Of a stretch of 64,000 bases of DNA, positions 1-64,000 are shown piece after piece (positions within the stretch are counted from its first letter, which is position 1; each line of letters opens with the position of its first letter). Both the position numbers and the translations under genes were made by a program. This DNA is from a virus, in the IMG/VR virus record IMGVR_UViG_3300017987_000073, positions 16,563 through 80,562 of that record, one strand, 5' to 3'. The notes beneath the pieces are model-generated. The model worked only from the letters and a program-made list of their open reading frames with translations, was not told the DNA's origin and searched no databases.

Positions 1-198
1 GTGCTTCCACTTGATCCCCACCTTCCGGATGAAGGGAGCCGCGCTCCCCGACTCGATCCGGTCCTCGGACTTGTGCGAGACCCGCCCGCACTCCTCGACC
101 AGCCGGAGGGCGTGATCCGCCCACGCCGAGTCGTACTTCGGGGTGATCATCTCGGCGTGGGGTCTCACCACGACCAGCTCCGCTCTCTTCTCGGTCAT
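1..198 (-). CDS. thyX: FAD-dependent thymidylate synthase ThyX, N-terminal part (runs off the window)
   Basis: Not in the ORF track; translated by hand from ATG 198 (ATGA overlap with the dCMP deaminase stop): MTEKRAELVVVRPHAEMITPKYDSAWADHALRLVEECGRVSHKSEDRIESGSAAPFIRKVGIKWKH. This matches the ThyX N-terminal pattern E-x-x-GR-x-x-x-KSE...F...H. Confidence 0.75.
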   Translation of the reverse strand, partial: MTEKRAELVVVRPHAEMITPKYDSAWADHALRLVEECGRVSHKSEDRIESGSAAPFIRKVGIKWKH

Positions 199-827
199 AA
201 CAGCCTCCCTTTCAACCGCTCGACGCCCAGTTGCGCGAGCTCGACCCCGGCGCGCCGGAGCAGTTTGCAAGCCTCCTCCGAGAGCCCGTACCGGCTCCCG
301 TAGTCCTCGGCGAAGACGACCCGCGAGATCCCGACCCGAAGGAACCGCTTCGAGCAGTCCCAGCAGGCGCTCGCCGTCGTGTAGACCGTCCCGCCCTTCG
401 GGGACACCCCGTCGAGCGCGCACTGGAGGAGCGCGTTCTCCTCCGCGTGAAGCGTCCGAACGCAGTGACCCCCGCTCATCAGGTGCCCCCCGACCAACTT
501 CGCCCCGCACTCGGGGCAGAGCGGCGGTCCGTCGTCCCGCGGCCTCACCTCCAGGTTGGGCGCGGCCGCGATCAACTCGACCTCCGCTCGATCGGCCTCC
601 CACTCGCACTCGGGACAACGATACTCGTCGCAGTGGGGCTCCCCCGGGGGGCTCCCGTTGTACCCCCCGGCGATTATCCGGTTGTCCACCGTGATCACAG
701 CCCCGACCCCGTGCCTCCCCGGGTCGAAGAGGAGCTCCGGTCCGCGGTCGCAAGTGGAGCGCGTCGCCGCCAGATGAGCGTGCAGCATGAAGAACTCGTC
801 CCAGGGGAGACGTGGAATTCTGAACAT
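195..827 (-). CDS. dCMP deaminase with an inserted CPEC...CPEC zinc ribbon
   Basis: W-D-E-F-F-M start, RSTC, VGAVI, GYNG, HAEENAL and CWDC zinc-deaminase motifs. Confidence 0.92.
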   Translation of the reverse strand: MFRIPRLPWDEFFMLHAHLAATRSTCDRGPELLFDPGRHGVGAVITVDNRIIAGGYNGSPPGEPHCDEYRCPECEWEADRAEVELIAAAPNLEVRPRDDGPPLCPECGAKLVGGHLMSGGHCVRTLHAEENALLQCALDGVSPKGGTVYTTASACWDCSKRFLRVGISRVVFAEDYGSRYGLSEEACKLLRRAGVELAQLGVERLKGRLL

Positions 828-836
828 CTCAACCTC

Positions 837-1346
837 CTACACCACGTTGGGGGCGGTCGCCGCCTTCCTCCAGATCTCGAGGTCCAGCTCCCGCGGGGTC
901 TGTCCCCGTCGATCGGCCTCCTCCAGGAACTCGCGCTCGAGCTCCTCGTACTCCCGGACTGTTTTGGGGGGTCGAGCGTTCATCCACCGTAACACGTGTC
1001 GATCGAGGACCGCGAACCGCGCTTCCGGTCGCGTCCATACGACGAAGAACCGGCTCGTCTTTGGTCCGATCCCGGGAATCCGCTCCAACTCCCTCGGGTG
1101 ACAAGTCCTCAGTTCCGGTTGTCTCCGGGAGAACTCGAGAAACGCCTTCTCGAGAATTCCATACCGCCCCGCGTTCGCCGCTCGAAGATCCTCCGGATGC
1201 GCAACCAAGTGATTGATTGGACTCCCCTCACCTCGAGCGAGGTGTATCTCCTTTAGTCGAGCGATCACCACGTTAGCGAATCGCGCCGACTTCCCGGCCA
1301 CCACGATCGCGTAGATCAGGTGCCACTCGAGCTCGACTTCGCTCAT
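837..1346 (-). CDS. HhH DNA glycosylase/AP lyase, Ogg (8-oxoguanine glycosylase)-like
   Basis: HhH LERIPGIGPKTSRFF with catalytic Lys, AVLDRHVLRW with catalytic Asp, Y-x-ELE and ELDLEIW C-terminus. Confidence 0.8.
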   Translation of the reverse strand: MSEVELEWHLIYAIVVAGKSARFANVVIARLKEIHLARGEGSPINHLVAHPEDLRAANAGRYGILEKAFLEFSRRQPELRTCHPRELERIPGIGPKTSRFFVVWTRPEARFAVLDRHVLRWMNARPPKTVREYEELEREFLEEADRRGQTPRELDLEIWRKAATAPNVV

Positions 1347-1738
1347 CTACGCCCCCTGTTCAGGATCGCCCGGCACTCGTGGCAACGTGGTTGCAGATCC
1401 ACGACTCCCGGCGCCGTCACCCGGAGCCCGACCCGCTGGACCGTCTTCCACCTCCCGCACCCCCCGCACTTCACCTTGACCCGCGCCTCCGTCTCGCCCG
1501 GGGAACCGCTCTCCTTGTTCGCGAACGTCCGCAGGAAGCGGAGGTCCACCCTCGCCCCGTTCACGAGCACACTCGTTCCGTTCACGCTCATCAGCTCGGG
1601 CGTCTCGTCCTCCAGGCCCAGCTCGATCAACCCTCGACGCAACGACCGCACCTCCGCCGCGCTCAGGTGCCAGGACCGGCTCCCGACCCTCAGCTTGTAC
1701 CGCTTCCCGTCGCTCGCCCGCTCGATCTCAATCGCCAT
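1343..1738 (-). CDS. hypothetical protein with C-terminal CxxC...CxxC
   Basis: Overlaps both neighbours; CGGC and CHEC motifs. Confidence 0.6.
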   Translation of the reverse strand: MAIEIERASDGKRYKLRVGSRSWHLSAAEVRSLRRGLIELGLEDETPELMSVNGTSVLVNGARVDLRFLRTFANKESGSPGETEARVKVKCGGCGRWKTVQRVGLRVTAPGVVDLQPRCHECRAILNRGRR

Positions 1739-2135
1739 CGAGGACCTCCTCCACGCGGTTGACCGCCTCCGCCATCTGGTGATGCGCCTCGCCTCCGATT
1801 GTCTTCATCCGCCGAACCATCAGGCGCCCGGCGGCGACCCGAGCCGTCAGGCGCACCGCCGCGATCGTCTCCTGCTCCTCCGGAGAGATCGCCTCCCCGT
1901 CCTTGATCTCCTCCGCGGCCCTAAGAAGCGAACGACAAGCGGCGATAAACGTCCGAATCGGCGCCTTCCTGTCCTCCCGCTTGGCGACCACCGCGACCGG
2001 CGTCTTCCGCCCGAAGAGCCCGAGCTCCGCCACGCGGTAACCCGCCGCCTCGAGCTCCCGCTGGAGCCGCTTCAGAGCCGCCACCTCCGCGGGGTCGAAC
2101 CCCACCGCCAGCAACTTCGTCTCGCTCTCGTTCAT
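1728..2135 (-). CDS. hypothetical protein
   Basis: ATG 2135 (MNESETKLL) preceded by GGAGG RBS. Confidence 0.65.
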   Translation of the reverse strand: MNESETKLLAVGFDPAEVAALKRLQRELEAAGYRVAELGLFGRKTPVAVVAKREDRKAPIRTFIAACRSLLRAAEEIKDGEAISPEEQETIAAVRLTARVAAGRLMVRRMKTIGGEAHHQMAEAVNRVEEVLDGD

Positions 2136-2260
2136 CTCGACCTCCACCCCTTGTAACGGCGTATGCGCCCGCTGGAGGCGCCGGTGACCCCGGCGTCCCT
2201 TCCCTCGTCCTCGGTCGTTATGAGCGCCCCAAGGGGCCAGATTTGGACGGAACCGACCCT

Positions 2261-4972
2261 CTAGCCGCAACCGTTGGTGGTGCCGCACGTGGGGCACCGG
2301 TGACAAGCGCCGTTCGGCTCCATGATCGAGCCGCAGTTCGAGCAGGGTGGGCCCGAGACGTGTCGGTGTCGATTACTCGGAACCTCCTCCACCTCGATCG
2401 ACGGCGTCCTCTCCCCTCGCCGCACCCCGTCCGGAAACTCGATCTCGAGCCATCGGAAGATGTAGTCCAGGACGGAGGTAGTCAGTCCGATCTCCTGGTT
2501 CGAGCTGTACCCCGCCGGCTCGAACCGGGTCCGGACGAACTTCTCCTTCAGCACCTCGAACGGGGCTCCATACTGGAGCGCGATCGACGTCGAGGTCGCC
2601 CACGCGTCCAGGAGCCCGGAGACCGTGCTCCCCGTCTTCGCCATCACCACGAAGATCTCCCCGAGTCGTCCGTCGTCGTGCATCCCCGCCGTCACGTACC
2701 CCTCGTGACCGGCGACGTCGATCTTGTGCGTCAAGCTCCGCCGCGTCCCGGGGAGCTTCCGCCGACCGATCACCTTCTCCGGGGGCGTCCACGCGAGGTC
2801 GAGCGTTCGCTTGTTCCCGTTTCCGTTCTTCTTCTTGACCTTGGTCTCGAGCGGCTGGGACTCCTTCGACCCGTCCCGGTAGATGGCGATCGACTTCAGT
2901 CCCAGGTGCCACGACAGGTCGTAGACCGCCTTGACGTCCTCCACCGTGGCGTCGGCCGGGAGGTTGACCGTCTTCGAGATCGACCCGCTCAGGAACGGCT
3001 GAACCGCCCCCAGCATCCGGACGTGCCCCTCCCAGGGGATCGACCTCCCCGCCGTGTCGGGGAGCGCGCAGTCGAAGACCGGGAGGTGCTCCTCCCTCAC
3101 GACCCCGTCGAGGCGCCCCGTCTCCCGGAGCTGGCGAACGGCTCGCTTCATATCACCCACCGGGTACCCGAGCCGCAGGAGCGCCCGATCGACCGCCCGG
3201 TTCTCGTAGGTCATCTCCCCGCCCCCGACCAGCTTCTTCGTCTTCAGAAGCGCCAGATCCGGCTCGATCCCCGTCGTGTCGCAGTCCATCATAAACGCGA
3301 TCGTCCCCGTCGGCGCGAGTAGGGTCGTTTGAGCGTTCCGAAACCCGTGCTCCCCCCCGAGCTCGACCGCCTCGTCCCACGCCTCCCGAGCGCGGACGAC
3401 CAGGTCCACCGGGGCGAGGGCGTACTCCTCCTGAATCGCCGTCCGGTGCCGATCGATCACGCCCCGCATCGCCGCGGCGTTCGCCGCGTACCCGACGAAG
3501 GGCCCCTTGACCGCGGCGATCTCCGCCGCGCGCCGGTAGGCGACCCCCGTCATCAGAGCGGTCACCCCCGCGGCGAACTCCCGGCCGGCCTCCGAGTCGT
3601 AGGGGAGACCTCTCGCCATCAAAGTCGCCCCGAGGTTCGCGTACCCGAGCCCCAGCGGTCGAAACGTCCGACTGTTCTCGTGGATCCCCTTGGTGGGGTA
3701 GCTCGCCCGGTCGACCAGGATCTCCTGGGCGAGGATCAACGTCTCCACCGCGTGGGTGAAATGATCGATCAGGAACCCTCCCCCCGAGTCCAAGAACTTC
3801 AGGAGGTTGATCGAGGCGAGGTTGCAGGCGCTCTCGTCCAGGAACATAAACTCCGAACATGGGTTCGAGGCGTTGATCCTCCCGTCCGTCGGGCAGGTAT
3901 GCCAACGGTTCGCCGCGTCGTCGAACTGGAGTCCAGGATCCCCGCACGCGTGCGACGTCTCCGCGATCAGGTCCAGGAGCTCGCGAGCGTTCACCTCCCC
4001 GACCTCCTCGCCCGTCTTCCGCGCGATCAGCGGCCACCTCTCGCCGGCGTCCGCCGCCCGCATAAAGGCGTCCGTCACCCGAATCGAGTGGTTCGCGTTC
4101 TGGAAGAACACCGACGCGTAAGCCTCCCCGTCGATCCCCTCGCCGTACCCCGCCCGCACGAGCGCCCGCGCCTTCTCCTCCTCGGCGCGCTTGCACTTGA
4201 CGAACTCCACGATGTCCGGGTGGTCGACGTTCAACGAGACGATCTTCGCCGCCCGTCGCGTCCGACCCCCCGACTTGATCACGCCGGCGAACGCGTCGTA
4301 ACCCTTCATAAAGGAGATCGGACCGGACGCGGTCCCGCCCGTCGAGAGCTGCTCCTCCCGACCGCGCAGGTTGGATAGGTTCACGCCGGCGCCGCTCCCG
4401 TACTTGAAGATCATCCCCTCGGTCTTCGCCAGGTCGAGGATCGACTCCATCGTGTCCTTCACGTGGTTGATGAAGCACGCCGAGCACTGCGGCCGCTCCT
4501 CCACCCCCACGTTGAACCAGACCGGGGAGTTGAACGCCGCCCGCTGCGTCACCAGGAGGTGGGCGAGCTCGGCCTCAAACGCCCCTCGATCTTCACCCAC
4601 CTCGAAGTACCCGTCCGCCAACCCCCAGTCGGCGATCGTCCGGACGACCCGCTCGATCAACCCCCGAACCGAGTCCTCCCGCTCCGGCGTCCCGAGGCGC
4701 CCGCGAAGGTACTTCGAAGCGACCACGTTGACCGCCATCTGACTCCAGTTCTCCGGCGCCTCGACCCCCGTTTGCTCGAAGACCACCCCGCCCTTCCCCT
4801 CGATCCTCGCGTCGCGTCGCTTCCACGGTCCCGCCCCCTCGAAGACCCGATCCAACCATTCACCCCTCTCGGTGAAGAGTCGCTTGACCCTCCTCCGAGG
4901 TCCCATCTCCTCGCGCGTCTCCGTCCTCCTGACTTCCTTGACTTCCGTCGTGACCGTGAGCTCCGGTGCCAT
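2261..4972 (-). CDS. nrdJ: class II (adenosylcobalamin-dependent) ribonucleotide reductase
   Basis: FNSPVWFN, QCSACFI, RRAAK, NPCSEF, CNLASINL, APTGTI and SISKTVN motifs; C-terminal domain ending CxxC...CxxC...C; ATG 4972 with AGGAG RBS. Confidence 0.96.
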   Translation of the reverse strand: MAPELTVTTEVKEVRRTETREEMGPRRRVKRLFTERGEWLDRVFEGAGPWKRRDARIEGKGGVVFEQTGVEAPENWSQMAVNVVASKYLRGRLGTPEREDSVRGLIERVVRTIADWGLADGYFEVGEDRGAFEAELAHLLVTQRAAFNSPVWFNVGVEERPQCSACFINHVKDTMESILDLAKTEGMIFKYGSGAGVNLSNLRGREEQLSTGGTASGPISFMKGYDAFAGVIKSGGRTRRAAKIVSLNVDHPDIVEFVKCKRAEEEKARALVRAGYGEGIDGEAYASVFFQNANHSIRVTDAFMRAADAGERWPLIARKTGEEVGEVNARELLDLIAETSHACGDPGLQFDDAANRWHTCPTDGRINASNPCSEFMFLDESACNLASINLLKFLDSGGGFLIDHFTHAVETLILAQEILVDRASYPTKGIHENSRTFRPLGLGYANLGATLMARGLPYDSEAGREFAAGVTALMTGVAYRRAAEIAAVKGPFVGYAANAAAMRGVIDRHRTAIQEEYALAPVDLVVRAREAWDEAVELGGEHGFRNAQTTLLAPTGTIAFMMDCDTTGIEPDLALLKTKKLVGGGEMTYENRAVDRALLRLGYPVGDMKRAVRQLRETGRLDGVVREEHLPVFDCALPDTAGRSIPWEGHVRMLGAVQPFLSGSISKTVNLPADATVEDVKAVYDLSWHLGLKSIAIYRDGSKESQPLETKVKKKNGNGNKRTLDLAWTPPEKVIGRRKLPGTRRSLTHKIDVAGHEGYVTAGMHDDGRLGEIFVVMAKTGSTVSGLLDAWATSTSIALQYGAPFEVLKEKFVRTRFEPAGYSSNQEIGLTTSVLDYIFRWLEIEFPDGVRRGERTPSIEVEEVPSNRHRHVSGPPCSNCGSIMEPNGACHRCPTCGTTNGCG

Positions 4973-4980
4973 CTCTCCTC

Positions 4981-5340
4981 CTAGAATCCGCAGGCGTCCA
5001 GGCGCCTGATGAACTTGGTTTTGAACTGCTCGAGCGTCCAGCTCGACGCCGGCGTGCTCCCCCCCTCGAACTCCTCGGAACAGAATCGGGCGATCTCGCC
5101 GGCGATCCGCCGATCCTCCGGCGCCAATCTCTTGATGAACAGCGAAACGTCGAAGATCCCCTCCTCCACCGGACTCCACCGGATCAACGACGACAACTTC
5201 TCCAGGTCGTACCGCCGCGCGAACGACGGTCGCTCCCACTTCCCGAACCTCTTGACGAACTCCTCGTCCCCCTCCGTCGCCTCCCTGACCCGCTGCACCG
5301 CGCTCTCGACCAAATTGTCCACGACCGAACCCTTCGACAT
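4981..5340 (-). CDS. hypothetical protein
   Basis: GAGGAG RBS, phage-like codon pattern. Confidence 0.65.
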   Translation of the reverse strand: MSKGSVVDNLVESAVQRVREATEGDEEFVKRFGKWERPSFARRYDLEKLSSLIRWSPVEEGIFDVSLFIKRLAPEDRRIAGEIARFCSEEFEGGSTPASSWTLEQFKTKFIRRLDACGF

Positions 5341-5356
5341 TCGGCTCCTCCTCTCG

Positions 5357-5563
5357 TTACTGGTTGCAGTCGCCGCAGACGTAGATCCGCGGCGAGTCGG
5401 GTCCGGCGTTGGGTGGGATCGTCTTGAGCTTGGAGGCGGGGAACTCGCGACCGCAGCGAACGCAGGTGATCAGCTTCTCACCGAACAGAGATCCCGGATC
5501 TTCCTCCGGTTTCGATCTCCTCGGTCTTATTGCGTTTCTCCTGCCGGATGGCGCGATCTTCAC
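5357..5563 (-). CDS. small zinc-finger protein
   Basis: CVRC...CGDC; GAGGAG RBS. Confidence 0.55.
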   Translation of the reverse strand: MKIAPSGRRNAIRPRRSKPEEDPGSLFGEKLITCVRCGREFPASKLKTIPPNAGPDSPRIYVCGDCNQ

Positions 5564-5637
5564 GGAACGAACTCCTCGCGAACCCTCCCAGCTTACCCAC
5601 CCGCTGGACCCTTCGACAGGTTAATGGTTTCATAAAA

Positions 5638-6327
5638 TCAAGGTGTGATTATCCGCCGCTCACCCGGGGGCGGGAGCTTCGGTCCACCCTCCTCGTCCAG
5701 CTTCGCCAGCCGCGACTCGAGCTGCTCCACGAGCTCGCTCACCTCCTTCGAGAGGGCGATCCCAGAAGCCCGAACCTCCTCGACGAACTCCCGCGCCCGC
5801 TCCAGATCCCGCGCCTGGAGGTACAGCGAGAGCACCATCGGCACGTCCACCGCCTCCGAACCGAGCTCCCCGGAGAGCTCCCGGAGCCGCGCGGCGATCT
5901 CGAGCCGCCGGTCGTTCTCGACCCCCTCGCTCTGCGCCTCCTGCGCCAGCGCGGCGCGCTCCTTCATCAGGTCCGCCTTCCGCTGCACCGCCTCGCGCGT
6001 CCCGCCGTCCCACCCCGCGTGGTTGGCGTCGAGCCACTGCTCGATACAGTTGATCACCGTCGAGGCGGAGTTGTTCGCCCGCACGAGCTCCCGAACGGTC
6101 TTCGAGATCTTGTTCTGCTCCGCCGCGAAGGTGTGGAAGTTCGTCGTCAAGTCGTCGACCTTCCGAACGAGCGCCGGGAACTCCCCCTCGAGCCGCGCCA
6201 CCTTCTCCGCGAGCTCCTTTCTCTTCTTGCCCTCCAGTTGCGCCCCGAGGACCTTGATGTCGCTCAACTGCTCCTTGACCTCGGCGATCTCCTTCTCCAG
6301 ATCTCGCTTCGTTTTCGTCGCGCTCAT
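5638..6327 (-). CDS. coiled-coil hypothetical protein
   Basis: Heptad-rich helical sequence; ATGA coupling and RBS. Confidence 0.7.
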   Translation of the reverse strand: MSATKTKRDLEKEIAEVKEQLSDIKVLGAQLEGKKRKELAEKVARLEGEFPALVRKVDDLTTNFHTFAAEQNKISKTVRELVRANNSASTVINCIEQWLDANHAGWDGGTREAVQRKADLMKERAALAQEAQSEGVENDRRLEIAARLRELSGELGSEAVDVPMVLSLYLQARDLERAREFVEEVRASGIALSKEVSELVEQLESRLAKLDEEGGPKLPPPGERRIITP

Positions 6328-6671
6328 TCGCTCCCTCCTATCAGGCGAAGCACCGCCTCCGCCTCGTTGGTCATCATCGCGTGCACCACCCGGGCCACCA
6401 CCCGCCAGAACGCCCCGCCCTGGCGGTCCCGCGGAAGATCGAGATCCCGGTCGTCCTGGAGGAGCTCGAGGTGTTGATCCACCGAAAGCACCGGCCCGAG
6501 CGTCCGGAGCCTCTCCTCCGGCTCCGGAGCCGAGACGTTCCCCGCGACCAGCGCCTTCCCCAGGTCCCGCGCCACCTCCTCCGGGCAGTCCCTCAGCTCG
6601 CCCTCGACCCGCGCCCGCTCCAGGAGCCAGGCGAGCGTCGAGCTTCTGATCACCGCGTAGCCGTCGCTCAT
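6324..6671 (-). CDS. hypothetical protein
   Basis: ATG 6671 (MSDGYAV) overlaps the upstream stop. Confidence 0.65.
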   Translation of the reverse strand: MSDGYAVIRSSTLAWLLERARVEGELRDCPEEVARDLGKALVAGNVSAPEPEERLRTLGPVLSVDQHLELLQDDRDLDLPRDRQGGAFWRVVARVVHAMMTNEAEAVLRLIGGSE

Positions 6672-7351
6672 TCCAACCCCCTCGCGTCGAACCGCGCCGG
6701 TCCGAGCCCGACCCCCGGGAAGTGCTTGTGACGCTCCGTCCCGTCCGCCAAGTCGACCAACTTCTTCGCGGCCCCCTCCACCGGCGCCGTCTCCGCGTCC
6801 ACCGGGACCTCCGCCTCGGGCAGTCGCCGCACCCCGACCAGCTCCGGAGCCAGCAGGTGGTAGACCCCCAAGTTCGGCGGTCGGTGCCAATAGTCGAGGG
6901 CGATCCGGAGCGCGTGGTCCATCACCTCGTGGATCTGCACCTTCGCCCGCGTGGTGAAGGACGAGGGCTCACTCGTCGTCCCCAGCGTCACGAACCGCTT
7001 GACCGGCGCGCCGGCGTTCACCAGGTTCAGGAGAAGGTCGACCCCGCCGTTGACGTACCCGCTCCACGCCACCCGGTAGAGGGCCCACTCCCGCTCCACC
7101 GGGTGTCGACACGCCAGGTGAATCACCGCCTCGACCTCCCCGAACCGCTCCACCTGGAAGTGCGCGTGGTTCACGTCCGCCCGGACGTAGGTCACCGAAT
7201 GCTGTGGGTTCCGGAACTTCGGCTCCTCCCCCTCGTCCAGCCAGCACGTCGAGTGATCGTCCACCACGATCGCTCGGTGCCCCCGCTCGACCAACTCGTC
7301 GACCACGTGGGACCCCACGAATCCGCACCCACCCGGGATCAGAACGATCAT
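6668..7351 (-). CDS. NAD-dependent epimerase/dehydratase-like (extended SDR), shortened and degenerate
   Basis: GGCGFVGSHVV Rossmann motif, VIHLA; no YxxxK motif visible; only 227 aa. Confidence 0.75.
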   Translation of the reverse strand: MIVLIPGGCGFVGSHVVDELVERGHRAIVVDDHSTCWLDEGEEPKFRNPQHSVTYVRADVNHAHFQVERFGEVEAVIHLACRHPVEREWALYRVAWSGYVNGGVDLLLNLVNAGAPVKRFVTLGTTSEPSSFTTRAKVQIHEVMDHALRIALDYWHRPPNLGVYHLLAPELVGVRRLPEAEVPVDAETAPVEGAAKKLVDLADGTERHKHFPGVGLGPARFDARGLE

Positions 7352-7698
7352 CGGTGAGCTCCGATCCGGCGCTTCCGCCGCGTCGTCTTCCTCACCCGCT
7401 TTGCGCTCCGCTTCGGCTTCAGAGTGATCGTCTGCGCGATCACGTCGACGCTAGCCACCTCCATCCACCACCCCTTTACCGGCCCGACTTCGTCGCCGAC
7501 GTTGAACCGGGGCCACCCGTCGGGAACGGCGGTTCCCGGGAGCGGCTCGCTGTCCGGCTCGAGCTCCTCCACCCTCTTCTTCGCTCGAGCGAGCACCTGC
7601 TCCACCGTCTCCGGAGGCTTCCTCGGCGGGAGGATTTTCTCCACCCCGTCCTTCAGGTCCTTCGCCACCTCGTGCAACCTTCCAGTATCTGGGTTCAT
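7348..7698 (-). CDS. hypothetical protein
   Basis: GGAG RBS; coupled to the next gene. Confidence 0.65.
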   Translation of the reverse strand: MNPDTGRLHEVAKDLKDGVEKILPPRKPPETVEQVLARAKKRVEELEPDSEPLPGTAVPDGWPRFNVGDEVGPVKGWWMEVASVDVIAQTITLKPKRSAKRVRKTTRRKRRIGAHR

Positions 7699-7813
7699 TT
7701 TCCATCTCCTTCAACTTCGCGAAAACCGGGGTCGCGTCCGGCGCGTGTTTCTTCAGGAGCTCGCGGAGCTCCCGGATCTCACGACGTCCGTCCTCCAGGT
7801 GGAAGGTCGTCAA
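7695..7813 (-). CDS. small hypothetical protein (3' end uncertain, possible indel)
   Basis: MTTFHLEDGRREIRELRELLKK...; one extra A at 7698-7701 would give an ATGA overlap with the next gene. Confidence 0.35.
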
Positions 7814-8046
7814 CCGATCGACGCTCTCGTCCAGAGGAGCGCGACCACCTCCTCCTCCATCCGATCGGTCTGCTCCCCCTCCCCGGTCCGGGCCCGCTGG
7901 AGCGCCAAGCGGAGCGCCTCCCGCGCCGGTGAGTTGTTCACCTGCGTCTCGTCGTCGAGACCGATCAGATCCTCGTCCACCTCGATCTCGAACTCGTGCA
8001 TCACCGCCGGCCGGTACACCCGGACGTAGAACGAGCTAACTCCCAT
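7810..8046 (-). CDS. hypothetical protein
   Basis: ATG 8046 (MGVSSFYV) with GGAGGAG RBS. Confidence 0.6.
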   Translation of the reverse strand: MGVSSFYVRVYRPAVMHEFEIEVDEDLIGLDDETQVNNSPAREALRLALQRARTGEGEQTDRMEEEVVALLWTRASIG

Positions 8047-8362
8047 AGCTCTCCTCCCAGTAGTGAGGCGACTCCAAGGCGAGCGCCTCGAGCTCCTCCA
8101 CCGTCCGCTCCTCCGTCCCCGCGTCCTTGGCTTCGTCGCACATGAACTCCCCGTGCCAGCACGCGGCCCGGTGACAAGCGGCACAGACCGTCACCGTCCG
8201 CACCTCCTCACACCACGACGTCACCCCAAGGTTGTCCAGGAGGTTCCACAGAACCTCGTTCAACGCCTTCGGATCCTCCTCCTCGAGATCGACCGTGGTC
8301 TCCGCCGTGTCCTCGTTCCCGTTTCCCCGCGAAACCGAGACACCCACCTTGAACCGCTTCAC
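8036..8362 (-). CDS. hypothetical Cys-rich protein
   Basis: GTG 8362 overlapping the amidase stop; CAACHRAACWHGEFMC. Confidence 0.6.
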   Translation of the reverse strand: MKRFKVGVSVSRGNGNEDTAETTVDLEEEDPKALNEVLWNLLDNLGVTSWCEEVRTVTVCAACHRAACWHGEFMCDEAKDAGTEERTVEELEALALESPHYWEESYGS

Positions 8363-9504
8363 TTGATCCTCCAGGACTTCAACTCGCGGTCGAGTCGCCC
8401 GTTCGTCGCCGGCCCGGCGTCCCCGTCCACCTTCAACCCTCGCCCTCGCTGGAAGATCCGCACCGATCGTCGAACCAGGTTCGGGTCGGCCTCGACCCCT
8501 CCCACGTAGTAACCGAGGCGATGCAGCGCCTCGATCGTCTCGTGGGGCGTGTCGATCACCCCCTCGATCCTCCGGGGATCGAAGTCGTCGATATCCTCCT
8601 CCGCCCGATCGGCCTGACGCTCGTCGAGCTCCTGGATCATCCACGGATCGTCGTCGTCCTTGAATCCGTCCTCGACGTCGTCGTACTCGGCGAGCCAGAC
8701 CAGATCGTCCACGTGCGTCTTGTCGAAGAGCACCGCGTTCCGGAGCTCGTGGAGATCCACCGGGAGGACGACGTCGTTCTTGTGGGGGTTCACGTTGTGG
8801 TGAGCGAGCATCCAGAGCGGATCTAGCGACTCGGGGTACAACGCGTTCAGGTACCGCAGGATCGTGATCACCGTGGCCAACGACCCGCGGGAGAACGACT
8901 CCCAGAAGGACACGCCGCCCGACGTCTTGATCCGGATCACCTTCATCCCCGCCGGGATCTTGGTCGTCCACTGCTCAGGCCACCAGTAGAAGTCGAGATC
9001 CTCGACGTCGTGACTCCCGAACTTGAAGAACTCGTCCCGCGTGATGTTCTCCGGGTTCGGACTCTTTCCCTTCAGGCACGGACGCAGAATCCCCGCGTTG
9101 CGAATCTCGGTCCCCGCGAGGTACCGATTGACGTGCCCCGCGTGCCACGAGGGTTGATAGGGGGGAACCACCTGCACAGCCTCCGCCCGGAGGTCATTGT
9201 CGAGCTCGAGCTCCTTCCGGAGCGCGTCGAAGCGCCGGTCGAGCGCCTTCGCGATCACCCAGTTGGAGGACGCCCGGTGCCCGAGCACGAAGTGTCGGAT
9301 CGTCCCGGAGTACTTGACCCCCGCCGTGAAGTGGAGTATGTGCCCGATCGGGTGCTCGTACAGCCACTCGTCGTAGCAATTCCCCGTCGGCCAGTGGGGG
9401 TGAAGCGTCTTCATCGCGACCCGAACGTACTCGGCCGAGTAGGCGGCGAACCTCTCGAAGAAGTCCTTCGCCTCCGCCTTGGTGTAGTGCGTCACTCTGT
9501 TCAT
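8359..9504 (-). CDS. N-acetylmuramoyl-L-alanine amidase (Amidase_2) with C-terminal peptidoglycan-binding domain; probable endolysin
   Basis: ILHFTAG, SWHAG, GTEI and AHH..NPHKND zinc-amidase motifs; LHRLGY...VRIFQRGRGLKVDGDAGPAT PG_binding_1 motif. Confidence 0.88.
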   Translation of the reverse strand: MNRVTHYTKAEAKDFFERFAAYSAEYVRVAMKTLHPHWPTGNCYDEWLYEHPIGHILHFTAGVKYSGTIRHFVLGHRASSNWVIAKALDRRFDALRKELELDNDLRAEAVQVVPPYQPSWHAGHVNRYLAGTEIRNAGILRPCLKGKSPNPENITRDEFFKFGSHDVEDLDFYWWPEQWTTKIPAGMKVIRIKTSGGVSFWESFSRGSLATVITILRYLNALYPESLDPLWMLAHHNVNPHKNDVVLPVDLHELRNAVLFDKTHVDDLVWLAEYDDVEDGFKDDDDPWMIQELDERQADRAEEDIDDFDPRRIEGVIDTPHETIEALHRLGYYVGGVEADPNLVRRSVRIFQRGRGLKVDGDAGPATNGRLDRELKSWRIK

Positions 9505-9896
9505 TCTCGTCTCCTGTCCACGACCACGATCACGTCGTACACTCGCACGGGCGGACCGGGGTCGACGAAGTCCCTTATCCAGTGATCCGTCTCCTCGTTC
9601 CTCCGCTTCCGGAGGAGAAGTCGAATCTCGATCATCGTCAACCGAACGAACCCCGGGGGGTTGCCCCTAACCCTGGTCCGCCTCCGGATCTGACTCCGGA
9701 CGCGGGAGAGGATCTGGTGAACCCGCTTGACCGGAGGCGAGGCGTACCCGTACCCCGGACACTCCTTGCACGTCGCCCCGCAACTCGGGCACCGACACCC
9801 CCGATCCACGAGGGGTCGATCCGGTGGCGTCGGGCAGTCACACGCCATCTTCCTCAGTCGCCCCGCCTGCAAAGCGAAGTTGTCGTCCACGTCCAT
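9501..9896 (-). CDS. hypothetical Cys-rich protein
   Basis: CDC, CRCPSC, CKEC; coupled to the amidase. Confidence 0.5.
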   Translation of the reverse strand: MDVDDNFALQAGRLRKMACDCPTPPDRPLVDRGCRCPSCGATCKECPGYGYASPPVKRVHQILSRVRSQIRRRTRVRGNPPGFVRLTMIEIRLLLRKRRNEETDHWIRDFVDPGPPVRVYDVIVVVDRRRE

Positions 9897-9927
9897 CTTG
9901 CAGTACAGTTCCCGATCCTCCCCGGCT

Positions 9928-10362
9928 TCACTTCGACCGGTAGTACAACGTGACCTCGCTCAACGCCCGAGGTTTCCCGAGTTTCCTCCAGAGTCCCACC
10001 GAGAGGTCGACTACCGCGCGCCACCTCCACCCCGGGGGCGGCCGCCGCTTCACCCAGACCTTCCACCGTCCCTCGGCGACCGCCCGCTTCAGCTTCCCGC
10101 GGTAGATCCCGAAGGGCCCGGCGTCCTGCACCGTCGCCCACTCGCATCTCTTCGTCCGCCTCGCGCAGACCAGAACCGGCGTCCCGCACCCGATCCGCCA
10201 CCACTTCCGGTGAGCAATGTGAACCTGATCCTCCGTGAACTCCCCGCCGCAGGCCAGCTCGCCGGAATTGAACCCGTCCCCCGGTCGATAGACCGAGAGT
10301 CGCCCCCGCTCCATCTCGTACCCCGAGGAGAGCAGGCTCAGGATCACCGCCACCCAACTCAT
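9928..10362 (-). CDS. RlpA-like double-psi beta-barrel secreted protein
   Basis: Hydrophobic N-terminus; LACG..F, IAHR, GT.V.V, V.DAGPF and VVDLS motifs. Confidence 0.75.
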   Translation of the reverse strand: MSWVAVILSLLSSGYEMERGRLSVYRPGDGFNSGELACGGEFTEDQVHIAHRKWWRIGCGTPVLVCARRTKRCEWATVQDAGPFGIYRGKLKRAVAEGRWKVWVKRRPPPGWRWRAVVDLSVGLWRKLGKPRALSEVTLYYRSK

Positions 10363-10607
10363 CGAACCCGCTCCAACCAACGGTCGACGCCCCCGCGGAT
10401 CCCGCGGAGCGCCGCGTCCTGCTTCTCCGTAACGTGGGACTCCGTGTCGATCCACTCCACGATCCCCTCCACCTTCTCCTGAACCTCCTCCGCGAACTCC
10501 TCGGCCCCCAGCGGGAGCCGCCCGCTCTCCGCGTGCTCCCTCAACAGGTTGAGATCCGCGACCAACTCCTCACCGAAGTCGACCGCCTCGTCCGGTGTTA
10601 TCATCAT
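10359..10607 (-). CDS. hypothetical protein
   Basis: ATGA coupling, GGAGG RBS. Confidence 0.65.
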   Translation of the reverse strand: MMITPDEAVDFGEELVADLNLLREHAESGRLPLGAEEFAEEVQEKVEGIVEWIDTESHVTEKQDAALRGIRGGVDRWLERVR

Positions 10608-10996
10608 TGCACCTCCGCTAACCGCTTGACCCGCGGTTTCCGCTGCATCTTAACCCGAGTTACACCCTTCTCCGCAAGCGTTCGATGTAAGGTTTCGTAC
10701 ACCTCGAGCCGCCGGCGAACCTCCCGCACGATCGCCGGCGGGAGAAGTTCCCACCCCCGACGTCCGAGCTCGTCTATCAACTCCGACGCCGGGAGCCGCC
10801 GCGGGATCTGCCCGAGCACCGTCGAGACGATCTCCGCCCCCACCTTCTTCCCGATCTTGTCCCCGGAGTAGCTCTCGACCACCTCGGCGACCGCACCCTC
10901 GACCGCCGACTCGAGGGAGTCCCGGAAGAGTCCCGTCGCGACGTCCTCGAGCTCCACGCGGTCCCCGCCCCGCAAGTCGTCGTACATCTCAGCCAT
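10604..10996 (-). CDS. hypothetical protein
   Basis: GGAGG RBS; coupled to both neighbours. Confidence 0.65.
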   Translation of the reverse strand: MAEMYDDLRGGDRVELEDVATGLFRDSLESAVEGAVAEVVESYSGDKIGKKVGAEIVSTVLGQIPRRLPASELIDELGRRGWELLPPAIVREVRRRLEVYETLHRTLAEKGVTRVKMQRKPRVKRLAEVQ

Positions 10997-11680
10997 CTCC
11001 GACCTCCTTCGCGAACGGCTGATCCAGCACGTTCACGGGTTGCTGCTTCGTCGTCCGCAGGAAGCCCCGACGCTCCGACTCCGGGAGGTCCTCCAGCTTC
11101 ACCTCACCGGCGCGGATCCGGAGCTCCGTCCGAAGGAGCTGGGCGATCACGTAGGCGTCCGCCACGTTCCCCGCGGCCCCGTCCGTCTTCCCGAACTCCA
11201 GGAAGTTCCGACCCTCCCACTTGTCCCGACACGCGAGGACCATGTCCGCCTTCTCGGCGTCCCCCCGCCCCGTAGCGAAGATCTTGACCCCCTGGACGTC
11301 GTAGGCCCTGAAGGGGATCCCCAGAAGCAGGAGCTCGATCCTCACGAGCCCCCCGACCTCTCCGAGCGAGTGCGCGAACGCCTTCCGCGCCAGAGCGTAG
11401 TCCTCGAGCGCCGCGTGGGTCGGCTTCCACTTCGCCAGGAACGCCCCCAGGTTGACCCGCAGGTCCGCCAACCGAAGCACTCGCCCGAGCTCGTCCCCCG
11501 CCTTCACCTCCCGCGGCGCGAGCGCGCCGAGTTCCCTCTGCTTCTTGCGGCGGTCTTGTTGTCGGCGTAGTACATCAGATCGACCAGCGCGCCGTCGACC
11601 AACGCGACGGCCGCCGTCCCGCGCGCCGACTGATCGATCCCGACCAACGGTCCGGACCCCGCTCCGATCAGTCGCTTCAC
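10989..11680 (-). pseudogene. RuvC-like Holliday junction resolvase, split by an apparent 1-nt deletion near 11547
   Basis: N-terminus VGIDQSARGTA (GTG 11680) is in one frame; LEDY, LGEVGG, VKIFATGRGDAEKADMV and NVADAY are in the -1 frame. May be a sequencing indel. Confidence 0.82.
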
Positions 11681-12543
11681 CGCTTCCTCCTGTCTTCCAT
11701 CAACCGCCTCGCCGCGGCCCGCACCTGCTCCGGATCCCGCTCCACGTAGTAACAGACCCGCTTCGCTCGATCCGCCGCGACCAACGTCGTCCCCGTCCCC
11801 CCGAAGAGGTCCATAACCAGACCCCCCTGGGTGCTCCCGGTCCGTACGAGCTTCTCGATCACGTCCAGCGGCTTCTGAGCTCGGTTCAAGAACTCCCCGT
11901 CCTCCCTCCGAAGTCGCTCGACGGTGTGCACCACCGGCCGCTCGACCCACCACGGGCAAACCACCGGGAAGAACTCCCCGTCTGGCGCCGCGACGAACCA
12001 GCTCCGCTGCTTCGGGAGGTTGTCCAGATAGAAGGGAGCCCCGACCCCCGAGCTCATCACCAGGAATTCGCATGCCGAGGCGACGCAGGCCTTTCTGATC
12101 GAGTGTGGCGGGTTCGACTTGGCCCACACGTAGGTGGGCCACACCTTGAGACCCACCGACCGGAGCGCCCGCTTCACGTCGGAGAGCCACCAGTCCGAGG
12201 TCCAGACCCACACGTTCGCGTGTGGCGCCAGACGTCCCGCCGCGGACGCCAACCGCTGGAGGAGTTCCTCCATCTGCGCGTCGTCGACTTTGTCCCACTT
12301 CTCCTCGAAGTGCTGGTCCTTCCGATCCCTCCGCTCCTTGGAGTTGGTCTTCAGGGACGTCAATCGACTCGCCACGTCGGCGAGTTGGTAGGGCGGATCG
12401 GCGACCACGAGCTCGACGTTCCCGATCCCGATCAGGTCCTTCAGGAACTTCGCGTCCGTGGCGTCCCCGCAAGCGACCACGTGACCCACCTCCGGGTCCT
12501 CCCAGACGAACCCGGGAGCTATCTCCGCGCGCAGGTTCTTCAT
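11677..12543 (-). CDS. DNA N6-adenine/N4-cytosine methyltransferase (beta class)
   Basis: DPPY precedes QKP and DLFGGTGTT (SAM-binding motif). Confidence 0.92.
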   Translation of the reverse strand: MKNLRAEIAPGFVWEDPEVGHVVACGDATDAKFLKDLIGIGNVELVVADPPYQLADVASRLTSLKTNSKERRDRKDQHFEEKWDKVDDAQMEELLQRLASAAGRLAPHANVWVWTSDWWLSDVKRALRSVGLKVWPTYVWAKSNPPHSIRKACVASACEFLVMSSGVGAPFYLDNLPKQRSWFVAAPDGEFFPVVCPWWVERPVVHTVERLRREDGEFLNRAQKPLDVIEKLVRTGSTQGGLVMDLFGGTGTTLVAADRAKRVCYYVERDPEQVRAAARRLMEDRRKR

Positions 12544-12546
12544 CGG

Positions 12547-12966
12547 TTAGAAGGGGATATCGTCGTCGAAGGGTGAGTCGCCGTATTCTTTCCCATCGCC
12601 TCGATCGGACTCCTCGGACGTCCGCTCCGACTTGGGCTTACCCAGGAAGATCACGTTCTCCGCGACGACCTCGGTGATCCACCGCCGTTCGCCGTCCTTG
12701 TCCTCCCAGCTCCGAGTCTCGATCCGTCCCTCGACGTAAACTTGCTGACCCTTCACGAGCCACTCGTGACACTTCTCCCCGAGCGCCCCCCACGCGACGA
12801 CCTTGTGCCAGGTGGTCTTCTCGTTCCAGTTGTCGTCCTTGCCCTTCCACGACCGACTCGTCGCAATCGCGAAGTTGCAGATCGCCGTCCCGCTCGAGAT
12901 GTACCGAAGCTCGGGGTCCGCCCCGAGCCGTCCGAGCAAGGTCACCTTGTTGACCGTCTTCTCCAT
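12547..12966 (-). CDS. ssb: single-stranded DNA-binding protein
   Basis: VNKVTLLGRLGADPELR, WHKVVAWG, KGQQVYVEGRI, C-terminal DDDIPF. Confidence 0.97.
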   Translation of the reverse strand: MEKTVNKVTLLGRLGADPELRYISSGTAICNFAIATSRSWKGKDDNWNEKTTWHKVVAWGALGEKCHEWLVKGQQVYVEGRIETRSWEDKDGERRWITEVVAENVIFLGKPKSERTSEESDRGDGKEYGDSPFDDDIPF

Positions 12967-12976
12967 CGAATCCTCC

Positions 12977-15178
12977 CTAATCGGTCCAGACCGCGGACCG
13001 ATCCTCGTCGTCCCACCGGTGCACCGTCACGACCGAGTCGAACTCGCGCCGCACGTCCGCGTGGGTGATCAGGAGCACTTGCCTGATCCCGAGGTCGTTC
13101 ATCTTTCGCCTCAAAAGCCCGTGGAGCGCCGCTCGGTTCGGCTCGTCCAGCGCCCCGTCCGGTTCGTCGATCAGCAGGTGCTCGCACCGCACCGCCCGGA
13201 TCGCCCCGGGCAACGTCGCGAGTCCCAGCCTCGCCCCGAGCGAGAGGAGGACCTTCCCACCCCCCGAGTCCAACTCGAAGGAGCTCTCGTTTCCCCCGTC
13301 CTCCACCTCCAGACGGAGCTCGTCCCGCCGGCGCTTCCGCCGCGGCGCCCCGCAAACCTTGCACACGTGCGTCCGCTCGCCCTTCTCGAACGCCTCGCCG
13401 CACGCCAGACACCCCGGCTCCCAGTCCTTGAGCTCACGGGTCGGCTCGAACCGGAGACGAAGCGTCGTCCCGAGCACCTCGAGCACCGAGTTCATCGCGT
13501 CCTCCGCCACCCCGAACGCGTTCTCGAGCTCCCGACTCGGAATCCCACTCGCGCCGAACGCGTAGCTCGTCCAGGCCAGCCTAGAGATCCGCTCCCTGAT
13601 CTCCTCTCGCTCGGACGCGATCCCATCGAGCTGCTCCCTCGCGCGCTCGTACTCGGCGACCGCGGCGCGAGCGTCCGCCGCCCGCCGCTCCAAGTCGTCC
13701 CGGTGCTGCACCGCTCCGTCGCACCGCTCCACCGCCTCGGCAAGGTCTCGCACCACCCGAGCGTCGATCCCCGGGATCTCCTCGATCCGCTTCTCCAGTC
13801 GCTCCAGGTCGCGCTCGATCGGGTCCTCTCGCTCCAGAGCCGCGCTCGCCTCCTTCAACTTCCGCTCCACCTCCGCGAAGTTCCGCTCCGCCTCCTCCGT
13901 CCCCGGGCGCTTCCGCGCCTCCTCGAGCTCGTCGACGGAGCTTTCCAACTTTCTCCGGAACCTCGAAGCCTCGCTCGACCGATCCTCGGCCGCCTCGATC
14001 TCCCGCTCCAGGCGCTCGAGCGCCCGACGCGTGGTCAGACCCTCCCGCTTGATCTCGTCGAGAACCGACGAGTCCGCCTCGATCCGGTCGCACGCCTCGC
14101 GCAGTACCGGACACACTCCCGTTCTGGTCTTCTCGAGCTCCTTGTACTTCTCGAGCAGGGAGTTCCGTCGATCGGCGTTCTCGTCCCGCTCCCGCTTCAA
14201 GCGGATCACCTCGTCCCGGACTTTGGCGAGATCGTCGCGCACCGCCCGGAGCGCCTCCTCCTCCACCTCGAGCGTCCGAACTCGCTCGTCCCGCTCCCTG
14301 GCCTCCCTCACCGCTTGCTTGGCCCTGGTCAACGCGAACTCCGCGTTCCGGTGGTCGCTCTCCTTCTTCCGAGATCGTCGGTCCCACTCCTCCCGAAGAT
14401 CCTCGAGCTCGCGCTCGAGCTCCCGTCGGCGACCTTGCTCCTCGTCCTCCGCCTTCATCGCCGCCTTGAGCTCGCGAACCCGCTCCTCAGCCCGATCGAC
14501 CTCGACCCTCGACCTATCGAGCTCCGCGACCAGTCCCTCGAGCTCCTCGGCCCGAGCGTCCCCGTCGTTCAACACCTCCTCGAGCTCTCGCTCCCGACGA
14601 TCCAACGCGCGCAGGTCCGATCGCGCCGCGTTCAACCGCTTCCGCGCCAGGTCGGCGCGAGGTACCCACCTATCCGTCCGGAACCAGGGGGAGACGATCC
14701 GCCGCTTCTCCGCCGGCGTCGCCTTCAGGAACCCGTGGATCTCCCCCTGGACGAACGCGTTCGTGTTCAGGTACTCGTCATAGGTCAACCCGAGGATCTC
14801 CCGCTCGACCGCCCGCTTCAGATCCTCGTCCGAGATCTTCGATCCGTTGAGCTCTCTAATCGGGTCTCCACCGGCGGTCCGCCCCCGCTTGATCGACCAC
14901 TCCCGAGCGTCCGAGCTCTCGACCTCCACCTCGACGAACGCGTCCTCCTGCCCTCGAGCGAGTCGGTGGGCGAAGTCGTCCACCCGCTTCCCCCGGAACT
15001 CCCCGTGGAGCGCGTACATCGGAGCGTCCACCGCGAAGAAAGACTTCCCCGCCCGGTTGCTCCGAACCTCGCTGTCCTCGTACCTGGCGATCACCACGGT
15101 GGGCCCGAGCGGAAGCTCGACCGACCACTCCCCCAGAAACGGCCCGGCGTTCGTCACTCCTATCCGTCGATAGATCAC
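12977..15178 (-). CDS. SbcC/Rad50-like SMC ATPase
   Basis: Walker A SNRAGKS, Q-loop FVQGE, coiled coil with central CPVLREAC hook, signature DSGGG, Walker B/D-loop LLIDEPDGALD, LITH. Confidence 0.93.
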   Translation of the reverse strand: MIYRRIGVTNAGPFLGEWSVELPLGPTVVIARYEDSEVRSNRAGKSFFAVDAPMYALHGEFRGKRVDDFAHRLARGQEDAFVEVEVESSDAREWSIKRGRTAGGDPIRELNGSKISDEDLKRAVEREILGLTYDEYLNTNAFVQGEIHGFLKATPAEKRRIVSPWFRTDRWVPRADLARKRLNAARSDLRALDRRERELEEVLNDGDARAEELEGLVAELDRSRVEVDRAEERVRELKAAMKAEDEEQGRRRELERELEDLREEWDRRSRKKESDHRNAEFALTRAKQAVREARERDERVRTLEVEEEALRAVRDDLAKVRDEVIRLKRERDENADRRNSLLEKYKELEKTRTGVCPVLREACDRIEADSSVLDEIKREGLTTRRALERLEREIEAAEDRSSEASRFRRKLESSVDELEEARKRPGTEEAERNFAEVERKLKEASAALEREDPIERDLERLEKRIEEIPGIDARVVRDLAEAVERCDGAVQHRDDLERRAADARAAVAEYERAREQLDGIASEREEIRERISRLAWTSYAFGASGIPSRELENAFGVAEDAMNSVLEVLGTTLRLRFEPTRELKDWEPGCLACGEAFEKGERTHVCKVCGAPRRKRRRDELRLEVEDGGNESSFELDSGGGKVLLSLGARLGLATLPGAIRAVRCEHLLIDEPDGALDEPNRAALHGLLRRKMNDLGIRQVLLITHADVRREFDSVVTVHRWDDEDRSAVWTD

Positions 15179-15206
15179 GCCATCCTCCTGAGTCTCGAAC
15201 TCCGCT

Positions 15207-15599
15207 TCATTCTCGATCCCCCGAGTCCGCGGCCCGGGCGAGCTTCGCGGCGAACTTCACCAGCCCCTTCGGGTCGCTCGGCTTCGTCTCCTCCGCGAAG
15301 AGACGGAGCGACTCCTCGATCGTCAGCTCCACCTCGTGGCGCGCGTCCCGCTTCACCTTCCGCCGCGCGACGTGCACCGTCGGCACCTTGCAGTAAATCG
15401 CGCCGGCCTCCAGGATCTCCGTCCGGAGCCCGTGGCGATCCACCTGGTCGGAGAGCTCCTCCGACACGTAGACCACCGGCTTGACCCGAGCACCGGCGAC
15501 CGACTCCGGGATCGCGAACCTCCCGTTCCACCCCGTGTCGAGCTCCCACCTAACCTCGAGCGTCGGGTCCGCCCCGGTTTCGATGAAGCGATCCCTCAT
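15207..15599 (-). CDS. SbcD C-terminal domain-like protein (detached)
   Basis: Begins like the linker after an SbcD nuclease domain (R.F); VAGARVKPV..., ILEAGA, helical tail LTIEESLRLF; lies directly upstream of sbcC. Confidence 0.55.
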   Translation of the reverse strand: MRDRFIETGADPTLEVRWELDTGWNGRFAIPESVAGARVKPVVYVSEELSDQVDRHGLRTEILEAGAIYCKVPTVHVARRKVKRDARHEVELTIEESLRLFAEETKPSDPKGLVKFAAKLARAADSGDRE

Positions 15600-15868
15600 A
15601 CCCCCTCCTGATCTCGCATCACCTCGAGCACGTCGTTGAACTCTCGGCGAAGCTCCGAGAAGAGCCGCTTGACCCCGTCCGGAACCGTGTCCCCCGGCTC
15701 CAGGGTAACCGAGGCCCCCAAGTTGATCGCGAGGGACTCGAATTCGGCGACCCGGTACTTCCGCTCGAGCGAGAGCCACACTCGATCCTGCTCCACCGGC
15801 GCGCTCGGAGCCTGGACCCCGAATCCCCCCGGTGGTGGTTTCAACTTCTTCAACCTCTTCTCGTCCAT
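15596..15868 (-). CDS. hypothetical phage protein
   Basis: GGAGG RBS; V.LS.ERKY.VAEFESL.I motif. Confidence 0.65.
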   Translation of the reverse strand: MDEKRLKKLKPPPGGFGVQAPSAPVEQDRVWLSLERKYRVAEFESLAINLGASVTLEPGDTVPDGVKRLFSELRREFNDVLEVMRDQEGV

Positions 15869-15869
15869 C

Positions 15870-16607
15870 TCATACCTCCGCTAAGATCATCCCCTTCGGA
15901 TCGTCGGCCTCCCCGAAGTCCACGTGAATCGAGGAGCCCACGACATTCACCTTCCCGACCTCCTGGTGCTTGTGCACGTGCCCGGCGTACACCCGGATCA
16001 CCTTCTTGCTCTTGATCAGACGCGCCGGGATCGAGACACCCGTGTCCCGCTGCACCGGGTCGAACTCCCCGAGCTTGACCCCCGGGACCTCCAGGTGCGA
16101 GAAGACGACGATCGGGAGGTCGGCCTTCTTCAGGATCTCCTTGGAGCTCTCCTCCAGGTACTCCTCCGCGCTCCCAGCCTCGCGCCGGAGCGCCCGGTCG
16201 TCCGTCACGTGGGGCAGGAAGACCAGAAGGTGGTCCTCCACCCGGTGACTCGAGACCCACTCCTCCACCGAGACCCGGTCGAAGTATCCCTCCAGCGGAA
16301 CGAAGGGGTCGAGCGGGTGCGACAACCCCCGAGTCGGGTGGTCGTGGTTCCCGACCAGAAGGAACGCGCGCCCCGAGGTCCTGGAGGCCCACTCGGCGAC
16401 CTCGACGAAGTACCTCATCGCCACCTCGTAGACCGCCGGCGTCGGGCGCGAGTTGTGGAAGAGATCGCCCAGGTCGACGTAGACGTCCGGTCGCTCCCGC
16501 CTGAGCACCTCCACGATCCCCCCGAGCACCCGCTCCTGCTCCTCGAGTCGCTCCATCCCGTCCGAGACGAGCCCGAGGTGCTTGTCCCCGCTGATCAAGA
16601 TCCTCAC
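15870..16607 (-). CDS. SbcD/Mre11-like metallophosphoesterase nuclease
   Basis: GDKHLG, GDLF, GNHD, SHL, AGHVHKHQ, GS..HVDFGE motifs; GTG 16607. Confidence 0.92.
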   Translation of the reverse strand: MRILISGDKHLGLVSDGMERLEEQERVLGGIVEVLRRERPDVYVDLGDLFHNSRPTPAVYEVAMRYFVEVAEWASRTSGRAFLLVGNHDHPTRGLSHPLDPFVPLEGYFDRVSVEEWVSSHRVEDHLLVFLPHVTDDRALRREAGSAEEYLEESSKEILKKADLPIVVFSHLEVPGVKLGEFDPVQRDTGVSIPARLIKSKKVIRVYAGHVHKHQEVGKVNVVGSSIHVDFGEADDPKGMILAEV

Positions 16608-16894
16608 GACTCCCCCCTCGTCTCGAGCACCGCCTTCAAGATCTCTTCCTCGCGGAAGTCGAGCTCGACCTCCCCGAGCGCGATCTTCTTGACCTCCCGG
16701 AAGTACGCGACCGTGGCGGCCGCCAGCTTCAGGAGCTTCCGGTCCTCGTCCGGCAGACCGAACTCCCCCGCGAGCGTCAGCGCCGCGCAGACCAGATCCG
16801 CCGCGTGCAGAACGTCCGACCCGAGGTCCCCCCTCCAGTTGCACGCCCGGAGGAACGCCTCGAAGCGCGTCAACCTACTCTCTGAACTCGTCAT
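16604..16894 (-). CDS. hypothetical protein
   Basis: GGAGGAG RBS; coupled to sbcD. Confidence 0.55.
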   Translation of the reverse strand: MTSSESRLTRFEAFLRACNWRGDLGSDVLHAADLVCAALTLAGEFGLPDEDRKLLKLAAATVAYFREVKKIALGEVELDFREEEILKAVLETRGES

Positions 16895-18053
16895 TCAACT
16901 CCTCCGCCATCTTCTCCCAGTTGCGCTTGACCGCGCCGTTCTCGTCCGGCGGCGCCTCCTCCTTGAGCCAGGTCAGAAACTCCGCCTTGCTCCCGGCGAG
17001 CCGCTCGTCGCCCTTGAAGTACCCCTTCCCCGTCCGGTGCTTCACCAAACCGCGCGTGATCGCCTCCTCCCGCACCTCGCGGGCGAAGTCGAGTCCCAGG
17101 GGCGTTTGATTCGTCGCCCCCACTGACGAGTAGAAGTAGGCTACCTCGTTCAAGTGCGGCCCGAGGGAGTTCTTGACCACCTCGAGCTCGTGCTTCTCAC
17201 CCACGAGGACCTTGTCATCCTTGTTCTTCACCTCCGCCTTGACCCGGCCGCAGGACGTCACCCGACAGATCCACCCCCCGTCGTAGATCGGGGACTCCCC
17301 GCCCTTGACTTTGTAGGTCCTCTGCCCGGGCATCGTGTCCATCCGCTTCGACTCCCGCTGAACGAAGACGAGGATCTCGTCTCTGTTCAACGTGGGGATC
17401 AACTTGTCGAGCCACTTGGAGGTCAGGAGGGCCCGAAGCGGATAGCCCCGCGCCTCGACCTTCCCCTTCAGGAGCTCCTCGAGCTCGCTGGAGGGCGTCA
17501 ATCGGTTGACGGAGTCCACCGCGATCGCCAGGAACGCCCCCTCCGGGAGTTCCCCGCCCTCCTTGGCCTTCTTGAACTTGGCCCGGTACTCCTCGATCTT
17601 GGCGATGCACTCCTCGTAGGTCCGCGGCTTGTAGTAGGCCACCTCGTCGAGCGCCCCGCAGATCGTCGAGAACCACTTGAGGTCAACCGCCCGACACTCC
17701 GCGTCAACGAAGAGCCCCCACCCCCCGGTGGCCCACGCGTCGTAGAGCACCTCGGCCGCGAAGAGCGTCTTCCCACCCTGGCTCGGTCCGTGGACCACCC
17801 CGAGCATCCCCCCGGGTATCCCGCCACACTTCAGCCCCCGGTTCAACGAGGTGAAGCGCGTGGGACACACGAGGGGCGGCGGGATCTCGCTCCAGAGCTG
17901 GAAACCCTCGATCGACCTCACCGCCTTGGAGAGCGTCTTGCTCCGAGCCGAGACGGGCGGGGGACGAACCGAGGCCACCTCCTCGGAGGTCGCCGGCTCG
18001 GCGGCCTCGGTCGTCTCCCGCTTCACTCGGCGGGACTTGCCCTTCTGCGCCAT
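16875..18053 (-). CDS. RecA/UvsX-like recombinase
   Basis: SLNRGLKCGGIPGG, Walker A GPSQGGKT, FVDAE, Walker B IAVDSV, KGG, VVKN. Confidence 0.9.
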   Translation of the reverse strand: MAQKGKSRRVKRETTEAAEPATSEEVASVRPPPVSARSKTLSKAVRSIEGFQLWSEIPPPLVCPTRFTSLNRGLKCGGIPGGMLGVVHGPSQGGKTLFAAEVLYDAWATGGWGLFVDAECRAVDLKWFSTICGALDEVAYYKPRTYEECIAKIEEYRAKFKKAKEGGELPEGAFLAIAVDSVNRLTPSSELEELLKGKVEARGYPLRALLTSKWLDKLIPTLNRDEILVFVQRESKRMDTMPGQRTYKVKGGESPIYDGGWICRVTSCGRVKAEVKNKDDKVLVGEKHELEVVKNSLGPHLNEVAYFYSSVGATNQTPLGLDFAREVREEAITRGLVKHRTGKGYFKGDERLAGSKAEFLTWLKEEAPPDENGAVKRNWEKMAEELNDEFRE

Positions 18054-19456
18054 CAGAAGGGACTCCCGTCGTCCGGCGCGTACTTGGCGTCACAGTCGGG
18101 GTGAGGACACTCGATCGCGTCCTGGGGCACCGGCTCCCGGCACTTCGGGCAGATATCGTAATCCTCACCCTCGCCGGGGGTCCATCCGAGCTTCTTACTC
18201 GGAGCCTCCTCCTTGACCATCTTCTCCCGTGGCTTGCGCTCGGTCTTCTTCTCCAGCTTCTTCTCCTCCTTGGGCTCCTCCTTCTTCGCCCGCCGCTTCG
18301 ACTTCTCCTCCTTGGGCTCCTCCTTCTTCCGACGAGTCCGTCGCTCGACCTTCGGCGGAGGCTCCTCCTCCTTCTCCTCCTCGCCCTGGTCGTCCTCGCC
18401 CTGGTCCTGGTCGTCCTCGCCCTGGTCGTCCTCGCCCTGGTCGTCGCCCTGGTCCTGGTCGTCGCCCTGGTCCTGGTCGTCCTCGCCCTGGTTGTCGCCC
18501 TGGTCCTGGTCGTCCTCGCCCTGGTCGTCGTCACCGTCCTTCGCGCGCTTCGACTTCCCGCCCTTCGACTCCTCCTCCTTCGGCTTCTTGAACGTTGCCG
18601 CGTCCACCTCGACCTCGAAGTCGTCGAGCACGATCGCGGCGTTGAGCACCGCGCACATCGCGTCGGGATCGTCGAGCTTGATCTCGTCGTCGAGGTCCGG
18701 CGGCTCGGCGTCGAGGATCGCCATCAGCTTGGAGTCCTTCTCCAGACGCTTCGCCTCCTGCGGCCGCGCCCTGGCGGAGTACATATCAGTCCCCTGCTCG
18801 TTCTCGTCGAACGTCAGGATAAACGGATACGGTGTGATAAAGGGGTTCCCCTCCTCCTCGCCGCTCTCGTCGATCTCCGACTCGATCTCCTTCCGGATGT
18901 CGTTCCCGAGCGACTTCGCCCCGGATAGAATCTCGGCCTTGAGATCGGGCGGGCGGTTACCCTTCGAGTCCTCCACCATCACCGCGACGCAGACGAAGTC
19001 GCTCTGCGGGACCAGTCGCTTCCGGAAGTTGTACCCCTCCCAGCCGAGGATCTCACCTTTGCAGAGATCCATTTTGTTCCGCCCGCTCCCCACCGAGATC
19101 ACGATATCCTCCGCGTCGATGCTCTTGTCCTCCTTGAGCATCTTCCGGAGCTTGGCGAAAGGATCCTCCTTCGGATCGTTCGAGACGTTGTAAGGCACCG
19201 TGACGACCTTGACCTTCGGTTTCCGCTTCGAGTCGTCACGCTTCCGCTTGCCCTCACCTTCGCCCTCCTTCTCCTTGACCTCGACCTCCTTCGGAAACCA
19301 GACCCGAAGTCGATCCACGATATCCGTGTCCGGGTGAAGCACGACCTTCGCCTTCGGTCGCCAGTCCATCCGATCGGTCCTCGAGCGCGTTTTGGTCGCC
19401 TTGCGGAGCTTCTCCATCTTCTCCCGAGCTCGCTTGATCCTTTCTTCCTTCGTCAT
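18053..19456 (-). CDS. phage ssDNA-binding protein (T4 gp32-like position and architecture) with acidic repeat linker
   Basis: Between UvsY-like and RecA-like genes; (GEDDQDQ)n tract, C-terminal CPKC...CPHPDC, acidic DDGSPF tail; ATG 19456. Confidence 0.55.
   Translation of the reverse strand: MTKEERIKRAREKMEKLRKATKTRSRTDRMDWRPKAKVVLHPDTDIVDRLRVWFPKEVEVKEKEGEGEGKRKRDDSKRKPKVKVVTVPYNVSNDPKEDPFAKLRKMLKEDKSIDAEDIVISVGSGRNKMDLCKGEILGWEGYNFRKRLVPQSDFVCVAVMVEDSKGNRPPDLKAEILSGAKSLGNDIRKEIESEIDESGEEEGNPFITPYPFILTFDENEQGTDMYSARARPQEAKRLEKDSKLMAILDAEPPDLDDEIKLDDPDAMCAVLNAAIVLDDFEVEVDAATFKKPKEEESKGGKSKRAKDGDDDQGEDDQDQGDNQGEDDQDQGDDQDQGDDQGEDDQGEDDQDQGEDDQGEEEKEEEPPPKVERRTRRKKEEPKEEKSKRRAKKEEPKEEKKLEKKTERKPREKMVKEEAPSKKLGWTPGEGEDYDICPKCREPVPQDAIECPHPDCDAKYAPDDGSPF
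18381..18530. repeat. imperfect coding tandem repeat (TCGCCCTGGTC-core units encoding GEDDQDQ/GDDQ)
   Basis: Visible directly; about 8 in-frame units of 12-21 nt. Confidence 0.9.
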
Positions 19457-20034
19457 TTCGTCTTCTCCTCGCCCCTCCGGGGCAGCATATCCGGTGAAAT
19501 TCCACGACGGCGCTCGACTAAATCCGCCTGCTTCCTCAAGCTGGCCGACCTCGACTCCCACGCGGCGTGCATCTGCTTACACATATTCCGCTCGCGCTCG
19601 AGCTCACGCCTCGCCCGCCTCCACTCCCGGTAGTCGTTGACGTGCGCCGCGATCCAGTTCTCGATCAGGTCGGTCGTGATCTGACCGCTCATCCGCTTCT
19701 CGCGCTTGTCCCGCTCGAGCGCGTCCCGGGCGTGTTGCGACCACTCGGCGAACGCCGCACGCCAGTGAATCTCGAACTCGTCGAGCTCCTCGATCGCTAC
19801 CTGGAGTAACATCCCAGAGCGCCGGAGGTTCGCCTCCCCCTCGTCGAGTGCCCTCAAAATCCTCTCAGCCGAGGCCCGCCCGTCCCCGAGCGAGAGGTCC
19901 CCCTCCAGCTTCTCCCAGACCTGCTCGATGTTCACGTTTCGTAGCCGCTGGTTGAGGAACGCGAACCGCTCGCCCCGCTTCTTGTGCTCGTCCAGCGCCG
20001 CGGACGAGGTCAATTTCTTCGTTCGTCTTCTCAT
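19453..20034 (-). CDS. UvsY-like recombination mediator (helical)
   Basis: All-helical; IT..LIENWI...Y...L...AWESRSASL pattern; position before the SSB-like and RecA-like genes. Confidence 0.5.
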   Translation of the reverse strand: MRRRTKKLTSSAALDEHKKRGERFAFLNQRLRNVNIEQVWEKLEGDLSLGDGRASAERILRALDEGEANLRRSGMLLQVAIEELDEFEIHWRAAFAEWSQHARDALERDKREKRMSGQITTDLIENWIAAHVNDYREWRRARRELERERNMCKQMHAAWESRSASLRKQADLVERRRGISPDMLPRRGEEKTK

Positions 20035-20035
20035 C

Positions 20036-22900
20036 TCACCCCTCTATAACCGCGATGCGGACGCGCGGCGACCTGCGGAGTTCGTCCAGCTCTGGAGGTC
20101 CGAGAACCCCCTTCGGGTTCGCCCGGATCTGATCGATCGCCTTCTGGACCTTCTTCGGGTCCCGAAGCCACTTCTTGTAACGATCGACCAACTTGACTCG
20201 TCGCTTCCGCTGCGAGACGAGCCACCGCGTCCAGTCCTTGCCCGGGTAAACCACCTCCAGGATCCGCTGAGACGCCGGATAAATCACCTTGTCCCAGTAG
20301 TACTCGGGGTCGTAGGTGATCTCGTCGCTCTCCTCGTACTCGTCCCTGGTCACCCCCTGGAGAGGAGACCCGGACTTCGTCACCACGTACTCAACCTTCA
20401 TCCCGACGAAGAACTCCCGCCCGTGCTCCCGGATCTGCTCCGCCAACTTCACGTGGAGGGATTGACTCTTGTACCTGTCCGGCTCCTTGCTGATCCCCTT
20501 CCCGATCACCACGTCGTCGACCGTGAGCTCCCCGGCCAGACAACTGTCGAACGCCGGCTCGACGATCTCCCGCTCCATCTCGTCCGCGTCGATCCCCTTC
20601 ATCAGGATCGCGTCGAGCACCGCCTTCTGGAGAACCCGCGTCTTCCCCGAGCAGTCCGAGCGCATCACCTCGAGCCCCTTGACCTCGACGTGGTCGGTCT
20701 TCCCGCCCTTGTGAGACAGCATCCGGCCGGCGTACCGCTTCTTCTTGACGAAGAAGATCCGGTCGAAGATATCCTCGAACTCCAGGAGGATCGCGTTCCA
20801 CTCCAGGTTGCAGTTGCACTCCTTCAGGATCTCGACGTACCGCTCCTGACAGTAATCGACGAACCGCTCCCCGATCGCGTTGAGCTCGGCGATCCGCTCC
20901 TCCTCCGTCGCCCACTCCTGGTCGGTCGGCGCCAGTTGGATGTACACCGAGTCCGTGTCACCGTAGAGCGGCGCGAACCCGTTGGCCCGGGCGAACTTCT
21001 CGGTCAGTTTGATGAAGAACTGACCGGAAAGGGTGATCGCCTCCGCTAACTCCGTGTCGTAGAACCGACTCCTCGAGTTCCCCATGTCACCGTAGAAGGA
21101 CAGCCCGAGCCTCTTGAACGAGTAGGCGAGTCGGTAGTACAGGAGGAACAGATCGTCCTGAGTCGTCCCCACCACCTCGAGCCGCTGCTTCTGGAGGTCG
21201 GTGTACTTCTTCCGCCGCTCGAGCGTCCTCTCGAACATCTGGGAGATGTACCCCTGTTGATCGATCCGAAAGGTTGTCCCACCCTTGTGAACGACGACCG
21301 GCGACCCATCTTCACCCACCTTGTCCAGATCTATCTCAGGGATCCTGCACAGTTGCGTGGGGTCGAAATCCGGCCGAGATTCGGTCTTGACTATCGTCTC
21401 CGGCGAAATGTTGAAAGCCCGCACCATCGACGGGTACAGGCTCTTGAAGTCGAACGCCGCCACGTTTCGGTGCATCCCCACCTGGGGCGGGAAGACGTAA
21501 GCCCCCTCGTACTGGTCCGGCTTCCTCGGCGACCAGTACCTCGTCCGGAAGTGATGACCCTCCTTGAAGCCCTTCTTCAGGAGAAGCTGATCCACCTTGG
21601 TGGAGATCTGGAAGTCGTTGGGAAACCCGTTGGCGATCCGGCAGAAGAGCTGCTCCACCATCACGAACCCGGTGAACGCCTCGAGCTTCCGGAGGATCGT
21701 CGAGTCCAACCGGTTGTACTCCTCCAGAAGCTCCGGCTCGTACCGGTACAGGTTGATGAACTTCGGCGTGATCCCCGGCCGCCGCTCCCGGAAGATCGTC
21801 CTCCAGTCCAGCTTCTTGATCTTCAGGACCTTGTCCCCGATCGAGTCCAGCGAGAACGAGATCGCGTCCCCACCGGCGCGGACGTAGTGCCGCTTGAAGA
21901 TCGGCAGGGGGTCCACGAGGAGGTTGTACCTCCAGTCGACGAAGATCTTGTGGTGGTAGAATCGATAGATCAGGACCGGGAAGTCGAACCCCGTCCCGTT
22001 CCACGCGCAGTGGACGTCGTACTTGCTCAGGCACCGCCTCTTGAACTCGAGAAGCATCTCCCGCTCGGCCTCGTCCGTCTCCTCCCGCAGGATCACGAAG
22101 CCCTGGTCGTCGGGGTCGTCCTCGACCCGGTCCCCCTCCCACGCTATCGACAGGATCCGGTTGTGCTCCTTGTTGTCGAAGCCACCGACGGAGTCGTCCG
22201 TCTCGATGTCGATGAATCCCATGTGAAACTTGGGGTTGATCCGAATATCGTAGTCCGTGAGGAAGCGTTGCTTCGGCGTCAGGTCCGCCTCGAGCGGCTC
22301 GACTCCCTTCCGGTCGCACCACCGGAGCGTCCAGTGAACGTCGGTCCACCGGTCCCGGTCCTGCGGAAACCTCACCGCCTGCGGCCGCTCCCCGAGCCAG
22401 AAGGCGTCGGCCCAGTGACCCCCGTACTCCGGGTCCCCTACCCGCTGAAAGTACCGCTTCCGGTTGAACTTGGGGAAGTTCTGCTCGATGTAAACTCGAT
22501 AGTAAAGCTCCGGAAAACGCGGATCAGGCTCGACCCGCTTCGCGTGGTTTCGACAGAGCCAGGCCCACTTATCCTCGGGCACCTTCCGGTAGTCCTCCGC
22601 CGTGATGTAGAAGTACCACTCGAACGGGTGGACCTCCTTCACCCGCCTCCCGGTCGCCGGGTCCCTCGTCAGGAGGACGATATCCTTCCCGTCCGACCAC
22701 CCGTGGTAGTAGTAGGTGTGAGGGTTGAAGACGAAGGAGGAGTCCTTCATCTCGTCGAAGTCAGCCGCCTCCGCGAGGTCCTCGAACGCCCGCTTGTCCT
22801 TGACCTTCTTGGAGTCGATCGCCTGCTCGTACTGGGCCCGGTGCTCCACCTTCTCCGAGAGGTCGTCCTCGAGCGCCTGGGTGTCCGAGTCCTGGATCAG
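20036..22900 (-). CDS. family B DNA polymerase with 3'-5' exonuclease (start uncertain)
   Basis: ExoI DIETD, ExoII WNGTGFD, ExoIII YNRLD, motif A DFKSLYPS, motif B KRLGLSFYG, motif C YGDTDS, KKRYAG, KGLE..RSD. Confidence 0.95.
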   Translation of the reverse strand: MIQDSDTQALEDDLSEKVEHRAQYEQAIDSKKVKDKRAFEDLAEAADFDEMKDSSFVFNPHTYYYHGWSDGKDIVLLTRDPATGRRVKEVHPFEWYFYITAEDYRKVPEDKWAWLCRNHAKRVEPDPRFPELYYRVYIEQNFPKFNRKRYFQRVGDPEYGGHWADAFWLGERPQAVRFPQDRDRWTDVHWTLRWCDRKGVEPLEADLTPKQRFLTDYDIRINPKFHMGFIDIETDDSVGGFDNKEHNRILSIAWEGDRVEDDPDDQGFVILREETDEAEREMLLEFKRRCLSKYDVHCAWNGTGFDFPVLIYRFYHHKIFVDWRYNLLVDPLPIFKRHYVRAGGDAISFSLDSIGDKVLKIKKLDWRTIFRERRPGITPKFINLYRYEPELLEEYNRLDSTILRKLEAFTGFVMVEQLFCRIANGFPNDFQISTKVDQLLLKKGFKEGHHFRTRYWSPRKPDQYEGAYVFPPQVGMHRNVAAFDFKSLYPSMVRAFNISPETIVKTESRPDFDPTQLCRIPEIDLDKVGEDGSPVVVHKGGTTFRIDQQGYISQMFERTLERRKKYTDLQKQRLEVVGTTQDDLFLLYYRLAYSFKRLGLSFYGDMGNSRSRFYDTELAEAITLSGQFFIKLTEKFARANGFAPLYGDTDSVYIQLAPTDQEWATEEERIAELNAIGERFVDYCQERYVEILKECNCNLEWNAILLEFEDIFDRIFFVKKKRYAGRMLSHKGGKTDHVEVKGLEVMRSDCSGKTRVLQKAVLDAILMKGIDADEMEREIVEPAFDSCLAGELTVDDVVIGKGISKEPDRYKSQSLHVKLAEQIREHGREFFVGMKVEYVVTKSGSPLQGVTRDEYEESDEITYDPEYYWDKVIYPASQRILEVVYPGKDWTRWLVSQRKRRVKLVDRYKKWLRDPKKVQKAIDQIRANPKGVLGPPELDELRRSPRVRIAVIEG

Positions 22901-23484
22901 GTCAGCGCCGGCTCGAAAGCCTCCCTGATCCTCCTCGCGTCCCTCTCCAGGTTCGTCCACTTCCGAAGCGTCGAGATCGGGTGACGCAGGAGCACCGCCT
23001 CCGCGAGCGTCCCGTCCACCCTCCTCCGACTCCCGAAGTCGCTTAACCCGAGGGGGGCGCCCGCCGCCCTCCCGAAGACCAAAACCCTCCTCAAGTTCGG
23101 AAGGATCTCCAGTTCTCTCCTCAAGTGAATCTTCCAGCACGTCTCGACCTCCTCCGGTCTGAGTTCTCGGTTCCCCGGCGTCGCGCACTTCACCGCGTTC
23201 GTCGCGTAGACCTCCCGAAGGTCCAGCTCGGCGACCCTCGACAGATGCCAGAACGCCCGCGCCGCCCCGCGGAGCTTCAGCGCGGCCGCCCTGGACCCGA
23301 GCCGCCCGAGGAGCGGCGCCAAAAAGCACCCCACGCACCCCCACCCCTCGGCCACGACAGATGGGTTCAACCCCACGACCGCGATCCTCGCCCCCGCCGG
23401 CCCGTACCCGACGCACCTCGGGAGACCGAGGTCACCGAGCCCGCAGGCGCGGCAAGCTCCGGTTCTTCTCAAGAGCACTCGCAC
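22897..23484 (-). CDS. uracil-DNA glycosylase superfamily protein (family 4/5-like Fe-S scaffold, divergent)
   Basis: CRAC, VVGLNP motif A, YATNAVKC..PGNR..PEEVETC, VFGRAA, RHP motif B. Confidence 0.85.
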   Translation of the reverse strand: MRVLLRRTGACRACGLGDLGLPRCVGYGPAGARIAVVGLNPSVVAEGWGCVGCFLAPLLGRLGSRAAALKLRGAARAFWHLSRVAELDLREVYATNAVKCATPGNRELRPEEVETCWKIHLRRELEILPNLRRVLVFGRAAGAPLGLSDFGSRRRVDGTLAEAVLLRHPISTLRKWTNLERDARRIREAFEPALT

Positions 23485-24007
23485 CCAAGATCCCCGCGTT
23501 CAACGCCGTCTCGACCCCTCGGATCAACTCCTCCCTCGCCTTCGTCCGATCCGAGGTCTCGATCCCCAGCAGGTTTCCCCCGAGCTTCAGCCACTCGTTC
23601 GCCACCTGGTAAAACGAACTCTGAATCTTTATCTCCGTCTCCAGCGTCCGCCGCGGAACCCCGTCCCGCTCGATCACCCGACGCCGAGCCGCTTCGACCG
23701 GACAGTCCAACAGGAAAACCCACACGCTCGCTGCGAGGTACCGCTTCAGGTCGTGGGAGTACCCCCTCATACCGTCGTACACGACCGAGGAGAGCGCCCA
23801 GCGGTCCGCCACGAAGTCGAAGCGCCGCGAGAACGCCAGCAGATCGAAGTTGCACTGAATCCCCAGCTTGTAGATCTCCACGTCCGAGAGCTCCCCGATC
23901 GCCCCGTGCCGCACCGAGTCGCGGAAGACGAAGAACCCGAACTGCTTCAGCGCCTCGCACGCCGTGGTCTTCCCCACGCCGTCGATCCCCTCGATCGCGA
24001 TCAGCAC
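23432..24007 (-). CDS. thymidylate/dNMP kinase
   Basis: IAIEGIDGVGKTT P-loop, DRW.LSS.VY, LDCPVEAARRR; GTG 24007. Confidence 0.88.
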   Translation of the reverse strand: MLIAIEGIDGVGKTTACEALKQFGFFVFRDSVRHGAIGELSDVEIYKLGIQCNFDLLAFSRRFDFVADRWALSSVVYDGMRGYSHDLKRYLAASVWVFLLDCPVEAARRRVIERDGVPRRTLETEIKIQSSFYQVANEWLKLGGNLLGIETSDRTKAREELIRGVETALNAGILGASALEKNRSLPRLRAR

Positions 24008-25061
24008 GACGCCACCCCCTCCGAGGGTTGTCCGGACGGCCCGGCCCAAAAGCCCGCCTTGCCATCGACCTCGAAGAGCTGTCGATCGGTCCTCGCCAGG
24101 TCCTCGAAGGTGACGTCCTCCGGTCGATCCTCCTTCGCACCCGGTATCACGATTCCTAGCTGCCTGGAGATCGTCTCCCGATCCGAGCACGCCTCGTTGA
24201 ACTGCGCGACGTTCGGATCAGCGGGACCCGGACCCTTCACCTGGTTCCGCCACACGATCGGTACAGACACCCGAACGCCTCCGCCGTCGTGTGCGCCCGG
24301 TGGTAGCAGCACGCCTCGACGAAGTCGCACCGCGGCCGGAGCCACTTCGAGAGGTAGGGAAACGCGTCGTCCTTCCCGAGCCTGTCCCGCAGGAGCCACG
24401 CCACCGCGACCGTGTCCTCCGCCTCGCTGAACGTCATCCGCTTGGCGCAGAGGTTCTTCAGCGCGGCGTAGTTAATCGACATCACGAACCGGTGCACGCA
24501 CGAGATCGGGAGCAACTCCCGCGCCTCCTGCCAGGAGGTCACCCCGTCCGACAGAAACTGACCGTAAGCTCGCTTCGCGTGCTCCGCCACGTCGATCGCC
24601 TTCTTCAGCTTCATCGGATCCCGCCACGTCGACTCGTGGAACCGAAAGGGGACGTCCGCGTGGTTGTTGTCCCGCGTCCCGAGCGACGCGAAGACCACCC
24701 CGAGCCTCGCCCGGGCGATCTGGTCGAAGCTCCACCTCGAGAGCCCCTGCACCGCGAAGGTGAACTTCGGCGCCTCGAGCGCCAGGGGAAGCGCCCGCCC
24801 CATAAGCACCGACCGCACCACCTCGAATCGGTGCTCCGGCTTTGTCCGATCCCACCTTATCGCCTGGTTCGAGACCGCCGATCCCCAGGTCGCCACCGCC
24901 ATCGTGAAGAGCGACCGGTAGGGGTTCATCGGCGCGTCGATCAGATCCACCTGAATCCCCTCGACCCCTCGGAAGTACCGCGTCTTGACCCGCGGCGCCT
25001 GGTGAGGGAGCGTCCCCAGTTGCTCCCGTATTTCCCTGATTATCTCCGCTCTGCTTCTCAT
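24001..25061 (-). CDS. divergent ThyX-fold flavoprotein; reading frame stops at 24237, with a probable C-terminal continuation to 24001 after a frameshift near 24250
   Basis: LEAPKFTFAVQGLSR..DQIARAR, EARELLP, IN...L.N....R match ThyX topology; ATG 25061. Confidence 0.82.
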
Positions 25062-26014
25062 CTCGACCCCTCCAAAATTCTGCTCACCTCCTCGAGCGCC
25101 CGCCCAAGGTCGGAGACCTTCGTCGCCCCCTCCACGTCGATCCCCCGGTTCAACTCCCCGGCCACCAGCACCACCCGCCGACCGATCCCCACGACGTCGG
25201 ACGCGACGACCGGGTCGTCCTCCACCATCGCCACGAGTCCCGGGAAGTCGTCGAGGATCTTCCGGTGCTTCTCCGGGTGGAAGAGGATCCCGTCGAACCG
25301 AAGTTTGTTTGAGTTGAGCCACTCCAAAGTGTCGGCGTAAATCCGACTGAAGCGCCAGTAAGGACGACGCGAGAGGAGAACCACCGTCCCACCGGCCGCG
25401 CGAATCCCGTCCAGGAGCTCCTTCGCCCCCTCCTTCACCCCCTGGAACCGTTTCTCCCCGCTCCGACGGTAGTGATCCTTGCTGATTTCGTAACCCTCCG
25501 CCCCGATACTCGCCTTCAAATCGGCTCGCGTCTCCGCGTTCACGTCGTTCGGAAGTGACTTCCGCGCGAACTTCAGGTACGAGGTCGGCCAGTCGTTAAG
25601 AACCCCGTCGACGTCCACCCCGACGATCGGGTCGCTCGGAGAGATCGCCCGGAGCCGCCGCTCCATCCCGTACCGACACTCCACGACCTGACTCTTCCTC
25701 CCGAACTCCTCGAAGACCTCGGCCGCCGTGAAGCCCCAGACGTTCGCCAGGCCCAGCAGGAACTTGAAGCAGTCGACCCACTCCTCGAGCGCGTTGGACC
25801 GCACCACCTCCCCGCCTCCGGCTTGGTGCATCTTCCAGGGCGTCTCCCGGAGGAACTCGTGGAGCTCCCCCTCCACGTGAAGAACGAATTGCTTCGTCCA
25901 CTCCACCCGGCCCGCCTTCGAGAGCTCGTCCAGGTCGAGCCGGTGGTCCTGGAACACCCTCCGATTGAACTCCCGTTGACGATCGAAGATCTCGTCCAGT
26001 CTATCCGATTGCAT
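25058..26014 (-). CDS. all-alpha dUTPase/dCTPase (dUTPase_2/MazG-like) fused to a HAD 5'-nucleotidase-like domain
   Basis: Q..FN, GELHEFL..TPWK, LEEWVDCFKF, K..V...R; then VDVDGVL, LSRRP, TLEWL, EK, VEDDP; ATG 26014. Confidence 0.88.
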   Translation of the reverse strand: MQSDRLDEIFDRQREFNRRVFQDHRLDLDELSKAGRVEWTKQFVLHVEGELHEFLRETPWKMHQAGGGEVVRSNALEEWVDCFKFLLGLANVWGFTAAEVFEEFGRKSQVVECRYGMERRLRAISPSDPIVGVDVDGVLNDWPTSYLKFARKSLPNDVNAETRADLKASIGAEGYEISKDHYRRSGEKRFQGVKEGAKELLDGIRAAGGTVVLLSRRPYWRFSRIYADTLEWLNSNKLRFDGILFHPEKHRKILDDFPGLVAMVEDDPVVASDVVGIGRRVVLVAGELNRGIDVEGATKVSDLGRALEEVSRILEGSR

Positions 26015-26960
26015 ACAACTCCTCCGCGACGTCGTGGATCCGGATCGCGTGGTCCCACCGCGCCATCCGTCCGACGTGTCTGACCAGACCTCCCCACTCC
26101 TCCGCCTCCCTCGAGTCCCCGAGCACCTGCACCCGTGCGCTCGGTCCAACGTGCACCGCCTCGACCGCCTCGCAGAACCCCAACGGGGCGTCGATCGAGT
26201 TGAACTCGTAGACGCACCCCCGCGCGGGAGGCCCGCAGAGGAACTTCACCCGGTCGAAAAGAAGCGCCGGCTCCACGTTGTACAGAAACTCCCGAACACC
26301 CCGCCGCCGCTCCTTGGCGATCCCCACGTTGAACGGCTTCCCCACGACCCACGTCTTCCACCCCGCTGAATACTCCCGCCGATCTCGGAACCCCTGGGTA
26401 TTGGTGAATTCGGGGGTCAGAGAGTCCCAGATCGGCGCCGGGAGGGTGTTGATCACCCGAGTCGCCCGAACGGGTTCCTCCAACCCCTGGACCCGAAGAA
26501 ACGCCTCCACGGCCCCGGAGCTCGTGACCTCGAGCACGCGTCCAGGAACAATCGTCACTCGCGCCTCGAGACGCCGAACCAGTTCATCCACCGAGACGTC
26601 GAACGTCTCGATCCCACCCGAGCGCCCCGAGCTCGCCGCCGAGTCCGGAACCAGCGTCTTCAGACCCTTCAACCCTCGACTCCGGCGGTAGTAGTAGGCG
26701 CGGAGTTCCTCGGGCACTCGGTCCACCACCTCACCACCCGGGGCGATCCAACCGAACCGCACCGTCCGAGGGCGAAACCCTCCCCCTCCAACCTCCTTCA
26801 GGAGCCGCTCCGTCGCCGGAGTCCTCCACAGGTAAGTCGGGGCTAACTCCCGAAGTCGAGAATCACCACCGACGTTGTCCCCGATCACGAGGTCCGCGCG
26901 CAGTATCGCCGCGGCCACGAGCCCGACCGGACCCGCTCCCAACACCACCGTTCTGTTCAT
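26001..26960 (-). CDS. FAD-dependent oxidoreductase (UDP-galactopyranose mutase/protoporphyrinogen oxidase-like fold)
   Basis: VVLGAGPVGLVAA dinucleotide-binding motif, GG motif, VINTLP, C-terminal VGRMARW. Confidence 0.8.
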   Translation of the reverse strand: MNRTVVLGAGPVGLVAAAILRADLVIGDNVGGDSRLRELAPTYLWRTPATERLLKEVGGGGFRPRTVRFGWIAPGGEVVDRVPEELRAYYYRRSRGLKGLKTLVPDSAASSGRSGGIETFDVSVDELVRRLEARVTIVPGRVLEVTSSGAVEAFLRVQGLEEPVRATRVINTLPAPIWDSLTPEFTNTQGFRDRREYSAGWKTWVVGKPFNVGIAKERRRGVREFLYNVEPALLFDRVKFLCGPPARGCVYEFNSIDAPLGFCEAVEAVHVGPSARVQVLGDSREAEEWGGLVRHVGRMARWDHAIRIHDVAEELYAIG

Positions 26961-26963
26961 GGA

Positions 26964-27674
26964 TCACCCGGAGTAACGACGCATCACGCGAAGACAGATC
27001 GCGATCACGTCCTTCGCGATCTCCCCCACGTAGAAGTAATTGGACCTCCCGAGATGACGACGCTTTCGCTCGACCGCGTCGTGAAACTCCAGCCCGTCGA
27101 TCTCGTCCAGAAAACCGTCGTCAACCGAGAAGTGGACGTTGAGACCACGACGAAACACCGCGAATCTCCTCACGAGGTTGTTGTCGTAGTAGGTCGTATA
27201 TTGACCGTTTCGCTTCTTGGTCCAGCCGTCCGGCAGGTGCTCGGCGAGCTTCTCGTTGATCTGATCCGCCTCGATCCCGGAGAGGTCCGATTGTCGGGTC
27301 TTGTCCCGCCGCTCCTTCTCCTTGCGCTCGACCTCCTCGACCACCTCGTTTCGGTCCCGACCGTCGACCTGAACCCCGACCTTCTTCGCCCGCTTCTGGA
27401 GTTCCTCGGCGTCGATCTGCGGGTCCTCCGTGTCGTCCAGCACCACCCCGCACGCCCAGCACACCTCGATATCCCCGTCGATCGGCGACTGACACTTCCC
27501 GCAGACGTAGGGAAGGTCGTGCTCCTCCTCCTCGAGCTTCTTCAGCACCTCCGTGTGGGCGGTCTGAAGCTGGCGTGCCCTGGGCTTCCACCCGAAGGCT
27601 TTCTCGCAACTATCCTTGAGGGTCTTCAAGTTCAAAACCTTGAATCGCGGTCCCTCCAGTTCCGGTGTCGTCAT
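26964..27674 (-). CDS. hypothetical protein with zinc ribbon
   Basis: ATG 27674 with GGAGG RBS; CGKC...CWAC. Confidence 0.7.
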   Translation of the reverse strand: MTTPELEGPRFKVLNLKTLKDSCEKAFGWKPRARQLQTAHTEVLKKLEEEEHDLPYVCGKCQSPIDGDIEVCWACGVVLDDTEDPQIDAEELQKRAKKVGVQVDGRDRNEVVEEVERKEKERRDKTRQSDLSGIEADQINEKLAEHLPDGWTKKRNGQYTTYYDNNLVRRFAVFRRGLNVHFSVDDGFLDEIDGLEFHDAVERKRRHLGRSNYFYVGEIAKDVIAICLRVMRRYSG

Positions 27675-27709
27675 CTTCACCTCCTGTCCCTTCATATCCG
27701 AAAATGTAC

Positions 27710-28297
27710 CTACTCGATCAAATCCTCGAACGCCGCTCTCAGTTCGGAGATGATCGGATCGCCCGGCTCCAGAGGTGAGTCGTCTACCTCCAGGATCTTG
27801 GCGATCACCACGCGAGCCTCCGCGCTCAGCTTGCGCTCTGCCCCCCGGATCAGGAGCTCGACCGCGAACTCCTCCTCCGTGTGGATCGACCCAAGGTCCC
27901 CGTCCGTGATCTCGGTCGGCGTCTCCGGGTTGACCAACCGGCGCGCCTGCCACCACATCGCGGTCCGCGCCGAGCACTCGACGAACGTCCCGAGCGTCAC
28001 GAGCTCCGAGACGCCCCGGATCCCGTGCTCCTCGAGCGCGTGTTCCACGAGGTCCCTCCGCTGGAGGAAGACCTCGCCGCACCTGGAGCAGAACCAGACG
28101 AATCGGCGCGTGCTCTTCGAGATCGACAGGAGACCCTCGTTCACGAGGTCGTCCGCGGTCGCGGACGGGAGGGTGGGAAACTTCTGGAGGGTGACGTTCG
28201 CGGTCCTCTTCAACCACTCCCCGTACTCGACCGCCACCTGATTAAACGTGTTGTTGCTTGGCTTTGCCCGATACTCCCTCAGCACGGACTCGTTCAT
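27710..28297 (-). CDS. phage sigma70-family factor (region 2) with an inserted C2H2 zinc finger
   Basis: DDLVNEGLLSI..STRRF (region 2.2) and LGTFV..SARTAM (region 2.3/2.4) flank CSRC-x12-H-x4-H; AAGGAGG RBS. Confidence 0.72.
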   Translation of the reverse strand: MNESVLREYRAKPSNNTFNQVAVEYGEWLKRTANVTLQKFPTLPSATADDLVNEGLLSISKSTRRFVWFCSRCGEVFLQRRDLVEHALEEHGIRGVSELVTLGTFVECSARTAMWWQARRLVNPETPTEITDGDLGSIHTEEEFAVELLIRGAERKLSAEARVVIAKILEVDDSPLEPGDPIISELRAAFEDLIE

Positions 28298-28322
28298 AGG
28301 CGACCTCCTTTGAGAAGGTCGC

Positions 28323-28351
28323 GTCTTATCGCATACCTTATTATTTGTAAA
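28323..28351 (-). promoter_or_regulatory. putative sigma70 promoter for the sigma-like gene
   Basis: AT-rich island; TTTACA-N17-TAAGAC on the minus strand. Confidence 0.45.
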
Positions 28352-28381
28352 GCTTAAAGTGAAGGGTCGAGGAAGTGTAGT

Positions 28382-29098
28382 CTAACCGGCGACTTGTGCG
28401 GCCTCCTCCTCCGCCTTGAGCCGAGAGAGACGCTCGTAGGTCAGGAGGACGGACCGCACGTTCGAGGCGTACCAGATCCCCCCGTTTTTCGACTTCACGC
28501 CCCGGTTGTTCAGCCGCTCGGCGATCGCGTGGTAAGGGAACCCGCTCTCCCGGAGCTGCACCATCCGCAGGAGAACCTTCATCTCGGGCCCGTGCTCGAC
28601 GAGCTGCTTCCCCTCCTTGGCGAACCCGAAGGGCGTCTTCCCGTAGACCCGCCGCTGGCGCGCGCACCGCTCCGAGGCGTCCCGGCACCTCCGGGAGATC
28701 TGCTCCCGCTCCATCTCGGCGACCGCAGCGAGGATCGTGAGGGTGAATCTCCCGTGAGGCGTCGAGGAGTCGATCTGCTCCCGGACACTCACGAACCCGC
28801 GACCAGCGCGCTGGAGCTGGGATACCAACCCCAAAAAGTCCAGCACCGACCGGGAGAGTCGATCGATCGCGTAGACGATCAGGGCGTCCGCCTCCCCGTC
28901 CAGGACCCGCTCGAACGCCTCCCGCACCCCCGGCCGGTTTAGAGACTTCCCGCTCTTCCCCTCGTCCCGGATCACGTCCACGATCTCCGCGTCGACCAGG
29001 TCGGCGTAGGACCTTATCTTCGCCTCCTGGTCCGCGAGGGAAACCCCGTTCTTCGCTTGGTGAGCCGTAGATACCCGAATATACGAGATTAGCTTCAT
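28382..29098 (-). CDS. serine recombinase (resolvase catalytic domain plus short Recombinase domain)
   Basis: YIRVST, SGK..NRPG, DRLSR, AEMERE.IS.R, TPFGF, IAERLN..G, W....VRS.L; ATG 29098 with GGAGG RBS. Confidence 0.94.
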   Translation of the reverse strand: MKLISYIRVSTAHQAKNGVSLADQEAKIRSYADLVDAEIVDVIRDEGKSGKSLNRPGVREAFERVLDGEADALIVYAIDRLSRSVLDFLGLVSQLQRAGRGFVSVREQIDSSTPHGRFTLTILAAVAEMEREQISRRCRDASERCARQRRVYGKTPFGFAKEGKQLVEHGPEMKVLLRMVQLRESGFPYHAIAERLNNRGVKSKNGGIWYASNVRSVLLTYERLSRLKAEEEAAQVAG

Positions 29099-29121
29099 CT
29101 CTCCACCTCCCTTATACACTT

Positions 29122-29149
29122 ATTGTAGCAGTTTAATACAGTTTGTAAA
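29122..29149 (-). promoter_or_regulatory. sigma70 promoter of the recombinase
   Basis: TTTACA-N16-TACAAT with extended -10 TG on the minus strand. Confidence 0.65.
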
Positions 29150-29173
29150 GGGAAGTGTACAACTAAGTGTACG

Positions 29174-29788
29174 TCACTCGACGTAGGTCTTCCGGAGGGC
29201 GTCGACGTCGCGCGAGGAGAAGGCGGTTCCGCCGCCGTCGAGAGTGGGGTACATGATCGAGGACCTCTCCCGATCGTGGTCGAGCCCGAAGACGTGCCCG
29301 AACTCGTGGAGCGCGGCCCGCCGGAGGGTCTCCCCCTCGAGCTCGCGGTCGAAGCTCACCGTCGCGGAGAGGATCCTCCCGTCCCGCTTGTCGAAGCGGT
29401 GCTGAGTCACCGCCCCGTGGCTCTCGACGTCCTCCTCGGCGTCCCGGAGCTTGAGGTAAACCGACCCGTCCGGAGCCCACCTGAGCGCCTCCTGGAGCGC
29501 CCAGGGGACGCAGGGACCCAAGAGGTCGCCGACCTCCCGCTTGACCTCCTGGCGGACGCTCTCGTAAGCCTCCAGGTACTTCCCGGGCAGGTCCGCCGCG
29601 TGGAAGCAGGAGATCGGAAGGTCCGAGCGCGTCCACTTGAGCTCGTGTCCGTCCCGCTCCAGAAAAGTGAGGTCCCCCGGCCGGACGATCAGAGCGTAGA
29701 TCACCCCACCGACCGAGAGTATCGCGATCGCCGCGCCGATCCACGCCGTCCAAGGGTCAGTTTTGAACAAGCTCAGCAACCACTTCAC
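29174..29788 (-). CDS. membrane-anchored matrixin-like (M10) zinc metalloprotease
   Basis: N-terminal TM helix; HEFGHVFGLDH and Met-turn SIMYP; GTG 29788. Confidence 0.88.
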   Translation of the reverse strand: MKWLLSLFKTDPWTAWIGAAIAILSVGGVIYALIVRPGDLTFLERDGHELKWTRSDLPISCFHAADLPGKYLEAYESVRQEVKREVGDLLGPCVPWALQEALRWAPDGSVYLKLRDAEEDVESHGAVTQHRFDKRDGRILSATVSFDRELEGETLRRAALHEFGHVFGLDHDRERSSIMYPTLDGGGTAFSSRDVDALRKTYVE

Positions 29789-30012
29789 GACGCCTTCTCC
29801 ATTTCCACGCGCCGGTCGTACCCGTCGAGGTACGCCTTCGCGTCGCTCACGTGGATCAACCACCCTCGACTACCGGGCGGCCGACTCGCGCGCAGTTTCC
29901 CGGATCTGATGTCGTACAGAACCGCGACGCGCGTGATCCCCCGCGCCGCGGCCACCTCCGGGAGGGTGATGAAGTTTCTGTTGGGGTGTCTGGTCGCTCT
30001 CTCTTCGCACAT
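29785..30012 (-). CDS. excisionase-like HTH DNA-binding protein
   Basis: ITLPEVAAARGIT..AV...IRSGKLRA...WLI (HTH_17/Xis pattern). Confidence 0.78.
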   Translation of the reverse strand: MCEERATRHPNRNFITLPEVAAARGITRVAVLYDIRSGKLRASRPPGSRGWLIHVSDAKAYLDGYDRRVEMEKAS

Positions 30013-30013
30013 C

Positions 30014-31162
30014 TCACGATCTCCTGACCCCGGTCCGAAACCTGACCCTGACCCGAGCCACCTCCGCCGGCGGACGAAGCGCGTCCAAGATCACCGCCTC
30101 GTCCGCGTCCCCCGGGTCGGTTCCCGCCGGGAGTTGCCTCACCGCAACCCGGGTGAAACTCCCGAGTTGCTCCTCCACCGTCTTAGCGAGAGTTTCGCCG
30201 CCCTCGTCTCCGTCGGCCATATGGATGAGGAAAGGCGCCGTCCGGAGGTGCTTCGCCTGCGCCGCGTAGAGACGCCCACCGAGCGTCGCCGCGACCGAGT
30301 AGTCGAAGCCGTGGTTTTCCACGATCCCACGTACCCGCTCGGCGTCGAAGTTCCCCTCGACCAGAACCACCGGCCTCCCGGGAACGATCCCGTCGGGCGC
30401 CCAGAGCACTCCGGCGCCCTTCCCCAGCGGGAGCCCGGGGCAGTATCGCCCCTTCAGGTTCGATGCTAGCCGTTTGGTCGTCCCCCGCAGGTACCAGTTG
30501 ACGACCCGCCCCTCCCACCTAATCGGGAAGAGAACCCCCGGGACCGTCTTCCCGATCGCCGTCTTGAGCCGTTCCCCCGCGTTGTACACCACCCGAACGT
30601 CGAGCTCCCGCGCCCGCTCGGGTGAAATGAACCTCCGCTCCAGGTACCGCTGGAAACTCTCCTCCGCCTCATCGATCGGCTTGTTCGGCGGGAAGAGGAG
30701 CTCCGTCCAGTCCGCCGACCGGATCCGACGATTCTCGATCTTTGGGTCGGAGGTCCCGAATCCCTCCCGGTTCAGAAACTCCCTCCGAATCCAGGCGGCC
30801 GCCGCCGACCGTTGCTCCTCGTTCGGCCAATTCAACTTTCCGTCCTCGCGCTCCCCCCACAGGTCGAACTTGATCTTCGCGACCAGGTCGAGGAAGTTGA
30901 ACCCCCTCATCGAGTCGTCCGGGTGCGACCAGCAGTTGAACCACCCGAGCCGACACCTCCCTTCGTCGTTCTCCTCGTCCTCGACGCAGACGTGGAAGCT
31001 CGGGTGCTCGTCCTCGTGGTCCGGATCCGGACACTCCGCGTAAACGTCAGGCCCGTTGTACCAGAGCACCTCGATCCCGAGCTCCTCGAGCACCTCCTCC
31101 ATATCCACTTTCCGGAGGAGCCGCTGCACCCGCTCCAGATCCCGGTCCCGCCTCGACGTCAC
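30014..31162 (-). CDS. DNA primase (DnaG-like)
   Basis: CPDPDHEDEHPSF...CWSH zinc-binding domain, LFPI, Toprim LVEGNFDA, DGDEGG, DPGD. Confidence 0.9.
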   Translation of the reverse strand: MTSRRDRDLERVQRLLRKVDMEEVLEELGIEVLWYNGPDVYAECPDPDHEDEHPSFHVCVEDEENDEGRCRLGWFNCWSHPDDSMRGFNFLDLVAKIKFDLWGEREDGKLNWPNEEQRSAAAAWIRREFLNREGFGTSDPKIENRRIRSADWTELLFPPNKPIDEAEESFQRYLERRFISPERARELDVRVVYNAGERLKTAIGKTVPGVLFPIRWEGRVVNWYLRGTTKRLASNLKGRYCPGLPLGKGAGVLWAPDGIVPGRPVVLVEGNFDAERVRGIVENHGFDYSVAATLGGRLYAAQAKHLRTAPFLIHMADGDEGGETLAKTVEEQLGSFTRVAVRQLPAGTDPGDADEAVILDALRPPAEVARVRVRFRTGVRRS

Positions 31163-32487
31163 TTGCCCCCCTTGCCCCCGAAGTAGTCGTCTGTGTGCTT
31201 TCCGATCCGACAGATCTCCGGCTGGAACTCGAACCCGACCGTCACGTTCTGCGGCCCGCGCCGCTGCTTCGCGATCTTCACCTCGAGCACGTCCTCGTCG
31301 TCCTCCTCCGGGTTGTAGTACGCCGACCGATGGAGCAGGAGGACCAGGTCGGCGACCTCCTCGTACCCCCCGGAGTTCTTCAGCTCGTGGAGGTGCGGCC
31401 GCGGGTTCTTCACCCGTTTGATCCTCCTGATCTGCTGCACCACCACCGCGCAGAACTTCCGCCGCTTGGCGAGCTTCTTGAGGCGCCGGAGCTCAGCGGT
31501 CACGTAAGCGGCGTCCAGCTCCCCCTGGAGGAGGTACTCGAAGAGGTCCAGGATCACCACGTCGAAGTCCTCCTGCTCCACCGTCGCCTCGAGCTCGTCC
31601 AGGTTGCTCATCTGATCGTCGAACACGACCCTCTCGTCCGCGAGAAGCTCCCGCGCCTTCTTCCGGAGACCCGACAACTCCTCCCCGGTGAGTTCGTCCG
31701 GAGTCTTGATCACCTTCTCCGCCTTGACCCGAGCCCTCATACACGCGATCTGCTCGACCACCGACTCCGTCCCGGCCTCCACCGGAACCGAGAGCACCCG
31801 CTTTCCGTGGTTCACGAGCCGAGAAGTCAGGTTCGAGCAGAAGGTCGACTTCCCCATTCCTGGACGACCTGCGACCACGACCACCCTCCCCGGCCTCAAC
31901 CCCTCGTAGAGTTGATCGTCCAACCCGGAGAAGTGCGTGGGAACGAAGTTCTCCGTCCTCCGGTTGGCGAGCTCCAGGAGCTCCCCGTACCACTCGTTCA
32001 GGAGACCAGTCCCCCTCCGTGAGCGGGAGTCCGCCGAACTCCCCTCACGGAGCTTTCGGAGGACCTCCATCGCGACCGCCTCGGCGTCCTCGACGCTCGC
32101 GTGGACGTCGTCCAGCGTGTCGTAGAGCCGAGAGAACGGCTCCGCCGCCGCGTACTTCGTCGCCCCCGCCCGGAGGAGCTCCAGGTGAATCCGAAAGTTC
32201 TCCGCGCTCAGGGCCCCGAAGTTGTCCTCCAGGTCCCGGAGGTACTTGTACTTGACCACCTCCCCGGTGATCTGGATCACCGAGTCCGCCGCGTAGCTCG
32301 CCCCCCGCTTCCTCAGCTCCCGAAGCGCCTCCATCGTCGCCCGGTGCGTCGGGTGAGTGAATAGCTCGGGGTCGATCCGGAGGACCTCCCGCTCGAACGT
32401 CTCCGGGTCCCCGACCAGCGCCCCGAGAACCACCTGCTCGTTCCCCGTGTTGACGTCGATCACCAGGTTCGTCTTGTCCTCACCCAC
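31159..32487 (-). CDS. replicative DNA helicase (DnaB-like)
   Basis: EQ.VLGAL, AGRPGMGKS, ILD, Q..R, RP.L.ELKNSGGYEEVAD, IAKQRRGP. Confidence 0.94.
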   Translation of the reverse strand: MGEDKTNLVIDVNTGNEQVVLGALVGDPETFEREVLRIDPELFTHPTHRATMEALRELRKRGASYAADSVIQITGEVVKYKYLRDLEDNFGALSAENFRIHLELLRAGATKYAAAEPFSRLYDTLDDVHASVEDAEAVAMEVLRKLREGSSADSRSRRGTGLLNEWYGELLELANRRTENFVPTHFSGLDDQLYEGLRPGRVVVVAGRPGMGKSTFCSNLTSRLVNHGKRVLSVPVEAGTESVVEQIACMRARVKAEKVIKTPDELTGEELSGLRKKARELLADERVVFDDQMSNLDELEATVEQEDFDVVILDLFEYLLQGELDAAYVTAELRRLKKLAKRRKFCAVVVQQIRRIKRVKNPRPHLHELKNSGGYEEVADLVLLLHRSAYYNPEEDDEDVLEVKIAKQRRGPQNVTVGFEFQPEICRIGKHTDDYFGGKGGK

Positions 32488-33127
32488 GGTTCCGCTCCCT
32501 TCGCGTCTCACCGATCATCAGGATCTCCTCGAACCGACCCAAGAAGTCGTAGAACCTCGGAGATTGACTTTTGAGCTCCTCGTCCGACAGGTTGCAGGTC
32601 AGCACGGTCGAGAGCTCCTCGTCGTACCGGTGCTCGATCACCCTCTCGAGGAAGTCTCGCTCCCCCTTGTAGTCCGCGATCCGCCCGATGTCGTCGATCA
32701 CCAGGAACGCGCAGTTGAACAACCGCCCCCTGATCTGCTCGTAATCCTCCGAGTCCTCGTCGTCCACCACCCGGTTGAACCGGTACTCCCCGATCTCGGA
32801 CGCCCGAGCGAAGAGGGGCACCCGCTCCGCGTCGAAGAAGTGGATCCCCCGACTCTTGATCCCCAGGTACGCGCGCCGGAGCAGGCACGCCGAGCTCATC
32901 GTCTTCCCCGTCCCGAAGTTCCCGCCGATCAGCAGGTGGACCGGGTCCTCCAAAAACGACCCCTCCAGCAGATCGTCGGCGAGCTCCTCGAGTCGCTTCA
33001 GCGACTTCGCGTAACCTTTCCCGCCGAGGTCCCGCATCTCCGAGACCTCCACCGCGGCGAGCCGAGATGGTATCCGCAATCGGCGGGCGATCCTTCGGCA
33101 CCGCTCCTCGTCAACTCCGTCCTTCAT
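32480..33127 (-). CDS. DnaC/IstB-like AAA+ helicase loader
   Basis: IP.R, GGNFGTGKT, LVIDDIG, RY....TVLTCNL. Confidence 0.88.
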   Translation of the reverse strand: MKDGVDEERCRRIARRLRIPSRLAAVEVSEMRDLGGKGYAKSLKRLEELADDLLEGSFLEDPVHLLIGGNFGTGKTMSSACLLRRAYLGIKSRGIHFFDAERVPLFARASEIGEYRFNRVVDDEDSEDYEQIRGRLFNCAFLVIDDIGRIADYKGERDFLERVIEHRYDEELSTVLTCNLSDEELKSQSPRFYDFLGRFEEILMIGETRRERNRG

Positions 33128-34388
33128 TTCTCCTTCGCTCCCTCTCTGCGATCACGCGCTCCCAGTTCTCTCGAGTCCCGGCCCGGTCGTTGACCTCCCG
33201 AAGCGTCTCGCGCCGACCGCCGGCGTTCCTTCCCCTTCTATCCAAAATGTCCAGAAGCGTCTGAGGATTACTCGGGGTGAAAAAGTAGTTGAAGCTCACC
33301 GGTTGCCCCCGAGCTTCCGCCCGCTCCAGAATCGCGTCGATCGCGTCCCTCGCTCGAGCTCGATCCCCCTTCAGGTGTCGGTTCGTGAAGCTCGCCGCGT
33401 TCTTCGCCGAGGCGGCGATCGCCCGGTTCTTCACCCCGGCCGCGTAGAAGTTCTCGTCCTCCTCCCCAAACGCCGCCAGGTACTTCGTCACCCAGTACCC
33501 CACGAGGTCCATCCCGGACCACATCTTCACCAACCTCGAAGCGTGAGCGGAGAGTTCCCACCGCTTCGAGGGGGTTTCTGCGAGCTCGGGTCCGCTCGGG
33601 GGTCGAAGTTGCTTCACCCTCCTCCCCGAGCTCCTCGCCTCCCTCTCCGCGATCTTTTCCGCGGCCCGCTTCAAACCCTCGGGCGAGTCCTTGTCGTGAG
33701 TGTCCTCGATCTCCTCGTCCCCCAACTCCTCGTCTCCGGATTCCTCGAGCTCGTACACTTTCTTTCCTCGTCCGGGGTGTGTATCAGATTTCTCCTCGTT
33801 CACTTTCGCTCGAGGTGATTCACCTCGAGCTAACATAGAACTCTTATCCTCTACTCTTAAAGATCTCTTATTGGGGGTGTCAGTTTGACGCACCCCCCTG
33901 TGTTGTTTTGACGCACCCCCCCTGTGTTGTTTTGACGCACCCCCTTCGTCCTCTTGGGGTGCGTCGTTTTGACGCACCCCCCTGCGTTGATTCGCCGCAC
34001 CCCCCTCTGTACACTTGCTCTCGTCTAGGGTCTGTACGCGATCATCAGCGGTCCGATCGCGGGCCTTCTCGGTGAGGAACTTCTCGTTCGAGGGGTCGTC
34101 CAACCACTCCGGCCAGAGCGGCTTGACGTCCACGAGGTGCATCCCGCGCCTCCGCTTCCGCCGGCGCTCGACCAGGCCGAGGTCCTCCAGCTTGTCGAGG
34201 ATCCGATTCACGTTTCTGCGGTCGTCGATCCCGGACACCTCGGCCAACTTCTTGATGCTGAGGTTGTTTCTCTTCATCTCGTCCCACGTGTGGATCACCG
34301 ACCAGAGGTACTTGTCCCGAAAGGTCAGATCCTTGCAGTGAGCGATCGGAGCTGGGATCTGATAGAATACGTAATCCTTGGAGTTCAC
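33111..34388 (-). CDS. replication initiator (lambda O-like, N-terminal winged HTH)
   Basis: YQIP...DLTFRDKYLW, SIKKLAEVSGI...VNRILDKLEDLGLV; contains iterons; upstream of the DnaC-like gene; GTG 34388. Confidence 0.82.
   Translation of the reverse strand: MNSKDYVFYQIPAPIAHCKDLTFRDKYLWSVIHTWDEMKRNNLSIKKLAEVSGIDDRRNVNRILDKLEDLGLVERRRKRRRGMHLVDVKPLWPEWLDDPSNEKFLTEKARDRTADDRVQTLDESKCTEGGAANQRRGVRQNDAPQEDEGGASKQHRGGASKQHRGVRQTDTPNKRSLRVEDKSSMLARGESPRAKVNEEKSDTHPGRGKKVYELEESGDEELGDEEIEDTHDKDSPEGLKRAAEKIAEREARSSGRRVKQLRPPSGPELAETPSKRWELSAHASRLVKMWSGMDLVGYWVTKYLAAFGEEDENFYAAGVKNRAIAASAKNAASFTNRHLKGDRARARDAIDAILERAEARGQPVSFNYFFTPSNPQTLLDILDRRGRNAGGRRETLREVNDRAGTRENWERVIAERERRRNEGRS
33808..34006. repeat. 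putative replication origin: palindrome, AT-rich tract and iterons
   Basis: GCTCGAGGTGA-T-TCACCTCGAGC (33808-33830); AT-rich 33831-33872; TTTGACGCACCCCC at about 33884, 33907, 33931 and 33968, degenerate copy at 33991, inverted copies at about 33873 and 33956. Confidence 0.85.
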
Positions 34389-34753
34389 GGTCGCACCTCC
34401 CCCTCCTCGAACGTGTCCCAGTCGTCGTACATCTCCCCGTCCTCGTCGATCACCGTGACCCACCCGTCGCAAGCGTAGGCGGCCGCTTCCTGGGCCAGCC
34501 ACTCGGGACAACGGATCCGGTACCCGCGCTTCTCCACGCTCCAACTGATCACCAGCCCCTTACCCTTCAGATCCTCCATCACCTCGAACAAACGCTCGAC
34601 GGTGACGCCGACCCGTCCGGCGATCTCCCCCCAGTCGGCCGGTCGATCGGTGTAGGTCCAGGTGTCCAGCGAGCCGAAGACCGCCTTCTCCTCGAAGGTC
34701 AACCGCTCGCTGGCCATCACCTCCAGCGGCGTCAAGAATAACGGGAAATTCAT
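34385..34753 (-). CDS. winged-HTH protein
   Basis: LTFEEKAVF, EIAGRVGVTVERLFEVMEDLKGKGLV. Confidence 0.7.
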   Translation of the reverse strand: MNFPLFLTPLEVMASERLTFEEKAVFGSLDTWTYTDRPADWGEIAGRVGVTVERLFEVMEDLKGKGLVISWSVEKRGYRIRCPEWLAQEAAAYACDGWVTVIDEDGEMYDDWDTFEEGEVRP

Positions 34754-34784
34754 CGGACCCTCCTCCGCGAAAGTTTGACGAGGT

Positions 34785-34814
34785 GTTGTACCGCGTCCCC
34801 TGTTCAGTTGTTAA
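34785..34814 (-). promoter_or_regulatory. putative promoter of the replication operon
   Basis: TTAACA-N18-TACAAC on the minus strand in an AT-richer gap. Confidence 0.4.
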
Positions 34815-35140
34815 CGCGATGTTCGCGGGGCGTGATCCGAGCAGAAGCGGAGGGGCCCGCCGAGGACGTCCGAGGTCGAGGCTTCCGAGCAACCGGCGAC
34901 GCCGCAGAGTCGGATCGCGTGCCGCGGCCGCACCTTGGCGTGGAAGAACCGCCCCTTGCTCTCGCTCGCGACCAGGGCGTGGAACAGGTCCCGAGCTCCG
35001 GGGTAACGGTAGGCGGGTCCGGCCTTGAACCAGACGATCAGGTCCTCCCCTATCACCCCGGCCGCGGCCAGGTTCGAGCTCTCGACCTCGGCGAACTCCT
35101 CCACGAGCTCGCGGTCGGTGTCCAGGTACTTGGCGTTCAC
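34811..35140 (-). CDS. KTSC domain protein
   Basis: VESSNL, L.V.FK.G..YRY, ASESKGRFF; GTG 35140. Confidence 0.85.
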   Translation of the reverse strand: MNAKYLDTDRELVEEFAEVESSNLAAAGVIGEDLIVWFKAGPAYRYPGARDLFHALVASESKGRFFHAKVRPRHAIRLCGVAGCSEASTSDVLGGPLRFCSDHAPRTSR

Positions 35141-35559
35141 GGTTTCACCTCCTCCTCTTTGGCGTCCAGCAGGCGGGCCTCCCGAACGTGTTTCTTGGCC
35201 TCCTCGATCACCGCCGCTCGAGCCGCGTCCGCCAGCCCGAACAGGACGTTCGCTCGCTCCCACGCCTGAAGGTTGTGGAACCTCCTTCGATCCCGCGCGA
35301 GAACCTCCGCGTCCGACCCGAAGACCGGCGTCCGGACGAGGTTAAAGATCCGCTCGACGACGTGCGGAGCCGCCGCCCCACCCTCCAGGAGCTCGGCGAC
35401 GAACTCCTCGACCCGTCCGAGGTCGTACTTCTCCTCCTCAATGGCGTACAGCGGGCGATCGGGGTCGAACCCGGGGCAGATCGACACCCCGTCGATCTCG
35501 ATCGAACCGTCCTCTCGTCGCCAGCCGCTCAACTCGAAGTGCGCGTTCGCCTTCTTCAT
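35137..35559 (-). CDS. hypothetical protein
   Basis: ATG 35559 with ATGA coupling and GGAGG RBS. Confidence 0.65.
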   Translation of the reverse strand: MKKANAHFELSGWRREDGSIEIDGVSICPGFDPDRPLYAIEEEKYDLGRVEEFVAELLEGGAAAPHVVERIFNLVRTPVFGSDAEVLARDRRRFHNLQAWERANVLFGLADAARAAVIEEAKKHVREARLLDAKEEEVKP

Positions 35560-35828
35560 CGTCGACCTCCCCCCAGCGGATCGAAGTGCCACTGAGCCGC
35601 CGTCGAGCAGCACCTCGCGATCCGCTCCGGCGTGAATCCGTTTCGCTTCAGAAGCTCCACGGCCAGGTCGATCAGAACCACCGCCGCGGTCACCTTGTCC
35701 AACCTCGCTCGGCTCGCGTTGACCAGCACGTGGCGCTGGAAGACGTCGGCGACGTCCTCGTCCACCGTGGGACCCTCGCCCGGTACGAAGAACCGGGGCG
35801 CGTGCCCCGGGAGCACGATCTTACCCAT
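35556..35828 (-). CDS. hypothetical protein
   Basis: GGAGG RBS; overlaps the helicase stop. Confidence 0.6.
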   Translation of the reverse strand: MGKIVLPGHAPRFFVPGEGPTVDEDVADVFQRHVLVNASRARLDKVTAAVVLIDLAVELLKRNGFTPERIARCCSTAAQWHFDPLGGGRR

Positions 35829-37452
35829 TCAAAACCTCCCTCTCGAGCTCTCGCACGAGCTCGGGCGTCAGGGGTTCGCGCGACTCCGGCGTCTCCGAGT
35901 ACCACACCCGGTGGGGCGCCCTCACCGCTCGGAAGACCTCCCGCAGGTGGCCCTTTAAACCTCGGACTTTCTTATCCCAAAAGTAAAAGTAGGTCGCGTC
36001 CCCCTTCGTCGGGTGCTTCCGCTTGAAACGCCCGAGCTGCTGCGTCAAGCGCCCGGGGTTGCTCGCCGTCGGCGTGCACCCGAATCCGCGGGCCAGACGC
36101 CCGATGTCCATCCCCTCGTCCCCGACCGTGGTCCCCACCGCGACCAGGAGCGACCCGTCCCCGAGGCGCTCCGCCGTCCGGTCCTGCTCCTTGGAGTTCT
36201 TGCCCGCCATCAGACGACCGCAGTCCACCTTCCGGCGCTTCAGCCACGCCTGGAGCTCCAGGCAGAACTCCCGGCGGTCCGCCAGGAGGAGACACGTCCG
36301 CCCCGAGTGGATCTCCGGGAGGAGGTACTCCAGGATCCGCGCCTGGCGCCCCCGGTCCCGGGACATCTCGTCGAGCATCTCCCCGTGGGTGTTCAGCGGG
36401 CCGTCGAAGAGCGTTTTCCCGGCCCACCGCTTGACCGCGGCGACCGCCGACTCCCGCTCCCTCCGGTCGAAGCCCTCCCGCTCGAGAAACCCCTCCAGGT
36501 TCAGGTCGAACTCGAAGTCCGTCGGGACCACCACCACGTCCACCGGGATGATCCGACCGTAACGGTCGAGGTCCTCGTCCCGGATCTGGAACAGGACCCT
36601 CGGCCCGACCGTCCGCCCCTCGCCCCGCTTCTTCCGGGTGTACTCCGACCCGAAGGAGTCGAAGAAGAGGACCTCCTTCCCGTCCTTCCGCTTCGGGGTC
36701 GCGGTCGCCGCGATCCTCCACCTCGCCGGAAACGAGTTCACGAGCTCGGCGAAGGTCGTCGCCGGCGCGTGGTGCGCCTCATCCAGGACCAGACACCCCC
36801 ACCGCCTCGCGAAGCTCGGGTCCCTCCGAACCAGGTTCAGCACCGTCTTGACCATCCCGATCGTCAGGTTCCGCTCCCGCTTCGCCTTCCCGTACAGAAC
36901 CCCGATCTCACTCTCCTCGACGAAGAACCGCTCCGCCGCCTTCTGGAGCCACCCCTTCAGGATCCGCTCCGTGTGCACGAGCACGAGGGCGCGTTCGCCG
37001 GCGTCGCTGATTAACTTCAGGAGGATCTCCGTCTTCCCGCTCGCGCAGGGCCCGAGGATCACCCCCTGGCGCCGGAGGAGCGCCTGCCGCGCCGCGCTCA
37101 ACTGGTCGGCCCCGAGGTTCCACTCGCTCGGCTCGGCGTAGGTGACCCCGAGCGGTCCGGTCCCGCGGACCGTTCGGTCGTCCACCGCCGGCTCCGCACC
37201 GTTCCTCCGGAGGATCTCGACGAACCGGTCCCACCCTCCGCGGGGAAGGAGGAGCTCCTCCGGGGTCACCTCGACCAGTCCGATCGTCCGCGGCGTGTCT
37301 CCGGTGTAGAACCCGAGGCGTTTCTTCTTCCAGAAGTCCGGGTTGTCGTACTCGAAGGCGTCGCGGAACTCGCGGATCTTGAACCCCTTGTCCAGGAGTT
37401 CCTCTTTAGATAATCGTAACTTGGCGTCTATCGTGACGTTGATTCGTTGCAT
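35821..37452 (-). CDS. superfamily 2 DNA helicase (DEAH; ResIII/UvsW-like)
   Basis: GPCASGKT, LDEAHH, ATATPKRKDG, EGMDI, QQLGRFKR. Confidence 0.93.
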   Translation of the reverse strand: MQRINVTIDAKLRLSKEELLDKGFKIREFRDAFEYDNPDFWKKKRLGFYTGDTPRTIGLVEVTPEELLLPRGGWDRFVEILRRNGAEPAVDDRTVRGTGPLGVTYAEPSEWNLGADQLSAARQALLRRQGVILGPCASGKTEILLKLISDAGERALVLVHTERILKGWLQKAAERFFVEESEIGVLYGKAKRERNLTIGMVKTVLNLVRRDPSFARRWGCLVLDEAHHAPATTFAELVNSFPARWRIAATATPKRKDGKEVLFFDSFGSEYTRKKRGEGRTVGPRVLFQIRDEDLDRYGRIIPVDVVVVPTDFEFDLNLEGFLEREGFDRRERESAVAAVKRWAGKTLFDGPLNTHGEMLDEMSRDRGRQARILEYLLPEIHSGRTCLLLADRREFCLELQAWLKRRKVDCGRLMAGKNSKEQDRTAERLGDGSLLVAVGTTVGDEGMDIGRLARGFGCTPTASNPGRLTQQLGRFKRKHPTKGDATYFYFWDKKVRGLKGHLREVFRAVRAPHRVWYSETPESREPLTPELVRELEREVLNG

Positions 37453-37574
37453 AACCCGTTATAACCGAGCGATGTGAATGGTCCGTTTACAGGGGAGGTT
37501 TTCAAAAAGTCGAGGGGGGAACGTTGAAAAGTTCGGGGACCCCGACCCGCGGCGACGATCCGGACCGGGGCCCC

Positions 37575-38015
37575 CTAGTGGGCCATCTTTTGAACTTGCT
37601 CCAAAGAATCCGCAGGTTTTCTCAACTTCGGACGCGCGACGCGCTTCTCGACCGCGGCGAGCGGCTTCCGCTTGGTGAGTTCGGCGAGGTCCTTCTCCGG
37701 GATCGGGGCTTGCCGGCGGGGACTCCGCGCTAACTTCACCAGGAGCCCCACGAGCTCCCGGCGGTCGTTCGCCGCCTCCCTCCGGATCTCCGCGAGCTCG
37801 CGCCGAGCGGCCTCGAGCTCCGCCTTGTTGGCCCTCACCCACTCCTGGAGGCGGACGATCTGGTCGGCCTTCTCGCGATTCACCGCCGCGACCGTCGTGG
37901 TCTCCGCCTGGTACTGACTCCGCACCGCCGAGTAGGCCCCCGGCAGCGCCACGATCGCGTAGGCGATCACCTTCCCGATCGCGCGCCGGCGGCGCGTCCT
38001 CGCGTCCTCGCTCAT
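37575..38015 (-). CDS. membrane-anchored coiled-coil protein (lysis cassette)
   Basis: Basic N-terminus, one TM helix, coiled coil; GGAGG RBS. Confidence 0.6.
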   Translation of the reverse strand: MSEDARTRRRRAIGKVIAYAIVALPGAYSAVRSQYQAETTTVAAVNREKADQIVRLQEWVRANKAELEAARRELAEIRREAANDRRELVGLLVKLARSPRRQAPIPEKDLAELTKRKPLAAVEKRVARPKLRKPADSLEQVQKMAH

Positions 38016-38028
38016 CTCGACCTCCCGG

Positions 38029-38412
38029 TCACTCGTCGCCGTTGGCCGCCAGCATCTCCGCGGTCACCGCGGGGTGCTCCTGCCCGGTGAGTTTCTTCCG
38101 GGTCACCGTGGATTCGCTGCGGGTCGCCGCGGCGAGCTGAACCACCTTGGTCGAGCTGATCTTCGCCAGCTCGGCGGCGGCCAGGGCCCGCACGTGCGGA
38201 CGGCGACTTCTCAGACCCTCCTGGGCGTGGAGAGCGACCTTCAGTTGACCCTCGTCGATCAGACCTCGATTCAAGAGGAGCTCCCCCAGGATTCGGTCCT
38301 CGCTCATTCGGCTCTGCTCCCGGAGGACGTTACCCAACTCCGACCGCGAGATCGCCTTCATCCGAACGAGGATCGACCCCAGGGAGTGAACCCCCGTGTC
38401 GTCTCTGCTCAT
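38029..38412 (-). CDS. stand-alone MshEN-like (c-di-GMP-binding fold) protein
   Basis: Two tandem motifs, SLGSILVRMKAISRSELGNVLREQ and ILGELLLNRGLIDEGQLKVALHAQ; ATG 38412 overlapping the holin-like stop. Confidence 0.78.
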   Translation of the reverse strand: MSRDDTGVHSLGSILVRMKAISRSELGNVLREQSRMSEDRILGELLLNRGLIDEGQLKVALHAQEGLRSRRPHVRALAAAELAKISSTKVVQLAAATRSESTVTRKKLTGQEHPAVTAEMLAANGDE

Positions 38413-38636
38413 GGTTGCTGACTCCTGCGGATCTCCTTCACGTCCTCCCTGACCTGCTGCAAGGTGGAGTGAACCTGCTCGTCCTTCTTCACCTGGGCGA
38501 CCGCCAACTCGTAGAGCTTGTCCGACAGTGAGACGGAACGCCTCCAGAGCGCGACGACCCCGACGAGCAAGGTCGCGCAGAGCAACCCCCAGGGGGCGCC
38601 GGACTCGAGGAGTCCCTTCAACAGCGAGTGCGTCAT
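38409..38636 (-). CDS. small holin-like membrane protein (BhlA/UviB-like architecture)
   Basis: 75 aa; GAPWGLL TM helix then coiled coil ending VREDVKEIR. Confidence 0.55.
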   Translation of the reverse strand: MTHSLLKGLLESGAPWGLLCATLLVGVVALWRRSVSLSDKLYELAVAQVKKDEQVHSTLQQVREDVKEIRRSQQP

Positions 38637-38713
38637 TCACTTCTCCAGAGCGAGGGGGCGGCGTCACCCTTACAGGGTACCTCAAAAAGTCCACTTTCCA
38701 AGAGGGAGATGAA

Positions 38714-39190
38714 TCAGCGAGCGGCGCTCACGCCGGTGCAGACCCCGCCGGAGATCAACGCCCCGGTGATGAACGCGAGGTACCGGCTCTTGTACCACGG
38801 GGGGGAGGCGCTGGCGCCGTCCAGGGCCTTCTCGTAGATCAGCTTCTGTCGGTCTAGGTCCCGGCGGAGCGCCTCGTACTTCGCCCGCTCAGCGGCGACC
38901 TCGGCGGCGTGGATCGCCGTCAACTTCTCGAGCCGCGCCTTGGTCTTCTCACGCTCGGCCTCGAGCTCGAGCTTGATCTTCCCGACGTCGGACTCGAGCT
39001 CGGTGACCAGCTTCGCCAGGGCGGCGGGGGTGAACAGAACCCCGGTGAAGGGGACCTTCCCCCCCTCCTTCACCTCCGCCCGGCGAACGTCGAGTTTCGG
39101 TGGGTCAGCGCCGAAGGATCTCGTCGACGCGAGCGAGCAGAGCGTCGGGATCGTCAGTGAGATCACGAAACTTCTTAGCAGTCTGTTCAT
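38714..39190 (-). CDS. exported coiled-coil protein with C-terminal TM helix (spanin-like candidate)
   Basis: Signal peptide, G.KVPFTGVL, coiled coil, PWY plus hydrophobic tail; overlaps the upstream gene by 86 nt. Confidence 0.55.
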   Translation of the reverse strand: MNRLLRSFVISLTIPTLCSLASTRSFGADPPKLDVRRAEVKEGGKVPFTGVLFTPAALAKLVTELESDVGKIKLELEAEREKTKARLEKLTAIHAAEVAAERAKYEALRRDLDRQKLIYEKALDGASASPPWYKSRYLAFITGALISGGVCTGVSAAR

Positions 39191-39443
39191 CGAGCTCCTC
39201 CAGTCGCTTCTTCTTACGCTCGGCGATCGCGCGGAGCTCGGCTTCGAGCTCCTTAACCTGTTTCTCCGCGATCGCGCGCGCCTTGGTCTCCGCGTTCTTC
39301 TCCTCGACCAAACGGGTCCGCTCGGAGTCGATCAACCCCGAGCGGTCCACACGCGGTCGGTTTCGGTGGATCAGGTACCAGATCACCCCGACCACCGCTG
39401 CGCCGACGCCGACGCCGATCAAAATCCAACCCCAGGTAGGCAC
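39105..39443 (-). CDS. i-spanin-like membrane protein
   Basis: N-terminal TM helix followed by a charged coiled coil. Confidence 0.5.
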   Translation of the reverse strand: MPTWGWILIGVGVGAAVVGVIWYLIHRNRPRVDRSGLIDSERTRLVEEKNAETKARAIAEKQVKELEAELRAIAERKKKRLEELDEQTAKKFRDLTDDPDALLARVDEILRR

Positions 39444-39446
39444 GAC

Positions 39447-40055
39447 TCACCCCACCTTCGGCTTCGTGGCCTCGGCCGCGGCGACCTTCGCCTCCGCCTC
39501 CGGGATCTTGGCGAGGATCATCCCGCGGAGCTTGGCCTTGATCCGCTCCACTCCCTTCAGTTTGGCGTCGACCTGGTCGACGAACTCCCAGGCCCACTCC
39601 TCCTTCTTGGCCCCGTCGCTCTTCACCCCCTTCTCTCTGAGGTAAGCGGCTCCCTTCTTCTCCGCGTAGGTCGCCGCCTTGTCCGCGATCCCGTCGAGCG
39701 TCTCGAGTTCGACTTTCAGACCCATCTTCCGCAGAAGCCAGAAGACGAGGACCGACAGAACCGGGATCAGAATCGGCACCACCAGCTTGAAGATCACGTC
39801 GTAGAGCAGCGCCTGCCACCAGGTTTGTGTGGGCTCCTGAGCGGCCGCAGGGGCGGTCGCCGGCGCGGTGGTGCTCTCGCCCACGTGAGGCGCCGCGGGC
39901 GTCGTGGCGGGCGCCGACGGCGCCGGAGCGCCCGAATCCACGACCGCCCCGGCCGCGGGTTGGGTAGCGGTTCCCACGTCCGGGGCGGCTAGGATAGGTG
40001 CGGCTAAGCTAAGAGCGGTCACGATAACCAGAATTTGTGCAATTTTACGAGTCAT
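39447..40055 (-). CDS. LL-H-family holin-like membrane protein with N-terminal signal and Ala/Pro linker
   Basis: TM helix, then IADKAATYAEK...GAKKEEWA. Confidence 0.5.
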   Translation of the reverse strand: MTRKIAQILVIVTALSLAAPILAAPDVGTATQPAAGAVVDSGAPAPSAPATTPAAPHVGESTTAPATAPAAAQEPTQTWWQALLYDVIFKLVVPILIPVLSVLVFWLLRKMGLKVELETLDGIADKAATYAEKKGAAYLREKGVKSDGAKKEEWAWEFVDQVDAKLKGVERIKAKLRGMILAKIPEAEAKVAAAEATKPKVG

Positions 40056-40079
40056 TTCACTCTCCTTTTCGAAAGTTGG

Positions 40080-40535
40080 TCACTGCGGGGCGTGTTCCCC
40101 GCAGGTGCTCACGTTCTCGGTGTCCGGGGTGACCGGCGCGAGGGTGGCGGCCGGGCGCGCCGGGCGCGTCGACTCCGGGAGACTCGACGCCGACGGGTCC
40201 GAGGTGGGCGCCGCCCCGGTCGGGATCGACAGCTTCTTCGCGGCGACCTTCTCGATCACCCGCTTCGCCAGGCCCTCGACCCGCTCGACGGGCTTCCCGT
40301 TCTCGATCCGCTCCACCTTCGACTCCTCGAGCGCGACCGGGAGGACCTCCCGCTCGGCGTGGTCGACGGCGTCGAGCAGAGCGGAGACCGAGAGCTTGAC
40401 TCGCCGCGCGCAGGTGGGACACAACGCGTTGTGGATCGACCTCGTGCCCCGCCGACGGAGCTCCCGGAGGTCCTCCAGGGGGATCTCGACCTCGAAGTCG
40501 TGCCCGTCGCAGGGCACCGTGAAGGTTTGAATCAT
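40080..40535 (-). CDS. hypothetical protein
   Basis: GGAGG RBS; CDGH...CPTC. Confidence 0.55.
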   Translation of the reverse strand: MIQTFTVPCDGHDFEVEIPLEDLRELRRRGTRSIHNALCPTCARRVKLSVSALLDAVDHAEREVLPVALEESKVERIENGKPVERVEGLAKRVIEKVAAKKLSIPTGAAPTSDPSASSLPESTRPARPAATLAPVTPDTENVSTCGEHAPQ

Positions 40536-40547
40536 CTCGTCCTCCGA

Positions 40548-43500
40548 TCAGGGGTGCTGCAAGTTGTGGGAGTTCCCGAACCTACCGACCACCGCCTCCT
40601 TGTCCCAGAACTCCCAGTAATCCAGGACCACGTTCTTAGCCGCCGCGGCCTGCGTCTGGAGCCAGATCGACGGCGCCACCATCGCGGGGTCCCCCGCGAG
40701 CGAGGCGTGGAAACCCGACTCGCCCCCGTAGGAGTTGGCGACGTGGTTCTTCTTCTCGATCGTCCAAAACGCCATCGTCCCGGTGATCTCGATCTCGAAC
40801 CACTGGTACTCATCGACCGACAGTCCGCAGATCGGGTCGGTGACGTACCAACTCGAGGGAGGCTCGAGCCACCCGCCGCGCCACGTTCCGATCGGGTCGC
40901 CGGCGTAGTTGAGGACGAAGTACCACCTCCGGTTGCTCCCGCCGCTGTTCTGGTAGAAGCCGTGGACGAGTTGCATGTCGGTGAACGAGGAGACCTTGAC
41001 CCTCGAGCGGTACATCCACCGGAAGTCGTGGTCGCTGTCCACGTTGCAGGGGAGGAGATCCAGCCCCATTTCCGCGACGTCCGAGATCGAGGTCCCCGTG
41101 ATCAGCTCGACGCACCCGTGCCCGAACCCAGCTCCGTCCGTGACGTCCCGAACGTAGGCGCTCCCACCCCCCACGAAGTTGGTGTAGTAGGGTCCGAGGG
41201 AGGTGAAGGGACTCCCCGTCCGCGGGTAGGTCAGGAAGTCGTCCCGGAAGTGGGGACCTCGATCCACCGCGCCGTTGGTCTGGACCGCGAACGTCGGCCA
41301 GGTGTGCTGCGTCGGGATCAACTCCGGGAAGCCGTAATCCACGACCAGGGCGAACGCCGTGTCCCGGTCGGAGAGCAGCCCGCCGGCGTTGTAGATCCGG
41401 AGCCCGTCGCGCGAGTAGTAGTCCTCCTCACCGGTCGCCCCGGTCGCCACCCCGCCGTTGATCAGGACCGACCGCAGGAACTTGATCGGCCAGTCGATCG
41501 GGTCGGCTCCGACCTTGCTCGGGTCGATCACGATCATCTCGCGCGGCTCGTAGTACTGCGACGCCCCCGACTTCGAGTGGTCGTAGACCACGATCTTCCC
41601 GGCCTCGGTCAGGATCCGGAGATCCGCGGCGTTCCGCTGTCCGTCCTGGAGGGTGAGGATCGTCCCCTGCCACCACTCCGCGTTGCCTCCCCCGAACGGC
41701 GCCGAGTTGGCCACCGTGAAGCGCGGCATCAGAACGCTGCACTTGCACGAACCCCCCACGAAAGTCTTCGCGATCCCGTCGAGACGTCGGAGATCGAACG
41801 TGTTCGTCGTGAAGGCGTCGATCACGTACAGCCCCTCGTCCGACTCGTCGTCCGCGTCGAACACCCACACGAGGTGCATCTTCGCGTTCAGACGAAGAGC
41901 GAGCGCCTCCAGATCCACCCCCGAGCGGTTCAGGGTGAGCGTCCAGCTCGACGTCGAGAGGGTGCAGTCCGTCTCCTCGTTCAGGAGGTCCGTCCCGGAG
42001 TTGATCGGCTGGACGCACGCGATCGGGATCGCCGAGACGTCGCCCATCTCGGCCAGCATCATAAACTGGCCGTAGTCGCTCGACCCGTACTTGCTCAGGG
42101 TCAAGAGACTGTTCCTCGGCCCACCGGTCTCCGCCAGGGAGGTAACCCGGATCGTGCCGTGCTTCGTGATCCTCCCGTGGACCTCGTCGCCGGCGTTGCT
42201 CATGAACTCCGCGGCGTCCGAGGAGTTCCGCCCGTAGATCCGGAGCGGCGCCGGAGCACCCTCCACGTTCCCGCCGGTGAGCGTCAGGGCCCGGGTAACC
42301 GCCTTGTGCTGGTCCGCCGCGATCGACTCCCCGCTGGCCATCACCGCCCGGAGGATCGAGACGTTCCCCGTCTCGGAGCTCCCCCAGGGCGTGGTCACCG
42401 CCGATCCGTCCAGGTTCTCGAGAGTCAGGACCGCCGCCGCGATCGAGGTGATCTTGTAGAGTCGGTTCATCCCGCTCGTCGCGAAGTCCCACAGGAGGAC
42501 GAAGTCGGCGTCCTCGTCCACGTTCGCGGTCACCGCGTCCGCTCCCCCGCGGGTCAGGTTCACCGTACCCGCCGCCCCGGTCGTCCCCGGTTCGTCCTCC
42601 TGGAGCACCGTGGAGTGGACGATCGGCGTCAGGTTGCAGAGCGCGACCCCCGTCTGGCGCTCGTTGATCAGGGTCAGCGAGAGCGGAGCGCCCTCGGTCG
42701 CCCCCTTCCGGTCGAGGACCAGGAGGGAATTCATCGAGTCGCCGGAGTCCGAGCTCTGGATCCGCACCGCCCCGCCGTAGGTCGAGCTCGGGGTGATCGT
42801 CCGACCCGAGGTGTAGGCTTCCTGGAGGTCCGGGTTGATCCCGTCGGAGACGTCCACCTGGTCGATCACCGAGTACCCACCGGGGACGTTTCCCGCGCCC
42901 CCGCCGGTCACGATCCCCACGAACGCGTAGGGCGAGGTCGACCGAAGGTCCGTCTTCCGCACCGTCACCCCCTGGGCGTGGACCTGGTAGTCCGCGACGT
43001 CGGTCGACGCCGCCCCGCTCGCCTGCCCCAGGAGCCCCGCCGTCTGGACGTAGTTCTTCGACCCGTCCCACTGAACCAGGAGGTTCCGCTCGATCGCGAC
43101 CGAGTCGTCGATCGTCTTCGCCCGGCGGAGCCAAACCGTCGCCAGCCGCCCGGCGTGCGTCACCCCGGACTCGAAGACCGAGTCCACCTGGATCGTGAGC
43201 TGCCCGCTCGCCTCCGTCACCGCGTCCGGCTCGTCCACCTCGCCGATCGCGTCCACCTCCACGTCGTAGAACATCGCCGACGAGATCCGCGGGTTCCGAA
43301 GAACCCCGTCCGGGACCAGGCAGTGACGCACCGCCACGTAGTAGGGGACCCCGAGCGAGTTCTCGAAGTAAATCGCCGTCCCGTCCGCCCCGTCCAGCGT
43401 CAAGATGTTCCCGTCGCCGTCGAGCCAGTCCTTCGGGAGGTTCGAGACCGTGAATCGGTCCGTTCCCCCGGAGACGATCGAGCACGACCCGAAGCAACCC

Positions 43501-43634
43501 CGTTGACTCCCCCAGACCCGCTGAGAGATCTCCCGGAGCCGGAGCTCGAGGTAGTCGAAGAAGGTGTCCTTTATCCGCTGTTGACCGAGGTTCCGCTTGT
43601 CCTCGAAGTAGGTTCTCTCTTCACCCGTCGACAT
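40548..43634 (-). CDS. large tail fibre/baseplate structural protein
   Basis: 1028 aa, beta-rich, C-terminal FRDDF lectin-like region; follows the wedge gene. Confidence 0.7.
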   Translation of the reverse strand: MSTGEERTYFEDKRNLGQQRIKDTFFDYLELRLREISQRVWGSQRGCFGSCSIVSGGTDRFTVSNLPKDWLDGDGNILTLDGADGTAIYFENSLGVPYYVAVRHCLVPDGVLRNPRISSAMFYDVEVDAIGEVDEPDAVTEASGQLTIQVDSVFESGVTHAGRLATVWLRRAKTIDDSVAIERNLLVQWDGSKNYVQTAGLLGQASGAASTDVADYQVHAQGVTVRKTDLRSTSPYAFVGIVTGGGAGNVPGGYSVIDQVDVSDGINPDLQEAYTSGRTITPSSTYGGAVRIQSSDSGDSMNSLLVLDRKGATEGAPLSLTLINERQTGVALCNLTPIVHSTVLQEDEPGTTGAAGTVNLTRGGADAVTANVDEDADFVLLWDFATSGMNRLYKITSIAAAVLTLENLDGSAVTTPWGSSETGNVSILRAVMASGESIAADQHKAVTRALTLTGGNVEGAPAPLRIYGRNSSDAAEFMSNAGDEVHGRITKHGTIRVTSLAETGGPRNSLLTLSKYGSSDYGQFMMLAEMGDVSAIPIACVQPINSGTDLLNEETDCTLSTSSWTLTLNRSGVDLEALALRLNAKMHLVWVFDADDESDEGLYVIDAFTTNTFDLRRLDGIAKTFVGGSCKCSVLMPRFTVANSAPFGGGNAEWWQGTILTLQDGQRNAADLRILTEAGKIVVYDHSKSGASQYYEPREMIVIDPSKVGADPIDWPIKFLRSVLINGGVATGATGEEDYYSRDGLRIYNAGGLLSDRDTAFALVVDYGFPELIPTQHTWPTFAVQTNGAVDRGPHFRDDFLTYPRTGSPFTSLGPYYTNFVGGGSAYVRDVTDGAGFGHGCVELITGTSISDVAEMGLDLLPCNVDSDHDFRWMYRSRVKVSSFTDMQLVHGFYQNSGGSNRRWYFVLNYAGDPIGTWRGGWLEPPSSWYVTDPICGLSVDEYQWFEIEITGTMAFWTIEKKNHVANSYGGESGFHASLAGDPAMVAPSIWLQTQAAAAKNVVLDYWEFWDKEAVVGRFGNSHNLQHP

Positions 43635-43645
43635 TCAGCCCTCCT

Positions 43646-46594
43646 TTAAGGCCACTCCGCGCACTCGTTGGAATCCGGTGGATCCCCGTCCGGCGGCGGT
43701 CCGATCCGAGCGTACTCGTGGGGGCAGACCGAGACGTCCACCAGTCTGCACGTCGCCTCCTGCCCGGTCAACGACGCGATCGCCAGCTTCCCCTCGTGTC
43801 TCTCGTCGTTCGTCGCCTCGAGCACCTTGTCGCCGTCCAGGAACCCCTTGATCAGGAGCGTCGGACCGGCGACTATCTCGGTCTGTACCATCAGATTGTA
43901 GTAGATATCCTCCCGGAAGTTCGCCGGGTAGACCCGCGAGTCGAGCTCGGTCCGCACGCCCCCGATCACCTTGTCCAGGTAGACCTTCCGGTTCGCCCCC
44001 AGCGGGTCGAAACCGATCGCGTGAAAGTTGTCCTCGTCGAGGTAGTCGAAGCGGAGCTCGCATCGACCGCCCGGCACGTCCGAGAACTTCACCTGGATCC
44101 ACGCCGTGAGGTTCGTCCAGTTCGCGTCGAGGTTCGCGTCCGTCTTGAACACGCACCCCGCCGGAAGCGTGATCTCCCCCGCGTCGAAGTCCTCGACCGG
44201 AGTCCCGCTCACCGTGAGCCACGCCCCCGACCGCTTGAACTTGTCCTGAAAGGCGAGCCACCGGACGAAGATACGCTCGTTCGCCGGCCTCATCACCCGA
44301 ACCAGGTTCTCGATCAGGTCGCGGTCGACGTCCCCGTCGTCCACCACCCGCACGTCCGAGCAGAACTCGTCGGGGTCCACCCCGACCCGGAAATCGTTCA
44401 GCGTGTCCGTCGAGAGCGGCGCCGGCAGCCCGAACCCGTCCGTCACGTGGCACCGGTTCGCGCTCCCGTCCCAGAAGGAGTAGACCGTCCGGACCACGTT
44501 CTTCGGGACGTACTTCACCCGCACCCGGTGGGGGACCGCCTCCGTCGTCCCGAGGAGCGTCGAGAGGTCGAAGTCCAGGGTCGGGAGCGGCCCGACGTCG
44601 TCCCAGTGCACTCCCCAGGTCTGCACCGCCGAGACGTCGTTGTAACCGAAGGTGTACCCCGACCAGGCGCTCGCCGCGAACGTCGACGCGTTCACGTTTC
44701 CGAACACGTCGATCCCGTTGATCGACGCCTTGACGTAGGTCCCCGTCCGCTGGATCCTCATCCGGTACGTCTCCCCCGCCACGAACCGGTAGTTGATCGG
44801 ACCGGCTCGCACCGTTCCTCCGGCGTCCACCAGAGCGACCGTCACGTCCGACCACTGGAGGAAGTACTCCCTCACCCCGTCCCCGAGCCCGATCCTCCAC
44901 GGGCGCCCGTTCAGGGAGACCACGTCGGTCCCCGTCCACCTCGCCCCGAACTCCGCCGCCGTCGGGTCCAGCGCGGCGTCCTCCCGCGTGTAGTAACCTC
45001 CCTCGTCGTTCCCCACGTGTTGGTCGTGGTAGAGCCGCCCCGCCGAGAGCGAGAAGTGCGTCCCCTCCGCCCCACCGTTCACCGCGTGGTACGTCCACCC
45101 CGGATCGTCCGCCGAGGGTAGGAGGTCCATCTCGAGCACCCCGTCGACCTCCAGCGCGTCGGGGTACGTCGAGGGACTCATCCCCGGCTCGTCCAGGAGC
45201 CACACGTCCGGGTAGAGCTCGGCGTGACCGATCTCCATCTCCTCGATCAGCACCCGGAAGTGGAACCAATTCAACGTCCGGACCTGCTTCGCGCTCATCG
45301 ACTCGAGCGTCTCGACCAGACCTTTCGACGTCCCCTTGTACTTCCACATCCGCGCCGCGATCGAGATCAAGCGCCGGAGGTCCGCTTCCGCCAGCCCTCC
45401 GGTCAGGTAGTCCAGCTTCGAGGTCAAACCTACGATCCACTTCAGGTACTGGAGCGCGTCCGCCGGCGTCTCCGCCGGGTCGTTGATCTTCATCAGGGAC
45501 TTGATCCGCGCGTAGGTCGCCTCCCACTCCTTCTGAGGCCCGCGGAGCCACCGCCAGACGAGCAGGTCCCCGTAGTGACGATCCAGGTCCCTCATAGACT
45601 GCATCAGGAACCGCCAGATGTCCCACGAGAACTCGGCCTCCGTCGTGAAGCTCCAGCTCTCCGTCGCGCTCAACCCCATCGCGTCCTCGACGTAGACCTG
45701 GACCAGGAACGTCGAGGACCCGTCGACCGGGTCGGTCGGGACCAGCGAGACGTTGTAACCGTTGATCGCGTTCGGGTCGATGACGCTCCCCGACCACGCC
45801 GCGTCCCAGCTCGAGCCGTCGTAGATCTCCTGCCCGTCCCAGTAGACCTTGATCAACACCACCCCGACGTTGTCCCCCACCGCGAACTCGAAGGGCCCGT
45901 CCCGCGGGACGTCCGTCGAGCCCGCCGCCGGGTCCTGGTCCGTCACGTAGGGCGGCGTCGAGTCGAGCTCCTTCGTCTCGAAGGTGTAGGAGTAGCACTC
46001 GAAGAACCGGAGCCCGTCCCAGACCTCCACCCGAACGCTGATCAGGGAGTCGTCCGGGAGGTCGCTCGGCGGCGTCAGCTCGTAGTCGAAGCCGTACTCG
46101 TCGTTCGCCGGCTTCGAGGCGCTCCAGCCGTTCTGAGCGGCCCCGTTCTCGTAGACCGACAACCACCCCCCGCCGCCCCCGTCGTCCACTGAGACCTTCA
46201 CCAGGGTGTCCTCGACCCCGATCGACTCCACGTCCGCGTGGGTCTCCCCCAGGACGTTCACCCCCCGCTTCTCCGTCTCCGGCACGATGTCCCCGAGCGG
46301 AATCACCAGCGAGAGCCCCTGCGGATCCACCTCCGTCTCGCCGGCGTAAGGCGCCAAGCTCGCCGTGATCACGTAGGGGTTGGTCTCCGGAGTCGGAACT
46401 CGCTCGATCGAGAAGCTCGTCGCCTCCCCCACGTACTCCGACCAGATCGGGACCTCCCCCTGCCGCTCCAGGTCCCCGACGAAGAGGTAACTCGCGATCG
46501 TCTCCTCGACGTACTCGTCCCCCCACAGGGGGACCTCACCCTGGCGATCCAGGGTGGCGACGTCGAAGGTCGAGGTTTTTCCGGTCCAGGTCAT
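43646..46594 (-). CDS. baseplate wedge protein (P2 gpI-like domain with Ig-like and lectin-like domains)
   Basis: DPAETPADALQYL.WIVG...RRLI..AARMWKYKGT..GL; Ig-like DSTPPYV...P..G.TDVP. Confidence 0.8.
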   Translation of the reverse strand: MTWTGKTSTFDVATLDRQGEVPLWGDEYVEETIASYLFVGDLERQGEVPIWSEYVGEATSFSIERVPTPETNPYVITASLAPYAGETEVDPQGLSLVIPLGDIVPETEKRGVNVLGETHADVESIGVEDTLVKVSVDDGGGGGWLSVYENGAAQNGWSASKPANDEYGFDYELTPPSDLPDDSLISVRVEVWDGLRFFECYSYTFETKELDSTPPYVTDQDPAAGSTDVPRDGPFEFAVGDNVGVVLIKVYWDGQEIYDGSSWDAAWSGSVIDPNAINGYNVSLVPTDPVDGSSTFLVQVYVEDAMGLSATESWSFTTEAEFSWDIWRFLMQSMRDLDRHYGDLLVWRWLRGPQKEWEATYARIKSLMKINDPAETPADALQYLKWIVGLTSKLDYLTGGLAEADLRRLISIAARMWKYKGTSKGLVETLESMSAKQVRTLNWFHFRVLIEEMEIGHAELYPDVWLLDEPGMSPSTYPDALEVDGVLEMDLLPSADDPGWTYHAVNGGAEGTHFSLSAGRLYHDQHVGNDEGGYYTREDAALDPTAAEFGARWTGTDVVSLNGRPWRIGLGDGVREYFLQWSDVTVALVDAGGTVRAGPINYRFVAGETYRMRIQRTGTYVKASINGIDVFGNVNASTFAASAWSGYTFGYNDVSAVQTWGVHWDDVGPLPTLDFDLSTLLGTTEAVPHRVRVKYVPKNVVRTVYSFWDGSANRCHVTDGFGLPAPLSTDTLNDFRVGVDPDEFCSDVRVVDDGDVDRDLIENLVRVMRPANERIFVRWLAFQDKFKRSGAWLTVSGTPVEDFDAGEITLPAGCVFKTDANLDANWTNLTAWIQVKFSDVPGGRCELRFDYLDEDNFHAIGFDPLGANRKVYLDKVIGGVRTELDSRVYPANFREDIYYNLMVQTEIVAGPTLLIKGFLDGDKVLEATNDERHEGKLAIASLTGQEATCRLVDVSVCPHEYARIGPPPDGDPPDSNECAEWP

Positions 46595-46603
46595 CTAAGC
46601 CTC

Positions 46604-48541
46604 TCAGTGCTGCGGCGTCACCTCGGGCCACTCGAAGGCGATCCCGTCCCTGAAGTGAATGAAGTCCGACGCCCCCGAGCTCGCCTCGTCGAACGTCGTC
46701 CGGTCCCCGATCCCCTCGCGCACCGAGTAAAGTCCGGAGATCTTCCCGACGATGCTGTACAGGTTGTTCTCGTTCTGCGGGTCCGCGATCACGTAGGTCC
46801 CGGCGATCACGTCCTCCTGGGTGAAGCCCGACGCGTTCGAGCGCCGCGCGTTGCTCTCCCTCGAGCTCCACTGCGTCAGCGTGTCCGAGTACCCCGAGGC
46901 GCTCAGGTCCGCCATCCAGAGGTCCACTTGCCCGGCGCGGTCCCACCACTGGTACCCGTGCCCGACGTTCCGGCCCTCGACGTCGTACCCCCGGTTGAAC
47001 CGGTCCTCCGTCGCCTCGTAATCCGACCCCTTGCACCCCATCAGAGCCACCTGCTCCGCCGTCGCGAGCCCGTAGTCCGCCGGGATCAAGTTCGAAACGA
47101 TCGCCCCCAGGTACTGACCCCCCGTGTCGTTGTGAACCGCCACCGTGAGGTACTCGCCGGCGTCGTCCCCGAACGCGTAGAGCCAGAGGTCGTTGGAGGC
47201 GTCCGCCCCGAACTTCACCGGCCCGATCACCTTCCCCGACCCCGGAGTCCAGTCCGCGTTGGTCGAGACCCGGAACTCCAGGTGCTGGTACCCACCCTCC
47301 GCGCTCCCGCGGTAGGCGACCTCCACCTCCCATCCGTTGGCGTGCGGCGTCCGACACCGGAAGAAGTTCCCGTCCATCGACCCCATCGTACCGCCGCTCA
47401 TCCCGGAGACCCCGAACCGGGAGCTCTCGATCGTCTTGTTCCCGTGCGCCCCGTCGTAGTCGTTCGAGAGGTTCACCGTCGAGCCCGAGCGATTCGCCGA
47501 CAGCCAGTTGTGACCGTTGTACGAGTTCTTGATCATCTCCGCGATCTCGGAGGCGTCGTCGTAGTCCGGGTCCGCCACGTTGTCCACCGCGTAGTGGTCC
47601 TGCGCCAGGCTCGGGTTGTTCTTGTCCCCCGTCCCGGTCAGCCCGAGCTCGGTCCACGCCGTGCTCCCGCTGTAGGTCAGCGTGACGTTGTTCCCGTCCG
47701 AGCTCGGCGGGTCGTTCGGCTTTCCCCAGACGCTCCCGAGGTAGGTCCTCCACGTGAGGTGCTTCCCGTTCGAGTCCTCGTACCCCTTCGAGGTCGAGAG
47801 GTGGCACACCGTCTGTCCCGCCGCCGCGTTGATCTGCGAGACGATCTGCGCCCCCGTGAGCGGCGAACTTCCCGTGAAGGTGCACACCTTCGAGACCCCG
47901 CCGACCGAGAAGTTCAGCACCTTCCCCACAAGGTCGTTGTAGAACTCGAAGGGTTCCTCCGCGATCACCCCGCCCCTCCACTGGTTCGGGGAGTACGTCC
48001 CGGGGTCCTGCCGCGAGAAGATCACCACCTTCGCGTCGTTGATCGTGTCGCCGTCGTCCACCCGGATCCAGTCCCCGTCGGAGACCGTCGTCCCGTCCTT
48101 CCCCGTGATCGTTCCCGTCGCCGCCGCCGGCGTCCCCGAAATCACCCACCACGAGACCCCCGTCGTCTGCGCCGGGTACTCCGCCGCGCCCGAGCGGAAG
48201 TCCACCGTGATCCGCGTCGCGTCCGTGTACCCCGTGATCAGGTAGATCCCCGCGTTCAAGCGGTTCGCATCCGCCACCACGAGCCACGCGTTCACCATCC
48301 CCGCCGTGAACCCCGACGCCACCGTGTCCCGGAAGTCCTTGTCCGTCCCCGAGATGTTGAACTCCCCGTTCGTCCCGCTCGCCTCCTCCGTCTTGAAGTC
48401 CTCGTCCGACGACCCGTTGACGTAGTCCGTGAATCCGCAGATCTCGGTCAGGAAGTAGGCGAGACACCTCACCAAGAAGGGCGCCCCCGTCCCCGCCCCC
48501 GAGTTGCTGTCCTTGATCTCTCTGAGCCAGGTCGAGCTCAT
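46604..48541 (-). CDS. tail-associated structural protein, paralogue 4
   Basis: Shares N- and C-terminal motifs with the three upstream genes. Confidence 0.7.
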   Translation of the reverse strand: MSSTWLREIKDSNSGAGTGAPFLVRCLAYFLTEICGFTDYVNGSSDEDFKTEEASGTNGEFNISGTDKDFRDTVASGFTAGMVNAWLVVADANRLNAGIYLITGYTDATRITVDFRSGAAEYPAQTTGVSWWVISGTPAAATGTITGKDGTTVSDGDWIRVDDGDTINDAKVVIFSRQDPGTYSPNQWRGGVIAEEPFEFYNDLVGKVLNFSVGGVSKVCTFTGSSPLTGAQIVSQINAAAGQTVCHLSTSKGYEDSNGKHLTWRTYLGSVWGKPNDPPSSDGNNVTLTYSGSTAWTELGLTGTGDKNNPSLAQDHYAVDNVADPDYDDASEIAEMIKNSYNGHNWLSANRSGSTVNLSNDYDGAHGNKTIESSRFGVSGMSGGTMGSMDGNFFRCRTPHANGWEVEVAYRGSAEGGYQHLEFRVSTNADWTPGSGKVIGPVKFGADASNDLWLYAFGDDAGEYLTVAVHNDTGGQYLGAIVSNLIPADYGLATAEQVALMGCKGSDYEATEDRFNRGYDVEGRNVGHGYQWWDRAGQVDLWMADLSASGYSDTLTQWSSRESNARRSNASGFTQEDVIAGTYVIADPQNENNLYSIVGKISGLYSVREGIGDRTTFDEASSGASDFIHFRDGIAFEWPEVTPQH

Positions 48542-48542
48542 C

Positions 48543-49817
48543 TCACACCTCCCCGTTCGAGTATCCCGGCCAGCGGACCACGATCCCGTCCTGGACCATC
48601 ATCCGGTTTCGGGTCCCCCCGACCGAGAGCACCGCGAGCGCGTGCGCCTCGCGGTAGCCGTACCTCCAGTCGATATGAGGGTCGGTCGGGAACGCCCTCG
48701 TCGTCCAGTGTCCGGTCATCTTCCCGAGGAGCGCGTACCGGTTGTCGTAGTTCTGCGGGTCCGCGATCAGGTACGTCCCCTCGAAGAGCTCGAGCTTGCT
48801 CCCGATCCTCCGGTTGTGGTGAATCACGTCGAAGAGGTTCTCGTTCACGAACGAGTCCGCGTACCCCGCCGAGCTCACGTCCACCATGAAGGCGAGTTGC
48901 TGCGACTGCGACAACTCGTCCCAGTAGCGGGCCATACCGACGTACTTCTCGAAGCCCGAATCGTACCCGCGAGAGAAGAGGTCGTAGGGTGGCCCCAACG
49001 ACCCCGCCCCGTTCGACCCGCAGAAGACCAGCTTCTCGTCGTCCACCCGTCCGCTCTCGGTCTCGGTGATTCGGGCGACGATGAACCCCACCGAGCTCGG
49101 CTCGAGCTCCACTCGCCCGTTGTCCTGCTGCGTCCTCCAGCAGTGGAACCATTCCCCGTCGTAGTCCGCCTCCACGTAGAGCTTGTCCCAGGCGCTCCCG
49201 TTGGAGTGACTGAACGAGAAGAGCGGCGAGTCCCCGCTGGCGTCCCCGAGCACCTTCCCGGTCGTCGCCCACTGCCCGTCGACGGACACCTTGAACTGCA
49301 TCTCGAAGTAAAATCCCTCGTAGTGGAGGATCTGGATCGCCCACCCCGTCGTATGCCTCGACTGGAGACGCACCCAGTCGTTCGAGCTCGGGAGCTCCTG
49401 GTCCTCTCCGACGATCCACCAGTTCAGCGAGCTCGCCGCGGTCGGGAACTCGGTGGGCGCCGTCGCGAAGTCGATCTCCACGACCAAGGAACTCACCACC
49501 CGCTTGATCAGATACATCCCGGAGTTCTCCGGGTTGGTGTTGTCCTCGATCAGGATCCACCGCTGAAAGTCCGCCTGAACGAACGACGCCGCCGTCGCAT
49601 CCGTGAAGAGGAAGTCCGTCCCGGAGAGCGCCCCGTTCGTCCCGTTCTTGACCGTCGTCGTCCAGCTCTCCGCCCCCGAGTAGTTCTCCGCCTGGAAAGT
49701 GAACCCCAGGACGTACCGGACGAAACACGCGAACGCCTTGGCGGGCCAACCCTTCAGAGAGTCGTTGTAGAGACGCTCCGTGTTGAACGAGAAGCGCCGA
49801 AGCCACCTGCTAGCCAT
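48543..49817 (-). CDS. tail-associated structural protein, paralogue 3
   Basis: GTNG, NSGMYLI, IADPQN, DGIVVRWP shared with paralogue 4. Confidence 0.7.
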   Translation of the reverse strand: MASRWLRRFSFNTERLYNDSLKGWPAKAFACFVRYVLGFTFQAENYSGAESWTTTVKNGTNGALSGTDFLFTDATAASFVQADFQRWILIEDNTNPENSGMYLIKRVVSSLVVEIDFATAPTEFPTAASSLNWWIVGEDQELPSSNDWVRLQSRHTTGWAIQILHYEGFYFEMQFKVSVDGQWATTGKVLGDASGDSPLFSFSHSNGSAWDKLYVEADYDGEWFHCWRTQQDNGRVELEPSSVGFIVARITETESGRVDDEKLVFCGSNGAGSLGPPYDLFSRGYDSGFEKYVGMARYWDELSQSQQLAFMVDVSSAGYADSFVNENLFDVIHHNRRIGSKLELFEGTYLIADPQNYDNRYALLGKMTGHWTTRAFPTDPHIDWRYGYREAHALAVLSVGGTRNRMMVQDGIVVRWPGYSNGEV

Positions 49818-49820
49818 CGA

Positions 49821-51296
49821 TCAACCTCCTCCGGCCGAATCCCAGCTCGTGTACGGGAACCAGTTCCGGGCCCCGTTCCACGGGATCACGAGCCCGCCGG
49901 CGACGTGGACCCACCAGTCCGACCCCACCTTGAAGAGCCCGAGATGCTGGGTGTGAAAGTTCGTGTAGAAGACGTCCCGGAGCGTTCCGCGGTACTCCAT
50001 GTGACCGGTCGTCCGGGACTCGAGGACGACGTGCGAGCGGTACTGCTTCCCGCTGAACTGACTCCACCGCCGTCGGTGGTTCGCCATCCAGTTCCAGTCG
50101 TTCGTGTTGGTCGGGACCACCGGCGCGTTGAGAAAGTAGGTCAGGGTCGTGGTCTCGTCGTAGGAGAGCCCCACGATCCCGTCGTGCCAGGTGTGCGTCC
50201 CGTACTGGTTCGGACCGATCGGATCGTAGCCGGGGTACCGGTACCGCCCCGCCCCCACGATCACCGGCCGCGGGTCCCGGTCGGGGTAGAACGCGTCGAT
50301 CTCCCCGATCAAGGTGTAGAACCAGGCCATATAACCGTAGTCGGGAAACTTCCACCCCCGGTGGATCAGGGAGAGGTGATACTCGTCCGCCTCCGCCCAG
50401 CAGATCACTCGACTCTGACCGTCGGTCCAGTCCCCGTGATAGGTCTCGGAGGTGTACCTCGAGTCGGTCCAGACGTGCGACCCGTTGTCCCAGGATCCGA
50501 ACGGGCTCATCTCGAACTTGGGGTACCGGCTCCGCGAGGTCGAGTCCACCTCGATCTTCAGGTGGTAATCGTAGGTGATCGCCCAGTCGAACGTCGAAGT
50601 CTCGTTGACGCCCGAGGCGTTCGTGTAGGTGATCTGGGTGGCGGAGACCCGAGACGCGATCGTGAACGTCCCGTTGTTCCCCGGGTTCGTGGCTCCCGAG
50701 ACCGTGATCTCCTTCCCCACGTCCGACGTCTGAAAGTTGGCGCTGGCGTCCGTAAGCGTCGCCACCGACCCCGCCATCGCGATATCGTCCCCGACCCCGA
50801 TCCCCGCCGTCGCTCCCGCCCCCGTGGTTCCCTTCCCGGTCAGCACGACCACGTCCAAGGCGTCCGGGGTGTAGGCGTCCTCGGTTCCCCAGAGCTTCCA
50901 GTCCACCGTCTCGGCCGCCGTGAAGCCGTCTGAGTGAGGCCCCATCCTCCGGTCGATCTTCAGGGTGTAGTCGTTCCCCGCGACCGCGACGAGCTCCAGG
51001 ATCCGATAGACCCCGTCCTCCGTCTCGTCCGTGAATCCGGTCAGGATCAGGTAGCGGTCGACGTCCGCGACCGTGAAGGCGTACCCCGGGGAGGTGACGA
51101 CGATCGTCTCCGCGTCGGAGGTGAGGGCGGAGGCGCTCCCGGTCGCGTAGTAGTTGGACCACTTGGACCCCACCGCCTCGTCGTGGATCGTCCATCCCGC
51201 CACCTGGAGGAACTCCACGATCCACCGGCAGAGCGCCGCCCCGACGTTGCTCGCCGTCTTCTCGAGGTAGATCCCGTTCTGGTATCGTCTGCTCAT
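49821..51296 (-). CDS. tail-associated structural protein, paralogue 2
   Basis: QNG, CRW, SPFGSWD..HVWTDSRY, GEID.F, IPWNG shared with paralogue 1. Confidence 0.7.
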   Translation of the reverse strand: MSRRYQNGIYLEKTASNVGAALCRWIVEFLQVAGWTIHDEAVGSKWSNYYATGSASALTSDAETIVVTSPGYAFTVADVDRYLILTGFTDETEDGVYRILELVAVAGNDYTLKIDRRMGPHSDGFTAAETVDWKLWGTEDAYTPDALDVVVLTGKGTTGAGATAGIGVGDDIAMAGSVATLTDASANFQTSDVGKEITVSGATNPGNNGTFTIASRVSATQITYTNASGVNETSTFDWAITYDYHLKIEVDSTSRSRYPKFEMSPFGSWDNGSHVWTDSRYTSETYHGDWTDGQSRVICWAEADEYHLSLIHRGWKFPDYGYMAWFYTLIGEIDAFYPDRDPRPVIVGAGRYRYPGYDPIGPNQYGTHTWHDGIVGLSYDETTTLTYFLNAPVVPTNTNDWNWMANHRRRWSQFSGKQYRSHVVLESRTTGHMEYRGTLRDVFYTNFHTQHLGLFKVGSDWWVHVAGGLVIPWNGARNWFPYTSWDSAGGG

Positions 51297-51300
51297 CCCG

Positions 51301-52536
51301 TCACCTCACGTAGAAGCACCGGCTCCCGTTCCAGGGGATCGTCATCCCCCCGATCAGGTGGAGGTACTCGTTGTTCAACCCGAAGGGCTCGACCCGCGCG
51401 TGCTCCCGACCGGTCGCCCACACCCGCCGGAGTTTCCCGCGGAGCTCCTGGTAGGAGGAATCCCGGCACTCACAGATCAGGTCGGAGATCAACCGGTCCC
51501 CGGTCAACGCCGAGTAGCGCCGGCGTCGCTGGCTCATCCAGTGGAGGTTGTCGTTCGTCGGCACGTGCGCGAGCATCAGGTGACCGTCCACCGTGGTCAC
51601 GTCGTCGTAAGTGAGCCACTTCCCGCGACCGTTCAGGTTCCCCTGGGCGTCGTACCCGAGGATCCGTGCGTCGTCCTCCCCGGGGTCGATGTTGCAGTAA
51701 TTCGACCCCTCCCAGAGCACGCACGGCTTGGCGTCCTGCGACGCGTGGAAGGTGTCGATCTCCCCGAGGTAGAGGAAGTGCCAGCAGTAATAGCCGTTGT
51801 CGTAGGTCTCCCCGTGACGCTCGAAGCGCACCATCAGGACCATACGGTCGGTGTCCCCGGCCGCCCAGATCCTCGCGCTCGGTTGGTTGTCGATCGAGTT
51901 GTAGTAGTTCGCCCACGCCAGCTCGGAGATGTAGCGCGAGTCGGTCCAGGCGTGCCCGGTGTCGTCCCAGCTCGCGAACGGCGAGAGCTGAAACTTCGGG
52001 AGTCCGAGGGTGTTGGTCCCGTAGGCGTCCACCTCGACCCGCAGGTGGAAGGAGTACCCCGAACCGGTCGTCCCCGTCCCCACGAGCACGAACCAGTCGG
52101 TCGCGTCGGGGAGGTAGGCGTCCTCGTTCCGCCAGAGGTACCAGTTCAACCCGGTGAGGTTGCAGGGGATCCCCGCGCAGTGGACCGAGTACTGGTAGTC
52201 GATCTCCACGATCTTCGTCGTGAGCACGCGCGTGATCCGGTAGATCCCAGCGAACCCCACCGGCGTGATCCCCGGGATCGTGAGGTAGGCCCCCACGTCC
52301 GAGCCCGAGAAGTCGTGAGCGTCCGTCCCGATCGAGAAGCGGTTGACGTACCCCGAGACCGACTGACCGTCCGACCCCGTGGCGACGTGGTTGTCCCACT
52401 TCGAGCCCGACTTGTCGAGGTCCGTCCACCCGAGGACCAGAGTCGCCCACTCGAAGAGCCACCGGCAGATCGCCCGGCCCGTCTGCTGCGACGCGATCGT
52501 CGGGAGGTGGAGTCCGTTCTGGAACTTGTCGCTCAT
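51301..52536 (-). CDS. tail-associated structural protein, paralogue 1
   Basis: QNG, CRW, SPFASWD..HAWTDSRY, GEIDTF, IPWNG. Confidence 0.7.
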   Translation of the reverse strand: MSDKFQNGLHLPTIASQQTGRAICRWLFEWATLVLGWTDLDKSGSKWDNHVATGSDGQSVSGYVNRFSIGTDAHDFSGSDVGAYLTIPGITPVGFAGIYRITRVLTTKIVEIDYQYSVHCAGIPCNLTGLNWYLWRNEDAYLPDATDWFVLVGTGTTGSGYSFHLRVEVDAYGTNTLGLPKFQLSPFASWDDTGHAWTDSRYISELAWANYYNSIDNQPSARIWAAGDTDRMVLMVRFERHGETYDNGYYCWHFLYLGEIDTFHASQDAKPCVLWEGSNYCNIDPGEDDARILGYDAQGNLNGRGKWLTYDDVTTVDGHLMLAHVPTNDNLHWMSQRRRRYSALTGDRLISDLICECRDSSYQELRGKLRRVWATGREHARVEPFGLNNEYLHLIGGMTIPWNGSRCFYVR

Positions 52537-52546
52537 TTAAACCCTC

Positions 52547-52924
52547 CTATCGAGCCCGGTCGGTGGTCACGATATCCTTCGCGCGGAGCACCCCGCAGAG
52601 CGTCCGGAGCACCGCCCCGACCTCGAAGTCTTTGCAGGAGTACAGGTCGAACCGGAACTCCCCGCTCGGCGGAAACGTGTGGATCGACGCGTGCGAAGTG
52701 GTCAGAACCGCGTAACCCGTGATCCCTCCCGGGTCCCTGAACTTCTCCTCCCCGAGCGCCGTCGGATCCTCCGGGACGTCGTAGAGATCCAGGTCGATCA
52801 CCTGCATCTCAGCGACTTTGGCGACCTCCAGGAGGAGGAGCTCGAGCGTCGCCTTGTCCCGCAGCACCTCAGAGGGCGCCACGCCGTCCGCGATCAGGTG
52901 TCTTCCGCTTCGGTTCAGAGTCAT
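52547..52924 (-). CDS. speD: S-adenosylmethionine decarboxylase proenzyme-like
   Basis: GRHLIAD, GGITGYAVLTTSHASIHTFP (pyruvoyl Ser), FDLYSCKDF. Confidence 0.9.
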   Translation of the reverse strand: MTLNRSGRHLIADGVAPSEVLRDKATLELLLLEVAKVAEMQVIDLDLYDVPEDPTALGEEKFRDPGGITGYAVLTTSHASIHTFPPSGEFRFDLYSCKDFEVGAVLRTLCGVLRAKDIVTTDRAR

Positions 52925-52933
52925 ATCCCCCTC

Positions 52934-55396
52934 CTACGTGCTCGGAGCCACGATCGAAACGAACACGTTGTCCGAGTCCAGCATCGGGAGCTCGGTCTCC
53001 AGGAGCTCGTTGTCCTCGCTCGGGATCGAGATGTCCACGTCGAAGCAGTTCCCCGGGGAGATCTGAAAGACCTCCGACCCGATTCTCGAGTTGGGCACCC
53101 GCCCGCCGAACGACCACACGAACTTCGTCCCGTCGGACGTCTTCGAGGTCGGGTTGAGGAGCGAGGCGAGCCGCGTCTTCACGAGGGTCTCGGTCAACGC
53201 CGAGTTGGCCTCGACGCTCATCGTAACCGGGATCAAGCGCGGCGTGAAGTTGATCACCGTCGTCTCGACGTTCTGCTGACCCACGCCCTCCACCCCGGTG
53301 GAGTCGTTCCCGTTGAAGTACTCCTCGAGTTCCTCCTTGACCGAGTTGGAGATCGAGACCCCGTTCGTCCCGACCACGACGAGCATGATCGTCTTGGGCC
53401 CGAAGCCCTCCTCGATCGCCTTCGCCCGGACGATCGGACGCGTGCCCGCGGTCGTCTCGAACGCCAGGGCCAGGTCCTCGTAATCGGAGGGCGCGGAGGC
53501 GCGGTTTCCGGTTCGCAGGGACGCCGGGCCCTCCTCCTTGACCAGGGCGAGGGACTCGTCCGAGGCGCCGTCCGCCTCCCTCCAGCCGCTCGCCGGCCGC
53601 GGGTTGGTGACCGACTTCAGGAACGCCGCCCCCTCCGCGTTGACCGTGATCGTGTCGGACCCCACGTTCCCGTCGTCGGACGCGTTGATCCGGTAGACGA
53701 ACCGGACGTTGTCCGTCCCGAGCGGCGGGATCTTGCCCCTGGTTCCGTCCCCGAACTTCACCTTCAAGGTCCCGAGGGAGTCCTGCTTCACCGTGAAGTG
53801 GCGGTCCTTGCTCCCCGAGGTCAGGAGGGACTTCCCGAGCGCCGTGAGGTTCGTCCACTCCACCTCGCCGCCGCCCTCGTCGACGTAACACTCGACCGTG
53901 TCCCGGAGACCCGGGGTCGACTGGAGCTCGAACTCCTGGCTCGGTTGACCGTTCGAGGAGACCGTCGGCTCGTTGTCCACCGTCTCGCCCTGCGTCGCGT
54001 CGATCAGGACGTACTGAGACCCCTCGTCGATCAGGATCGTGTCGATCTCCGGCTCCGCCCCCGAGCCACTCGCGTCCACCACGCGGTAGCGCAGGTAGAA
54101 GCCCTCGACGTCCTCCACCGTAACCTTCTGCCAGTTCTTCAGTATCGTCTGAGGGAGCTCGAACTCGACCTTCCCGTCCGTGTCCAGCTCGCCGATCTCG
54201 TTCGCCGTGAAGGTGAGGAAGGGGTTCCACGCAACCCCGACCGAGTAGTCCTCCGGATCCTCCGAGGGCGTCCCCGACTGCCCGAGGAACGCCGAGGTCG
54301 TGACCGCGTTCCCCGGCCCGATCCAGGTGCTCTCGAGCTCCTCGAAGACCCCGGTCGGGAGGTACGTCACCTTGACCACCGCCCCGTGGAGATCCGAGCT
54401 CCCCAGGAGGGTGGTCAGATCGAAGCGGAGCTGCGTCCCCAGGTTCGTGACGTCGTCCGGCGTCTCGTCCCCGAGGTCCGGGTCGTAGTACTCCCAGACC
54501 CCAGAGAAGTTGGCGGCGGCCCCCACGAAGGTGAAGTCCATTCGATCCCACATCACGTGGGAGCTCCCGACGTAGAGGAGGTCCCCCTCGTCCGGCCCGT
54601 CCGCCCAGGGCGAGAACGTCGGAGCCCCGGCCGAGTTGACGTCGCTCGCCCCGTTGGCGGTCCAGGCCCGGATCGTCCACGACAGACCCGTCTCGAAGAT
54701 GAACAGCGGCGTGTCGCCGCCGAGGGTGGCTTCCAGGCGGACCTTCGAGGTCGCCCCGGTCTGGAGGATCTCCGCGATCCGAAACGTCCCGTTGTTCCCC
54801 AGGATCGACCCACTGACCTGGAGTTGCTTCCCCACGTCGAGCGAGCTCACCGCCATCGCCGCGGACTCGAAGGCGTCCGGGTCCCCGACCACCGACGCCC
54901 CGTCCGTCCCGTCTCGGTCGTACTCGAGCCCGAAGACCCCGTCCACCTGGTTCGATGGTCCGACGTCGTAGGCTTCGTCCACGTTCTCGAAGGGGATCGG
55001 GTCCGAGTCGTTCTCCCGCTCCGTCTCGAACAGGGAGTCCGCCTCCAGGATCCGGACCGAGCTCGTCGGAACTTGCGTCAACTCCGCCAGGAGCTCGACC
55101 GTCGATGGCGAGTAATCCCGAAGCTGGAAGTCGATCAGCTCGAGCAGGAGTCGGACCGAGTCCTGGAGCTTCGCCGTCTCCAGGAGGTTCTCGTTCGCCG
55201 CCAGGTCGAGGAGGACGTTGTTCAGGTGCCCGACCAGGGCGAACGCCCGCTCGAGCTGGATGAAGGGCTCCTCGGCGACCTCGGAGGTGATCTCCGGCGC
55301 GTACACCCGGTTGTAGAGCCGAACTCTTCTGAGAATTTCGGCGTAATAGAATCCTGAGAACTGAAAGTCCGGGACGATTATCTTCGTGGTCGACAC
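52934..55396 (-). CDS. baseplate J-like wedge protein
   Basis: ANENLLETA, SNGQPSQEF, FGDG.RGKIP, GNVG, G.D.ES, RA....DYE.LA. Confidence 0.9.
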   Translation of the reverse strand: MSTTKIIVPDFQFSGFYYAEILRRVRLYNRVYAPEITSEVAEEPFIQLERAFALVGHLNNVLLDLAANENLLETAKLQDSVRLLLELIDFQLRDYSPSTVELLAELTQVPTSSVRILEADSLFETERENDSDPIPFENVDEAYDVGPSNQVDGVFGLEYDRDGTDGASVVGDPDAFESAAMAVSSLDVGKQLQVSGSILGNNGTFRIAEILQTGATSKVRLEATLGGDTPLFIFETGLSWTIRAWTANGASDVNSAGAPTFSPWADGPDEGDLLYVGSSHVMWDRMDFTFVGAAANFSGVWEYYDPDLGDETPDDVTNLGTQLRFDLTTLLGSSDLHGAVVKVTYLPTGVFEELESTWIGPGNAVTTSAFLGQSGTPSEDPEDYSVGVAWNPFLTFTANEIGELDTDGKVEFELPQTILKNWQKVTVEDVEGFYLRYRVVDASGSGAEPEIDTILIDEGSQYVLIDATQGETVDNEPTVSSNGQPSQEFELQSTPGLRDTVECYVDEGGGEVEWTNLTALGKSLLTSGSKDRHFTVKQDSLGTLKVKFGDGTRGKIPPLGTDNVRFVYRINASDDGNVGSDTITVNAEGAAFLKSVTNPRPASGWREADGASDESLALVKEEGPASLRTGNRASAPSDYEDLALAFETTAGTRPIVRAKAIEEGFGPKTIMLVVVGTNGVSISNSVKEELEEYFNGNDSTGVEGVGQQNVETTVINFTPRLIPVTMSVEANSALTETLVKTRLASLLNPTSKTSDGTKFVWSFGGRVPNSRIGSEVFQISPGNCFDVDISIPSEDNELLETELPMLDSDNVFVSIVAPST

Positions 55397-55399
55397 TGT

Positions 55400-55705
55400 C
55401 TAGCCCTCCTTCAAGTCCTCGGCCACCGCGAGGACCTCGGTCGACGGCGTCTTCCGAGTTCCCCGGACGCAGTCCAGCCGCGTCCACATCGCGTGGAGCG
55501 CCACGACCAGCTTGTTGATCTCCACTTGCGACGCGTGGATCCCCTTCAGCTCGGTGGCGATCACCTTGTGAGTCCGCTCGATCCGTTTGATCGCGACGTC
55601 GTGCTCGTCGAGCTTCTTCAGGATCTCGTCTTGCTTTCGAACGCAATCGAGGTGCGCGTCCATCGCCTCCGGATTCGTGACCACCGTTTTCTCGTCTTCG
55701 CTCAT
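55400..55705 (-). CDS. small coiled-coil hypothetical protein
   Basis: ATG 55705 (MSEDEK); codon pattern. Confidence 0.55.
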   Translation of the reverse strand: MSEDEKTVVTNPEAMDAHLDCVRKQDEILKKLDEHDVAIKRIERTHKVIATELKGIHASQVEINKLVVALHAMWTRLDCVRGTRKTPSTEVLAVAEDLKEG

Positions 55706-55707
55706 CT

Positions 55708-56136
55708 TCAACCACCGCTGGAGTTGACCGATGGGGCGGTCCGGAGGGCGTCCTTCAGGTTCGTGACCAGCTCGCCCTCCTTGTCCGCCTCCAGGTCGAT
55801 GTACTTCAACCGAGCGACCAGCTCGGCGCCCTCGTCGTTGAATCTCAACCCGTCCCGCCCGGGCGCCAGACGCGCGATCCCCGCGAGCCGCAACCGCTTG
55901 AAGAACTGGTTGATCTGCCTCCGTGCCCCCGCTTGCGCCCCCGGCGCGTTGTTCGCGAACACGAACCGCTCGGAGATCCCGATCTCGACCCCCTGCCCGG
56001 CCTGGAAGGGGTTCTTCGAGACGTTCGGCGTCAACCCCGCCGCGATAGTCTGCTCCGTGTAGTCGGTCCCCTCGGTCGTCGCCGCCCCGCCCTTCTTCGT
56101 CACCCTCACCGGGAGCACCATTCCTTTCTTGGCCAT
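55708..56136 (-). CDS. gp25/gpW-like baseplate sheath initiator (putative)
   Basis: Size and position between spike and J-like genes; C-terminal V.LKY. Confidence 0.5.
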   Translation of the reverse strand: MAKKGMVLPVRVTKKGGAATTEGTDYTEQTIAAGLTPNVSKNPFQAGQGVEIGISERFVFANNAPGAQAGARRQINQFFKRLRLAGIARLAPGRDGLRFNDEGAELVARLKYIDLEADKEGELVTNLKDALRTAPSVNSSGG

Positions 56137-56139
56137 CCG

Positions 56140-56895
56140 TCACTCCGTCTTGCACTTGGTCGAGAGCCAGCTCGACAGCTTGCCCTTGAACGCCGTGACC
56201 ACCCCCTGAAACGCCGTGATCGCCGACGACCACGCGCTCCCGCCCGCCGCCAGGTTGTCCACCGACGGCTTGACCGCCGTCGCGAACGCGATCAGCATGT
56301 CCGTCGTCGCCGGGATCCCGGGGGTCAACGCCTGCCACGTTTGGAGCGCCGTCTTCATCGCCCCCCAGAAGGTGGCCTCGTTCCCAGCGAGCGCGTTCTC
56401 CGCGATCAGGTACGCCCCCTCCCCGGTCAGGTAGATCTCCAGCTCCTGGTTGTACGTGTCCCCCCTCACCAGCGGGTGACTCGCTTCCTCCTCGCCTAGC
56501 CGCACCTTCCCGGAGATCAACGCAGTCAACGCCTTCTTCTTGTCCTGGAGGAAGACCTCGTCCCCGAACTTGACCCCGCCCCGTTTCGTCGGGTCGCTCT
56601 GGAACTCGCTAGGGATCGCGTCCTCCGAGGTGTAGAGCATCCCCACCCACCGCGGATCGAGGTTCTCGACCGCCTCCTCCTCGTCCTCCAGGACCTCGAG
56701 CTCCAGGAGCGTCCCCACCTGCGGCGCGTAGTAGAAACCCTCGCCTCCGCCGGCGAACGGGTACCGCCCAGGCGTCAGGTTCTCGTCGTCCAGCGCCCCG
56801 CCGTCGACCAGGTCGTTGACCTGCACCTTCACCGCCCCGAGCTTGTCGGAGTCCTCGTTGCTCAGGACCTTCGCCAGGAAGACCGCCCTTTTCAC
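56140..56895 (-). CDS. baseplate spike (gpV/gp5 OB-fold)
   Basis: AKV..NED.DKLG.VKV, GFYYAPQVG; C-terminal WLS.K..TE; GTG 56895. Confidence 0.75.
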   Translation of the reverse strand: MKRAVFLAKVLSNEDSDKLGAVKVQVNDLVDGGALDDENLTPGRYPFAGGGEGFYYAPQVGTLLELEVLEDEEEAVENLDPRWVGMLYTSEDAIPSEFQSDPTKRGGVKFGDEVFLQDKKKALTALISGKVRLGEEEASHPLVRGDTYNQELEIYLTGEGAYLIAENALAGNEATFWGAMKTALQTWQALTPGIPATTDMLIAFATAVKPSVDNLAAGGSAWSSAITAFQGVVTAFKGKLSSWLSTKCKTE

Positions 56896-58088
56896 GTCGT
56901 CGCCTCCCTCTGCTTCACGTTCGAGAAGTTGTTCGCCGACCCGAGGACGTTCTCCAGGGCCACCTTCCGCGCCGTGAAGGACACCTCGTAAAGCGACCTC
57001 CCCTGCATCCGGTGGGTGACGCTCGTGAAGTGCCAATCCCCGGAGAGTCGAGTCCCGATCCCCGCGAGTTCGTGCACTTGACCCCGCCGCACGTCGGACA
57101 CCCCCACCACGGACCCCGAAGCGAGGGCGAACTCGTCCTGGATTCCCTGGAACCACGCCGCCGCTGCCCGCTTGGCGTCCGCCGGCGTCTTGAAGGTCCG
57201 CCCGACCAGGGTCCGCGTCCGCTGGCCGAAGATCGTGAAGGTCACCGCCGGCCCGTTCGGGATCTCCCGCTTCAGCTTCTTGTTGTCTACGAAGAGCGTG
57301 TCCTCCGCCTTCTTGCGCTTCACCTCCACCTCGAGTCGCCGGGTCTTCCGCGTCTTCGCGTCCGTGTAGGTCATCTCGAGCTTCGTCGCCTGTCCGGCGA
57401 GGCTCACGTCCGGTCGGAAGTCGAGGAGCGTCGCGTCCGGTTCGCCCGTGCCGTAGATGAACTTGTACTTGTTCGGTTGATCCTCCAGGTCCGGCGGCCC
57501 GAAGTACCCGACGTTCGTCTTCTTCTGCGGGTCGTACTTCAGGTAAACGACGAAGTCGTTGATCCGCGCGAGCCGCTTGAGGAACTGCCACTTCGTGACG
57601 CCCTTCTTTCGCGTCCGCGTCTTCAGGTCCGCCGTCTCGAACACGAAGGGCGCCGCCTCGATTTCGGAGAAGAGCTCACTCGCGATCTCGGAGTCCCGCT
57701 TCTTCCGGTAGGTCCGCCCCTTGTCGTTGTCGTCGACCTTCATCAACTTGCGCGAGAGGTCGTGGGCGACGATCCTCATCCGAGGGATCCCACCGCGGGG
57801 AAAGTGCGGGTTCGGCCGGACGATCACCCCTCGTGCCATAAACTCCAGCGGTCGCGCCACGTAACCCATCCACAGGTCCACCTTGTTCCCCTCGGCGAAG
57901 ACCTTGGACTCCAGGAACCGAAAGCTCTGGTCCGCCACCCCGATCGAGATCTTGGACGCCGAGTTCTCCTGCTCGGTGAACTCCACCCCGGTGATGAAGC
58001 GAGTCACGTCCTCCGAGAGCTTCGTCTCCTCGACCTTGATCAGGTACCGGGGCGCCAGGTAGGCGTCGATCGAGGTCACCGTCGCCAT
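56892..58088 (-). CDS. baseplate hub / late control gpD-like protein
   Basis: G.KV.L.MGY, WQFLKRLAR, G....L.GIG.RLSGDW.FTSVTH; ATG 58088. Confidence 0.85.
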   Translation of the reverse strand: MATVTSIDAYLAPRYLIKVEETKLSEDVTRFITGVEFTEQENSASKISIGVADQSFRFLESKVFAEGNKVDLWMGYVARPLEFMARGVIVRPNPHFPRGGIPRMRIVAHDLSRKLMKVDDNDKGRTYRKKRDSEIASELFSEIEAAPFVFETADLKTRTRKKGVTKWQFLKRLARINDFVVYLKYDPQKKTNVGYFGPPDLEDQPNKYKFIYGTGEPDATLLDFRPDVSLAGQATKLEMTYTDAKTRKTRRLEVEVKRKKAEDTLFVDNKKLKREIPNGPAVTFTIFGQRTRTLVGRTFKTPADAKRAAAAWFQGIQDEFALASGSVVGVSDVRRGQVHELAGIGTRLSGDWHFTSVTHRMQGRSLYEVSFTARKVALENVLGSANNFSNVKQREATT

Positions 58089-58354
58089 CAGTCGTTCTCC
58101 GCCTCGATCTCGTCGTCCGCCCAGACCAGTTTCGTCTTCCCGTGGTGTCCGTGCACCGTCCGCGCGTGCGCCTCCCCGCGGCGCGTCAAGTCCTCCGGGA
58201 GCCCCTCGTAGTTGACGAAGGACGGCGTCGCCCCCACCCACCGGATCGAAACGGACCCGTCGCTCCAGCGCACCCCCTCACCCACGATCCCCCGCCCGGA
58301 GACGCCCGTCTCGTCCTCGATCCGCACCAAGTAGAAGATCCTAGCTATCGTCAC
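58088..58354 (-). CDS. conserved small phage protein
   Basis: F.L.R.EDETGVSG.G.V.EGV.WSDG.V.IRW...HGH.G.T motif; GTG 58354. Confidence 0.7.
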   Translation of the reverse strand: MTIARIFYLVRIEDETGVSGRGIVGEGVRWSDGSVSIRWVGATPSFVNYEGLPEDLTRRGEAHARTVHGHHGKTKLVWADDEIEAEND

Positions 58355-59175
58355 AGGAATTCGTCCTCCGCGGTGTCGGCGAACGCCGTCGTCCAACTGT
58401 CCCCGCTCCGATCGTCGAAGATCTCCCGCCGACGCTCCTCCGCCGCCTCGTGGTCGATCCCCCGCTTGAACGCGTGAAACTCCGGCTCCACCTCGAGCGT
58501 CACCAGGTACTCCTCCGGGAAGACGTGCACCGGATCCCGCGGGCGGAGCTCGGCGAGGTCCATCCCAGGGATCCGCGGGTTGAGCTGGCGGAGAAGAATC
58601 CCGAGCTCCGGGTCCCCGTACTCGTCCAGGGCGATGTCCTCGTACAGGTCCCCCTGCCTCGCTCGCCGAACCCGCGTGAACGACTCCGGCACCGTGGGAT
58701 CCGTCGCCTGGAACTCCAGCGCCTCGTACCGATCGAGGGTGATCTGGAGCGTCACTCCGCGGAGCGTTCCGTCGTTCCGCGGCTCGTCGTAGGTGATCCC
58801 CCCGAGCGAACGGACCAGGCAGTCGACCGATAGGCTTCGCACGTCCCCCACCGAGAACGCGCAGATCGGGATCCGCTTCAGGTCGTCCTGACGTCGAACC
58901 AGGTCCTCCAGGCGGTCCAGCCGCTCGTCCGGCGTGAAGTCGGTGGAGTCCTTCGCCCACAACTTCGCCGTGAAGGTGATCGTCTCGAGCTCGCCGGCGA
59001 CCCACTGAAGGATCGGGTACTGCGAGTTGTAGGAGCGCGCCTGAGCGATCGACGCCGAGAGGTTCTTGGTCAACCCCTGGGCGACGAACTGGCCGACGAT
59101 GTCCTCGTTCCGGTCCAGGTCGGTCAGCGTCCAGAGCTTCGCCCAGTCGCCGCTCGCTCCGATTCCCGCGGTCAT
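58351..59175 (-). CDS. tail tube initiator (gpU-like fused to a LysM/gpX domain)
   Basis: PILQW..G..ETITF; GDLYEDIALDEYGDP....L..LNP. Confidence 0.8.
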   Translation of the reverse strand: MTAGIGASGDWAKLWTLTDLDRNEDIVGQFVAQGLTKNLSASIAQARSYNSQYPILQWVAGELETITFTAKLWAKDSTDFTPDERLDRLEDLVRRQDDLKRIPICAFSVGDVRSLSVDCLVRSLGGITYDEPRNDGTLRGVTLQITLDRYEALEFQATDPTVPESFTRVRRARQGDLYEDIALDEYGDPELGILLRQLNPRIPGMDLAELRPRDPVHVFPEEYLVTLEVEPEFHAFKRGIDHEAAEERRREIFDDRSGDSWTTAFADTAEDEFL

Positions 59176-61841
59176 CTGCCACCTCCGAGGAAGCCCCGCT
59201 CGAGCAGGTCTCGACGCACCCCCGGGTCGAGGTCCACGCCGCCCCGCTCGAGCTCGTCGAGTTGCACCTCCGCCACCGCGATCGCGATCTGGCGCCCGTC
59301 GATCTCCACCGGGACCTGGATCGTGATCGGCGCGCTCGGAGCCGCCGGCGGCGGACTCACCCTCCCGAGGTCACCGCCCCCCAGGGTCCCCGCTCCCGCC
59401 TGCCCGATCAGACCTCCTCGCATCTGAGAGACGACCGCCTGGGCTAAACTCGCGCGGTCCAGAAGTACGTCCCCGGCCGAGACCGGGAGGAACCCCCCGC
59501 CTGTCACGAAGGCGTCCCGAGCCGGTCGAACCTTCTCCGACATCTTCGGCGCCCCCGCGGCCCCTCCGCCCGGCGTCCTCACCTTGATTCCTCGGAACGT
59601 CCCGGCCAGGTTCGAGAGCGTTCGATTGATCTCCGCTTGGCTCATGTTCTGCTTCTGGAGAAACTCCGAGATCCTCGTCTGCGCGAACTGCTGAGTCAGG
59701 GCGACCCGCTTCTTCTGCGCCCCGTCCCAGACCTCGATCGTCTTGACTCCCTTCTGAGAGAGCCTGGCGTAGGTGTTGGCCATCTGGATCGCGTTGGAGA
59801 TCGCCGAGCTCTGCTCGAAGTTGGCGACTCGTTGCTTGCTCGCCGCCTTCTCGCTCGCGTTGAAGAGGTTGTACAAACTGTTGGCCAGCTTGTCCGAGAT
59901 CCCGAACTTCTGGTCCAACCACTTGCCGAACCTCCACCCCGCGTACCCCGCGGCCGCGACCGCGATCCCCGCCGGTCCGAAGCGCGCCGCCAACTTCGCC
60001 GCGGACGTCGCCAGACCTCGCGCGCCGGCGATCGCCTTGCCGAACGCGACGCCCACCGGCATCTTCCCGAGCGCCGAGAGCTTCGCCCAGAGCCCGCCGG
60101 CGCCCCCCGCTCCCCCGAAGGGAAGCGAGAGTTGCCCCGGGAGCGCCCCGCCTCCGAGTCCACCTATCCCCGCTTCGTCGAAGTTGACCACGTAAACCCG
60201 CTGCGCCGTCGCCTTCTCCGCCACCCTCCCGGCCTTCCCGAGCAGTCCGCCGAGCTTCCCGAGCAGTCCGCCGACTCGCGGGATCTTGCTTCCCACCGTA
60301 GCCAGGACCCCGCCGGCGGTTCGCGTCGCGAGCGCCAGGGTGTTCCCGACCACCTTCGCCGCCCCGAGCCCGACGTTCGCCAGCCCGCCGAAGAGCTTCG
60401 TCGCCCCCGCGATCGCCAACCCCAGGGGCGCGAAGACCGCGGCGAGCGTCGCGAACTTCGTGATCATCTTGGCGGTCCCCCGAGTCCCCTCCTCGGTCCC
60501 GAACCCGAGCGACTTGAACACGCCCTTGACCGTGTCCCACACCCCCTTCAGGACCACCTTCGCCTCCGCGAAGCCCTCCTTGATCCCCCTCGCCGCCTCC
60601 AGGAAGGATTGAGGGAGGAGCTTCACCTGTTTCTTCGTCTCCTCGTCGACGAACTTCTCCCCCCGGACCACCCGGAGCGCGAGCGAGAGCTTCCCGATGT
60701 TGTCCGCCAAGTTGCCCACCCCGACCCGAAGCTCGCTCGCGATCAGCCCGTAGAGCTCGATGTTCACCGCCTCGACCGCCGAGCGGACCAGCTTCAACTG
60801 ACCGCCGAGGGTCTTCATCTGGAGCGCCTTCATGATCTCGGCCGTCGAACCGGTCTCCTTCTGGAGCTCGAGCTGCTTCTTCCGGAACTCGTCGAGCTCC
60901 GCGCCGGTCAGGTTGAACGCCGACATCACCGCGACCGCCCGCTTCCCGAAGACCTTCATCGCCGTGTCGACTCGAGTCGCCCGGTCGGGGATCTTCCGGA
61001 GCTTGGCCGCGAAACCCAGCATGATCTCGGACATCGGTTTCAGTTCGCCCTTGGAGTTCCGGATCACCTCGTTCAGACCCGCCCGACCTCCGATCGCGTT
61101 CAGGACCTTCTTGGTCGGCGAGAGGATCTGCGACATCGCTCCGCGGAGCGCCGTCCCGGCGAGCGTGCCCTTCAGTCCGATGTCGGCGAGCGATCCGAGC
61201 GCCAGGGCCGTGTCCTTGAAGGCGAACCCCGCGAGGTTCGCCGTCGGCGCGGCGAGCTTCATCCCCTCCTGGAGGCTGACCATGTTGGTGTTGGTCCGTG
61301 CCGAGACCAGGGCGAGCGACCCGGCCACCGTCGCGGCCTTCTTCGCCTCCAGGTGGAAGCCCTTCATATTCGAGACGACCATATCGGCGGCCGTCGCGAG
61401 GTCGATCCCCTCGGCCGCCGCCGCGGCGAGAGTCCCGGGGATCGCCTGCGCCACCTGGTGAGCCTTCAGACCTCCCCGGGCGAGGTTGGTCATCGCGTCC
61501 GCCGCCTCGCTCGCCGAGAACTTGGTCGTCGCCCCCATCGTCTTCGCGAGCCCCTTGAGCCCCGCGGTCACCTTCCCGGTCACGTCGAGGGTCACGGCCT
61601 TGAGGTTCGCCATCGACTGCTCGAACTTCATACCGTCCCGGATCATGAACCCGAAACCGGCGGAGACCGGGAGGAGCGAGGTCGCGACGCTCCCCAACCC
61701 TCGGCCGAGCTGCGCGACGCCCCGTCCTATCCCTCTGAATCTCTCCTGGAGGTTGGCCGCGACGCGACCGACGCGCCCCATCCCGCGGGACGCGCCCTTG
61801 TCCACAAAGGTGAGGATCGCTGCGAGCCCGAACTTCTTCAC
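59172..61841 (-). CDS. tail tape measure protein (TP901-like core)
   Basis: FEQSMAN, TTKFSASEAADAM..LA, GLKGTLAGTALR; Ala/Gly-rich helical sequence. Confidence 0.95.
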   Translation of the reverse strand: MKKFGLAAILTFVDKGASRGMGRVGRVAANLQERFRGIGRGVAQLGRGLGSVATSLLPVSAGFGFMIRDGMKFEQSMANLKAVTLDVTGKVTAGLKGLAKTMGATTKFSASEAADAMTNLARGGLKAHQVAQAIPGTLAAAAAEGIDLATAADMVVSNMKGFHLEAKKAATVAGSLALVSARTNTNMVSLQEGMKLAAPTANLAGFAFKDTALALGSLADIGLKGTLAGTALRGAMSQILSPTKKVLNAIGGRAGLNEVIRNSKGELKPMSEIMLGFAAKLRKIPDRATRVDTAMKVFGKRAVAVMSAFNLTGAELDEFRKKQLELQKETGSTAEIMKALQMKTLGGQLKLVRSAVEAVNIELYGLIASELRVGVGNLADNIGKLSLALRVVRGEKFVDEETKKQVKLLPQSFLEAARGIKEGFAEAKVVLKGVWDTVKGVFKSLGFGTEEGTRGTAKMITKFATLAAVFAPLGLAIAGATKLFGGLANVGLGAAKVVGNTLALATRTAGGVLATVGSKIPRVGGLLGKLGGLLGKAGRVAEKATAQRVYVVNFDEAGIGGLGGGALPGQLSLPFGGAGGAGGLWAKLSALGKMPVGVAFGKAIAGARGLATSAAKLAARFGPAGIAVAAAGYAGWRFGKWLDQKFGISDKLANSLYNLFNASEKAASKQRVANFEQSSAISNAIQMANTYARLSQKGVKTIEVWDGAQKKRVALTQQFAQTRISEFLQKQNMSQAEINRTLSNLAGTFRGIKVRTPGGGAAGAPKMSEKVRPARDAFVTGGGFLPVSAGDVLLDRASLAQAVVSQMRGGLIGQAGAGTLGGGDLGRVSPPPAAPSAPITIQVPVEIDGRQIAIAVAEVQLDELERGGVDLDPGVRRDLLERGFLGGGR

Positions 61842-61884
61842 GTCCCGGTCCTCCTCCCCCGGAACGCCTCGCGGCGACCGCGGG

Positions 61885-63074
61885 TCAGATCTGCGGCTTC
61901 TGCTTCGAGGCCCGCTTCCGCGCCTCGTTCATCTTCACGATCCGCCGCAACGTCCAAGTCCTCTTCTCCGGCGTCATCTCCCGAACGTCACCCGCCCGAA
62001 ACGCGCCGTCGGATCCCAAGACGATCGCGAACTCCTCCTCCCAGAGCTGCGCCCGGGTGCTCAGTGGGAGGAAGGTGCGAAAAAATCGTCGTAGGACCAG
62101 TCGATCGCGTAGCGAAAGTCCTCCTTGCAGTGGGGACAGTCGCCCGCGACCTCCATCACCGCCCCGCCGTTGCACTGGTCGATCTCCTCCACGAGCCGGT
62201 TGATCTCCCGCGGCTTCATCGACCGAAGGTGCTCCGTCGTCAGCACCACCGGGCCCTCCGGGGCCCCCTCGATCTCCACCACCCCCTGGCGGAGCGTCTC
62301 CGCCTTGAACTTCGCCGAGTTCTTCAGCACCGAAGCGTCGTCCGCCTCCATAAAGGCCCACTTGATCGGACCCACCACAAACACCGTCCGCCGCTCGCCG
62401 CCGTACTTCACCCCGTGCTCGAGCACCACCCGACGCCGGGGGATCTCGTCGTAGCTCTTCACCTCGAGCGTCCGGAGGTCCCCGACGAACCCGTCGATCC
62501 ACTTCCCGCACCGGTGCTTGAAGCGGTCGAGCCTCAACCCGTGCCCGAGCGCCTCGATCCGGATCCACACGTACAGGTACAGAGCGTCCGAGAAGTACAG
62601 CGACCGCGCCAGGAGTCGGCGCTGACTGCGCTTCATCCTCGACAGATCCACCGACCCGATCCGCTTCACCGCGTGCCCGATCACCTCCGAGACGTACTGA
62701 TTCAGCGGCATGTCCGGGTTCTGCTCGGCCAAGTCGCCGAGCTTCTCCTCCATCTCCCAGTCCCACTCGGCGAGCTCGAAGTCCCGGTGCTTCGTCCCGG
62801 TGTGGTCGACGAACCCGATCGGGAGGACCTTCCCCACCTCCCGCAGGGTCGGGAGCGTCTCCTCCTCGACCGGCGCCCCGTCGAGCTCGACCAGCTCCGG
62901 GGGGATCTCCCCCAGGAGCGGGTCGAAGTTCGGAGATTCCTCCTTCTCCCGCCGGGCCTTCACCTCCTCGTGAGCGCGTTTCTGCACGCCGTCGCTCACG
63001 CGTTGGGCAAGCTCCCTCGCCTGCGCGGCCTCGGCCGCGATCGCTCTGCTCTCTCTCTGTTCCGCGGTGCTCAT
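61885..63074 (-). CDS. tail assembly chaperone, -1 frameshift (G-T) extended product
   Basis: T TTT TTC slippery heptamer at 62085-62079; the -1 frame reads FRTFLPLSTRAQLWEE...KQKPQI to the stop at 61885. Confidence 0.78.
62061..63074 (-). CDS. tail assembly chaperone (gpG-like)
   Basis: Between tube and tape measure genes; LPIGFVD, CPHC, ends DFF. Confidence 0.8.
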   Translation of the reverse strand: MSTAEQRESRAIAAEAAQARELAQRVSDGVQKRAHEEVKARREKEESPNFDPLLGEIPPELVELDGAPVEEETLPTLREVGKVLPIGFVDHTGTKHRDFELAEWDWEMEEKLGDLAEQNPDMPLNQYVSEVIGHAVKRIGSVDLSRMKRSQRRLLARSLYFSDALYLYVWIRIEALGHGLRLDRFKHRCGKWIDGFVGDLRTLEVKSYDEIPRRRVVLEHGVKYGGERRTVFVVGPIKWAFMEADDASVLKNSAKFKAETLRQGVVEIEGAPEGPVVLTTEHLRSMKPREINRLVEEIDQCNGGAVMEVAGDCPHCKEDFRYAIDWSYDDFFAPSSH

Positions 63075-63189
63075 CTGTTCGCCTCCAAGTGAACCCCCGA
63101 GCGGGGGTCGTTGTGAGGTTCCGTGGATCCTCGGACGGCCGCCCCAGTTGCCGATCTCTCGGTCTGTTGGCGCGCCGCGGGGGGTTTGA

Positions 63190-63630
63190 CTAGACCGGAA
63201 TGATCCGGTCGCACTTCATCGTCCACTCCGTGACGTTCAGCTCGCCCTCGTTCTCCATCGCTAGGTCCGCCGTCTTCCGCTTGGAGACGTACAGTCCGAT
63301 CATGTTGTAGGACCTCGTGTTGAGTCGCGAGATCGATCGGACGAGCAGGGTCGCCGGCTTCTTGTAGGTCGGGAGGACCGGATCCTGACCCTCCGCGAAC
63401 CACGCTTCGAGGAACAGGTCCTCGATCGTGTGGTGCTTCGGGTGCATCACCGTGAACTCGACCGGCTTGGTGTTCCCCCCGGACGCCGTCGTGCGGTCGG
63501 GGAGATCCACCGTCTCCAGCTCCTCCTCGAGCCCCGAGACCTCGGTGAACTCCAGCTTCGGAGGCCCGCCGACCACGATCAGCGAGTAATTGTTGACCGG
63601 AATGTGGTCCGGTAGCAGAACCTGTTTCAT
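63190..63630 (-). CDS. tail tube protein (T4 gp19-like)
   Basis: FTEVSGLEEE.ETV, .W, ....DL.ME....L.V.E.T..CD. Confidence 0.85.
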   Translation of the reverse strand: MKQVLLPDHIPVNNYSLIVVGGPPKLEFTEVSGLEEELETVDLPDRTTASGGNTKPVEFTVMHPKHHTIEDLFLEAWFAEGQDPVLPTYKKPATLLVRSISRLNTRSYNMIGLYVSKRKTADLAMENEGELNVTEWTMKCDRIIPV

Positions 63631-63673
63631 CTCACTCCTCCTTCAGAGCTCGAGACGTGGTGAACCCCGCGGG

Positions 63674-63904
63674 TCAGCTCCCCTTGACGAGGGTCAACGC
63701 CGCCGGGGAGAACCCGGCCACGTAACCGCCCCCGAGACCGCCCTCGGTGTCCAGTTGCGTGAGGAGCGCGATGAACTGCGTCCGGAGCTCCGTCAGGTCG
63801 TCCACCGTCGCGTTGAACAGGTCCACGAGCGGGTCGACGCCGCTCTCGCGGGTGACCCCTCGTCCCTGCCCACCGTCCCCGAGCAGTTGGTCGATCGTTG
63901 CCAT
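63674..63904 (-). CDS. small hypothetical virion-cluster protein
   Basis: GGAGGAGG RBS; DDLTELRTQFIALLTQLD helix. Confidence 0.6.
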   Translation of the reverse strand: MATIDQLLGDGGQGRGVTRESGVDPLVDLFNATVDDLTELRTQFIALLTQLDTEGGLGGGYVAGFSPAALTLVKGS

Positions 63905-63966
63905 CTCTCACCTCCTCCGGCCCGGGGCACCCCGGGCGGATAGTTGTCGTCGGATCTACCCCCGGA

Positions 63967-64000
63967 TCACTCCTCCGCGAAGTAGCGGTAGGTGTCGCCC
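63967..64000 (-). CDS. 3' end of an upstream gene (partial)
   Basis: ...GDTYRYFAEE-stop. Confidence 0.35.
   Translation of the reverse strand, partial: GDTYRYFAEE

What the first reader, a model, noticed from the sequence alone, without database searches (positions are those of the whole stretch)
20036..26960. Candidate undescribed DNA base-modification operon built around a rewired ThyX paralogue
Seen: six coupled genes in one run: FAD oxidoreductase, all-alpha dNTP pyrophosphatase fused to a HAD phosphatase, ThyX-fold protein, dNMP kinase, divergent Fe-S UDG and family B polymerase. A separate canonical-looking thyX, dCMP deaminase and RNR at 1-5 kb appear to cover ordinary dTMP supply. 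Established: phages that replace a base before replication (T4 hmC, SPO1 hmU) use this same logic of a pyrophosphatase that removes the canonical dNTP, a thymidylate-synthase paralogue that modifies the dNMP, a dedicated kinase and their own polymerase. In those phages the modifying enzyme is ThyA-fold. Inference: a flavin-based ThyX-fold route, possibly with the FAD oxidoreductase, makes a non-canonical pyrimidine nucleotide. The product cannot be read from sequence.
Basis: partly seen in the sequence, partly recalled or inferred. Interest (0 to 1): 0.9.

Follow-up and report, generated by a model that had tools for sequence, protein, structure and literature searches.

The report
Phage ThyX-paralogue nucleotide gene module
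An uncultured sediment and seawater phage keeps, beside its DNA polymerase gene, a conserved set of nucleotide enzymes built around a rewired second copy of the flavin-type thymidylate synthase; the set probably makes an unusual DNA pyrimidine, but no chemistry has been measured.

Summary
All six genes are at the stated coordinates on the minus strand. They overlap or abut except possibly UDG-PolB, whose start was not fixed. They are a flavoprotein with a UDP-galactopyranose-mutase/protoporphyrinogen-oxidase-like fold, an all-alpha NTP pyrophosphatase fused to a HAD phosphatase, a divergent ThyX-fold protein, a Tmk-like kinase, a UDG-like protein and PolB. A canonical thyX (straddling the window start), a dCMP deaminase and a class II RNR are also present.

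The ThyX paralogue looks frameshifted in the window. Three public assemblies carry one more base there, which restores a 352-aa protein.

The pyrophosphatase-HAD/ThyX-like pair is conserved in phages of 23-67% GC that use three different polymerase families. In a wider set, 29 of 31 "RDN-motif" ThyX-like genes have the fusion directly upstream, against 2 of 25 canonical-like ones.

Canonical ThyX co-occurs in only 5 of 11 genomes. In a sister subfamily the RDN-type enzyme is the only thymidylate-synthase homologue. No trimeric dUTPase is present in any of the 11 genomes. An ordinary dTMP reading therefore stays open.

Best reading (about 0.5): a pre-replicative route to a non-canonical 5-substituted pyrimidine. 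The product is unknown. This scan has flagged the same module before on other DNA.

The parts
26001..26960 (-). Orphan flavoprotein (319 aa) with an N-terminal GxGxxG, a GG doublet and a C-terminal GRxARW motif. The fold is UDP-galactopyranose-mutase / protoporphyrinogen-oxidase / amine-oxidase-like.
   Evidence: No Pfam, PHROG, NCBIfam or PDB sequence hit. Only 33 homologues, all hypothetical. AF2 pLDDT 90.5. Foldseek probability 1.0 to putrescine oxidase and renalase. VIA-align best match is UGM 4dsg, Z 20.1, 306 of 319 residues aligned.
25058..26014 (-). Fusion protein (318 aa). The N-terminal part is an all-alpha NTP pyrophosphatase (dimeric-dUTPase/MazG-like, with ExxE and EExxD kept). 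The C-terminal part is a HAD phosphatase (DxDGVL, S/T, K, DD), weakly like 5'(3')-deoxyribonucleotidase.
   Evidence: PF08761 6.7e-8. phrog_173 and phrog_415. Profile against PDB: Leishmania and Campylobacter dUTPases at 7e-6 to 2e-5; mdN 2jao at E 0.19 only. Motifs read from the orthologue sequences and the invariant columns of alignment A4.
24001..25061 (-). Divergent ThyX-fold paralogue with a Cys-rich C-terminal extension. The window copy lacks one base at 24249/24250; with that base the protein is 352 aa. Its stop overlaps the kinase start.
   Evidence: PF02511 50.9 bits. Homologues are 315-360 aa. An extra C lies behind 24249 in three public assemblies. The AF2 model of the 74%-identical L003 orthologue has pLDDT 92.4. 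Foldseek probability 1.0 to ThyX structures 3gwc, 1o26 and 4p5b.
23432..24007 (-). Thymidylate-kinase-like dNMP kinase with a GTG start that overlaps the ThyX paralogue's stop.
   Evidence: PF02223 8.6e-12. TIGR00041 scores 46.9 bits, below the 83.25 cut-off. phrog_761.
22897..23484 (-). UDG-superfamily protein of family 4/5 type. Motif A reads GLNPS instead of GEAPG; motif B HP is present; it has a CxxC plus further Cys.
   Evidence: PF03167 2.1e-9. NF040953 and TIGR00758 score far below their cut-offs. Sequence read.
20036..22900 (-). Family B DNA polymerase with a 3'-5' exonuclease domain. The exact start was not fixed.
   Evidence: PF00136 4e-46, with weak PF03104 and PF10108 hits. 67-73% identical orthologues in L004-L008.
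1..198 (-). First 66 codons of a canonical thyX; the rest lies upstream of the window. It carries the signature RHR...QESQRY.
   Evidence: PF02511 159.3 bits at G000:C1:16059-16676. Sequence in L001.
195..827 (-). dCMP deaminase.
   Evidence: PF00383 5.4e-15.
2261..5239 (-). Class II (B12-dependent) ribonucleotide reductase.
   Evidence: PF02867 1.7e-130 and PF08471 1e-16.

Best explanation
The run is a phage DNA-precursor module that makes a non-canonical 5-substituted pyrimidine deoxynucleotide before replication.

Proposed steps, all inferred:
1. The all-alpha pyrophosphatase domain turns a pyrimidine dNTP into its dNMP.
2. The ThyX-fold paralogue, with reduced FAD as one-carbon carrier, adds a carbon unit at C5. 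The substrate is most likely dUMP, because the arginines that hold the phosphate and the uracil carbonyls are invariant. The changed residues (His53 lost, Ser88 to Gly, Tyr91 to Asp) divert the exocyclic-methylene intermediate away from simple reduction to thymine.
3. The UGM/PPOX-like flavoprotein (and, in relatives, an SDR) tailors the product or supplies a partner substrate.
4. The Tmk-like kinase phosphorylates the product for the phage polymerase.
5. The HAD domain dephosphorylates a competing or unwanted dNMP.
6. The polymerase-linked UDG-like protein removes uracil, or the unmodified base, from new DNA.

Because a canonical ThyX is kept in this genome, thymine would be replaced only in part, or a cytosine would be the target.

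Shown: the gene content, the folds, the motif changes, the conservation and the linkage. Inferred: every catalytic step and the product.
For: 1. Fold and active site. The fold is ThyX. The equivalents of R74/R78/R80/R147/R174 and R90 are invariant or nearly so. The signature RHR-x7-S-x-R-Y reads RAR...G-T-R-D-N, and GHxSxxEH reads GxALPLALE. The thyX equivalog score is 33.6 bits against a cut-off of 87.9, on the 59%-identical homologue P0001.

2. Non-redundancy. A canonical ThyX (159 bits) lies in the same genome. The same holds in G001, G003, G006 and G007, which form two lineages (65% against 31-34% GC). The canonical copies sit at different positions and share only 32-34% identity.

3. Linkage. 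The pyrophosphatase-HAD fusion accompanies the paralogue in 14 of 14 evaluable neighbourhoods, directly upstream in most and 3-6 kb away in four (L012, L014, L015, L022). A flavoprotein homologue is present in 10 of 14; the other four carry a shorter protein there, one of which has a weak Rossmann-type hit. A P-loop or Tmk-like kinase was found in 10 of 14. A UDG-like domain fused or adjacent to PolB, PolA or PolIII-alpha is present in 12 of 14. An SDR epimerase/dehydratase is present in 7.

4. Specificity of the pairing. In a wider sample, 29 of 31 RDN-type ThyX-like genes have a full-length fusion directly upstream, against 2 of 25 canonical-like ThyX genes.

5. Inteins interrupt the RxR...G and R...FCE motifs in homologues (split matches in L020 and L022). 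This marks those loops as functionally critical.

6. Two extra redox enzymes (flavoprotein, SDR) are not needed for dTMP synthesis.

7. Precedents:
- The XP12 group places an NTP pyrophosphohydrolase and a glycosylase-like gene next to its TS homologue (PMC9206674).
- SP-15, whose thymine is hypermodified, has two Thy1 genes (PMC5977210).
- PB1-like phages carry a related trio, and their DNA holds sugar-like thymidine derivatives made by unknown genes (PMC12191111).
Against: - There are no chemical data on any member, and no cultured phage in INPHARED carries this subfamily.
- Canonical ThyX is absent from 6 of 11 genomes, including the complete G002 and G008, and no genome has ThyA. In the sister subfamily the RDN-type enzyme is the only TS homologue in 18 of 18 genomes. 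This is what a plain viral dTMP synthase would look like.
- No trimeric dUTPase is present in any of the 11 genomes, and the pyrophosphatase domain is closest to dimeric dUTPases. dUTP to dUMP to dTMP to dTDP explains three of the genes without new chemistry.
- dCMP deaminase in 9 of 11 genomes also fits ordinary dTMP supply.
- Linkage could be inherited with the replication module rather than selected for a special function.
- Source databases name these proteins 'thymidylate synthase ThyX'.
- The role given to the HAD domain is a guess.
Confidence: 0.5

Rival explanations
1. Ordinary thymidylate supply. The RDN-type protein is a deeply divergent viral lineage of flavin-dependent dTMP synthase. 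The all-alpha domain is the phage's dUTPase, which feeds it dUMP and keeps uracil out of DNA. The Tmk-like kinase makes dTDP, and UDG removes residual uracil. The canonical ThyX in this genome is a later, redundant acquisition. The flavoprotein would be a redox helper.
For: - Sole TS homologue in 18 of 18 sister-subfamily genomes and in the complete G002 and G008.
- No trimeric dUTPase in 11 of 11 genomes.
- The best PDB and Pfam matches of the N-terminal domain are dimeric dUTPases.
- dCMP deaminase in 9 of 11 genomes, including G002, where the paralogue is the only enzyme that could use the dUMP.
- All phosphate- and uracil-binding arginines are kept.
- Tmk family kinase.
Against: - Two lineages keep a full canonical ThyX beside it.
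- Residues of the ThyX signature and of the folate-side GHxSxxEH motif are replaced throughout the family.
- This reading does not explain why the enzyme is tied to a phosphatase that would destroy a dNMP, when canonical-like viral ThyX genes are not (29 of 31 against 2 of 25).
- It also does not explain the UGM-like flavoprotein and the SDR inside the operon.
Confidence: 0.33
2. The target is cytosine. The pyrophosphatase is a dCTPase, the paralogue methylates or hydroxymethylates dCMP through flavin, the kinase phosphorylates the product, and canonical ThyX and dCMP deaminase cover dTMP. This is T4 or XP12 logic on a ThyX fold.
For: - It explains the co-existence with canonical ThyX and dCMP deaminase in this genome.
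- An Asp replaces Tyr91 next to the retained Arg90. This recalls the Asn-to-Asp switch between ThyA and T4 dCMP hydroxymethylase (my own knowledge, not tested here).
- The XP12-group gene order (dCMP deaminase, TS homologue, NTP pyrophosphohydrolase, glycosylase-like gene) is similar (PMC9206674).
Against: - The arginine equivalent to R174, which holds a uracil carbonyl in canonical ThyX (my recollection), is invariant.
- G002 has a dCMP deaminase but no other TS, which points to dUMP as the substrate.
- Sister-subfamily genomes have no dCMP deaminase (0 of 11), so an XP12-like route to dTMP through m5dCMP deamination does not hold there.
- A HAD dNMPase would destroy dCMP.
Confidence: 0.1
3. 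The module does not serve DNA building blocks. Instead it sanitises the nucleotide pool, counters a host defence, or makes a free modified nucleoside (dNTP to dNMP to modified dNMP to nucleoside), as nucleoside-antibiotic pathways do with the ThyX paralogue PolB.
For: - Pyrophosphatase plus phosphatase in one chain converts a dNTP all the way to a nucleoside.
- PolB of polyoxin synthesis is a known neofunctionalised ThyX (PMC5954106; PDB 4p5b among the fold matches).
Against: The module is constantly placed beside the replicative polymerase, a UDG-like domain and a dNMP kinase, across three polymerase families. That argues for DNA precursor supply. No export or resistance genes were seen.
Confidence: 0.05

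Closest known systems
Canonical flavin-dependent thymidylate synthase ThyX (T. maritima TM0449, M. tuberculosis ThyX; Pfam PF02511, TIGR02170)
   Same: Same fold (Foldseek probability 1.0, TM to target 0.6-0.75). The arginines for the dUMP phosphate, the uracil and FAD are conserved.
   Different: The signature RHR-x7-S-x-R-Y becomes RAR...GTRDN, and the GHxSxxEH histidines are lost. There is an added Cys-rich C-terminal extension of about 90 residues. The score is far below the equivalog cut-off. It is always paired with a pyrophosphatase-HAD fusion.
Pre-replicative base replacement in T4 (gp56 dCTPase, gp42 dCMP hydroxymethylase, gp1 kinase) and in SPO1/phi-e (dUMP hydroxymethylase, dTTPase-dUTPase, dTMP nucleotidase); named from my own knowledge
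   Same: The logic is the same: a dNTP pyrophosphatase, a TS-like dNMP-modifying enzyme, a dedicated kinase and the phage's own polymerase. The fusion would combine the two hydrolase activities described for hmU phages.
   Different: The modifying enzyme has a ThyX fold, not a ThyA fold. An extra flavoprotein is present. A canonical ThyX is kept, which argues against full thymine exclusion. No modified base has been shown.
Xanthomonas phage XP12 / Pamexvirus 5-methylcytosine cluster (PMC9206674)
   Same: The neighbourhood holds dCMP deaminase, a TS homologue, a nucleotide pyrophosphohydrolase and a glycosylase-like gene beside the polymerase.
   Different: There the TS is ThyA-type and is accompanied by DHFR. 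It has no HAD fusion and no flavoprotein.
Bacillus phage SP-15, two Thy1-family genes (gp9, gp130) (PMC5977210)
   Same: The phage has one canonical-like and one aberrant Thy1 gene. The authors hypothesise that the aberrant one makes hydroxymethyl-dUMP for a hypermodified thymine. An SDR-type gene (gp129) lies next to it.
   Different: The gp130 sequence shows no RDN motif and was not found by the searches with the window's paralogue. It has no pyrophosphatase-HAD neighbour. The claim is a hypothesis only.
Pbunavirus (PB1-like) and Xanthomonas XcP1 replication-module trio
   Same: The neighbourhood reads: a putative flavoprotein two to five short genes upstream (hhalign probability 87% to the window's family over the N-terminal 120 residues), a histidine-less ThyX (RTR...ETSRA), a HAD-containing fusion, an exonuclease and PolIII-alpha. 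Phages F8 and 14-1 carry sugar-like thymidine derivatives made by unknown genes (PMC12191111).
   Different: This is a different ThyX subfamily without the RDN motif. The domain order of the fusion is reversed. The reported mark sits in a TG context, which a pool enzyme alone does not explain.
PolB of polyoxin biosynthesis (Streptomyces; PDB 4p5a/4p5b)
   Same: It is a neofunctionalised ThyX paralogue that exists beside a housekeeping ThyX (PMC5954106), and it is among the best fold matches.
   Different: It is bacterial, methylates UMP/dUMP for an antibiotic and keeps the canonical chemistry. It has no hydrolase or flavoprotein partners.

Membership tests
ThyX (flavin-dependent thymidylate synthase) | ThyX fold | tested here: met
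   AF2 model of the L003 orthologue, pLDDT 92.4. Foldseek probability 1.0 to 3gwc, 1o26 and 4p5b.
ThyX (flavin-dependent thymidylate synthase) | Pfam PF02511 above the gathering score | tested here: met
   50.9 bits against 24.8.
ThyX (flavin-dependent thymidylate synthase) | NCBIfam TIGR02170 equivalog cut-off | tested here: not met
   33.6 bits against 87.9 for the full-length homologue P0001.
ThyX (flavin-dependent thymidylate synthase) | ThyX signature RHR-x7-S-x-R-Y and the GHxSxxEH histidines | tested here: not met
   The signature reads RARLGVVFASLGTRDN and the second motif reads GxALPLALE. These replacements hold across 39 family members.
ThyX (flavin-dependent thymidylate synthase) | Arginines that bind the dUMP phosphate, the uracil and FAD (Tm R74/R78/R80/R90/R147/R174) | tested here: met
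   R109, R119, R181 and R208 are invariant; R117 is at least 90% conserved; RDN is conserved. The mapping uses the HMM alignment to M. tuberculosis ThyX.
ThyX (flavin-dependent thymidylate synthase) | dUMP to dTMP activity / thyA complementation | not testable with these tools
   Needs an experiment.
All-alpha NTP pyrophosphatase (dimeric dUTPase / MazG superfamily) | Pfam match and the acidic metal-binding motifs ExxE ... ExxD | tested here: met
   PF08761 33.4 bits against 22.9. E50, E53, E78 and D81 are invariant or nearly invariant in 13 orthologues. Profile hits to 2cje and 1w2y.
All-alpha NTP pyrophosphatase (dimeric dUTPase / MazG superfamily) | dUTP specificity | not testable with these tools
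   Only the core motif aligns to the dUTPases, and the domain is about 115 residues long.
HAD phosphatase, 5'(3')-deoxyribonucleotidase type | HAD motifs I-IV (DxD, S/T, K, DD) | tested here: met
   D134 and D136 are invariant, with S/T-x-R-P, K and D266.
HAD phosphatase, 5'(3')-deoxyribonucleotidase type | Significant similarity to mdN/cdN (PF06941) | tested here: inconclusive
   Profile against 2jao gives E 0.19. There is no Pfam hit. phrog_415, a PNK-type HAD, scores 1.6e-6.
Uracil-DNA glycosylase family 4 | UDG superfamily domain | tested here: met
   PF03167 38.1 bits against 24.3.
Uracil-DNA glycosylase family 4 | Motif A GEAPG and the family-4 model cut-offs | tested here: not met
   Motif A reads GLNPS. 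TIGR00758 scores 36.8 against 125.3; NF040953 scores 37.6 against 250.
Thymidylate kinase | Pfam PF02223 / TIGR00041 | tested here: inconclusive
   PF02223 scores 45.6 bits, above its cut-off of 27. TIGR00041 scores 46.9, below its cut-off of 83.25.
UDP-galactopyranose mutase / PPOX / amine-oxidase flavoproteins | Two-domain FAD fold with GxGxxG and a GG doublet | tested here: met
   VIA-align Z 20.1 to 4dsg, 18.1 to 2ivd and 17.1 to 3hdq. Foldseek probability 1.0. Motifs read in alignment A2.
UDP-galactopyranose mutase / PPOX / amine-oxidase flavoproteins | Mutase or oxidase activity, and the substrate | not testable with these tools
   A shared fold shows no function.
Pre-replicative base-replacement system (T4 / SPO1 type) | Non-canonical base in virion DNA | not testable with these tools
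   There is no isolate, and assemblies read modified bases as canonical ones.
Pre-replicative base-replacement system (T4 / SPO1 type) | Pyrophosphatase, TS-like enzyme and kinase co-inherited with the phage polymerase | tested here: met
   Fusion 14 of 14; a kinase (P-loop or Tmk-like) found in 10 of 14; polymerase-linked UDG-like domain 12 of 14. 29 of 31 against 2 of 25 in the wider sample.

The most novel reading that the evidence does not exclude
The RDN-type ThyX and the UGM-like flavoprotein together form a flavin-only route that attaches something larger than a methyl group to C5 of dUMP at the nucleotide stage. Candidates are a hydroxymethyl group or a sugar- or polyol-derived carbon chain. 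This would be the first ThyX-fold pathway to a hypermodified thymidine. Distant relatives of the trio in PB1-like phages would then explain the sugar-like thymidines of F8 and 14-1, whose genes are unknown.
Probability: 0.2. Interest if true: 0.85.

Novelty: new variant of a known kind. Interest (0 to 1): 0.6.

Why it matters
All proven routes to pre-replicative pyrimidine modification in viruses use ThyA-fold enzymes. A ThyX-fold route working with a second covalent-flavin-type enzyme would add a new enzyme chemistry to DNA modification. It would also give a sequence marker, the RDN motif with an upstream pyrophosphatase-HAD fusion, for predicting modified genomes in metagenomes. The proteins carrying that marker are currently auto-annotated as plain ThyX. 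It could also point to the missing genes for the thymidine hypermodification of therapeutic Pbunavirus phages.

If the enzyme is instead a plain dTMP synthase, it would show that ThyX catalysis does not need residues thought to be part of its signature.

Tried and rejected
Contexts of representative-library hits and a flavoprotein-ThyX contact could therefore not be tested.
- The search for related loci with the broad alignment A1 failed for lack of a conserved stretch. Narrower alignments A3 and A5 worked.
- Single-sequence PDB searches for the paralogue, the flavoprotein and the fusion gave nothing significant.
- tblastn of the window's paralogue against 50,697 phage records found only three weak matches to canonical thyX. 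One of them, Bacillus phage DZ1, has a normal RHR...SQRY enzyme.
- The MetaGPA papers do not mention ThyX, Thy1, MazG or flavin.
- An XP12-like idea was dropped. It proposed that the RDN enzyme methylates dCMP and that a deaminase then yields dTMP. Sister-subfamily genomes have no dCMP deaminase (0 of 11).
- SP-15 gp130 was read and shows no RDN motif.
- An alignment of the UDG-like domains across the polymerase fusions was too poor to compare motifs.
- hhalign of the fusion profile against the PB1-like HAD fusion was not significant (probability 2%).
- A full thymine-exclusion (hmU-type) reading for this genome was set aside because a canonical ThyX is kept.

Full report
**Source.** The window is bases 16563-80562 of an 80.5-kb IMG/VR virus record. 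CheckV puts it at 79% complete. It has 61-68% G+C, and every gene examined here lies on the minus strand. Near-identical DNA occurs in sediment and seawater metagenomes from several studies.

**Observation.**
- 26001-26960 encodes a 319-aa protein with an N-terminal GxGxxG. It matches no Pfam, PHROG, NCBIfam or PDB sequence.
- 25058-26014 encodes an all-alpha NTP pyrophosphatase (PF08761, 6.7e-8) followed by a HAD domain.
- 24237-25061 matches Thy1 (PF02511) at 50.9 bits.
- 23432-24007 matches thymidylate kinase.
- 22897-23484 matches the UDG superfamily.
- 20036 to about 22900 is a family B polymerase.

The first four genes overlap at their junctions: 14 nt, ATGA and 7 nt. The UDG reading frame, taken from its first GTG, overlaps the kinase stop; the PolB start was not fixed. 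dCMP deaminase (195-827) and a class II RNR (2261-5239) are confirmed. The canonical thyX scores 159 bits and carries RHR...QESQRY. It straddles the window start, so only its first 66 codons (1-198) are inside.

**A frameshift that is not real.** Homologues of the paralogue are 315-360 aa long and carry a Cys-rich C-terminal extension. In the window the frame stops at 24237, but the extension continues in another frame to 24001, where its stop overlaps the kinase's GTG. Logan assemblies of three runs (depths 153x, 131x and 4x) all hold an extra C behind 24249. On the coding strand this gives ...SCGRNQVKGPG..., as in the homologues. The two deep runs may be the record's own source; the third is not flagged as such. 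I take the gene as intact (352 aa, 24001-25061).

**What the proteins are.**

*The ThyX paralogue.* An AlphaFold model of the 74%-identical L003 orthologue has pLDDT 92.4. It matches ThyX structures with Foldseek probability 1.0, including the UMP/dUMP methylase PolB. In an alignment of 39 family members, five residues are invariant: E96, R109, R119, R181 and R208. R117, Q114 and D131 are nearly invariant. A profile alignment to M. tuberculosis ThyX maps these onto the arginines that hold the nucleotide and FAD. The signature RHR-x7-S-x-R-Y reads RAR-LGVVFASL-G-T-R-D-N: His becomes Ala, Ser becomes Gly, Arg is kept and Tyr becomes Asp. GHxSxxEH reads GxALPLALE. The thyX equivalog model gives 33.6 bits against a cut-off of 87.9.

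*The flavoprotein.* It has only 33 detectable homologues, all hypothetical. Its model (pLDDT 90.5) is an FAD amine-oxidase-type fold. An exhaustive structural search ranks UDP-galactopyranose mutase first (4dsg, Z 20.1, rmsd 3.6, 306 residues aligned), followed by protoporphyrinogen oxidases.

*The fusion protein.* The N-terminal domain keeps the acidic motifs of all-alpha NTP pyrophosphatases and is nearest to dimeric dUTPases. The HAD part keeps DxDGVL, S/T, K and DD, and resembles 5'(3')-deoxyribonucleotidases only weakly.

*The UDG-like protein.* It has GLNPS where family 4 has GEAPG.

**Conservation.** Close relatives (L003-L008, 60-74% identity) keep the order flavoprotein, fusion, paralogue, kinase, (insert), UDG, PolB. 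More distant phages with 23-60% G+C were found with an alignment. Unbiased clustering of all ORFs within 8 kb gave these counts over 14 evaluable neighbourhoods:
- the fusion in 14 of 14, directly upstream of the paralogue in most and 3-6 kb away in four;
- the flavoprotein in 10 of 14, with a shorter protein at that place in the other four, one of which has a weak Rossmann-type hit;
- a small P-loop kinase in 6 and a Tmk-like kinase in 4 (10 of 14 together);
- an SDR epimerase/dehydratase in 7;
- a UDG-like domain in 12.

The UDG-like domain is a separate gene next to PolB, is fused to the C-terminus of PolA, or is fused to the N-terminus of PolIII-alpha.

A sister subfamily with the motif THQxVRTRxG....Q.GGRDNDWR shows the same pairing. 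After dereplication, 29 of 31 RDN-type genes with enough upstream sequence have a full-length fusion directly upstream, against 2 of 25 canonical-like viral ThyX genes. The loci are related to one another, so this is not a clean statistic. The contrast is nevertheless large, and it spans very different genomes. Inteins interrupt the two key motifs in several homologues.

**Evidence for an ordinary function.**
- Among 11 genomes with this subfamily, a canonical ThyX is present in five: G000, G001, G003, G006 and G007.
- It is absent from two complete genomes, G002 and G008. ThyA is absent from all.
- In 18 genomes of the sister subfamily (nine at least 90% complete), the RDN-type protein is the only ThyX/ThyA homologue.
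- None of the 11 genomes has a trimeric dUTPase, and nine have a dCMP deaminase.
- G002 has the deaminase and no other enzyme that could use dUMP. This points to dUMP as the paralogue's substrate and fits a plain dUTP to dUMP to dTMP to dTDP line.
- Source databases call these proteins ThyX.

**Evidence for a distinct function.**
- Two lineages keep a full canonical ThyX as well. The copies sit at different genomic positions and share only 32-34% identity, whereas the paralogues share 43-44%.
- The signature residues are replaced throughout the family.
- The enzyme is tied to a phosphatase that would destroy a dNMP, and ordinary viral ThyX genes are not.
- Two further redox enzymes sit inside the operon.

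**Literature.**
- I found no paper describing this module.
- PolB of polyoxin synthesis is the known neofunctionalised ThyX paralogue.
- Kropinski et al. 2018 reported two Thy1 genes in phage SP-15, whose thymine is partly hypermodified, and guessed that the aberrant one makes hydroxymethyl-dUMP. Its sequence is unrelated in motif to the present family.
- The XP12 group places a pyrophosphohydrolase and a glycosylase-like gene beside its ThyA-type enzyme.
- The nearest cultured relatives are PB1-like Pseudomonas phages and Xanthomonas XcP1. They have a histidine-less ThyX followed by a HAD-containing fusion and PolIII-alpha, with a weakly related putative flavoprotein a few short genes upstream.
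- Yee et al. 2025 found that about a quarter of the thymidines of F8 and 14-1 carry sugar-like groups in a TG context, made by unknown genes.
- Earlier notes of this scan reached similar readings on other DNA. A later check there judged that the PB1 case also fits plain dTMP synthesis.

**Verdict.** The claim of a non-canonical base is plausible but unproven. I put it at about 0.5, the ordinary dTMP reading at about 0.33, a cytosine-directed variant at about 0.1 and a non-DNA role at about 0.05.

Noticed in passing
window 24249-24250: The IMG/VR record lacks one base (a G of a GGG run on the coding strand) that three public assemblies have. The missing base splits the ThyX paralogue into two frames.
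   Followed up: yes
P0004, P0005; L020 8612-9744; L022 8606-9084; L003 12131-13359; L022 3734-7957: Inteins or intein-sized inserts interrupt the ThyX-like protein at its two conserved motifs in several phages. They also interrupt PolB (L003) and PolIII-alpha (L022, Intein_splicing hit).
   Followed up: partly
L013 8920-11319; L012 9612-13337; L022 3734-7957; window 22897-23484: A UDG-like domain accompanies the replicative polymerase in three unrelated polymerase families. It is C-terminal on PolA and N-terminal on PolIII-alpha in L022 (by clustering in L012 and L014 as well), and a separate gene before PolB.
   Followed up: partly
L025-L104 (for example L047 5853-8259): A larger sister subfamily (motif GGRDNDWR) is paired with the same fusion in 40-80-kb phages. 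It is their only thymidylate-synthase homologue, and those genomes have no dCMP deaminase and no detectable flavoprotein.
   Followed up: partly
window 837-1346: A small gene upstream of the dCMP deaminase has a weak helix-hairpin-helix glycosylase hit (PF22175, E 0.003). This recalls the ENDO3c-like gene in the XP12 cluster.
   Followed up: no
window 6668-7351: A short SDR (epimerase/dehydratase N-terminal half, 227 aa) lies away from the module. Relatives G002-G004 have a longer SDR inside the module.
   Followed up: partly
window 12977-18053: An SbcC-like gene (SMC_N), an SbcD/Mre11-like phosphoesterase and a RecA-like gene lie downstream of the polymerase block. The RecA-like gene also recurs near the module in distant loci.
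   Followed up: no
window 18053-19561: A highly charged protein with KE-rich stretches and a long DDQG/EDDQ acidic repeat ends in a Cys-rich motif. It is conserved in the clade, in L012 and in L014.
   Followed up: no
window 28382-29863: A serine recombinase (Resolvase plus Recombinase domains) lies next to a matrixin-like zinc peptidase.
   Followed up: no

What the first reader, a model, noticed from the sequence alone, without database searches (positions are those of the whole stretch)
24237..25061. ThyX paralogue has lost the signature catalytic residues and gained a Cys-rich tail
Seen: the ThyX motif RHR-x7-S-x-R-Y reads RAR-LGVVFASL-G-T-R-D, so His becomes Ala, Ser becomes Gly and Tyr becomes Asp. 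The folate-side His of H-x-S/T-x-x-EH is absent (RALPLALEA). The substrate/FAD arginines (EARELLP and N...KR) are kept. The C-terminus carries CDFVEACCYH...GC...SC. Inference from a by-eye alignment: it still binds FAD and a pyrimidine nucleotide but is unlikely to perform folate-dependent methylation, which points to new chemistry and possibly a metal site.
Basis: partly seen in the sequence, partly recalled or inferred. Interest (0 to 1): 0.8.

Follow-up and report, generated by a model that had tools for sequence, protein, structure and literature searches.

The report
Rewired phage ThyX-like nucleotide enzyme
An uncultured sediment/seawater phage has a normal flavin-type thymidylate synthase and also a second, rewired copy from a virus-only family that always travels with a small flavoprotein and a dUTPase-phosphatase fusion; it probably makes an unusual DNA pyrimidine, though its chemistry is untested.

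Summary
Profile-profile alignment against the phage's own canonical ThyX gives RHR to RAR, Ser to Gly, Tyr to Asp, and loss of both histidines of H-x-S-x-x-E-H. The nucleotide-site arginines are kept.

These changes are not decay. They mark a family of about 130 sequences in which G128 is invariant and D131 and N132 nearly so.

The ORF end at 24237 is an error in the record. Assemblies of three public runs carry one more C behind 24249. The real gene is 24001-25061 and encodes 353 aa, with a further 83-residue tail.

The AlphaFold2 model (pLDDT 94) has the ThyX fold (Z 16.6). C245, C251, H254 and C270 vary together, which suggests a structural metal site.

The gene belongs to a conserved trio. 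Its partners are a UGM/amine-oxidase-like flavoprotein (26001-26960) and a dimeric-dUTPase-like/NT5C phosphatase fusion (25058-26014). The fusion protein is present in 31 of 33 related loci, and the reciprocal search finds the ThyX-like gene in 27 of 35. The family is almost absent from cellular genomes.

Best reading: a neofunctionalised flavoenzyme that tailors a pyrimidine dNMP, probably dUMP, for phage DNA. The product is unknown.

This scan has flagged the same family on other genomes.

The parts
24001..25061 (-). Full ThyX-like gene, 353 aa once the record's missing base is restored. The ThyX-fold core is about residues 28-244, followed by a C-terminal Cys/His-rich region. The start ATG at 25061 overlaps the upstream stop (ATGA) and follows GGAGGGG.
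   Evidence: P0002 is 97% identical over 353 aa. AlphaFold2 pLDDT 94.2. VIA Z 16.6 to ThyX.
24237..25061 (-).
24249..24250 (.). Site of the record's one-base deletion. Run assemblies read one more C here (on the minus strand, GGC CGG AAC instead of GGC GG AAC).
   Evidence: table 4: the C is present in X1 (depth 153), X3 (131) and X6 (4)..
24001..24249 (-). C-terminal 83 residues of the ThyX-like protein, out of frame in the record (RNQVKGPGPADPNVAQFNEACSD...GVASC). They are 100% identical to P0002.
24669..24713 (-). Rewritten ThyX signature R117-A-R-L-G-V-V-F-A-S-L-G128-T-R130-D131.
24252..24329 (-). Candidate CCHC metal site: C245-x5-C251-x2-H254-x15-C270.
   Evidence: 68-75/77 conserved. 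C251, H254 and C270 are replaced together in P0117, P0119 and P0121, and all four are replaced in P0144.
25058..26014 (-). Partner 1: a fusion of a dimeric-dUTPase-like all-alpha NTP pyrophosphatase domain and an NT5C-type HAD 5'-deoxynucleotidase (DVDGV).
   Evidence: Present in 31 of 33 related loci.
26001..26960 (-). Partner 2: a small (319 aa) FAD-type Rossmann flavoprotein of the UGM/amine-oxidase superfamily.
   Evidence: Present in 25 of 33 related loci. A reciprocal search finds the ThyX-like gene in 27 of 35 loci.
23432..24007 (-). dTMP-kinase-like P-loop kinase. Its GTG start overlaps the ThyX-like stop codon.
22897..23484 (-). Family-4 UDG-like gene directly upstream of the family B DNA polymerase (20036-23416). 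In relatives, a UDG domain is fused to the C-terminus of PolA.
1..198 (-). 5' end of the phage's canonical thyX. The whole gene is G000:C1:16014-16760. It carries HESILEH and RHRLAAFTQESQRY.
195..827 (-). dCMP deaminase, immediately upstream of the canonical thyX.

Best explanation
The locus encodes an intact, selected, 353-residue enzyme. It belongs to a virus-restricted subfamily of the ThyX (Thy1) fold that is no longer a thymidylate synthase.

Shown:
- It keeps the ThyX core and the four arginines that hold a pyrimidine deoxynucleoside monophosphate.
- It has replaced the residues that canonical ThyX uses for folate stacking and for completing methyl transfer (positions equivalent to T. 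maritima H53, H59, H79, S88 and Y91).
- It has gained an invariant G-x-R-D-N loop and a C-terminal region with an apparent CCHC metal site plus invariant D246 and R272.
- It is genetically coupled to a small UGM/amine-oxidase-like flavoprotein and to a dimeric-dUTPase-like/NT5C fusion. A dNMP kinase, a dCMP deaminase and a polymerase with a UDG-like domain are usually nearby.

Inferred:
- The dUTPase-like domain supplies dUMP, or removes dUTP/dTTP.
- The ThyX-like enzyme modifies C5 of that dNMP on a flavin but stops short of the reduced methyl group. That would give, for example, 5-hydroxymethyl-dUMP or another trapped one-carbon adduct.
- The NT5C domain drains the competing canonical monophosphate.
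- The neighbouring kinase re-phosphorylates the product so the phage polymerase can use it.

The identity of the product is not known.
For: Fold and residue mapping:
- Pfam Thy1 is above its cut-off.
- hhalign to canonical ThyX gives 99.5% probability.
- AlphaFold2 pLDDT 94.2, pTM 0.93. VIA Z 16.6 with rmsd 2.2-3.0 A over about 200 residues.

Not a thymidylate synthase equivalent:
- NCBIfam thyX equivalog scores 29.4 bits against a cut-off of 87.9.
- The signature residues are replaced throughout the family.

Not redundant with ThyX:
- This phage has a canonical ThyX next to a dCMP deaminase.
- 4 of 7 complete relatives also carry both copies.

Under selection:
- About 130 homologues at 36-97% identity share the same invariant residues.
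- Inteins sit at four different sites, all inside the conserved motifs.
- The frameshift is a record error.

Genetic coupling:
- The fusion protein is in 31 of 33 loci and the flavoprotein in 25 of 33, despite changes in gene order.
- The reciprocal search with the flavoprotein finds the ThyX-like gene in 27 of 35 loci; most of the rest end at a contig edge.
- In four loci the flavoprotein is fused to the dUTPase-like domain.

Uracil/thymine side of metabolism:
- The fusion's N-terminal domain is closest to dimeric dUTPases, and its C-terminal domain to the pyrimidine 5'-deoxynucleotidase NT5C.
- G002, a complete genome, has a dCMP deaminase but only the divergent ThyX-like gene.

Virus-restricted:
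- Only 3 MAG contigs match among 185,579 species genomes.

Precedent:
- SP-15, a phage with hypermodified thymine, has two Thy1 paralogues. The divergent one was hypothesised to be a hydroxymethyluridylate synthase (PMC5977210).
Against: - No biochemical data exist for any member, and no cultured phage carries the gene.
- Flavin binding is unproven. Three positions that I recall as FAD contacts in T. maritima ThyX are replaced (mapping).
- The one-carbon donor is unknown, because the folate-stacking His is absent.
- This phage also makes dTMP with its canonical ThyX, so any replacement of T would be partial.
- Three complete relatives have neither canonical ThyX nor ThyA, so a thymidylate synthase role cannot be excluded for them.
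- In four related loci a ThyA-family gene with Asp at the Asn177-equivalent position, a cytosine-type signature, lies close to the ThyX-like gene and is directly adjacent in three. This points towards cytosine chemistry rather than uracil.
- I found no post-replicative hypermodification genes among about 30 window proteins scanned.
Confidence: 0.6

Rival explanations
1. It is still a thymidylate synthase. On this view the lineage reaches dTMP with different catalytic residues, perhaps using the partner flavoprotein as reductase or one-carbon supplier.
For: - All dUMP-binding arginines are kept.
- Three complete relatives (G002, G014, G024) have no canonical ThyX or ThyA. G002 still has a dCMP deaminase that would feed dUMP to it.
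- From my own knowledge, the signature Ser is not a nucleophile in ThyX.
Against: - It coexists with a canonical ThyX in this phage and in 4 of 7 complete relatives. G010 carries a canonical ThyX, a ThyA-like gene and the divergent copy.
- It falls below the TIGR02170 equivalog cut-off.
- The positions equivalent to H53 and Y91, which I recall as required for ThyX activity, are replaced in every member.
Confidence: 0.15
2. It is a dCMP-directed C5-modifying enzyme, the ThyX-fold counterpart of T4 gp42 or the XP12 dCMP methylase. The new Asp131 would read the cytosine N3/N4 edge.
For: - An invariant Asp replaces Tyr next to the base-contacting Arg. From my own knowledge, an Asn-to-Asp change specifies cytosine in ThyA-family hydroxymethylases.
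- The gene set resembles that of T4: an NTP pyrophosphatase, a dNMP kinase, a dCMP deaminase and a thymidylate synthase.
- In the sister 'C-[TS]-G-D' clade, the Arg equivalent to R90 is lost while the Asp is kept.
Against: - R130 (equivalent to R90) and R208 (equivalent to R174), which contact the uracil carbonyls in ThyX, are kept.
- The fused partner domains resemble the uracil/thymine-directed enzymes dimeric dUTPase and NT5C.
- Some relatives already carry a ThyA-family enzyme with the cytosine-type Asp next to this gene, which would make a second dCMP enzyme redundant.
Confidence: 0.15
3. It is a non-catalytic ThyX-fold protein. It could sequester nucleotides or act as a dominant-negative subunit that poisons host ThyX tetramers, in the way hmU phages inhibit host thymidylate synthase.
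For: - Several canonical catalytic and FAD-contact positions are replaced.
- ThyX active sites form at subunit interfaces, so mixed tetramers could be inactive (my own knowledge).
Against: - The invariant residues cluster in the nucleotide site (R109, Q114, R117, R119, R130, R181, R208), with new invariant polar residues D131, N132, D246 and R272.
- Inteins target these motifs at four sites.
- The obligate linkage to two other enzymes, including gene fusions between those partners, fits a pathway rather than an inhibitor.
Confidence: 0.05
4. It is a decaying pseudogene: a frameshifted, degenerating duplicate of thyX.
For: The record carries a frameshift that truncates the ORF at 24237.
Against: - Assemblies of three runs have the extra C that restores the frame.
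- The out-of-frame tail is 100% identical to the intact homologue P0002.
- The substitutions are conserved across the family.
Confidence: 0.02

Closest known systems
Flavin-dependent thymidylate synthase ThyX/FDTS (Pfam PF02511, TIGR02170; T. maritima TM0449, M. tuberculosis Rv2754c)
   Same: - The same fold: VIA Z 16.1-16.6, rmsd 2.2-3.0 A over about 200 residues; hhalign 99.5%.
- The same S-R-x4-Q-x2-R-x-R scaffold.
- Arginines equivalent to R78, R80, R90, R147 and R174 are kept, as are E58 and N163.
   Different: - 17-18% identity, and below the equivalog cut-off.
- H53, H59, H79, S88 and Y91 equivalents are A, A, A, G and D.
- There is a one-residue insertion in the signature loop.
- New invariant residues N132, D246, R272, W59 and R78.
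- About 110 extra C-terminal residues with a CCHC motif.
- Obligate genomic partners.
- It coexists with a true ThyX in the same genome.
PolB, the ThyX paralogue of polyoxin biosynthesis (UMP/dUMP C5-methylase; PDB 4p5a, 4p5b)
   Same: - A neofunctionalised ThyX paralogue acting on a pyrimidine nucleotide, and the only characterised example of one (PMC5954106).
- Structurally as close as ThyX itself: Z 16.1, rmsd 2.4 A; Foldseek TMt 0.71.
   Different: - PolB is still a folate- and flavin-dependent methylase that acts on both UMP and dUMP (PMC5954106). It belongs to a Streptomyces antibiotic gene cluster.
- This family is phage-borne and has lost the signature residues.
- I did not inspect PolB's motifs residue by residue here.
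Bacillus phage SP-15 gp130, the second Thy1-domain protein of a phage with hypermodified thymine
   Same: - A phage with two Thy1 paralogues, one canonical (gp9) and one divergent. The authors hypothesise that the divergent one is a hydroxymethyluridylate synthase (PMC5977210).
- An SDR gene abuts gp130. SDR genes are also frequent near this family and one is present in this window.
   Different: - gp130 has no R-x-R...G-x-R-D-N motif and no CCHC region.
- tblastn with P0002 against the phage collection listed no SP-15 record; its Foldseek match has E 7e-8 at 13% identity.
- Its function is also untested.
'ThyX-like thymidylate synthase' of actinobacteriophages (e.g. Mycobacterium phage Onyinye gp86)
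   Same: Another phage ThyX-fold protein with a rewritten signature (RSR...S-M-R-A) and a Cys-containing C-terminal extension. Foldseek E 2e-13.
   Different: - A different clade: 31% identity over 46% of the query.
- It lacks G-x-R-D-N.
- No flavoprotein/dUTPase-NT5C trio is annotated around it.

Membership tests
ThyX / FDTS (EC 2.1.1.148) | Thy1 domain / ThyX fold | tested here: met
   Pfam PF02511 50.9 bits against a cut-off of 24.8. hhalign 99.5%. VIA Z 16.6.
ThyX / FDTS (EC 2.1.1.148) | Score above the NCBIfam TIGR02170 equivalog cut-off | tested here: not met
   29.4 bits against a cut-off of 87.9.
ThyX / FDTS (EC 2.1.1.148) | ThyX signature R-H-R-x7/8-S-x-R-Y | tested here: not met
   It reads R-A-R-x8-G-T-R-D. 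Across the family, G is 77/77 and D is 76/77, while the His position is variable.
ThyX / FDTS (EC 2.1.1.148) | Histidines of H-x-S/T-x-x-E-H (T. maritima H53 stacks folate) | tested here: not met
   A90 and A97 align with the two His residues. E96 is kept 77/77.
ThyX / FDTS (EC 2.1.1.148) | dUMP-binding arginines (T. maritima R78, R90, R147, R174) | tested here: met
   R117, R130, R181 and R208 align with them. They are conserved 77, 72, 77 and 77 of 77.
ThyX / FDTS (EC 2.1.1.148) | Bound FAD and dTMP synthase activity | not testable with these tools
   This needs a flavin spectrum, an activity assay or complementation.
Uncharacterised phage 'G-x-R-D-N' ThyX-like family (this report; also earlier scan notes) | S-R-x4-Q-x2-R-x-R-x8-G-x-R-D-N loop | tested here: met
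   SRWSFDQIARARLGVVFASLGTRDNN.
Uncharacterised phage 'G-x-R-D-N' ThyX-like family (this report; also earlier scan notes) | C-terminal region C-D-x4-C-x2-H...S-C-G-R...F-N-E-x-C-S-D with invariant D246 and R272 | tested here: met
   Present once the base shown by the run assemblies is restored. In the record as written, R272 and everything after it are out of frame.
Uncharacterised phage 'G-x-R-D-N' ThyX-like family (this report; also earlier scan notes) | Synteny with the UGM-like flavoprotein and the dUTPase_2/NT5C fusion | tested here: met
   Window 26001-26960 and 25058-26014 lie directly upstream. The linkage holds family-wide.
PolB-type UMP/dUMP methylase | Ribonucleotide (UMP) use and a nucleoside-antibiotic gene cluster context | tested here: not met
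   The context is a phage replication and nucleotide-metabolism module. Substrate use cannot be tested here.

The most novel reading that the evidence does not exclude
The trio of ThyX-like enzyme, mini UGM/amine-oxidase-like flavoprotein and dUTPase-like/NT5C fusion is a previously undescribed phage pathway. It would use ThyX-fold flavin chemistry to make a non-thymine 5-substituted pyrimidine deoxynucleotide for the phage genome. That would be the ThyX-fold counterpart of the ThyA-fold hydroxymethylases. The one-carbon unit or the reducing flavin might come from the partner flavoprotein rather than from folate.
Probability: 0.35. Interest if true: 0.85.

Novelty: new variant of a known kind. 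Interest (0 to 1): 0.72.

Why it matters
Every pyrimidine C5 hydroxymethylase or methylase of phage DNA precursors that I know of has the ThyA fold. The only characterised neofunctionalised ThyX that I found is PolB, from an antibiotic pathway.

A widespread, virus-only ThyX-fold family with its own partners would add a second, flavin-based route to modified DNA bases. It would also mark a set of roughly 60-190 kb environmental phages whose DNA may be chemically non-canonical. That matters for restriction and CRISPR evasion, for sequencing bias in viromes, and as a source of new nucleotide-modifying enzymes.

The family is well enough defined to test directly: a high-confidence model, invariant residues and obligate partners are all in hand.

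Tried and rejected
- **Single-sequence phmmer of the 274-aa ORF against PDB.** It gave only E of about 0.6 to ThyX. The family profile was needed.
- **Pseudogene reading.** Rejected by the run assemblies.
- **Search for a cultured representative.** tblastn against 50,697 phage records found only distant ThyX or ThyX-like genes. Bacillus phage DZ1 has a canonical RHR...SQRY protein. Onyinye gp86 belongs to a different divergent clade.
- **SP-15 gp130 as a possible family member.** Rejected because it lacks the motif.
- **Informative domain fusions of the ThyX-like protein.** The longer forms carry inteins or unannotated extensions only.
- **Profile search with the whole flavoprotein alignment.** It had no conserved stretch usable as a pattern. 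A 10-sequence subset worked.
- **Post-replicative hypermodification genes in the window.** Pfam scans of about 30 proteins found an RNR, an SDR, an N6/N4 methylase, SSB, an SbcCD-like pair, a resolvase and a primase, but no glycosyltransferase or similar enzyme. These scans did not cover the genome's first 16.5 kb.
- **Model geometry.** Model coordinates are not exposed, so I could not measure Cys-Cys distances or the position of the C-terminal region relative to the active site.

Full report
**What is in the record.**
On the minus strand, an ATG at 25061 follows GGAGGGG and overlaps the stop of the upstream gene. It opens a 274-codon frame that ends at 24237. This product scores 50.9 bits on Pfam Thy1 against a cut-off of 24.8. 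It scores only 29.4 bits on the NCBIfam thyX equivalog model, whose cut-off is 87.9.

**The ORF end is an artefact.**
- All 130 homologues found among 5.8 billion proteins are 310-400 aa long and run about 80 residues past the end of the window ORF.
- The closest, P0002 (97% identity, 353 aa), continues SCGRNQVKGPGPADPNVAQFNEACSD...GVASC.
- The same 83 residues are encoded, letter for letter, in another frame at 24001-24249.
- I laid the assemblies of four public runs on 22500-26200. Three of them carry an extra C behind 24249: X1 at depth 153, X3 at depth 131 and X6 at depth 4. X6 comes from a different study. X5 does not cover the site.

The record therefore lacks one base. The gene is 24001-25061 and the protein has 353 residues. 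The reads show no other indel anywhere in 22500-26200.

**The residue observation holds.**
I used two independent alignments. One was the 77-sequence family profile against M. tuberculosis ThyX. The other was hhalign of that profile against canonical phage ThyX proteins, including this phage's own copy (probability 99.5%, E 8e-23, 198 columns). Both give the same mapping, in T. maritima numbering recalled from memory:

| T. maritima ThyX | This protein |
|---|---|
| H53 | A90 |
| H59 | A97 |
| H79 | A118 |
| S88 | G128 |
| R90 | R130 |
| Y91 | D131 |
| R147 | R181 |
| R174 | R208 |
| R165 | A199 |
| H178 | S212 |

There is a one-residue insertion near G121/V122.

Conservation across the 77 members:

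| Position | Conservation |
|---|---|
| G128 | 77/77 |
| D131 | 76/77 |
| N132 | 73/77 |
| R130 | 72/77 |
| E96, R109, Q114, R117, R119, R181, R208, D246, R272 | 77/77 each |
| 118 (the His of RHR) | variable: A49, T10, V5, Q4, S3, M2, I1, H1, others 2 |

The defining change is therefore the G-x-R-D-N loop rather than the missing His.

**Structure.**
The AlphaFold2 model of P0002 with this alignment has pLDDT 94.2 and pTM 0.93.
- Foldseek gives E 1e-10 to M. tuberculosis ThyX and to PolB.
- VIA-align gives Z 16.6 to M. tuberculosis ThyX (rmsd 2.8-3.0 A over about 210 residues) and Z 16.1 to T. maritima ThyX (rmsd 2.3 A over 203 residues) and to PolB, at 17-18% identity.

hhalign aligns query positions 36-244 to canonical ThyX. 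The remaining roughly 110 residues are mostly extra.

Within that extra region, C245, C251, H254 and C270 are conserved in 68-75 of 77 members. C251, H254 and C270 are replaced together in P0117, P0119 and P0121. All four are replaced in P0144, while D246 and R272 stay invariant. This pattern fits a structural CCHC metal site plus two functional polar residues. I could not measure geometry because model coordinates are not exposed.

**It is a genuine paralogue, and not redundant.**
The window belongs to an 80.6-kb IMG/VR virus record (CheckV 79% complete). The record also encodes a canonical ThyX with HESILEH and RHRLAAFTQESQRY (159 bits). Its start codon lies at window 198, next to a dCMP deaminase. 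The record has no ThyA.

Among 26 related virus records, 7 are complete:
- 4 carry both a canonical and a divergent Thy1 gene.
- 3 carry only the divergent gene and no ThyA.
- G002, one of those three, still has a dCMP deaminase.

**Conserved context.**
I clustered ORFs from 33 loci: 32 IMG/VR relatives plus this one. Gene order varies between them.
- A dUTPase_2/HAD fusion (window 25058-26014) is present in 31 of 33 loci.
- A roughly 300-aa Rossmann protein (window 26001-26960) is present in 25 of 33.

*The fusion protein.* Its N-terminal domain is closest to the dimeric dUTPases of Leishmania, Campylobacter and Trypanosoma (Pfam dUTPase_2 in 16 of 21 members). Its C-terminal domain matches NT5C, the pyrimidine 5'-deoxynucleotidase family (12 of 21 members). 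The catalytic D-x-D and the acidic metal-binding motifs are intact.

*The Rossmann protein.* It models at pLDDT 90.8. Foldseek places it among the amine-oxidase-type flavoproteins (putrescine oxidase, E 1e-12). By profile it is nearest to eukaryotic UDP-galactopyranose mutase (E 3e-7). That match includes the P-F-x-R motif, which I recall as the essential Arg327 of the A. fumigatus enzyme.

*Reciprocal test.* A search of viral contigs with the flavoprotein returned 35 loci. 27 of them contain a ThyX-like gene, and most of the rest end at a contig edge. In four loci the flavoprotein is fused to the dUTPase-like domain. Their ThyX-like genes, where the motif could be read, belong to a sister clade that reads C-[TS]-G-D in place of G-x-R-D-N and keeps the Asp.

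*Other frequent neighbours.* These are PolA with a C-terminal UDG domain (here a UDG-like gene followed by PolB), an SDR of the epimerase/dehydratase family, a dCMP deaminase, small dNMP-kinase-like proteins, RecA, a primase and DnaB. In this window a dTMP-kinase-like gene starts on the stop codon of the ThyX-like gene.

**Signs that it is a working enzyme.**
Inteins interrupt family members at four different places: F112/D113, 125/126, N132/133 and F211/C212. Each lies inside a conserved motif. Inteins typically sit in catalytic motifs of essential enzymes (my own knowledge).

**Distribution.**
- Only three contigs match among 185,579 species-representative prokaryote genomes. All three are from MAGs, and one is a phage-sized 111-kb contig.
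- No cultured phage among 50,697 records has a member.
- BFVD hits are distant, at 10-24% identity.
- The runs that hold this DNA are sediment and seawater metagenomes.

**Interpretation.**
The protein is a conserved, probably catalytic ThyX-fold enzyme whose nucleotide pocket is preserved. The features that define thymidylate synthesis are systematically replaced. It works in a fixed genetic partnership with a second flavoprotein and a pyrimidine-directed pyrophosphatase/phosphatase.

The enzyme set recalls, from my own knowledge, the sets induced by phages that replace or hypermodify thymine: an NTP pyrophosphatase, a 5'-nucleotidase, a dCMP deaminase, a thymidylate-synthase-like enzyme, a kinase and a polymerase with a UDG-like domain.

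The literature holds one parallel hypothesis. SP-15, a phage with hypermodified thymine, has two Thy1 paralogues, and the divergent one was proposed to be a hydroxymethyluridylate synthase (PMC5977210). That protein is not a member of this family.

I therefore favour a C5 modification of dUMP that stops short of the methyl group. dCMP remains a real alternative, for two reasons: the new Asp, and the ThyA-family gene with Asp at the Asn177-equivalent position that lies next to the ThyX-like gene in some relatives. The product, the one-carbon donor and even flavin binding are all unproven.

**Novelty.**
Full-text searches found no description of this family. Earlier notes of this scan flagged the same family on other genomes and reached the same general reading. 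The points specific to this window are:
- the record's frameshift and its correction from the run assemblies;
- the covarying CCHC site;
- the four intein insertion sites;
- the flavoprotein-dUTPase fusions;
- the dimeric-dUTPase/NT5C identity of the fusion partner;
- the adjacent cytosine-type ThyA-like genes.

Noticed in passing
window 24249-24250 and 25911: The record differs from the assemblies of public runs by a missing C behind 24249 and by C>T at 25911. The reads show no other indel in 22500-26200. Earlier suggestions that adding or removing a base would fuse the UDG, PolB and kinase frames therefore get no support from the reads.
   Followed up: yes
L009:9060-9794, L011:5208-5687, L014:9312-9968, L034:9255-10001: A short ThyA-family protein (Pfam Thymidylat_synt) lies close to the ThyX-like gene in four relatives, directly upstream of it in three. 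It keeps the catalytic Cys (VPCSLGYHF) and has Asp where E. coli ThyA has Asn177. From my own knowledge, that is the signature of cytosine-specific enzymes.
   Followed up: partly
L048:3959-5290, L049:9941-11251, L056:9926-11185, L057:3153-4391: The UGM-like flavoprotein and the dUTPase-like domain are fused into one ORF of about 420-440 aa. The adjacent ThyX-like genes of L056 and L057 read C-S-G-D instead of G-x-R-D-N; the motif was not found in those of L048 and L049.
   Followed up: partly
proteins P0076, P0153, P0122, P0126, P0166, P0176: Inteins are inserted at four different sites, all in conserved motifs of the ThyX-like family. P0166 also carries a LAGLIDADG domain.
   Followed up: partly
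L020:10920-13319 and 21 other loci; window 22897-23484 with 20036-23416: In relatives, the DNA polymerase is a PolA with 3'-5' exonuclease and a C-terminal family-4 UDG-like domain. This phage instead has a separate UDG-like gene directly upstream of a family B polymerase.
   Followed up: no
window 6668-7351 (-); cluster 5 in 16 related loci; SP-15 gp129: An SDR of the epimerase/dehydratase family recurs near the trio and is present in this phage. In SP-15 an SDR abuts the divergent Thy1 paralogue gp130. It could be a fourth pathway component.
   Followed up: no
window 2261-5239 (-): A class II (B12-dependent) ribonucleotide reductase with a C-terminal TSCPD domain.
   Followed up: no
window 11677-12543 (-): An N6/N4 DNA methyltransferase. 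The phage DNA is therefore probably also methylated after replication.
   Followed up: no
L036:2680-3612 (Mycobacterium phage Onyinye gp86): A separate divergent ThyX-like clade in cultured actinobacteriophages. It reads RSR...S-M-R-A and has its own Cys-containing C-terminal extension. It could serve as a tractable comparison system.
   Followed up: no
proteins P0164-P0251: A broad, more distant group of ThyX-like proteins has R-[TSQ]-R...G-G-R-D-N-D-W-R-H and no Cys-rich tail. Replacement of the Tyr by Asp therefore extends well beyond the family studied here.
   Followed up: no

What the first reader, a model, noticed from the sequence alone, without database searches (positions are those of the whole stretch)
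38029..38636. Stand-alone MshEN-like protein coupled to a holin-like gene
Seen: two tandem copies of the LGxxL(V/L)xxxxIxxxxLxxxLxxQ motif, in a gene joined by an ATGA overlap to a small membrane protein within the membrane/lysis cassette. Established: MshEN (RLGxxLxxxGxxxxxxLxxxLxxQ twice) is a c-di-GMP receptor of PilB/GspE ATPases and is abundant in Deltaproteobacteria/Myxococcota. Here the Arg before LG is Ser or Ile (an Arg lies one residue earlier in repeat 2), so binding may be altered. Inference: the phage may sense or sequester c-di-GMP to tune lysis, or interfere with pilus/T2SS assembly for superinfection exclusion. It also hints at a deltaproteobacterial-type host.
Basis: partly seen in the sequence, partly recalled or inferred. 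Interest (0 to 1): 0.7.

Follow-up and report, generated by a model that had tools for sequence, protein, structure and literature searches.

The report
Phage MshE-like helical protein with membrane partner
An uncultured ~100-kb phage encodes a small protein built from the c-di-GMP-binding helical motif pair of pilus/secretion ATPases, lacking the usual arginines and always translationally coupled to a tiny one-pass membrane protein; this is a conserved, undescribed two-gene phage module whose link to lysis or c-di-GMP is still unproven.

Summary
Window 38029-38412(-) encodes a 127-aa protein with two tandem 24-residue MshE-type motifs (residues 10-33 and 41-64, 7-residue spacer). Its ATG overlaps, as ATGA, the stop of a 75-aa one-pass membrane protein (38409-38636). 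Homology to the MshEN N-subdomain is significant. NCBIfam NF053729 'c-di-GMP_motif, MshE-related' scores 41.1 bits against a cut-off of 38. A family profile against PDB gives PilF 6e-20, Geobacter PilB 1e-9 and MshE 3e-7.

It is not a complete MshEN domain. Pfam PF05157 finds nothing, the alpha/beta C-subdomain is replaced by a long helix and a conserved C-terminal tail, and AF2 models do not superpose on solved MshEN. The stacking Arg is replaced across the family (motif I: Ser/Thr; motif II: Leu/Met), unlike cellular relatives (R/K/P 71% versus 11%).

New here: about 100 clusters of 95-160-aa relatives exist, all from metagenomes or viral contigs. In 10 of 10 distinct loci the gene directly follows the same ~75-aa membrane protein, in 8 of them with a 4-nt overlap.

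The 'lysis cassette' label is only weakly supported: Rz-like and holin hits are marginal, and the endolysin candidate lies 29 kb away. Function remains inferred. The same stretch was noted once before by this scan, in another window of this genome.

The parts
38029..38412 (-). Gene for the 127-aa MshEN_N-like protein (P0001), stop codon included
   Evidence: ORF and translation. NCBIfam NF053729 41.1 bits against cut-off 38. PDB profile hits to PilF, PilB and MshE. Full-length relatives of about 125 aa.
38314..38385 (-). Motif I (residues 10-33, SLG...Q). Arg position is Ser; Gly10 position is Lys.
   Evidence: Read against the motif in PMC5013675. Family statistics for position 1: S 50, T 8, R 2 of 71.
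38221..38292 (-). Motif II (residues 41-64, ILG...Q). Arg position is Ile; all other key positions are kept.
   Evidence: Family position 1: L 45, M 9, R 4, K 3 of 71.
38032..38199 (-). C-terminal extension (residues 72-127): long helix 72-108 with the conserved RALAxAxLA, then the conserved TGxxHPA(V/I)TxxML tail. It replaces the alpha/beta C-subdomain of MshEN.
   Evidence: AF2 model, pLDDT 90.9, helices H72-108 and H118-124. Conservation. No PDB sequence match.
38409..38636 (-). Gene for the 75-aa one-pass membrane partner (P0002). Conserved motifs: LLxGLLxxGAPWGxxCA, the TM segment, LWRR, SDKLYxL and IRR.
   Evidence: 86 clusters of relatives, all from metagenomes or viral contigs. No Pfam, NCBIfam or PADLOC family.
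38409..38412 (-). ATGA stop/start overlap between partner gene and MshEN-like gene (translational coupling)
   Evidence: The same ATGA/GTGA overlap occurs in L001, L004, L006, L007, L011, L015 and L016/L017.
37575..38015 (-). Downstream neighbour, 146 aa: N-terminal TM segment plus coiled coil. Conserved next to the module in the close relatives.
   Evidence: Weak match to PHROG 89, Rz-like spanin, E 0.003.
38714..39190 (-). Upstream neighbour, 158 aa: signal peptide, coiled coil, C-terminal TM segment. Its start overlaps the preceding gene by 86 nt.
   Evidence: Homologue directly upstream of the module in L001, L006, L011, L015 and L017; in L004 its homologue lies about 3.5 kb upstream, with other genes between.
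39105..39443 (-). 112-aa protein with N-terminal TM segment plus coiled coil (i-spanin-like or PspB-like)
   Evidence: PHROG 2466, Rz-like spanin, E 1.2e-4. PspB E 9e-4 to 2e-3.
39447..40055 (-). 202-aa membrane protein (signal peptide, Ala/Pro-rich stretch, TM segment, helical domain). Weak candidate holin.
   Evidence: TIGR01673 holin_LLH E 0.0086, 16.5 bits against cut-off 34.75, matched by 1 of 4 orthologues only.

Best explanation
The two overlapping genes encode a conserved phage two-protein module. The 75-aa protein is a one-pass inner-membrane protein. By the positive-inside rule (WRR directly after the TM segment), its charged helical tail is predicted to face the cytoplasm. The 127-aa protein has no signal peptide, is made in fixed proportion through stop/start coupling, and most likely docks on that tail.

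Its N-terminal half descends from the MshE-type 53-residue helical c-di-GMP module. Its C-terminal half (long helix plus conserved TGxxHPAVTxxML tail) is family-specific.

Most likely role: a cytoplasmic regulatory subunit of a membrane-acting late function, comparable to a holin/antiholin pair that sets lysis timing. The MshEN-derived bundle would act as the sensing or binding surface. Binding of c-di-GMP or a related dinucleotide is possible but altered, because both stacking arginines are replaced across the family.

Shown: homology, architecture, the conserved gene pairing, phage-only distribution. Inferred: complex formation, topology, the lysis role and any ligand.
For: Homology of residues ~8-66 to MshEN_N:
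- NCBIfam NF053729 above cut-off, and the NfrB MshEN region at E 7e-6.
- PDB profile hits: PilF 6e-20, PilB 1e-9 across both motifs, MshE 3.2e-7.
- In each motif 5 of the 6 key residues (L, G, L17, L21, Q24) are kept, and Q24 is kept in 92% of family motifs.

Module:
- In the window and in L001, L004, L006 and L007 the gene just upstream is the same 73-81-aa TM protein with a 4-nt overlap. L007 is a different phage with different neighbours.
- 10 of 10 metagenome loci retrieved through the partner alone carry the MshEN-like gene directly downstream. These collapse to 7 distinct loci, three of them already seen; with the window and L007 that makes 10 distinct loci in all, 8 with the 4-nt overlap.
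- Contig lengths of partner hits and MshEN-like hits coincide: 98640, 101817, 32324, 9087, 4159, 27386, 1935, 5926, 118367.

Phage-specific distribution:
- Every locus fetched from IMG/VR lies on a viral contig of 25-105 kb.
- Neither gene was found in 185,579 species genomes.

Context:
- The module follows tail-fibre-like genes, inside a run of five membrane/coiled-coil proteins with marginal Rz-like and holin_LLH-like matches.
- ESM-Atlas neighbours of the partner are viral clusters, one with Holin_BhlA in 15% of members.

Known precedents for a holin followed by a soluble antiholin: P1 LydA/LydB (abstract of PMC9025707), and T4 RIII, a cytoplasmic antiholin (my own knowledge).
Against: - No family model names the partner as a holin. 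All Rz-like and holin hits in the cluster are below cut-offs and typical of TM-plus-coiled-coil composition.
- The endolysin candidate is 29 kb away.
- The record has no GGDEF or EAL gene.
- Pfam MshEN finds nothing even at E 10.
- AF2 models (pLDDT 88-91) do not superpose on solved MshEN. 5htl is rank 4 at E 7.3 with rmsd 11.4 A, and the best VIA Z is 3.7 to unrelated chains.
- The Arg at motif position 1 is lost, and the segment before motif I is acidic (mean net charge -1.0 over 8 residues), whereas MshE has a basic patch there. In the non-binding PilF GSPII-A domain a Ser at the motif-II Arg position is one of the deviations blamed (PMC12002112).
- No direct evidence of a physical complex. 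A pair could not be modelled with the tools at hand.
Confidence: 0.4

Rival explanations
1. Host-machine interference. The protein mimics the N-terminal (N1/MshEN) domain of PilB/GspE-type ATPases and, anchored at the membrane by its partner, competes with or poisons the type IV pilus or type II secretion platform. The effect would be superinfection exclusion or host takeover.
For: The best solved relatives are the N-domains of the T4P ATPases PilB and PilF. Small phage proteins that disable PilB (Tip, Aqs1) or act through PilZ (Zip) are established (PMC11656802). PATAN (PatA_N) domains, whose helical insert gives the only Pfam hits of this family, bind the pilus motor in Synechocystis (title and abstract of bioRxiv 10.1101/2021.06.11.447907). 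Loss of the ligand-stacking Arg fits a role in protein binding rather than nucleotide binding.
Against: Known PilB inhibitors are unrelated in sequence and come mostly from temperate phages. Here the module was not found in any of 185,579 cellular genomes, so no prophage copies were seen. Its position after the tail-fibre genes among lysis-like membrane proteins suggests late expression. The host, and whether it has T4P, is unknown.
Confidence: 0.2
2. Nucleotide sink. The protein is a high-copy binder (sponge) of c-di-GMP or of a defence-derived cyclic dinucleotide such as 3'3'-cGAMP. It would lower the free signal during infection.
For: The MshE-type motif model scores above its cut-off. Hydrophobic contacts, not Arg, give most of the binding energy in MshEN: Leu mutants lose more than 10-fold in affinity, while Arg9, Asp12 and Gln32 mutants lose less than 5-fold. 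MshEN also binds cGAMP weakly (PMC5013675).
Against: An obligate, translationally coupled membrane partner is not expected for a soluble sponge. The approach to the site is acidic. Both stacking arginines are lost. The AF2 model does not reproduce the holo MshEN bundle.
Confidence: 0.1
3. A structural or adaptor role unrelated to lysis or signalling. For example, a membrane-tethered helper of virion assembly, genome ejection or replication-complex anchoring, in which the MshEN-derived hairpins serve only as a stable helical scaffold.
For: The motif hairpin is a promiscuous building block. Cellular relatives carry 3-8 copies fused to glycosyltransferase, Hpt, peptidase C39 and other domains. 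The module lies between the tail-fibre genes and the helicase/replication genes. Neighbours differ in distant phages; L010 has a patatin-like phospholipase upstream and L007 has unrelated genes.
Against: Gln24 of both motifs, a ligand-contacting and not a core residue in MshEN, is kept in 92% of family motifs. That argues for a retained binding site rather than a mere scaffold.
Confidence: 0.3

Closest known systems
MshEN (T2SSE_N / GSPII) c-di-GMP receptor domain of MshE, PilB, PilF and NfrB
   Same: Two tandem 24-residue motifs forming helix-turn-helix hairpins. L2, G3, the hydrophobic pairs, L17, L21 and Q24 are conserved in both. The spacer is 7 residues, as in Geobacter PilB. The sequence matches are significant.
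   Different: - Only the N-terminal helical subdomain is present. The alpha/beta C-subdomain and the ATPase or glycosyltransferase are absent.
- Arg at position 1 is replaced by Ser/Thr (motif I) and Leu/Met/Ile (motif II) across the family.
- The flank before motif I is acidic rather than basic.
- The helical C-terminal extension and tail motif are family-specific.
- The gene is phage-encoded and paired with a membrane protein.
- The predicted tertiary arrangement does not match solved MshEN.
[quoted passage not shown]
   Same: An MshEN-type motif pair with non-consensus residues at ligand-contacting positions, including Ser in place of the stacking Arg of one motif (PMC12002112). It shows that such domains can persist without nucleotide binding.
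   Different: GSPII-A also lacks both Gln24 residues (H33, R62), and its site is blocked by an N-capped extension of helix 1 that packs on its own C-subdomain. The phage family keeps both Gln and has no C-subdomain.
PATAN / PatA_N (PF14332, DUF4388) helical insert
   Same: The only Pfam family that the phage proteins and their multi-repeat cellular relatives touch. The hits fall on profile positions ~30-85, the helical insert. ESM-Atlas structural neighbours carry PatA_N or MshEN.
   Different: Hits are below the gathering score for the phage proteins (best 16.3 bits against 25 for P0001). The PATAN core fold is absent.
Holin plus soluble antiholin pairs (P1 LydA/LydB; T4 holin T with cytoplasmic RIII)
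   Same: A small membrane protein gene is followed by, or acts with, a small soluble cytoplasmic protein that would bind it and tune the membrane lesion. This is a resemblance of working principle only.
   Different: No sequence or fold similarity was found. Holin activity of the 75-aa protein is untested. Known antiholins are not MshEN-derived. (RIII is cited from my own knowledge; LydA/LydB from the abstract of PMC9025707.)
Phage-encoded PilB inhibitors Tip/Aqs1 and the PilZ binder Zip
   Same: Small phage proteins that act on the T4P assembly ATPase (PMC11656802). The phage protein here resembles the N-domain of that ATPase.
   Different: Unrelated in sequence, no membrane partner, and carried by temperate Pseudomonas phages. 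No target is known here.

Membership tests
MshE-type 53-residue c-di-GMP-binding motif domain (NCBIfam NF053729) | Score above the curated cut-off of the family model | tested here: met
   P0001 scores 41.1 bits against cut-off 38, E 1.1e-10, in 2 stretches. Relatives P0010 score 51.5 and P0027 40.9. The margin is small.
MshE-type 53-residue c-di-GMP-binding motif domain | Two tandem 24-residue motifs with L2, G3, L17, L21 and Q24, joined by a short spacer | tested here: met
   Residues 10-33 and 41-64 with a 7-residue spacer, read against PMC5013675. The spacer is 7 residues in 56 of 71 family members.
MshE-type 53-residue c-di-GMP-binding motif domain | Arg (relaxed: R/K/P/N) at motif position 1, stacking on the guanine | tested here: not met
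   P0001 has S10 and I41. In the family, motif I is S/T in 58 of 71 and motif II is L/M in 54 of 71. R/K/P make up 11% of family motifs against 71% in long cellular relatives.
MshE-type 53-residue c-di-GMP-binding motif domain | Binds c-di-GMP | not testable with these tools
   Needs ITC or DRaCALA. Literature: Arg9 mutants lose less than 5-fold in affinity and Leu mutants more than 10-fold. The non-binder PilF GSPII-A has Ser at one Arg position.
MshEN / T2SSE_N whole domain (Pfam PF05157) | Match to the Pfam model (90 positions), including the C-terminal alpha/beta subdomain | tested here: not met
   No hit for P0001 at E<=1. None of 43 relatives hits at E<=0.01. No hit in six frames of the whole record at E<=10. 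The AF2 model is all-helical with no strands.
MshEN / T2SSE_N whole domain | Four-helix-bundle N-subdomain that superposes on solved MshEN/PilF GSPII structures | tested here: inconclusive
   N-terminal model (pLDDT 88.5): Foldseek ranks 5htl fourth at E 7.3, TM 0.39, rmsd 11.4 A. No MshEN chain appears among the VIA-wide top 50, where the best Z is 3.7. In the whole model, 9g1w gives Z 2.4. Short helical models and apo/holo differences limit this test.
Phage holin (for the 75-aa partner) | Small membrane protein with at least one TM segment and a charged C-terminal tail | tested here: met
   75 aa, one hydrophobic segment at about residues 14-32, charged tail. These features are generic and do not prove function.
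Phage holin (for the 75-aa partner) | Match to a described holin family, or adjacency to an endolysin | tested here: not met
   No Pfam, PHROG, NCBIfam or PADLOC family. The only lead is an ESM-Atlas neighbour cluster with Holin_BhlA in 15% of members. The endolysin candidate lies at 8359-9504, 29 kb away.
Phage holin (for the 75-aa partner) | Forms lethal membrane lesions that release endolysin | not testable with these tools
   Needs expression and lysis assays.

The most novel reading that the evidence does not exclude
A clade of large uncultured phages carries a dedicated second-messenger-gated membrane switch. A minimal, Arg-less MshEN-derived sensor sits on the cytoplasmic tail of a one-pass holin-like protein and couples the host's c-di-GMP (or another cyclic dinucleotide) level to the timing of lysis or another membrane event. 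This would be the first virus-encoded MshEN-type receptor and a new kind of antiholin.
Probability: 0.15. Interest if true: 0.85.

Novelty: new variant of a known kind. Interest (0 to 1): 0.55.

Why it matters
MshEN is one of the most widespread c-di-GMP receptor modules, yet the literature searches here found it described only in cellular proteins.

This is a phage-specific, minimal version with about 100 clusters of 95-160-aa relatives, none of them named beyond 'hypothetical protein'. It has a fixed membrane partner and a systematic replacement of the stacking arginines.

If it binds a nucleotide, phages would be reading host second-messenger state at the membrane, and the minimal requirements of the MshEN site would need redefining. 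If it does not bind, it is a natural example of the motif pair re-used as a protein-binding module, or possibly a decoy of PilB/GspE N-domains.

Either result is obtainable with two small proteins that are easy to express.

Tried and rejected
Genomic contexts came from the search for related loci instead.
Narrower alignments were used.
- **blastn of 37000-44000 against 50,697 phage records:** no match.
- **Fold searches:** Foldseek on PDB and VIA-align (wide, and a second look), with the whole model and with residues 1-72 alone, gave no convincing fold match. The whole-model lists are dominated by the long helix.
- **PDB sequence searches** with the partner family and with the C-terminal half of P0001 found nothing.
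- **PADLOC:** nothing for either gene.
- **Possible shared upstream promoter-like element** (TACCCTSTA) before the module: not enriched in the window, 5 matches found against 5.1 expected. Dropped. The sigma-70 and terminator scan of 37300-40700 was uninformative.
- **CdgR of cyanobacteria** was checked as a possible stand-alone MshEN receptor. It is ComFB-like and not related.
- **holin_LLH** for the 202-aa neighbour: only 1 of 4 orthologues gives the weak hit. Kept as a lead only.
- **Lysozyme and SLT families** were not found in the record.

Full report
**1. What is there**

All long ORFs of the window lie on the minus strand, and GC skew is uniformly negative. The record is an 80.6-kb viral contig, estimated 79% complete. 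It carries a helicase and a replication initiator. First-stage notes add PolB, ThyX and a sigma factor; I did not check those.

At 38412->38029 lies a 127-aa ORF, P0001. At 38636->38409 lies a 75-aa ORF, P0002. The stop of P0002 and the ATG of P0001 share ATGA at 38409-38412. A GGAG lies upstream of each start (read).

P0001 contains two motif copies:
- S10-LGSILVRMKAISRSELGNVLRE-Q33
- I41-LGELLLNRGLIDEGQLKVALHA-Q64

These are two copies of the 24-residue MshE motif RLGxx(L/V/I)(L/V/I)xxG(L/V/I)(L/V/I)xxxxLxxxLxxQ (PMC5013675). Each keeps L2, G3, L17, L21 and Q24. Both lack Arg1 (Ser and Ile), and motif I has Lys for Gly10. The spacer is 7 residues, as in Geobacter PilB.

**2. Is it an MshEN relative?**

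By sequence, yes.
- phmmer against PDB finds only T4P ATPase N-domains and MshE/PilF GSPII domains (PilB 5tsg, E 1.4e-3).
- A 4-sequence profile raises this to 1.8e-7.
- A 43-sequence family profile gives PilF 6e-20, Geobacter PilB 1e-9 (query 8-66 against chain 23-81, both motifs in one alignment) and MshE 3.2e-7.
- NCBIfam has a 53-position model of exactly this motif region, NF053729 'cyclic di-GMP-binding domain-containing protein, MshE-related'. P0001 scores 41.1 bits against a curated cut-off of 38. It also touches the MshEN region of NfrB at E 7e-6.

Other tests are negative.
- Pfam's MshEN model (PF05157) finds nothing in P0001, in 43 relatives, or in six frames of the whole record at E<=10.
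- The only Pfam contact is the helical insert of DUF4388/PatA_N, below threshold. The same is true of multi-repeat cellular relatives, so Pfam barely models this hairpin.
- AF2 gives confident all-helical models: whole protein pLDDT 90.9 with helices 11-17, 23-35, 38-48, 54-67, 72-108 and 118-124; residues 1-72 alone pLDDT 88.5.
- Neither model superposes on solved MshEN. 5htl appears at rank 4 with E 7.3 and rmsd 11.4 A, and the best VIA Z is 3.7 to unrelated chains.
- ESM-Atlas structural neighbours are PatA_N and MshEN clusters at TM about 0.5.

In short, the motif region is homologous. The alpha/beta C-subdomain is absent and is replaced by a long helix and a conserved tail. The tertiary arrangement is unconfirmed.

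**3. The family**

An exhaustive profile search found 1564 proteins at E<=1e-3 and 173 at E<=1e-10. Of the proteins held from these searches, 98 are 95-160 aa long, and most of the top hits in that range align over the full length of the profile. The rest are long cellular proteins with 3-8 copies of the hairpin.

The short family shares these features:
- the two motifs;
- 'LRS' after Q64;
- 'RA(L/M)AxA' in the long helix;
- a C-terminal 'TGxx(H/Y)PA(I/V)TxxML'.

Position 1 of motif I is S or T in 58 of 71 members (R in 2). Position 1 of motif II is L or M in 54 of 71 (R or K in 7). Counting all motif instances, R/K/P make up 11% in the short family against 71% in the long cellular relatives. 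Q24 is kept in 92% of family motifs. The eight residues before motif I are on average acidic (-1.0), whereas MshE has a basic patch there.

The Arg loss is therefore a fixed family character, not decay of this one gene.

No member carries a Pfam domain or any name other than 'hypothetical protein'. One sits in a MAG labelled Patescibacteria.

**4. The module**

In the window and in four IMG/VR contigs (L001, L004, L006 with its duplicate L005, and L007), the gene directly upstream is a 73-81-aa one-pass membrane protein. It carries the motifs LLxGLLxxGAPWGxxCA, the TM segment, LWRR, SDKLYxL and IRR, and it overlaps the MshEN-like start by 4 nt. L007 is a different phage with otherwise different neighbours.

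As an independent test I searched metagenome contigs with the partner alone. All 10 loci found carry an MshEN-like gene immediately downstream. After collapsing duplicates there are 10 distinct instances:
- 8 have an ATGA or GTGA overlap;
- 1 has a 17-nt overlap (L012);
- 1 has a disrupted partner ORF (L010).

The partner family has at least 86 clusters. Their contig lengths repeatedly coincide with those of MshEN-like hits. Neither family was found in 185,579 species-representative genomes. All fetched loci are viral contigs of 25-105 kb.

This is a conserved, phage-restricted, translationally coupled gene pair.

**5. Context, and the 'lysis cassette'**

In transcription order the region reads:
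- tail-fibre-like 1028-aa protein;
- 151-aa Cys-pair protein;
- 202-aa membrane protein;
- 112-aa protein with TM segment plus coiled coil;
- 158-aa protein with signal peptide, coiled coil and C-terminal TM segment, overlapping the previous gene by 86 nt;
- partner (P0002);
- P0001;
- 146-aa protein with TM segment plus coiled coil;
- helicase.

Lysis-type evidence is marginal: Rz-like PHROGs at E 1.2e-4 and 3e-3, and holin_LLH at 16.5 bits against a cut-off of 34.75, in 1 of 4 orthologues.

The one endolysin candidate (PG_binding_1 above cut-off, weak Amidase_2) is at 8359-9504, 29 kb away. Lysozyme and SLT families are absent. The record has no GGDEF or EAL gene.

'Membrane cassette' is shown. 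'Lysis cassette' is plausible but not shown.

**6. Mechanism**

The positive-inside rule (WRR after the TM segment) puts the partner's charged helical tail in the cytoplasm. P0001 has no signal peptide, so it is there too. Stop/start overlap implies proportional synthesis. The simplest reading is a membrane-tethered heterocomplex.

I rate a holin/antiholin-like or other late membrane-regulatory pair at about 0.4. The rivals are:
- interference with T4P/T2SS by mimicry of the PilB/GspE N-domain, about 0.2 (precedents Tip, Aqs1 and Zip; PMC11656802);
- a dinucleotide sponge, about 0.1;
- a scaffold or adaptor role unrelated to signalling, about 0.3.

I put c-di-GMP binding itself at roughly one in three.
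- For: all hydrophobic contacts and both Gln are conserved, and Arg9 mutants of MshE lose less than 5-fold in affinity.
- Against: both arginines and the basic patch are gone, the non-binder PilF GSPII-A shows a similar Ser substitution, and the AF2 models do not form the holo-like bundle.

**7. Novelty**

Full-text searches found no description of a phage-encoded MshEN-type protein, nor of c-di-GMP-linked holin control.

The domain kind is known. The architecture (motif pair plus helical tail), the Arg-less signature, the obligate membrane partner and the phage restriction are new. I class it as a new variant of a known kind.

The host remains unknown. The 'deltaproteobacterial' hint cannot be judged beyond ESM-Atlas neighbour labels, Myxococcota and Planctomycetota.

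Noticed in passing
window 38714-39443 (-); also L001 6810-7617, L004 1571-2306, L006 4969-5686: A conserved pair of overlapping genes. A ~112-141-aa protein with N-terminal TM segment plus coiled coil is followed by a ~153-166-aa protein with signal peptide, coiled coil and C-terminal TM segment, whose start lies 86-119 nt inside the first gene. The layout recalls overlapped i-/o-spanin genes, but the second protein has no conserved lipobox Cys and ends in a TM segment.
   Followed up: partly
window 8359-9504 (-): 381-aa protein with a C-terminal PG_binding_1 domain (above cut-off) and a weak Amidase_2 match. It is the only endolysin candidate found in the record, and it lies far from the membrane-protein cluster.
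   Followed up: partly
window 9928-10455 (-): 175-aa protein near the endolysin candidate, with an N-terminal hydrophobic segment. By eye its sequence recalls RlpA/3D-type cell-wall-binding domains, but Pfam gave no hit.
   Followed up: partly
L010 3139-3975 (+): In a distant phage contig, a patatin-like phospholipase gene (PF01734, E 6.8e-27) lies directly upstream of the partner/MshEN-like module. In that locus the partner ORF is interrupted (46-aa fragment).
   Followed up: partly
L001 8793-9410 (+); L012 5-634 (+): A ~205-aa membrane protein with an HExxH-like motif (HERRH / HECRH) sits beside the module in two loci. In L001 it is inserted between the MshEN-like gene and the 207-aa TM/coiled-coil gene. 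It is absent from the window. No Pfam family.
   Followed up: no
window 39447-40055 (-): 202-aa membrane protein with a weak holin_LLH (TIGR01673) match, E 0.0086. It may be a better holin candidate than the 75-aa protein, but only 1 of 4 orthologues gives the hit.
   Followed up: partly
window 40548-43634 (-); L001 3317-5794; L006 666-3743: Large tail-fibre-like proteins share a conserved N-terminus and a conserved C-terminus ending ...HNLQHP, with variable middles. No PHROG family matches any of the large structural proteins of this phage.
   Followed up: no
proteins P0026-P0154: Cellular proteins with 3-8 tandem copies of the same LG...Q hairpin, fused to GT2 glycosyltransferase, Hpt, peptidase C39 or dockerin/TSP3 modules. 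Pfam recognises them only through the helical insert of DUF4388/PatA_N and spurious FumaraseC_C hits, which suggests the hairpin repeat is under-modelled in Pfam.
   Followed up: partly
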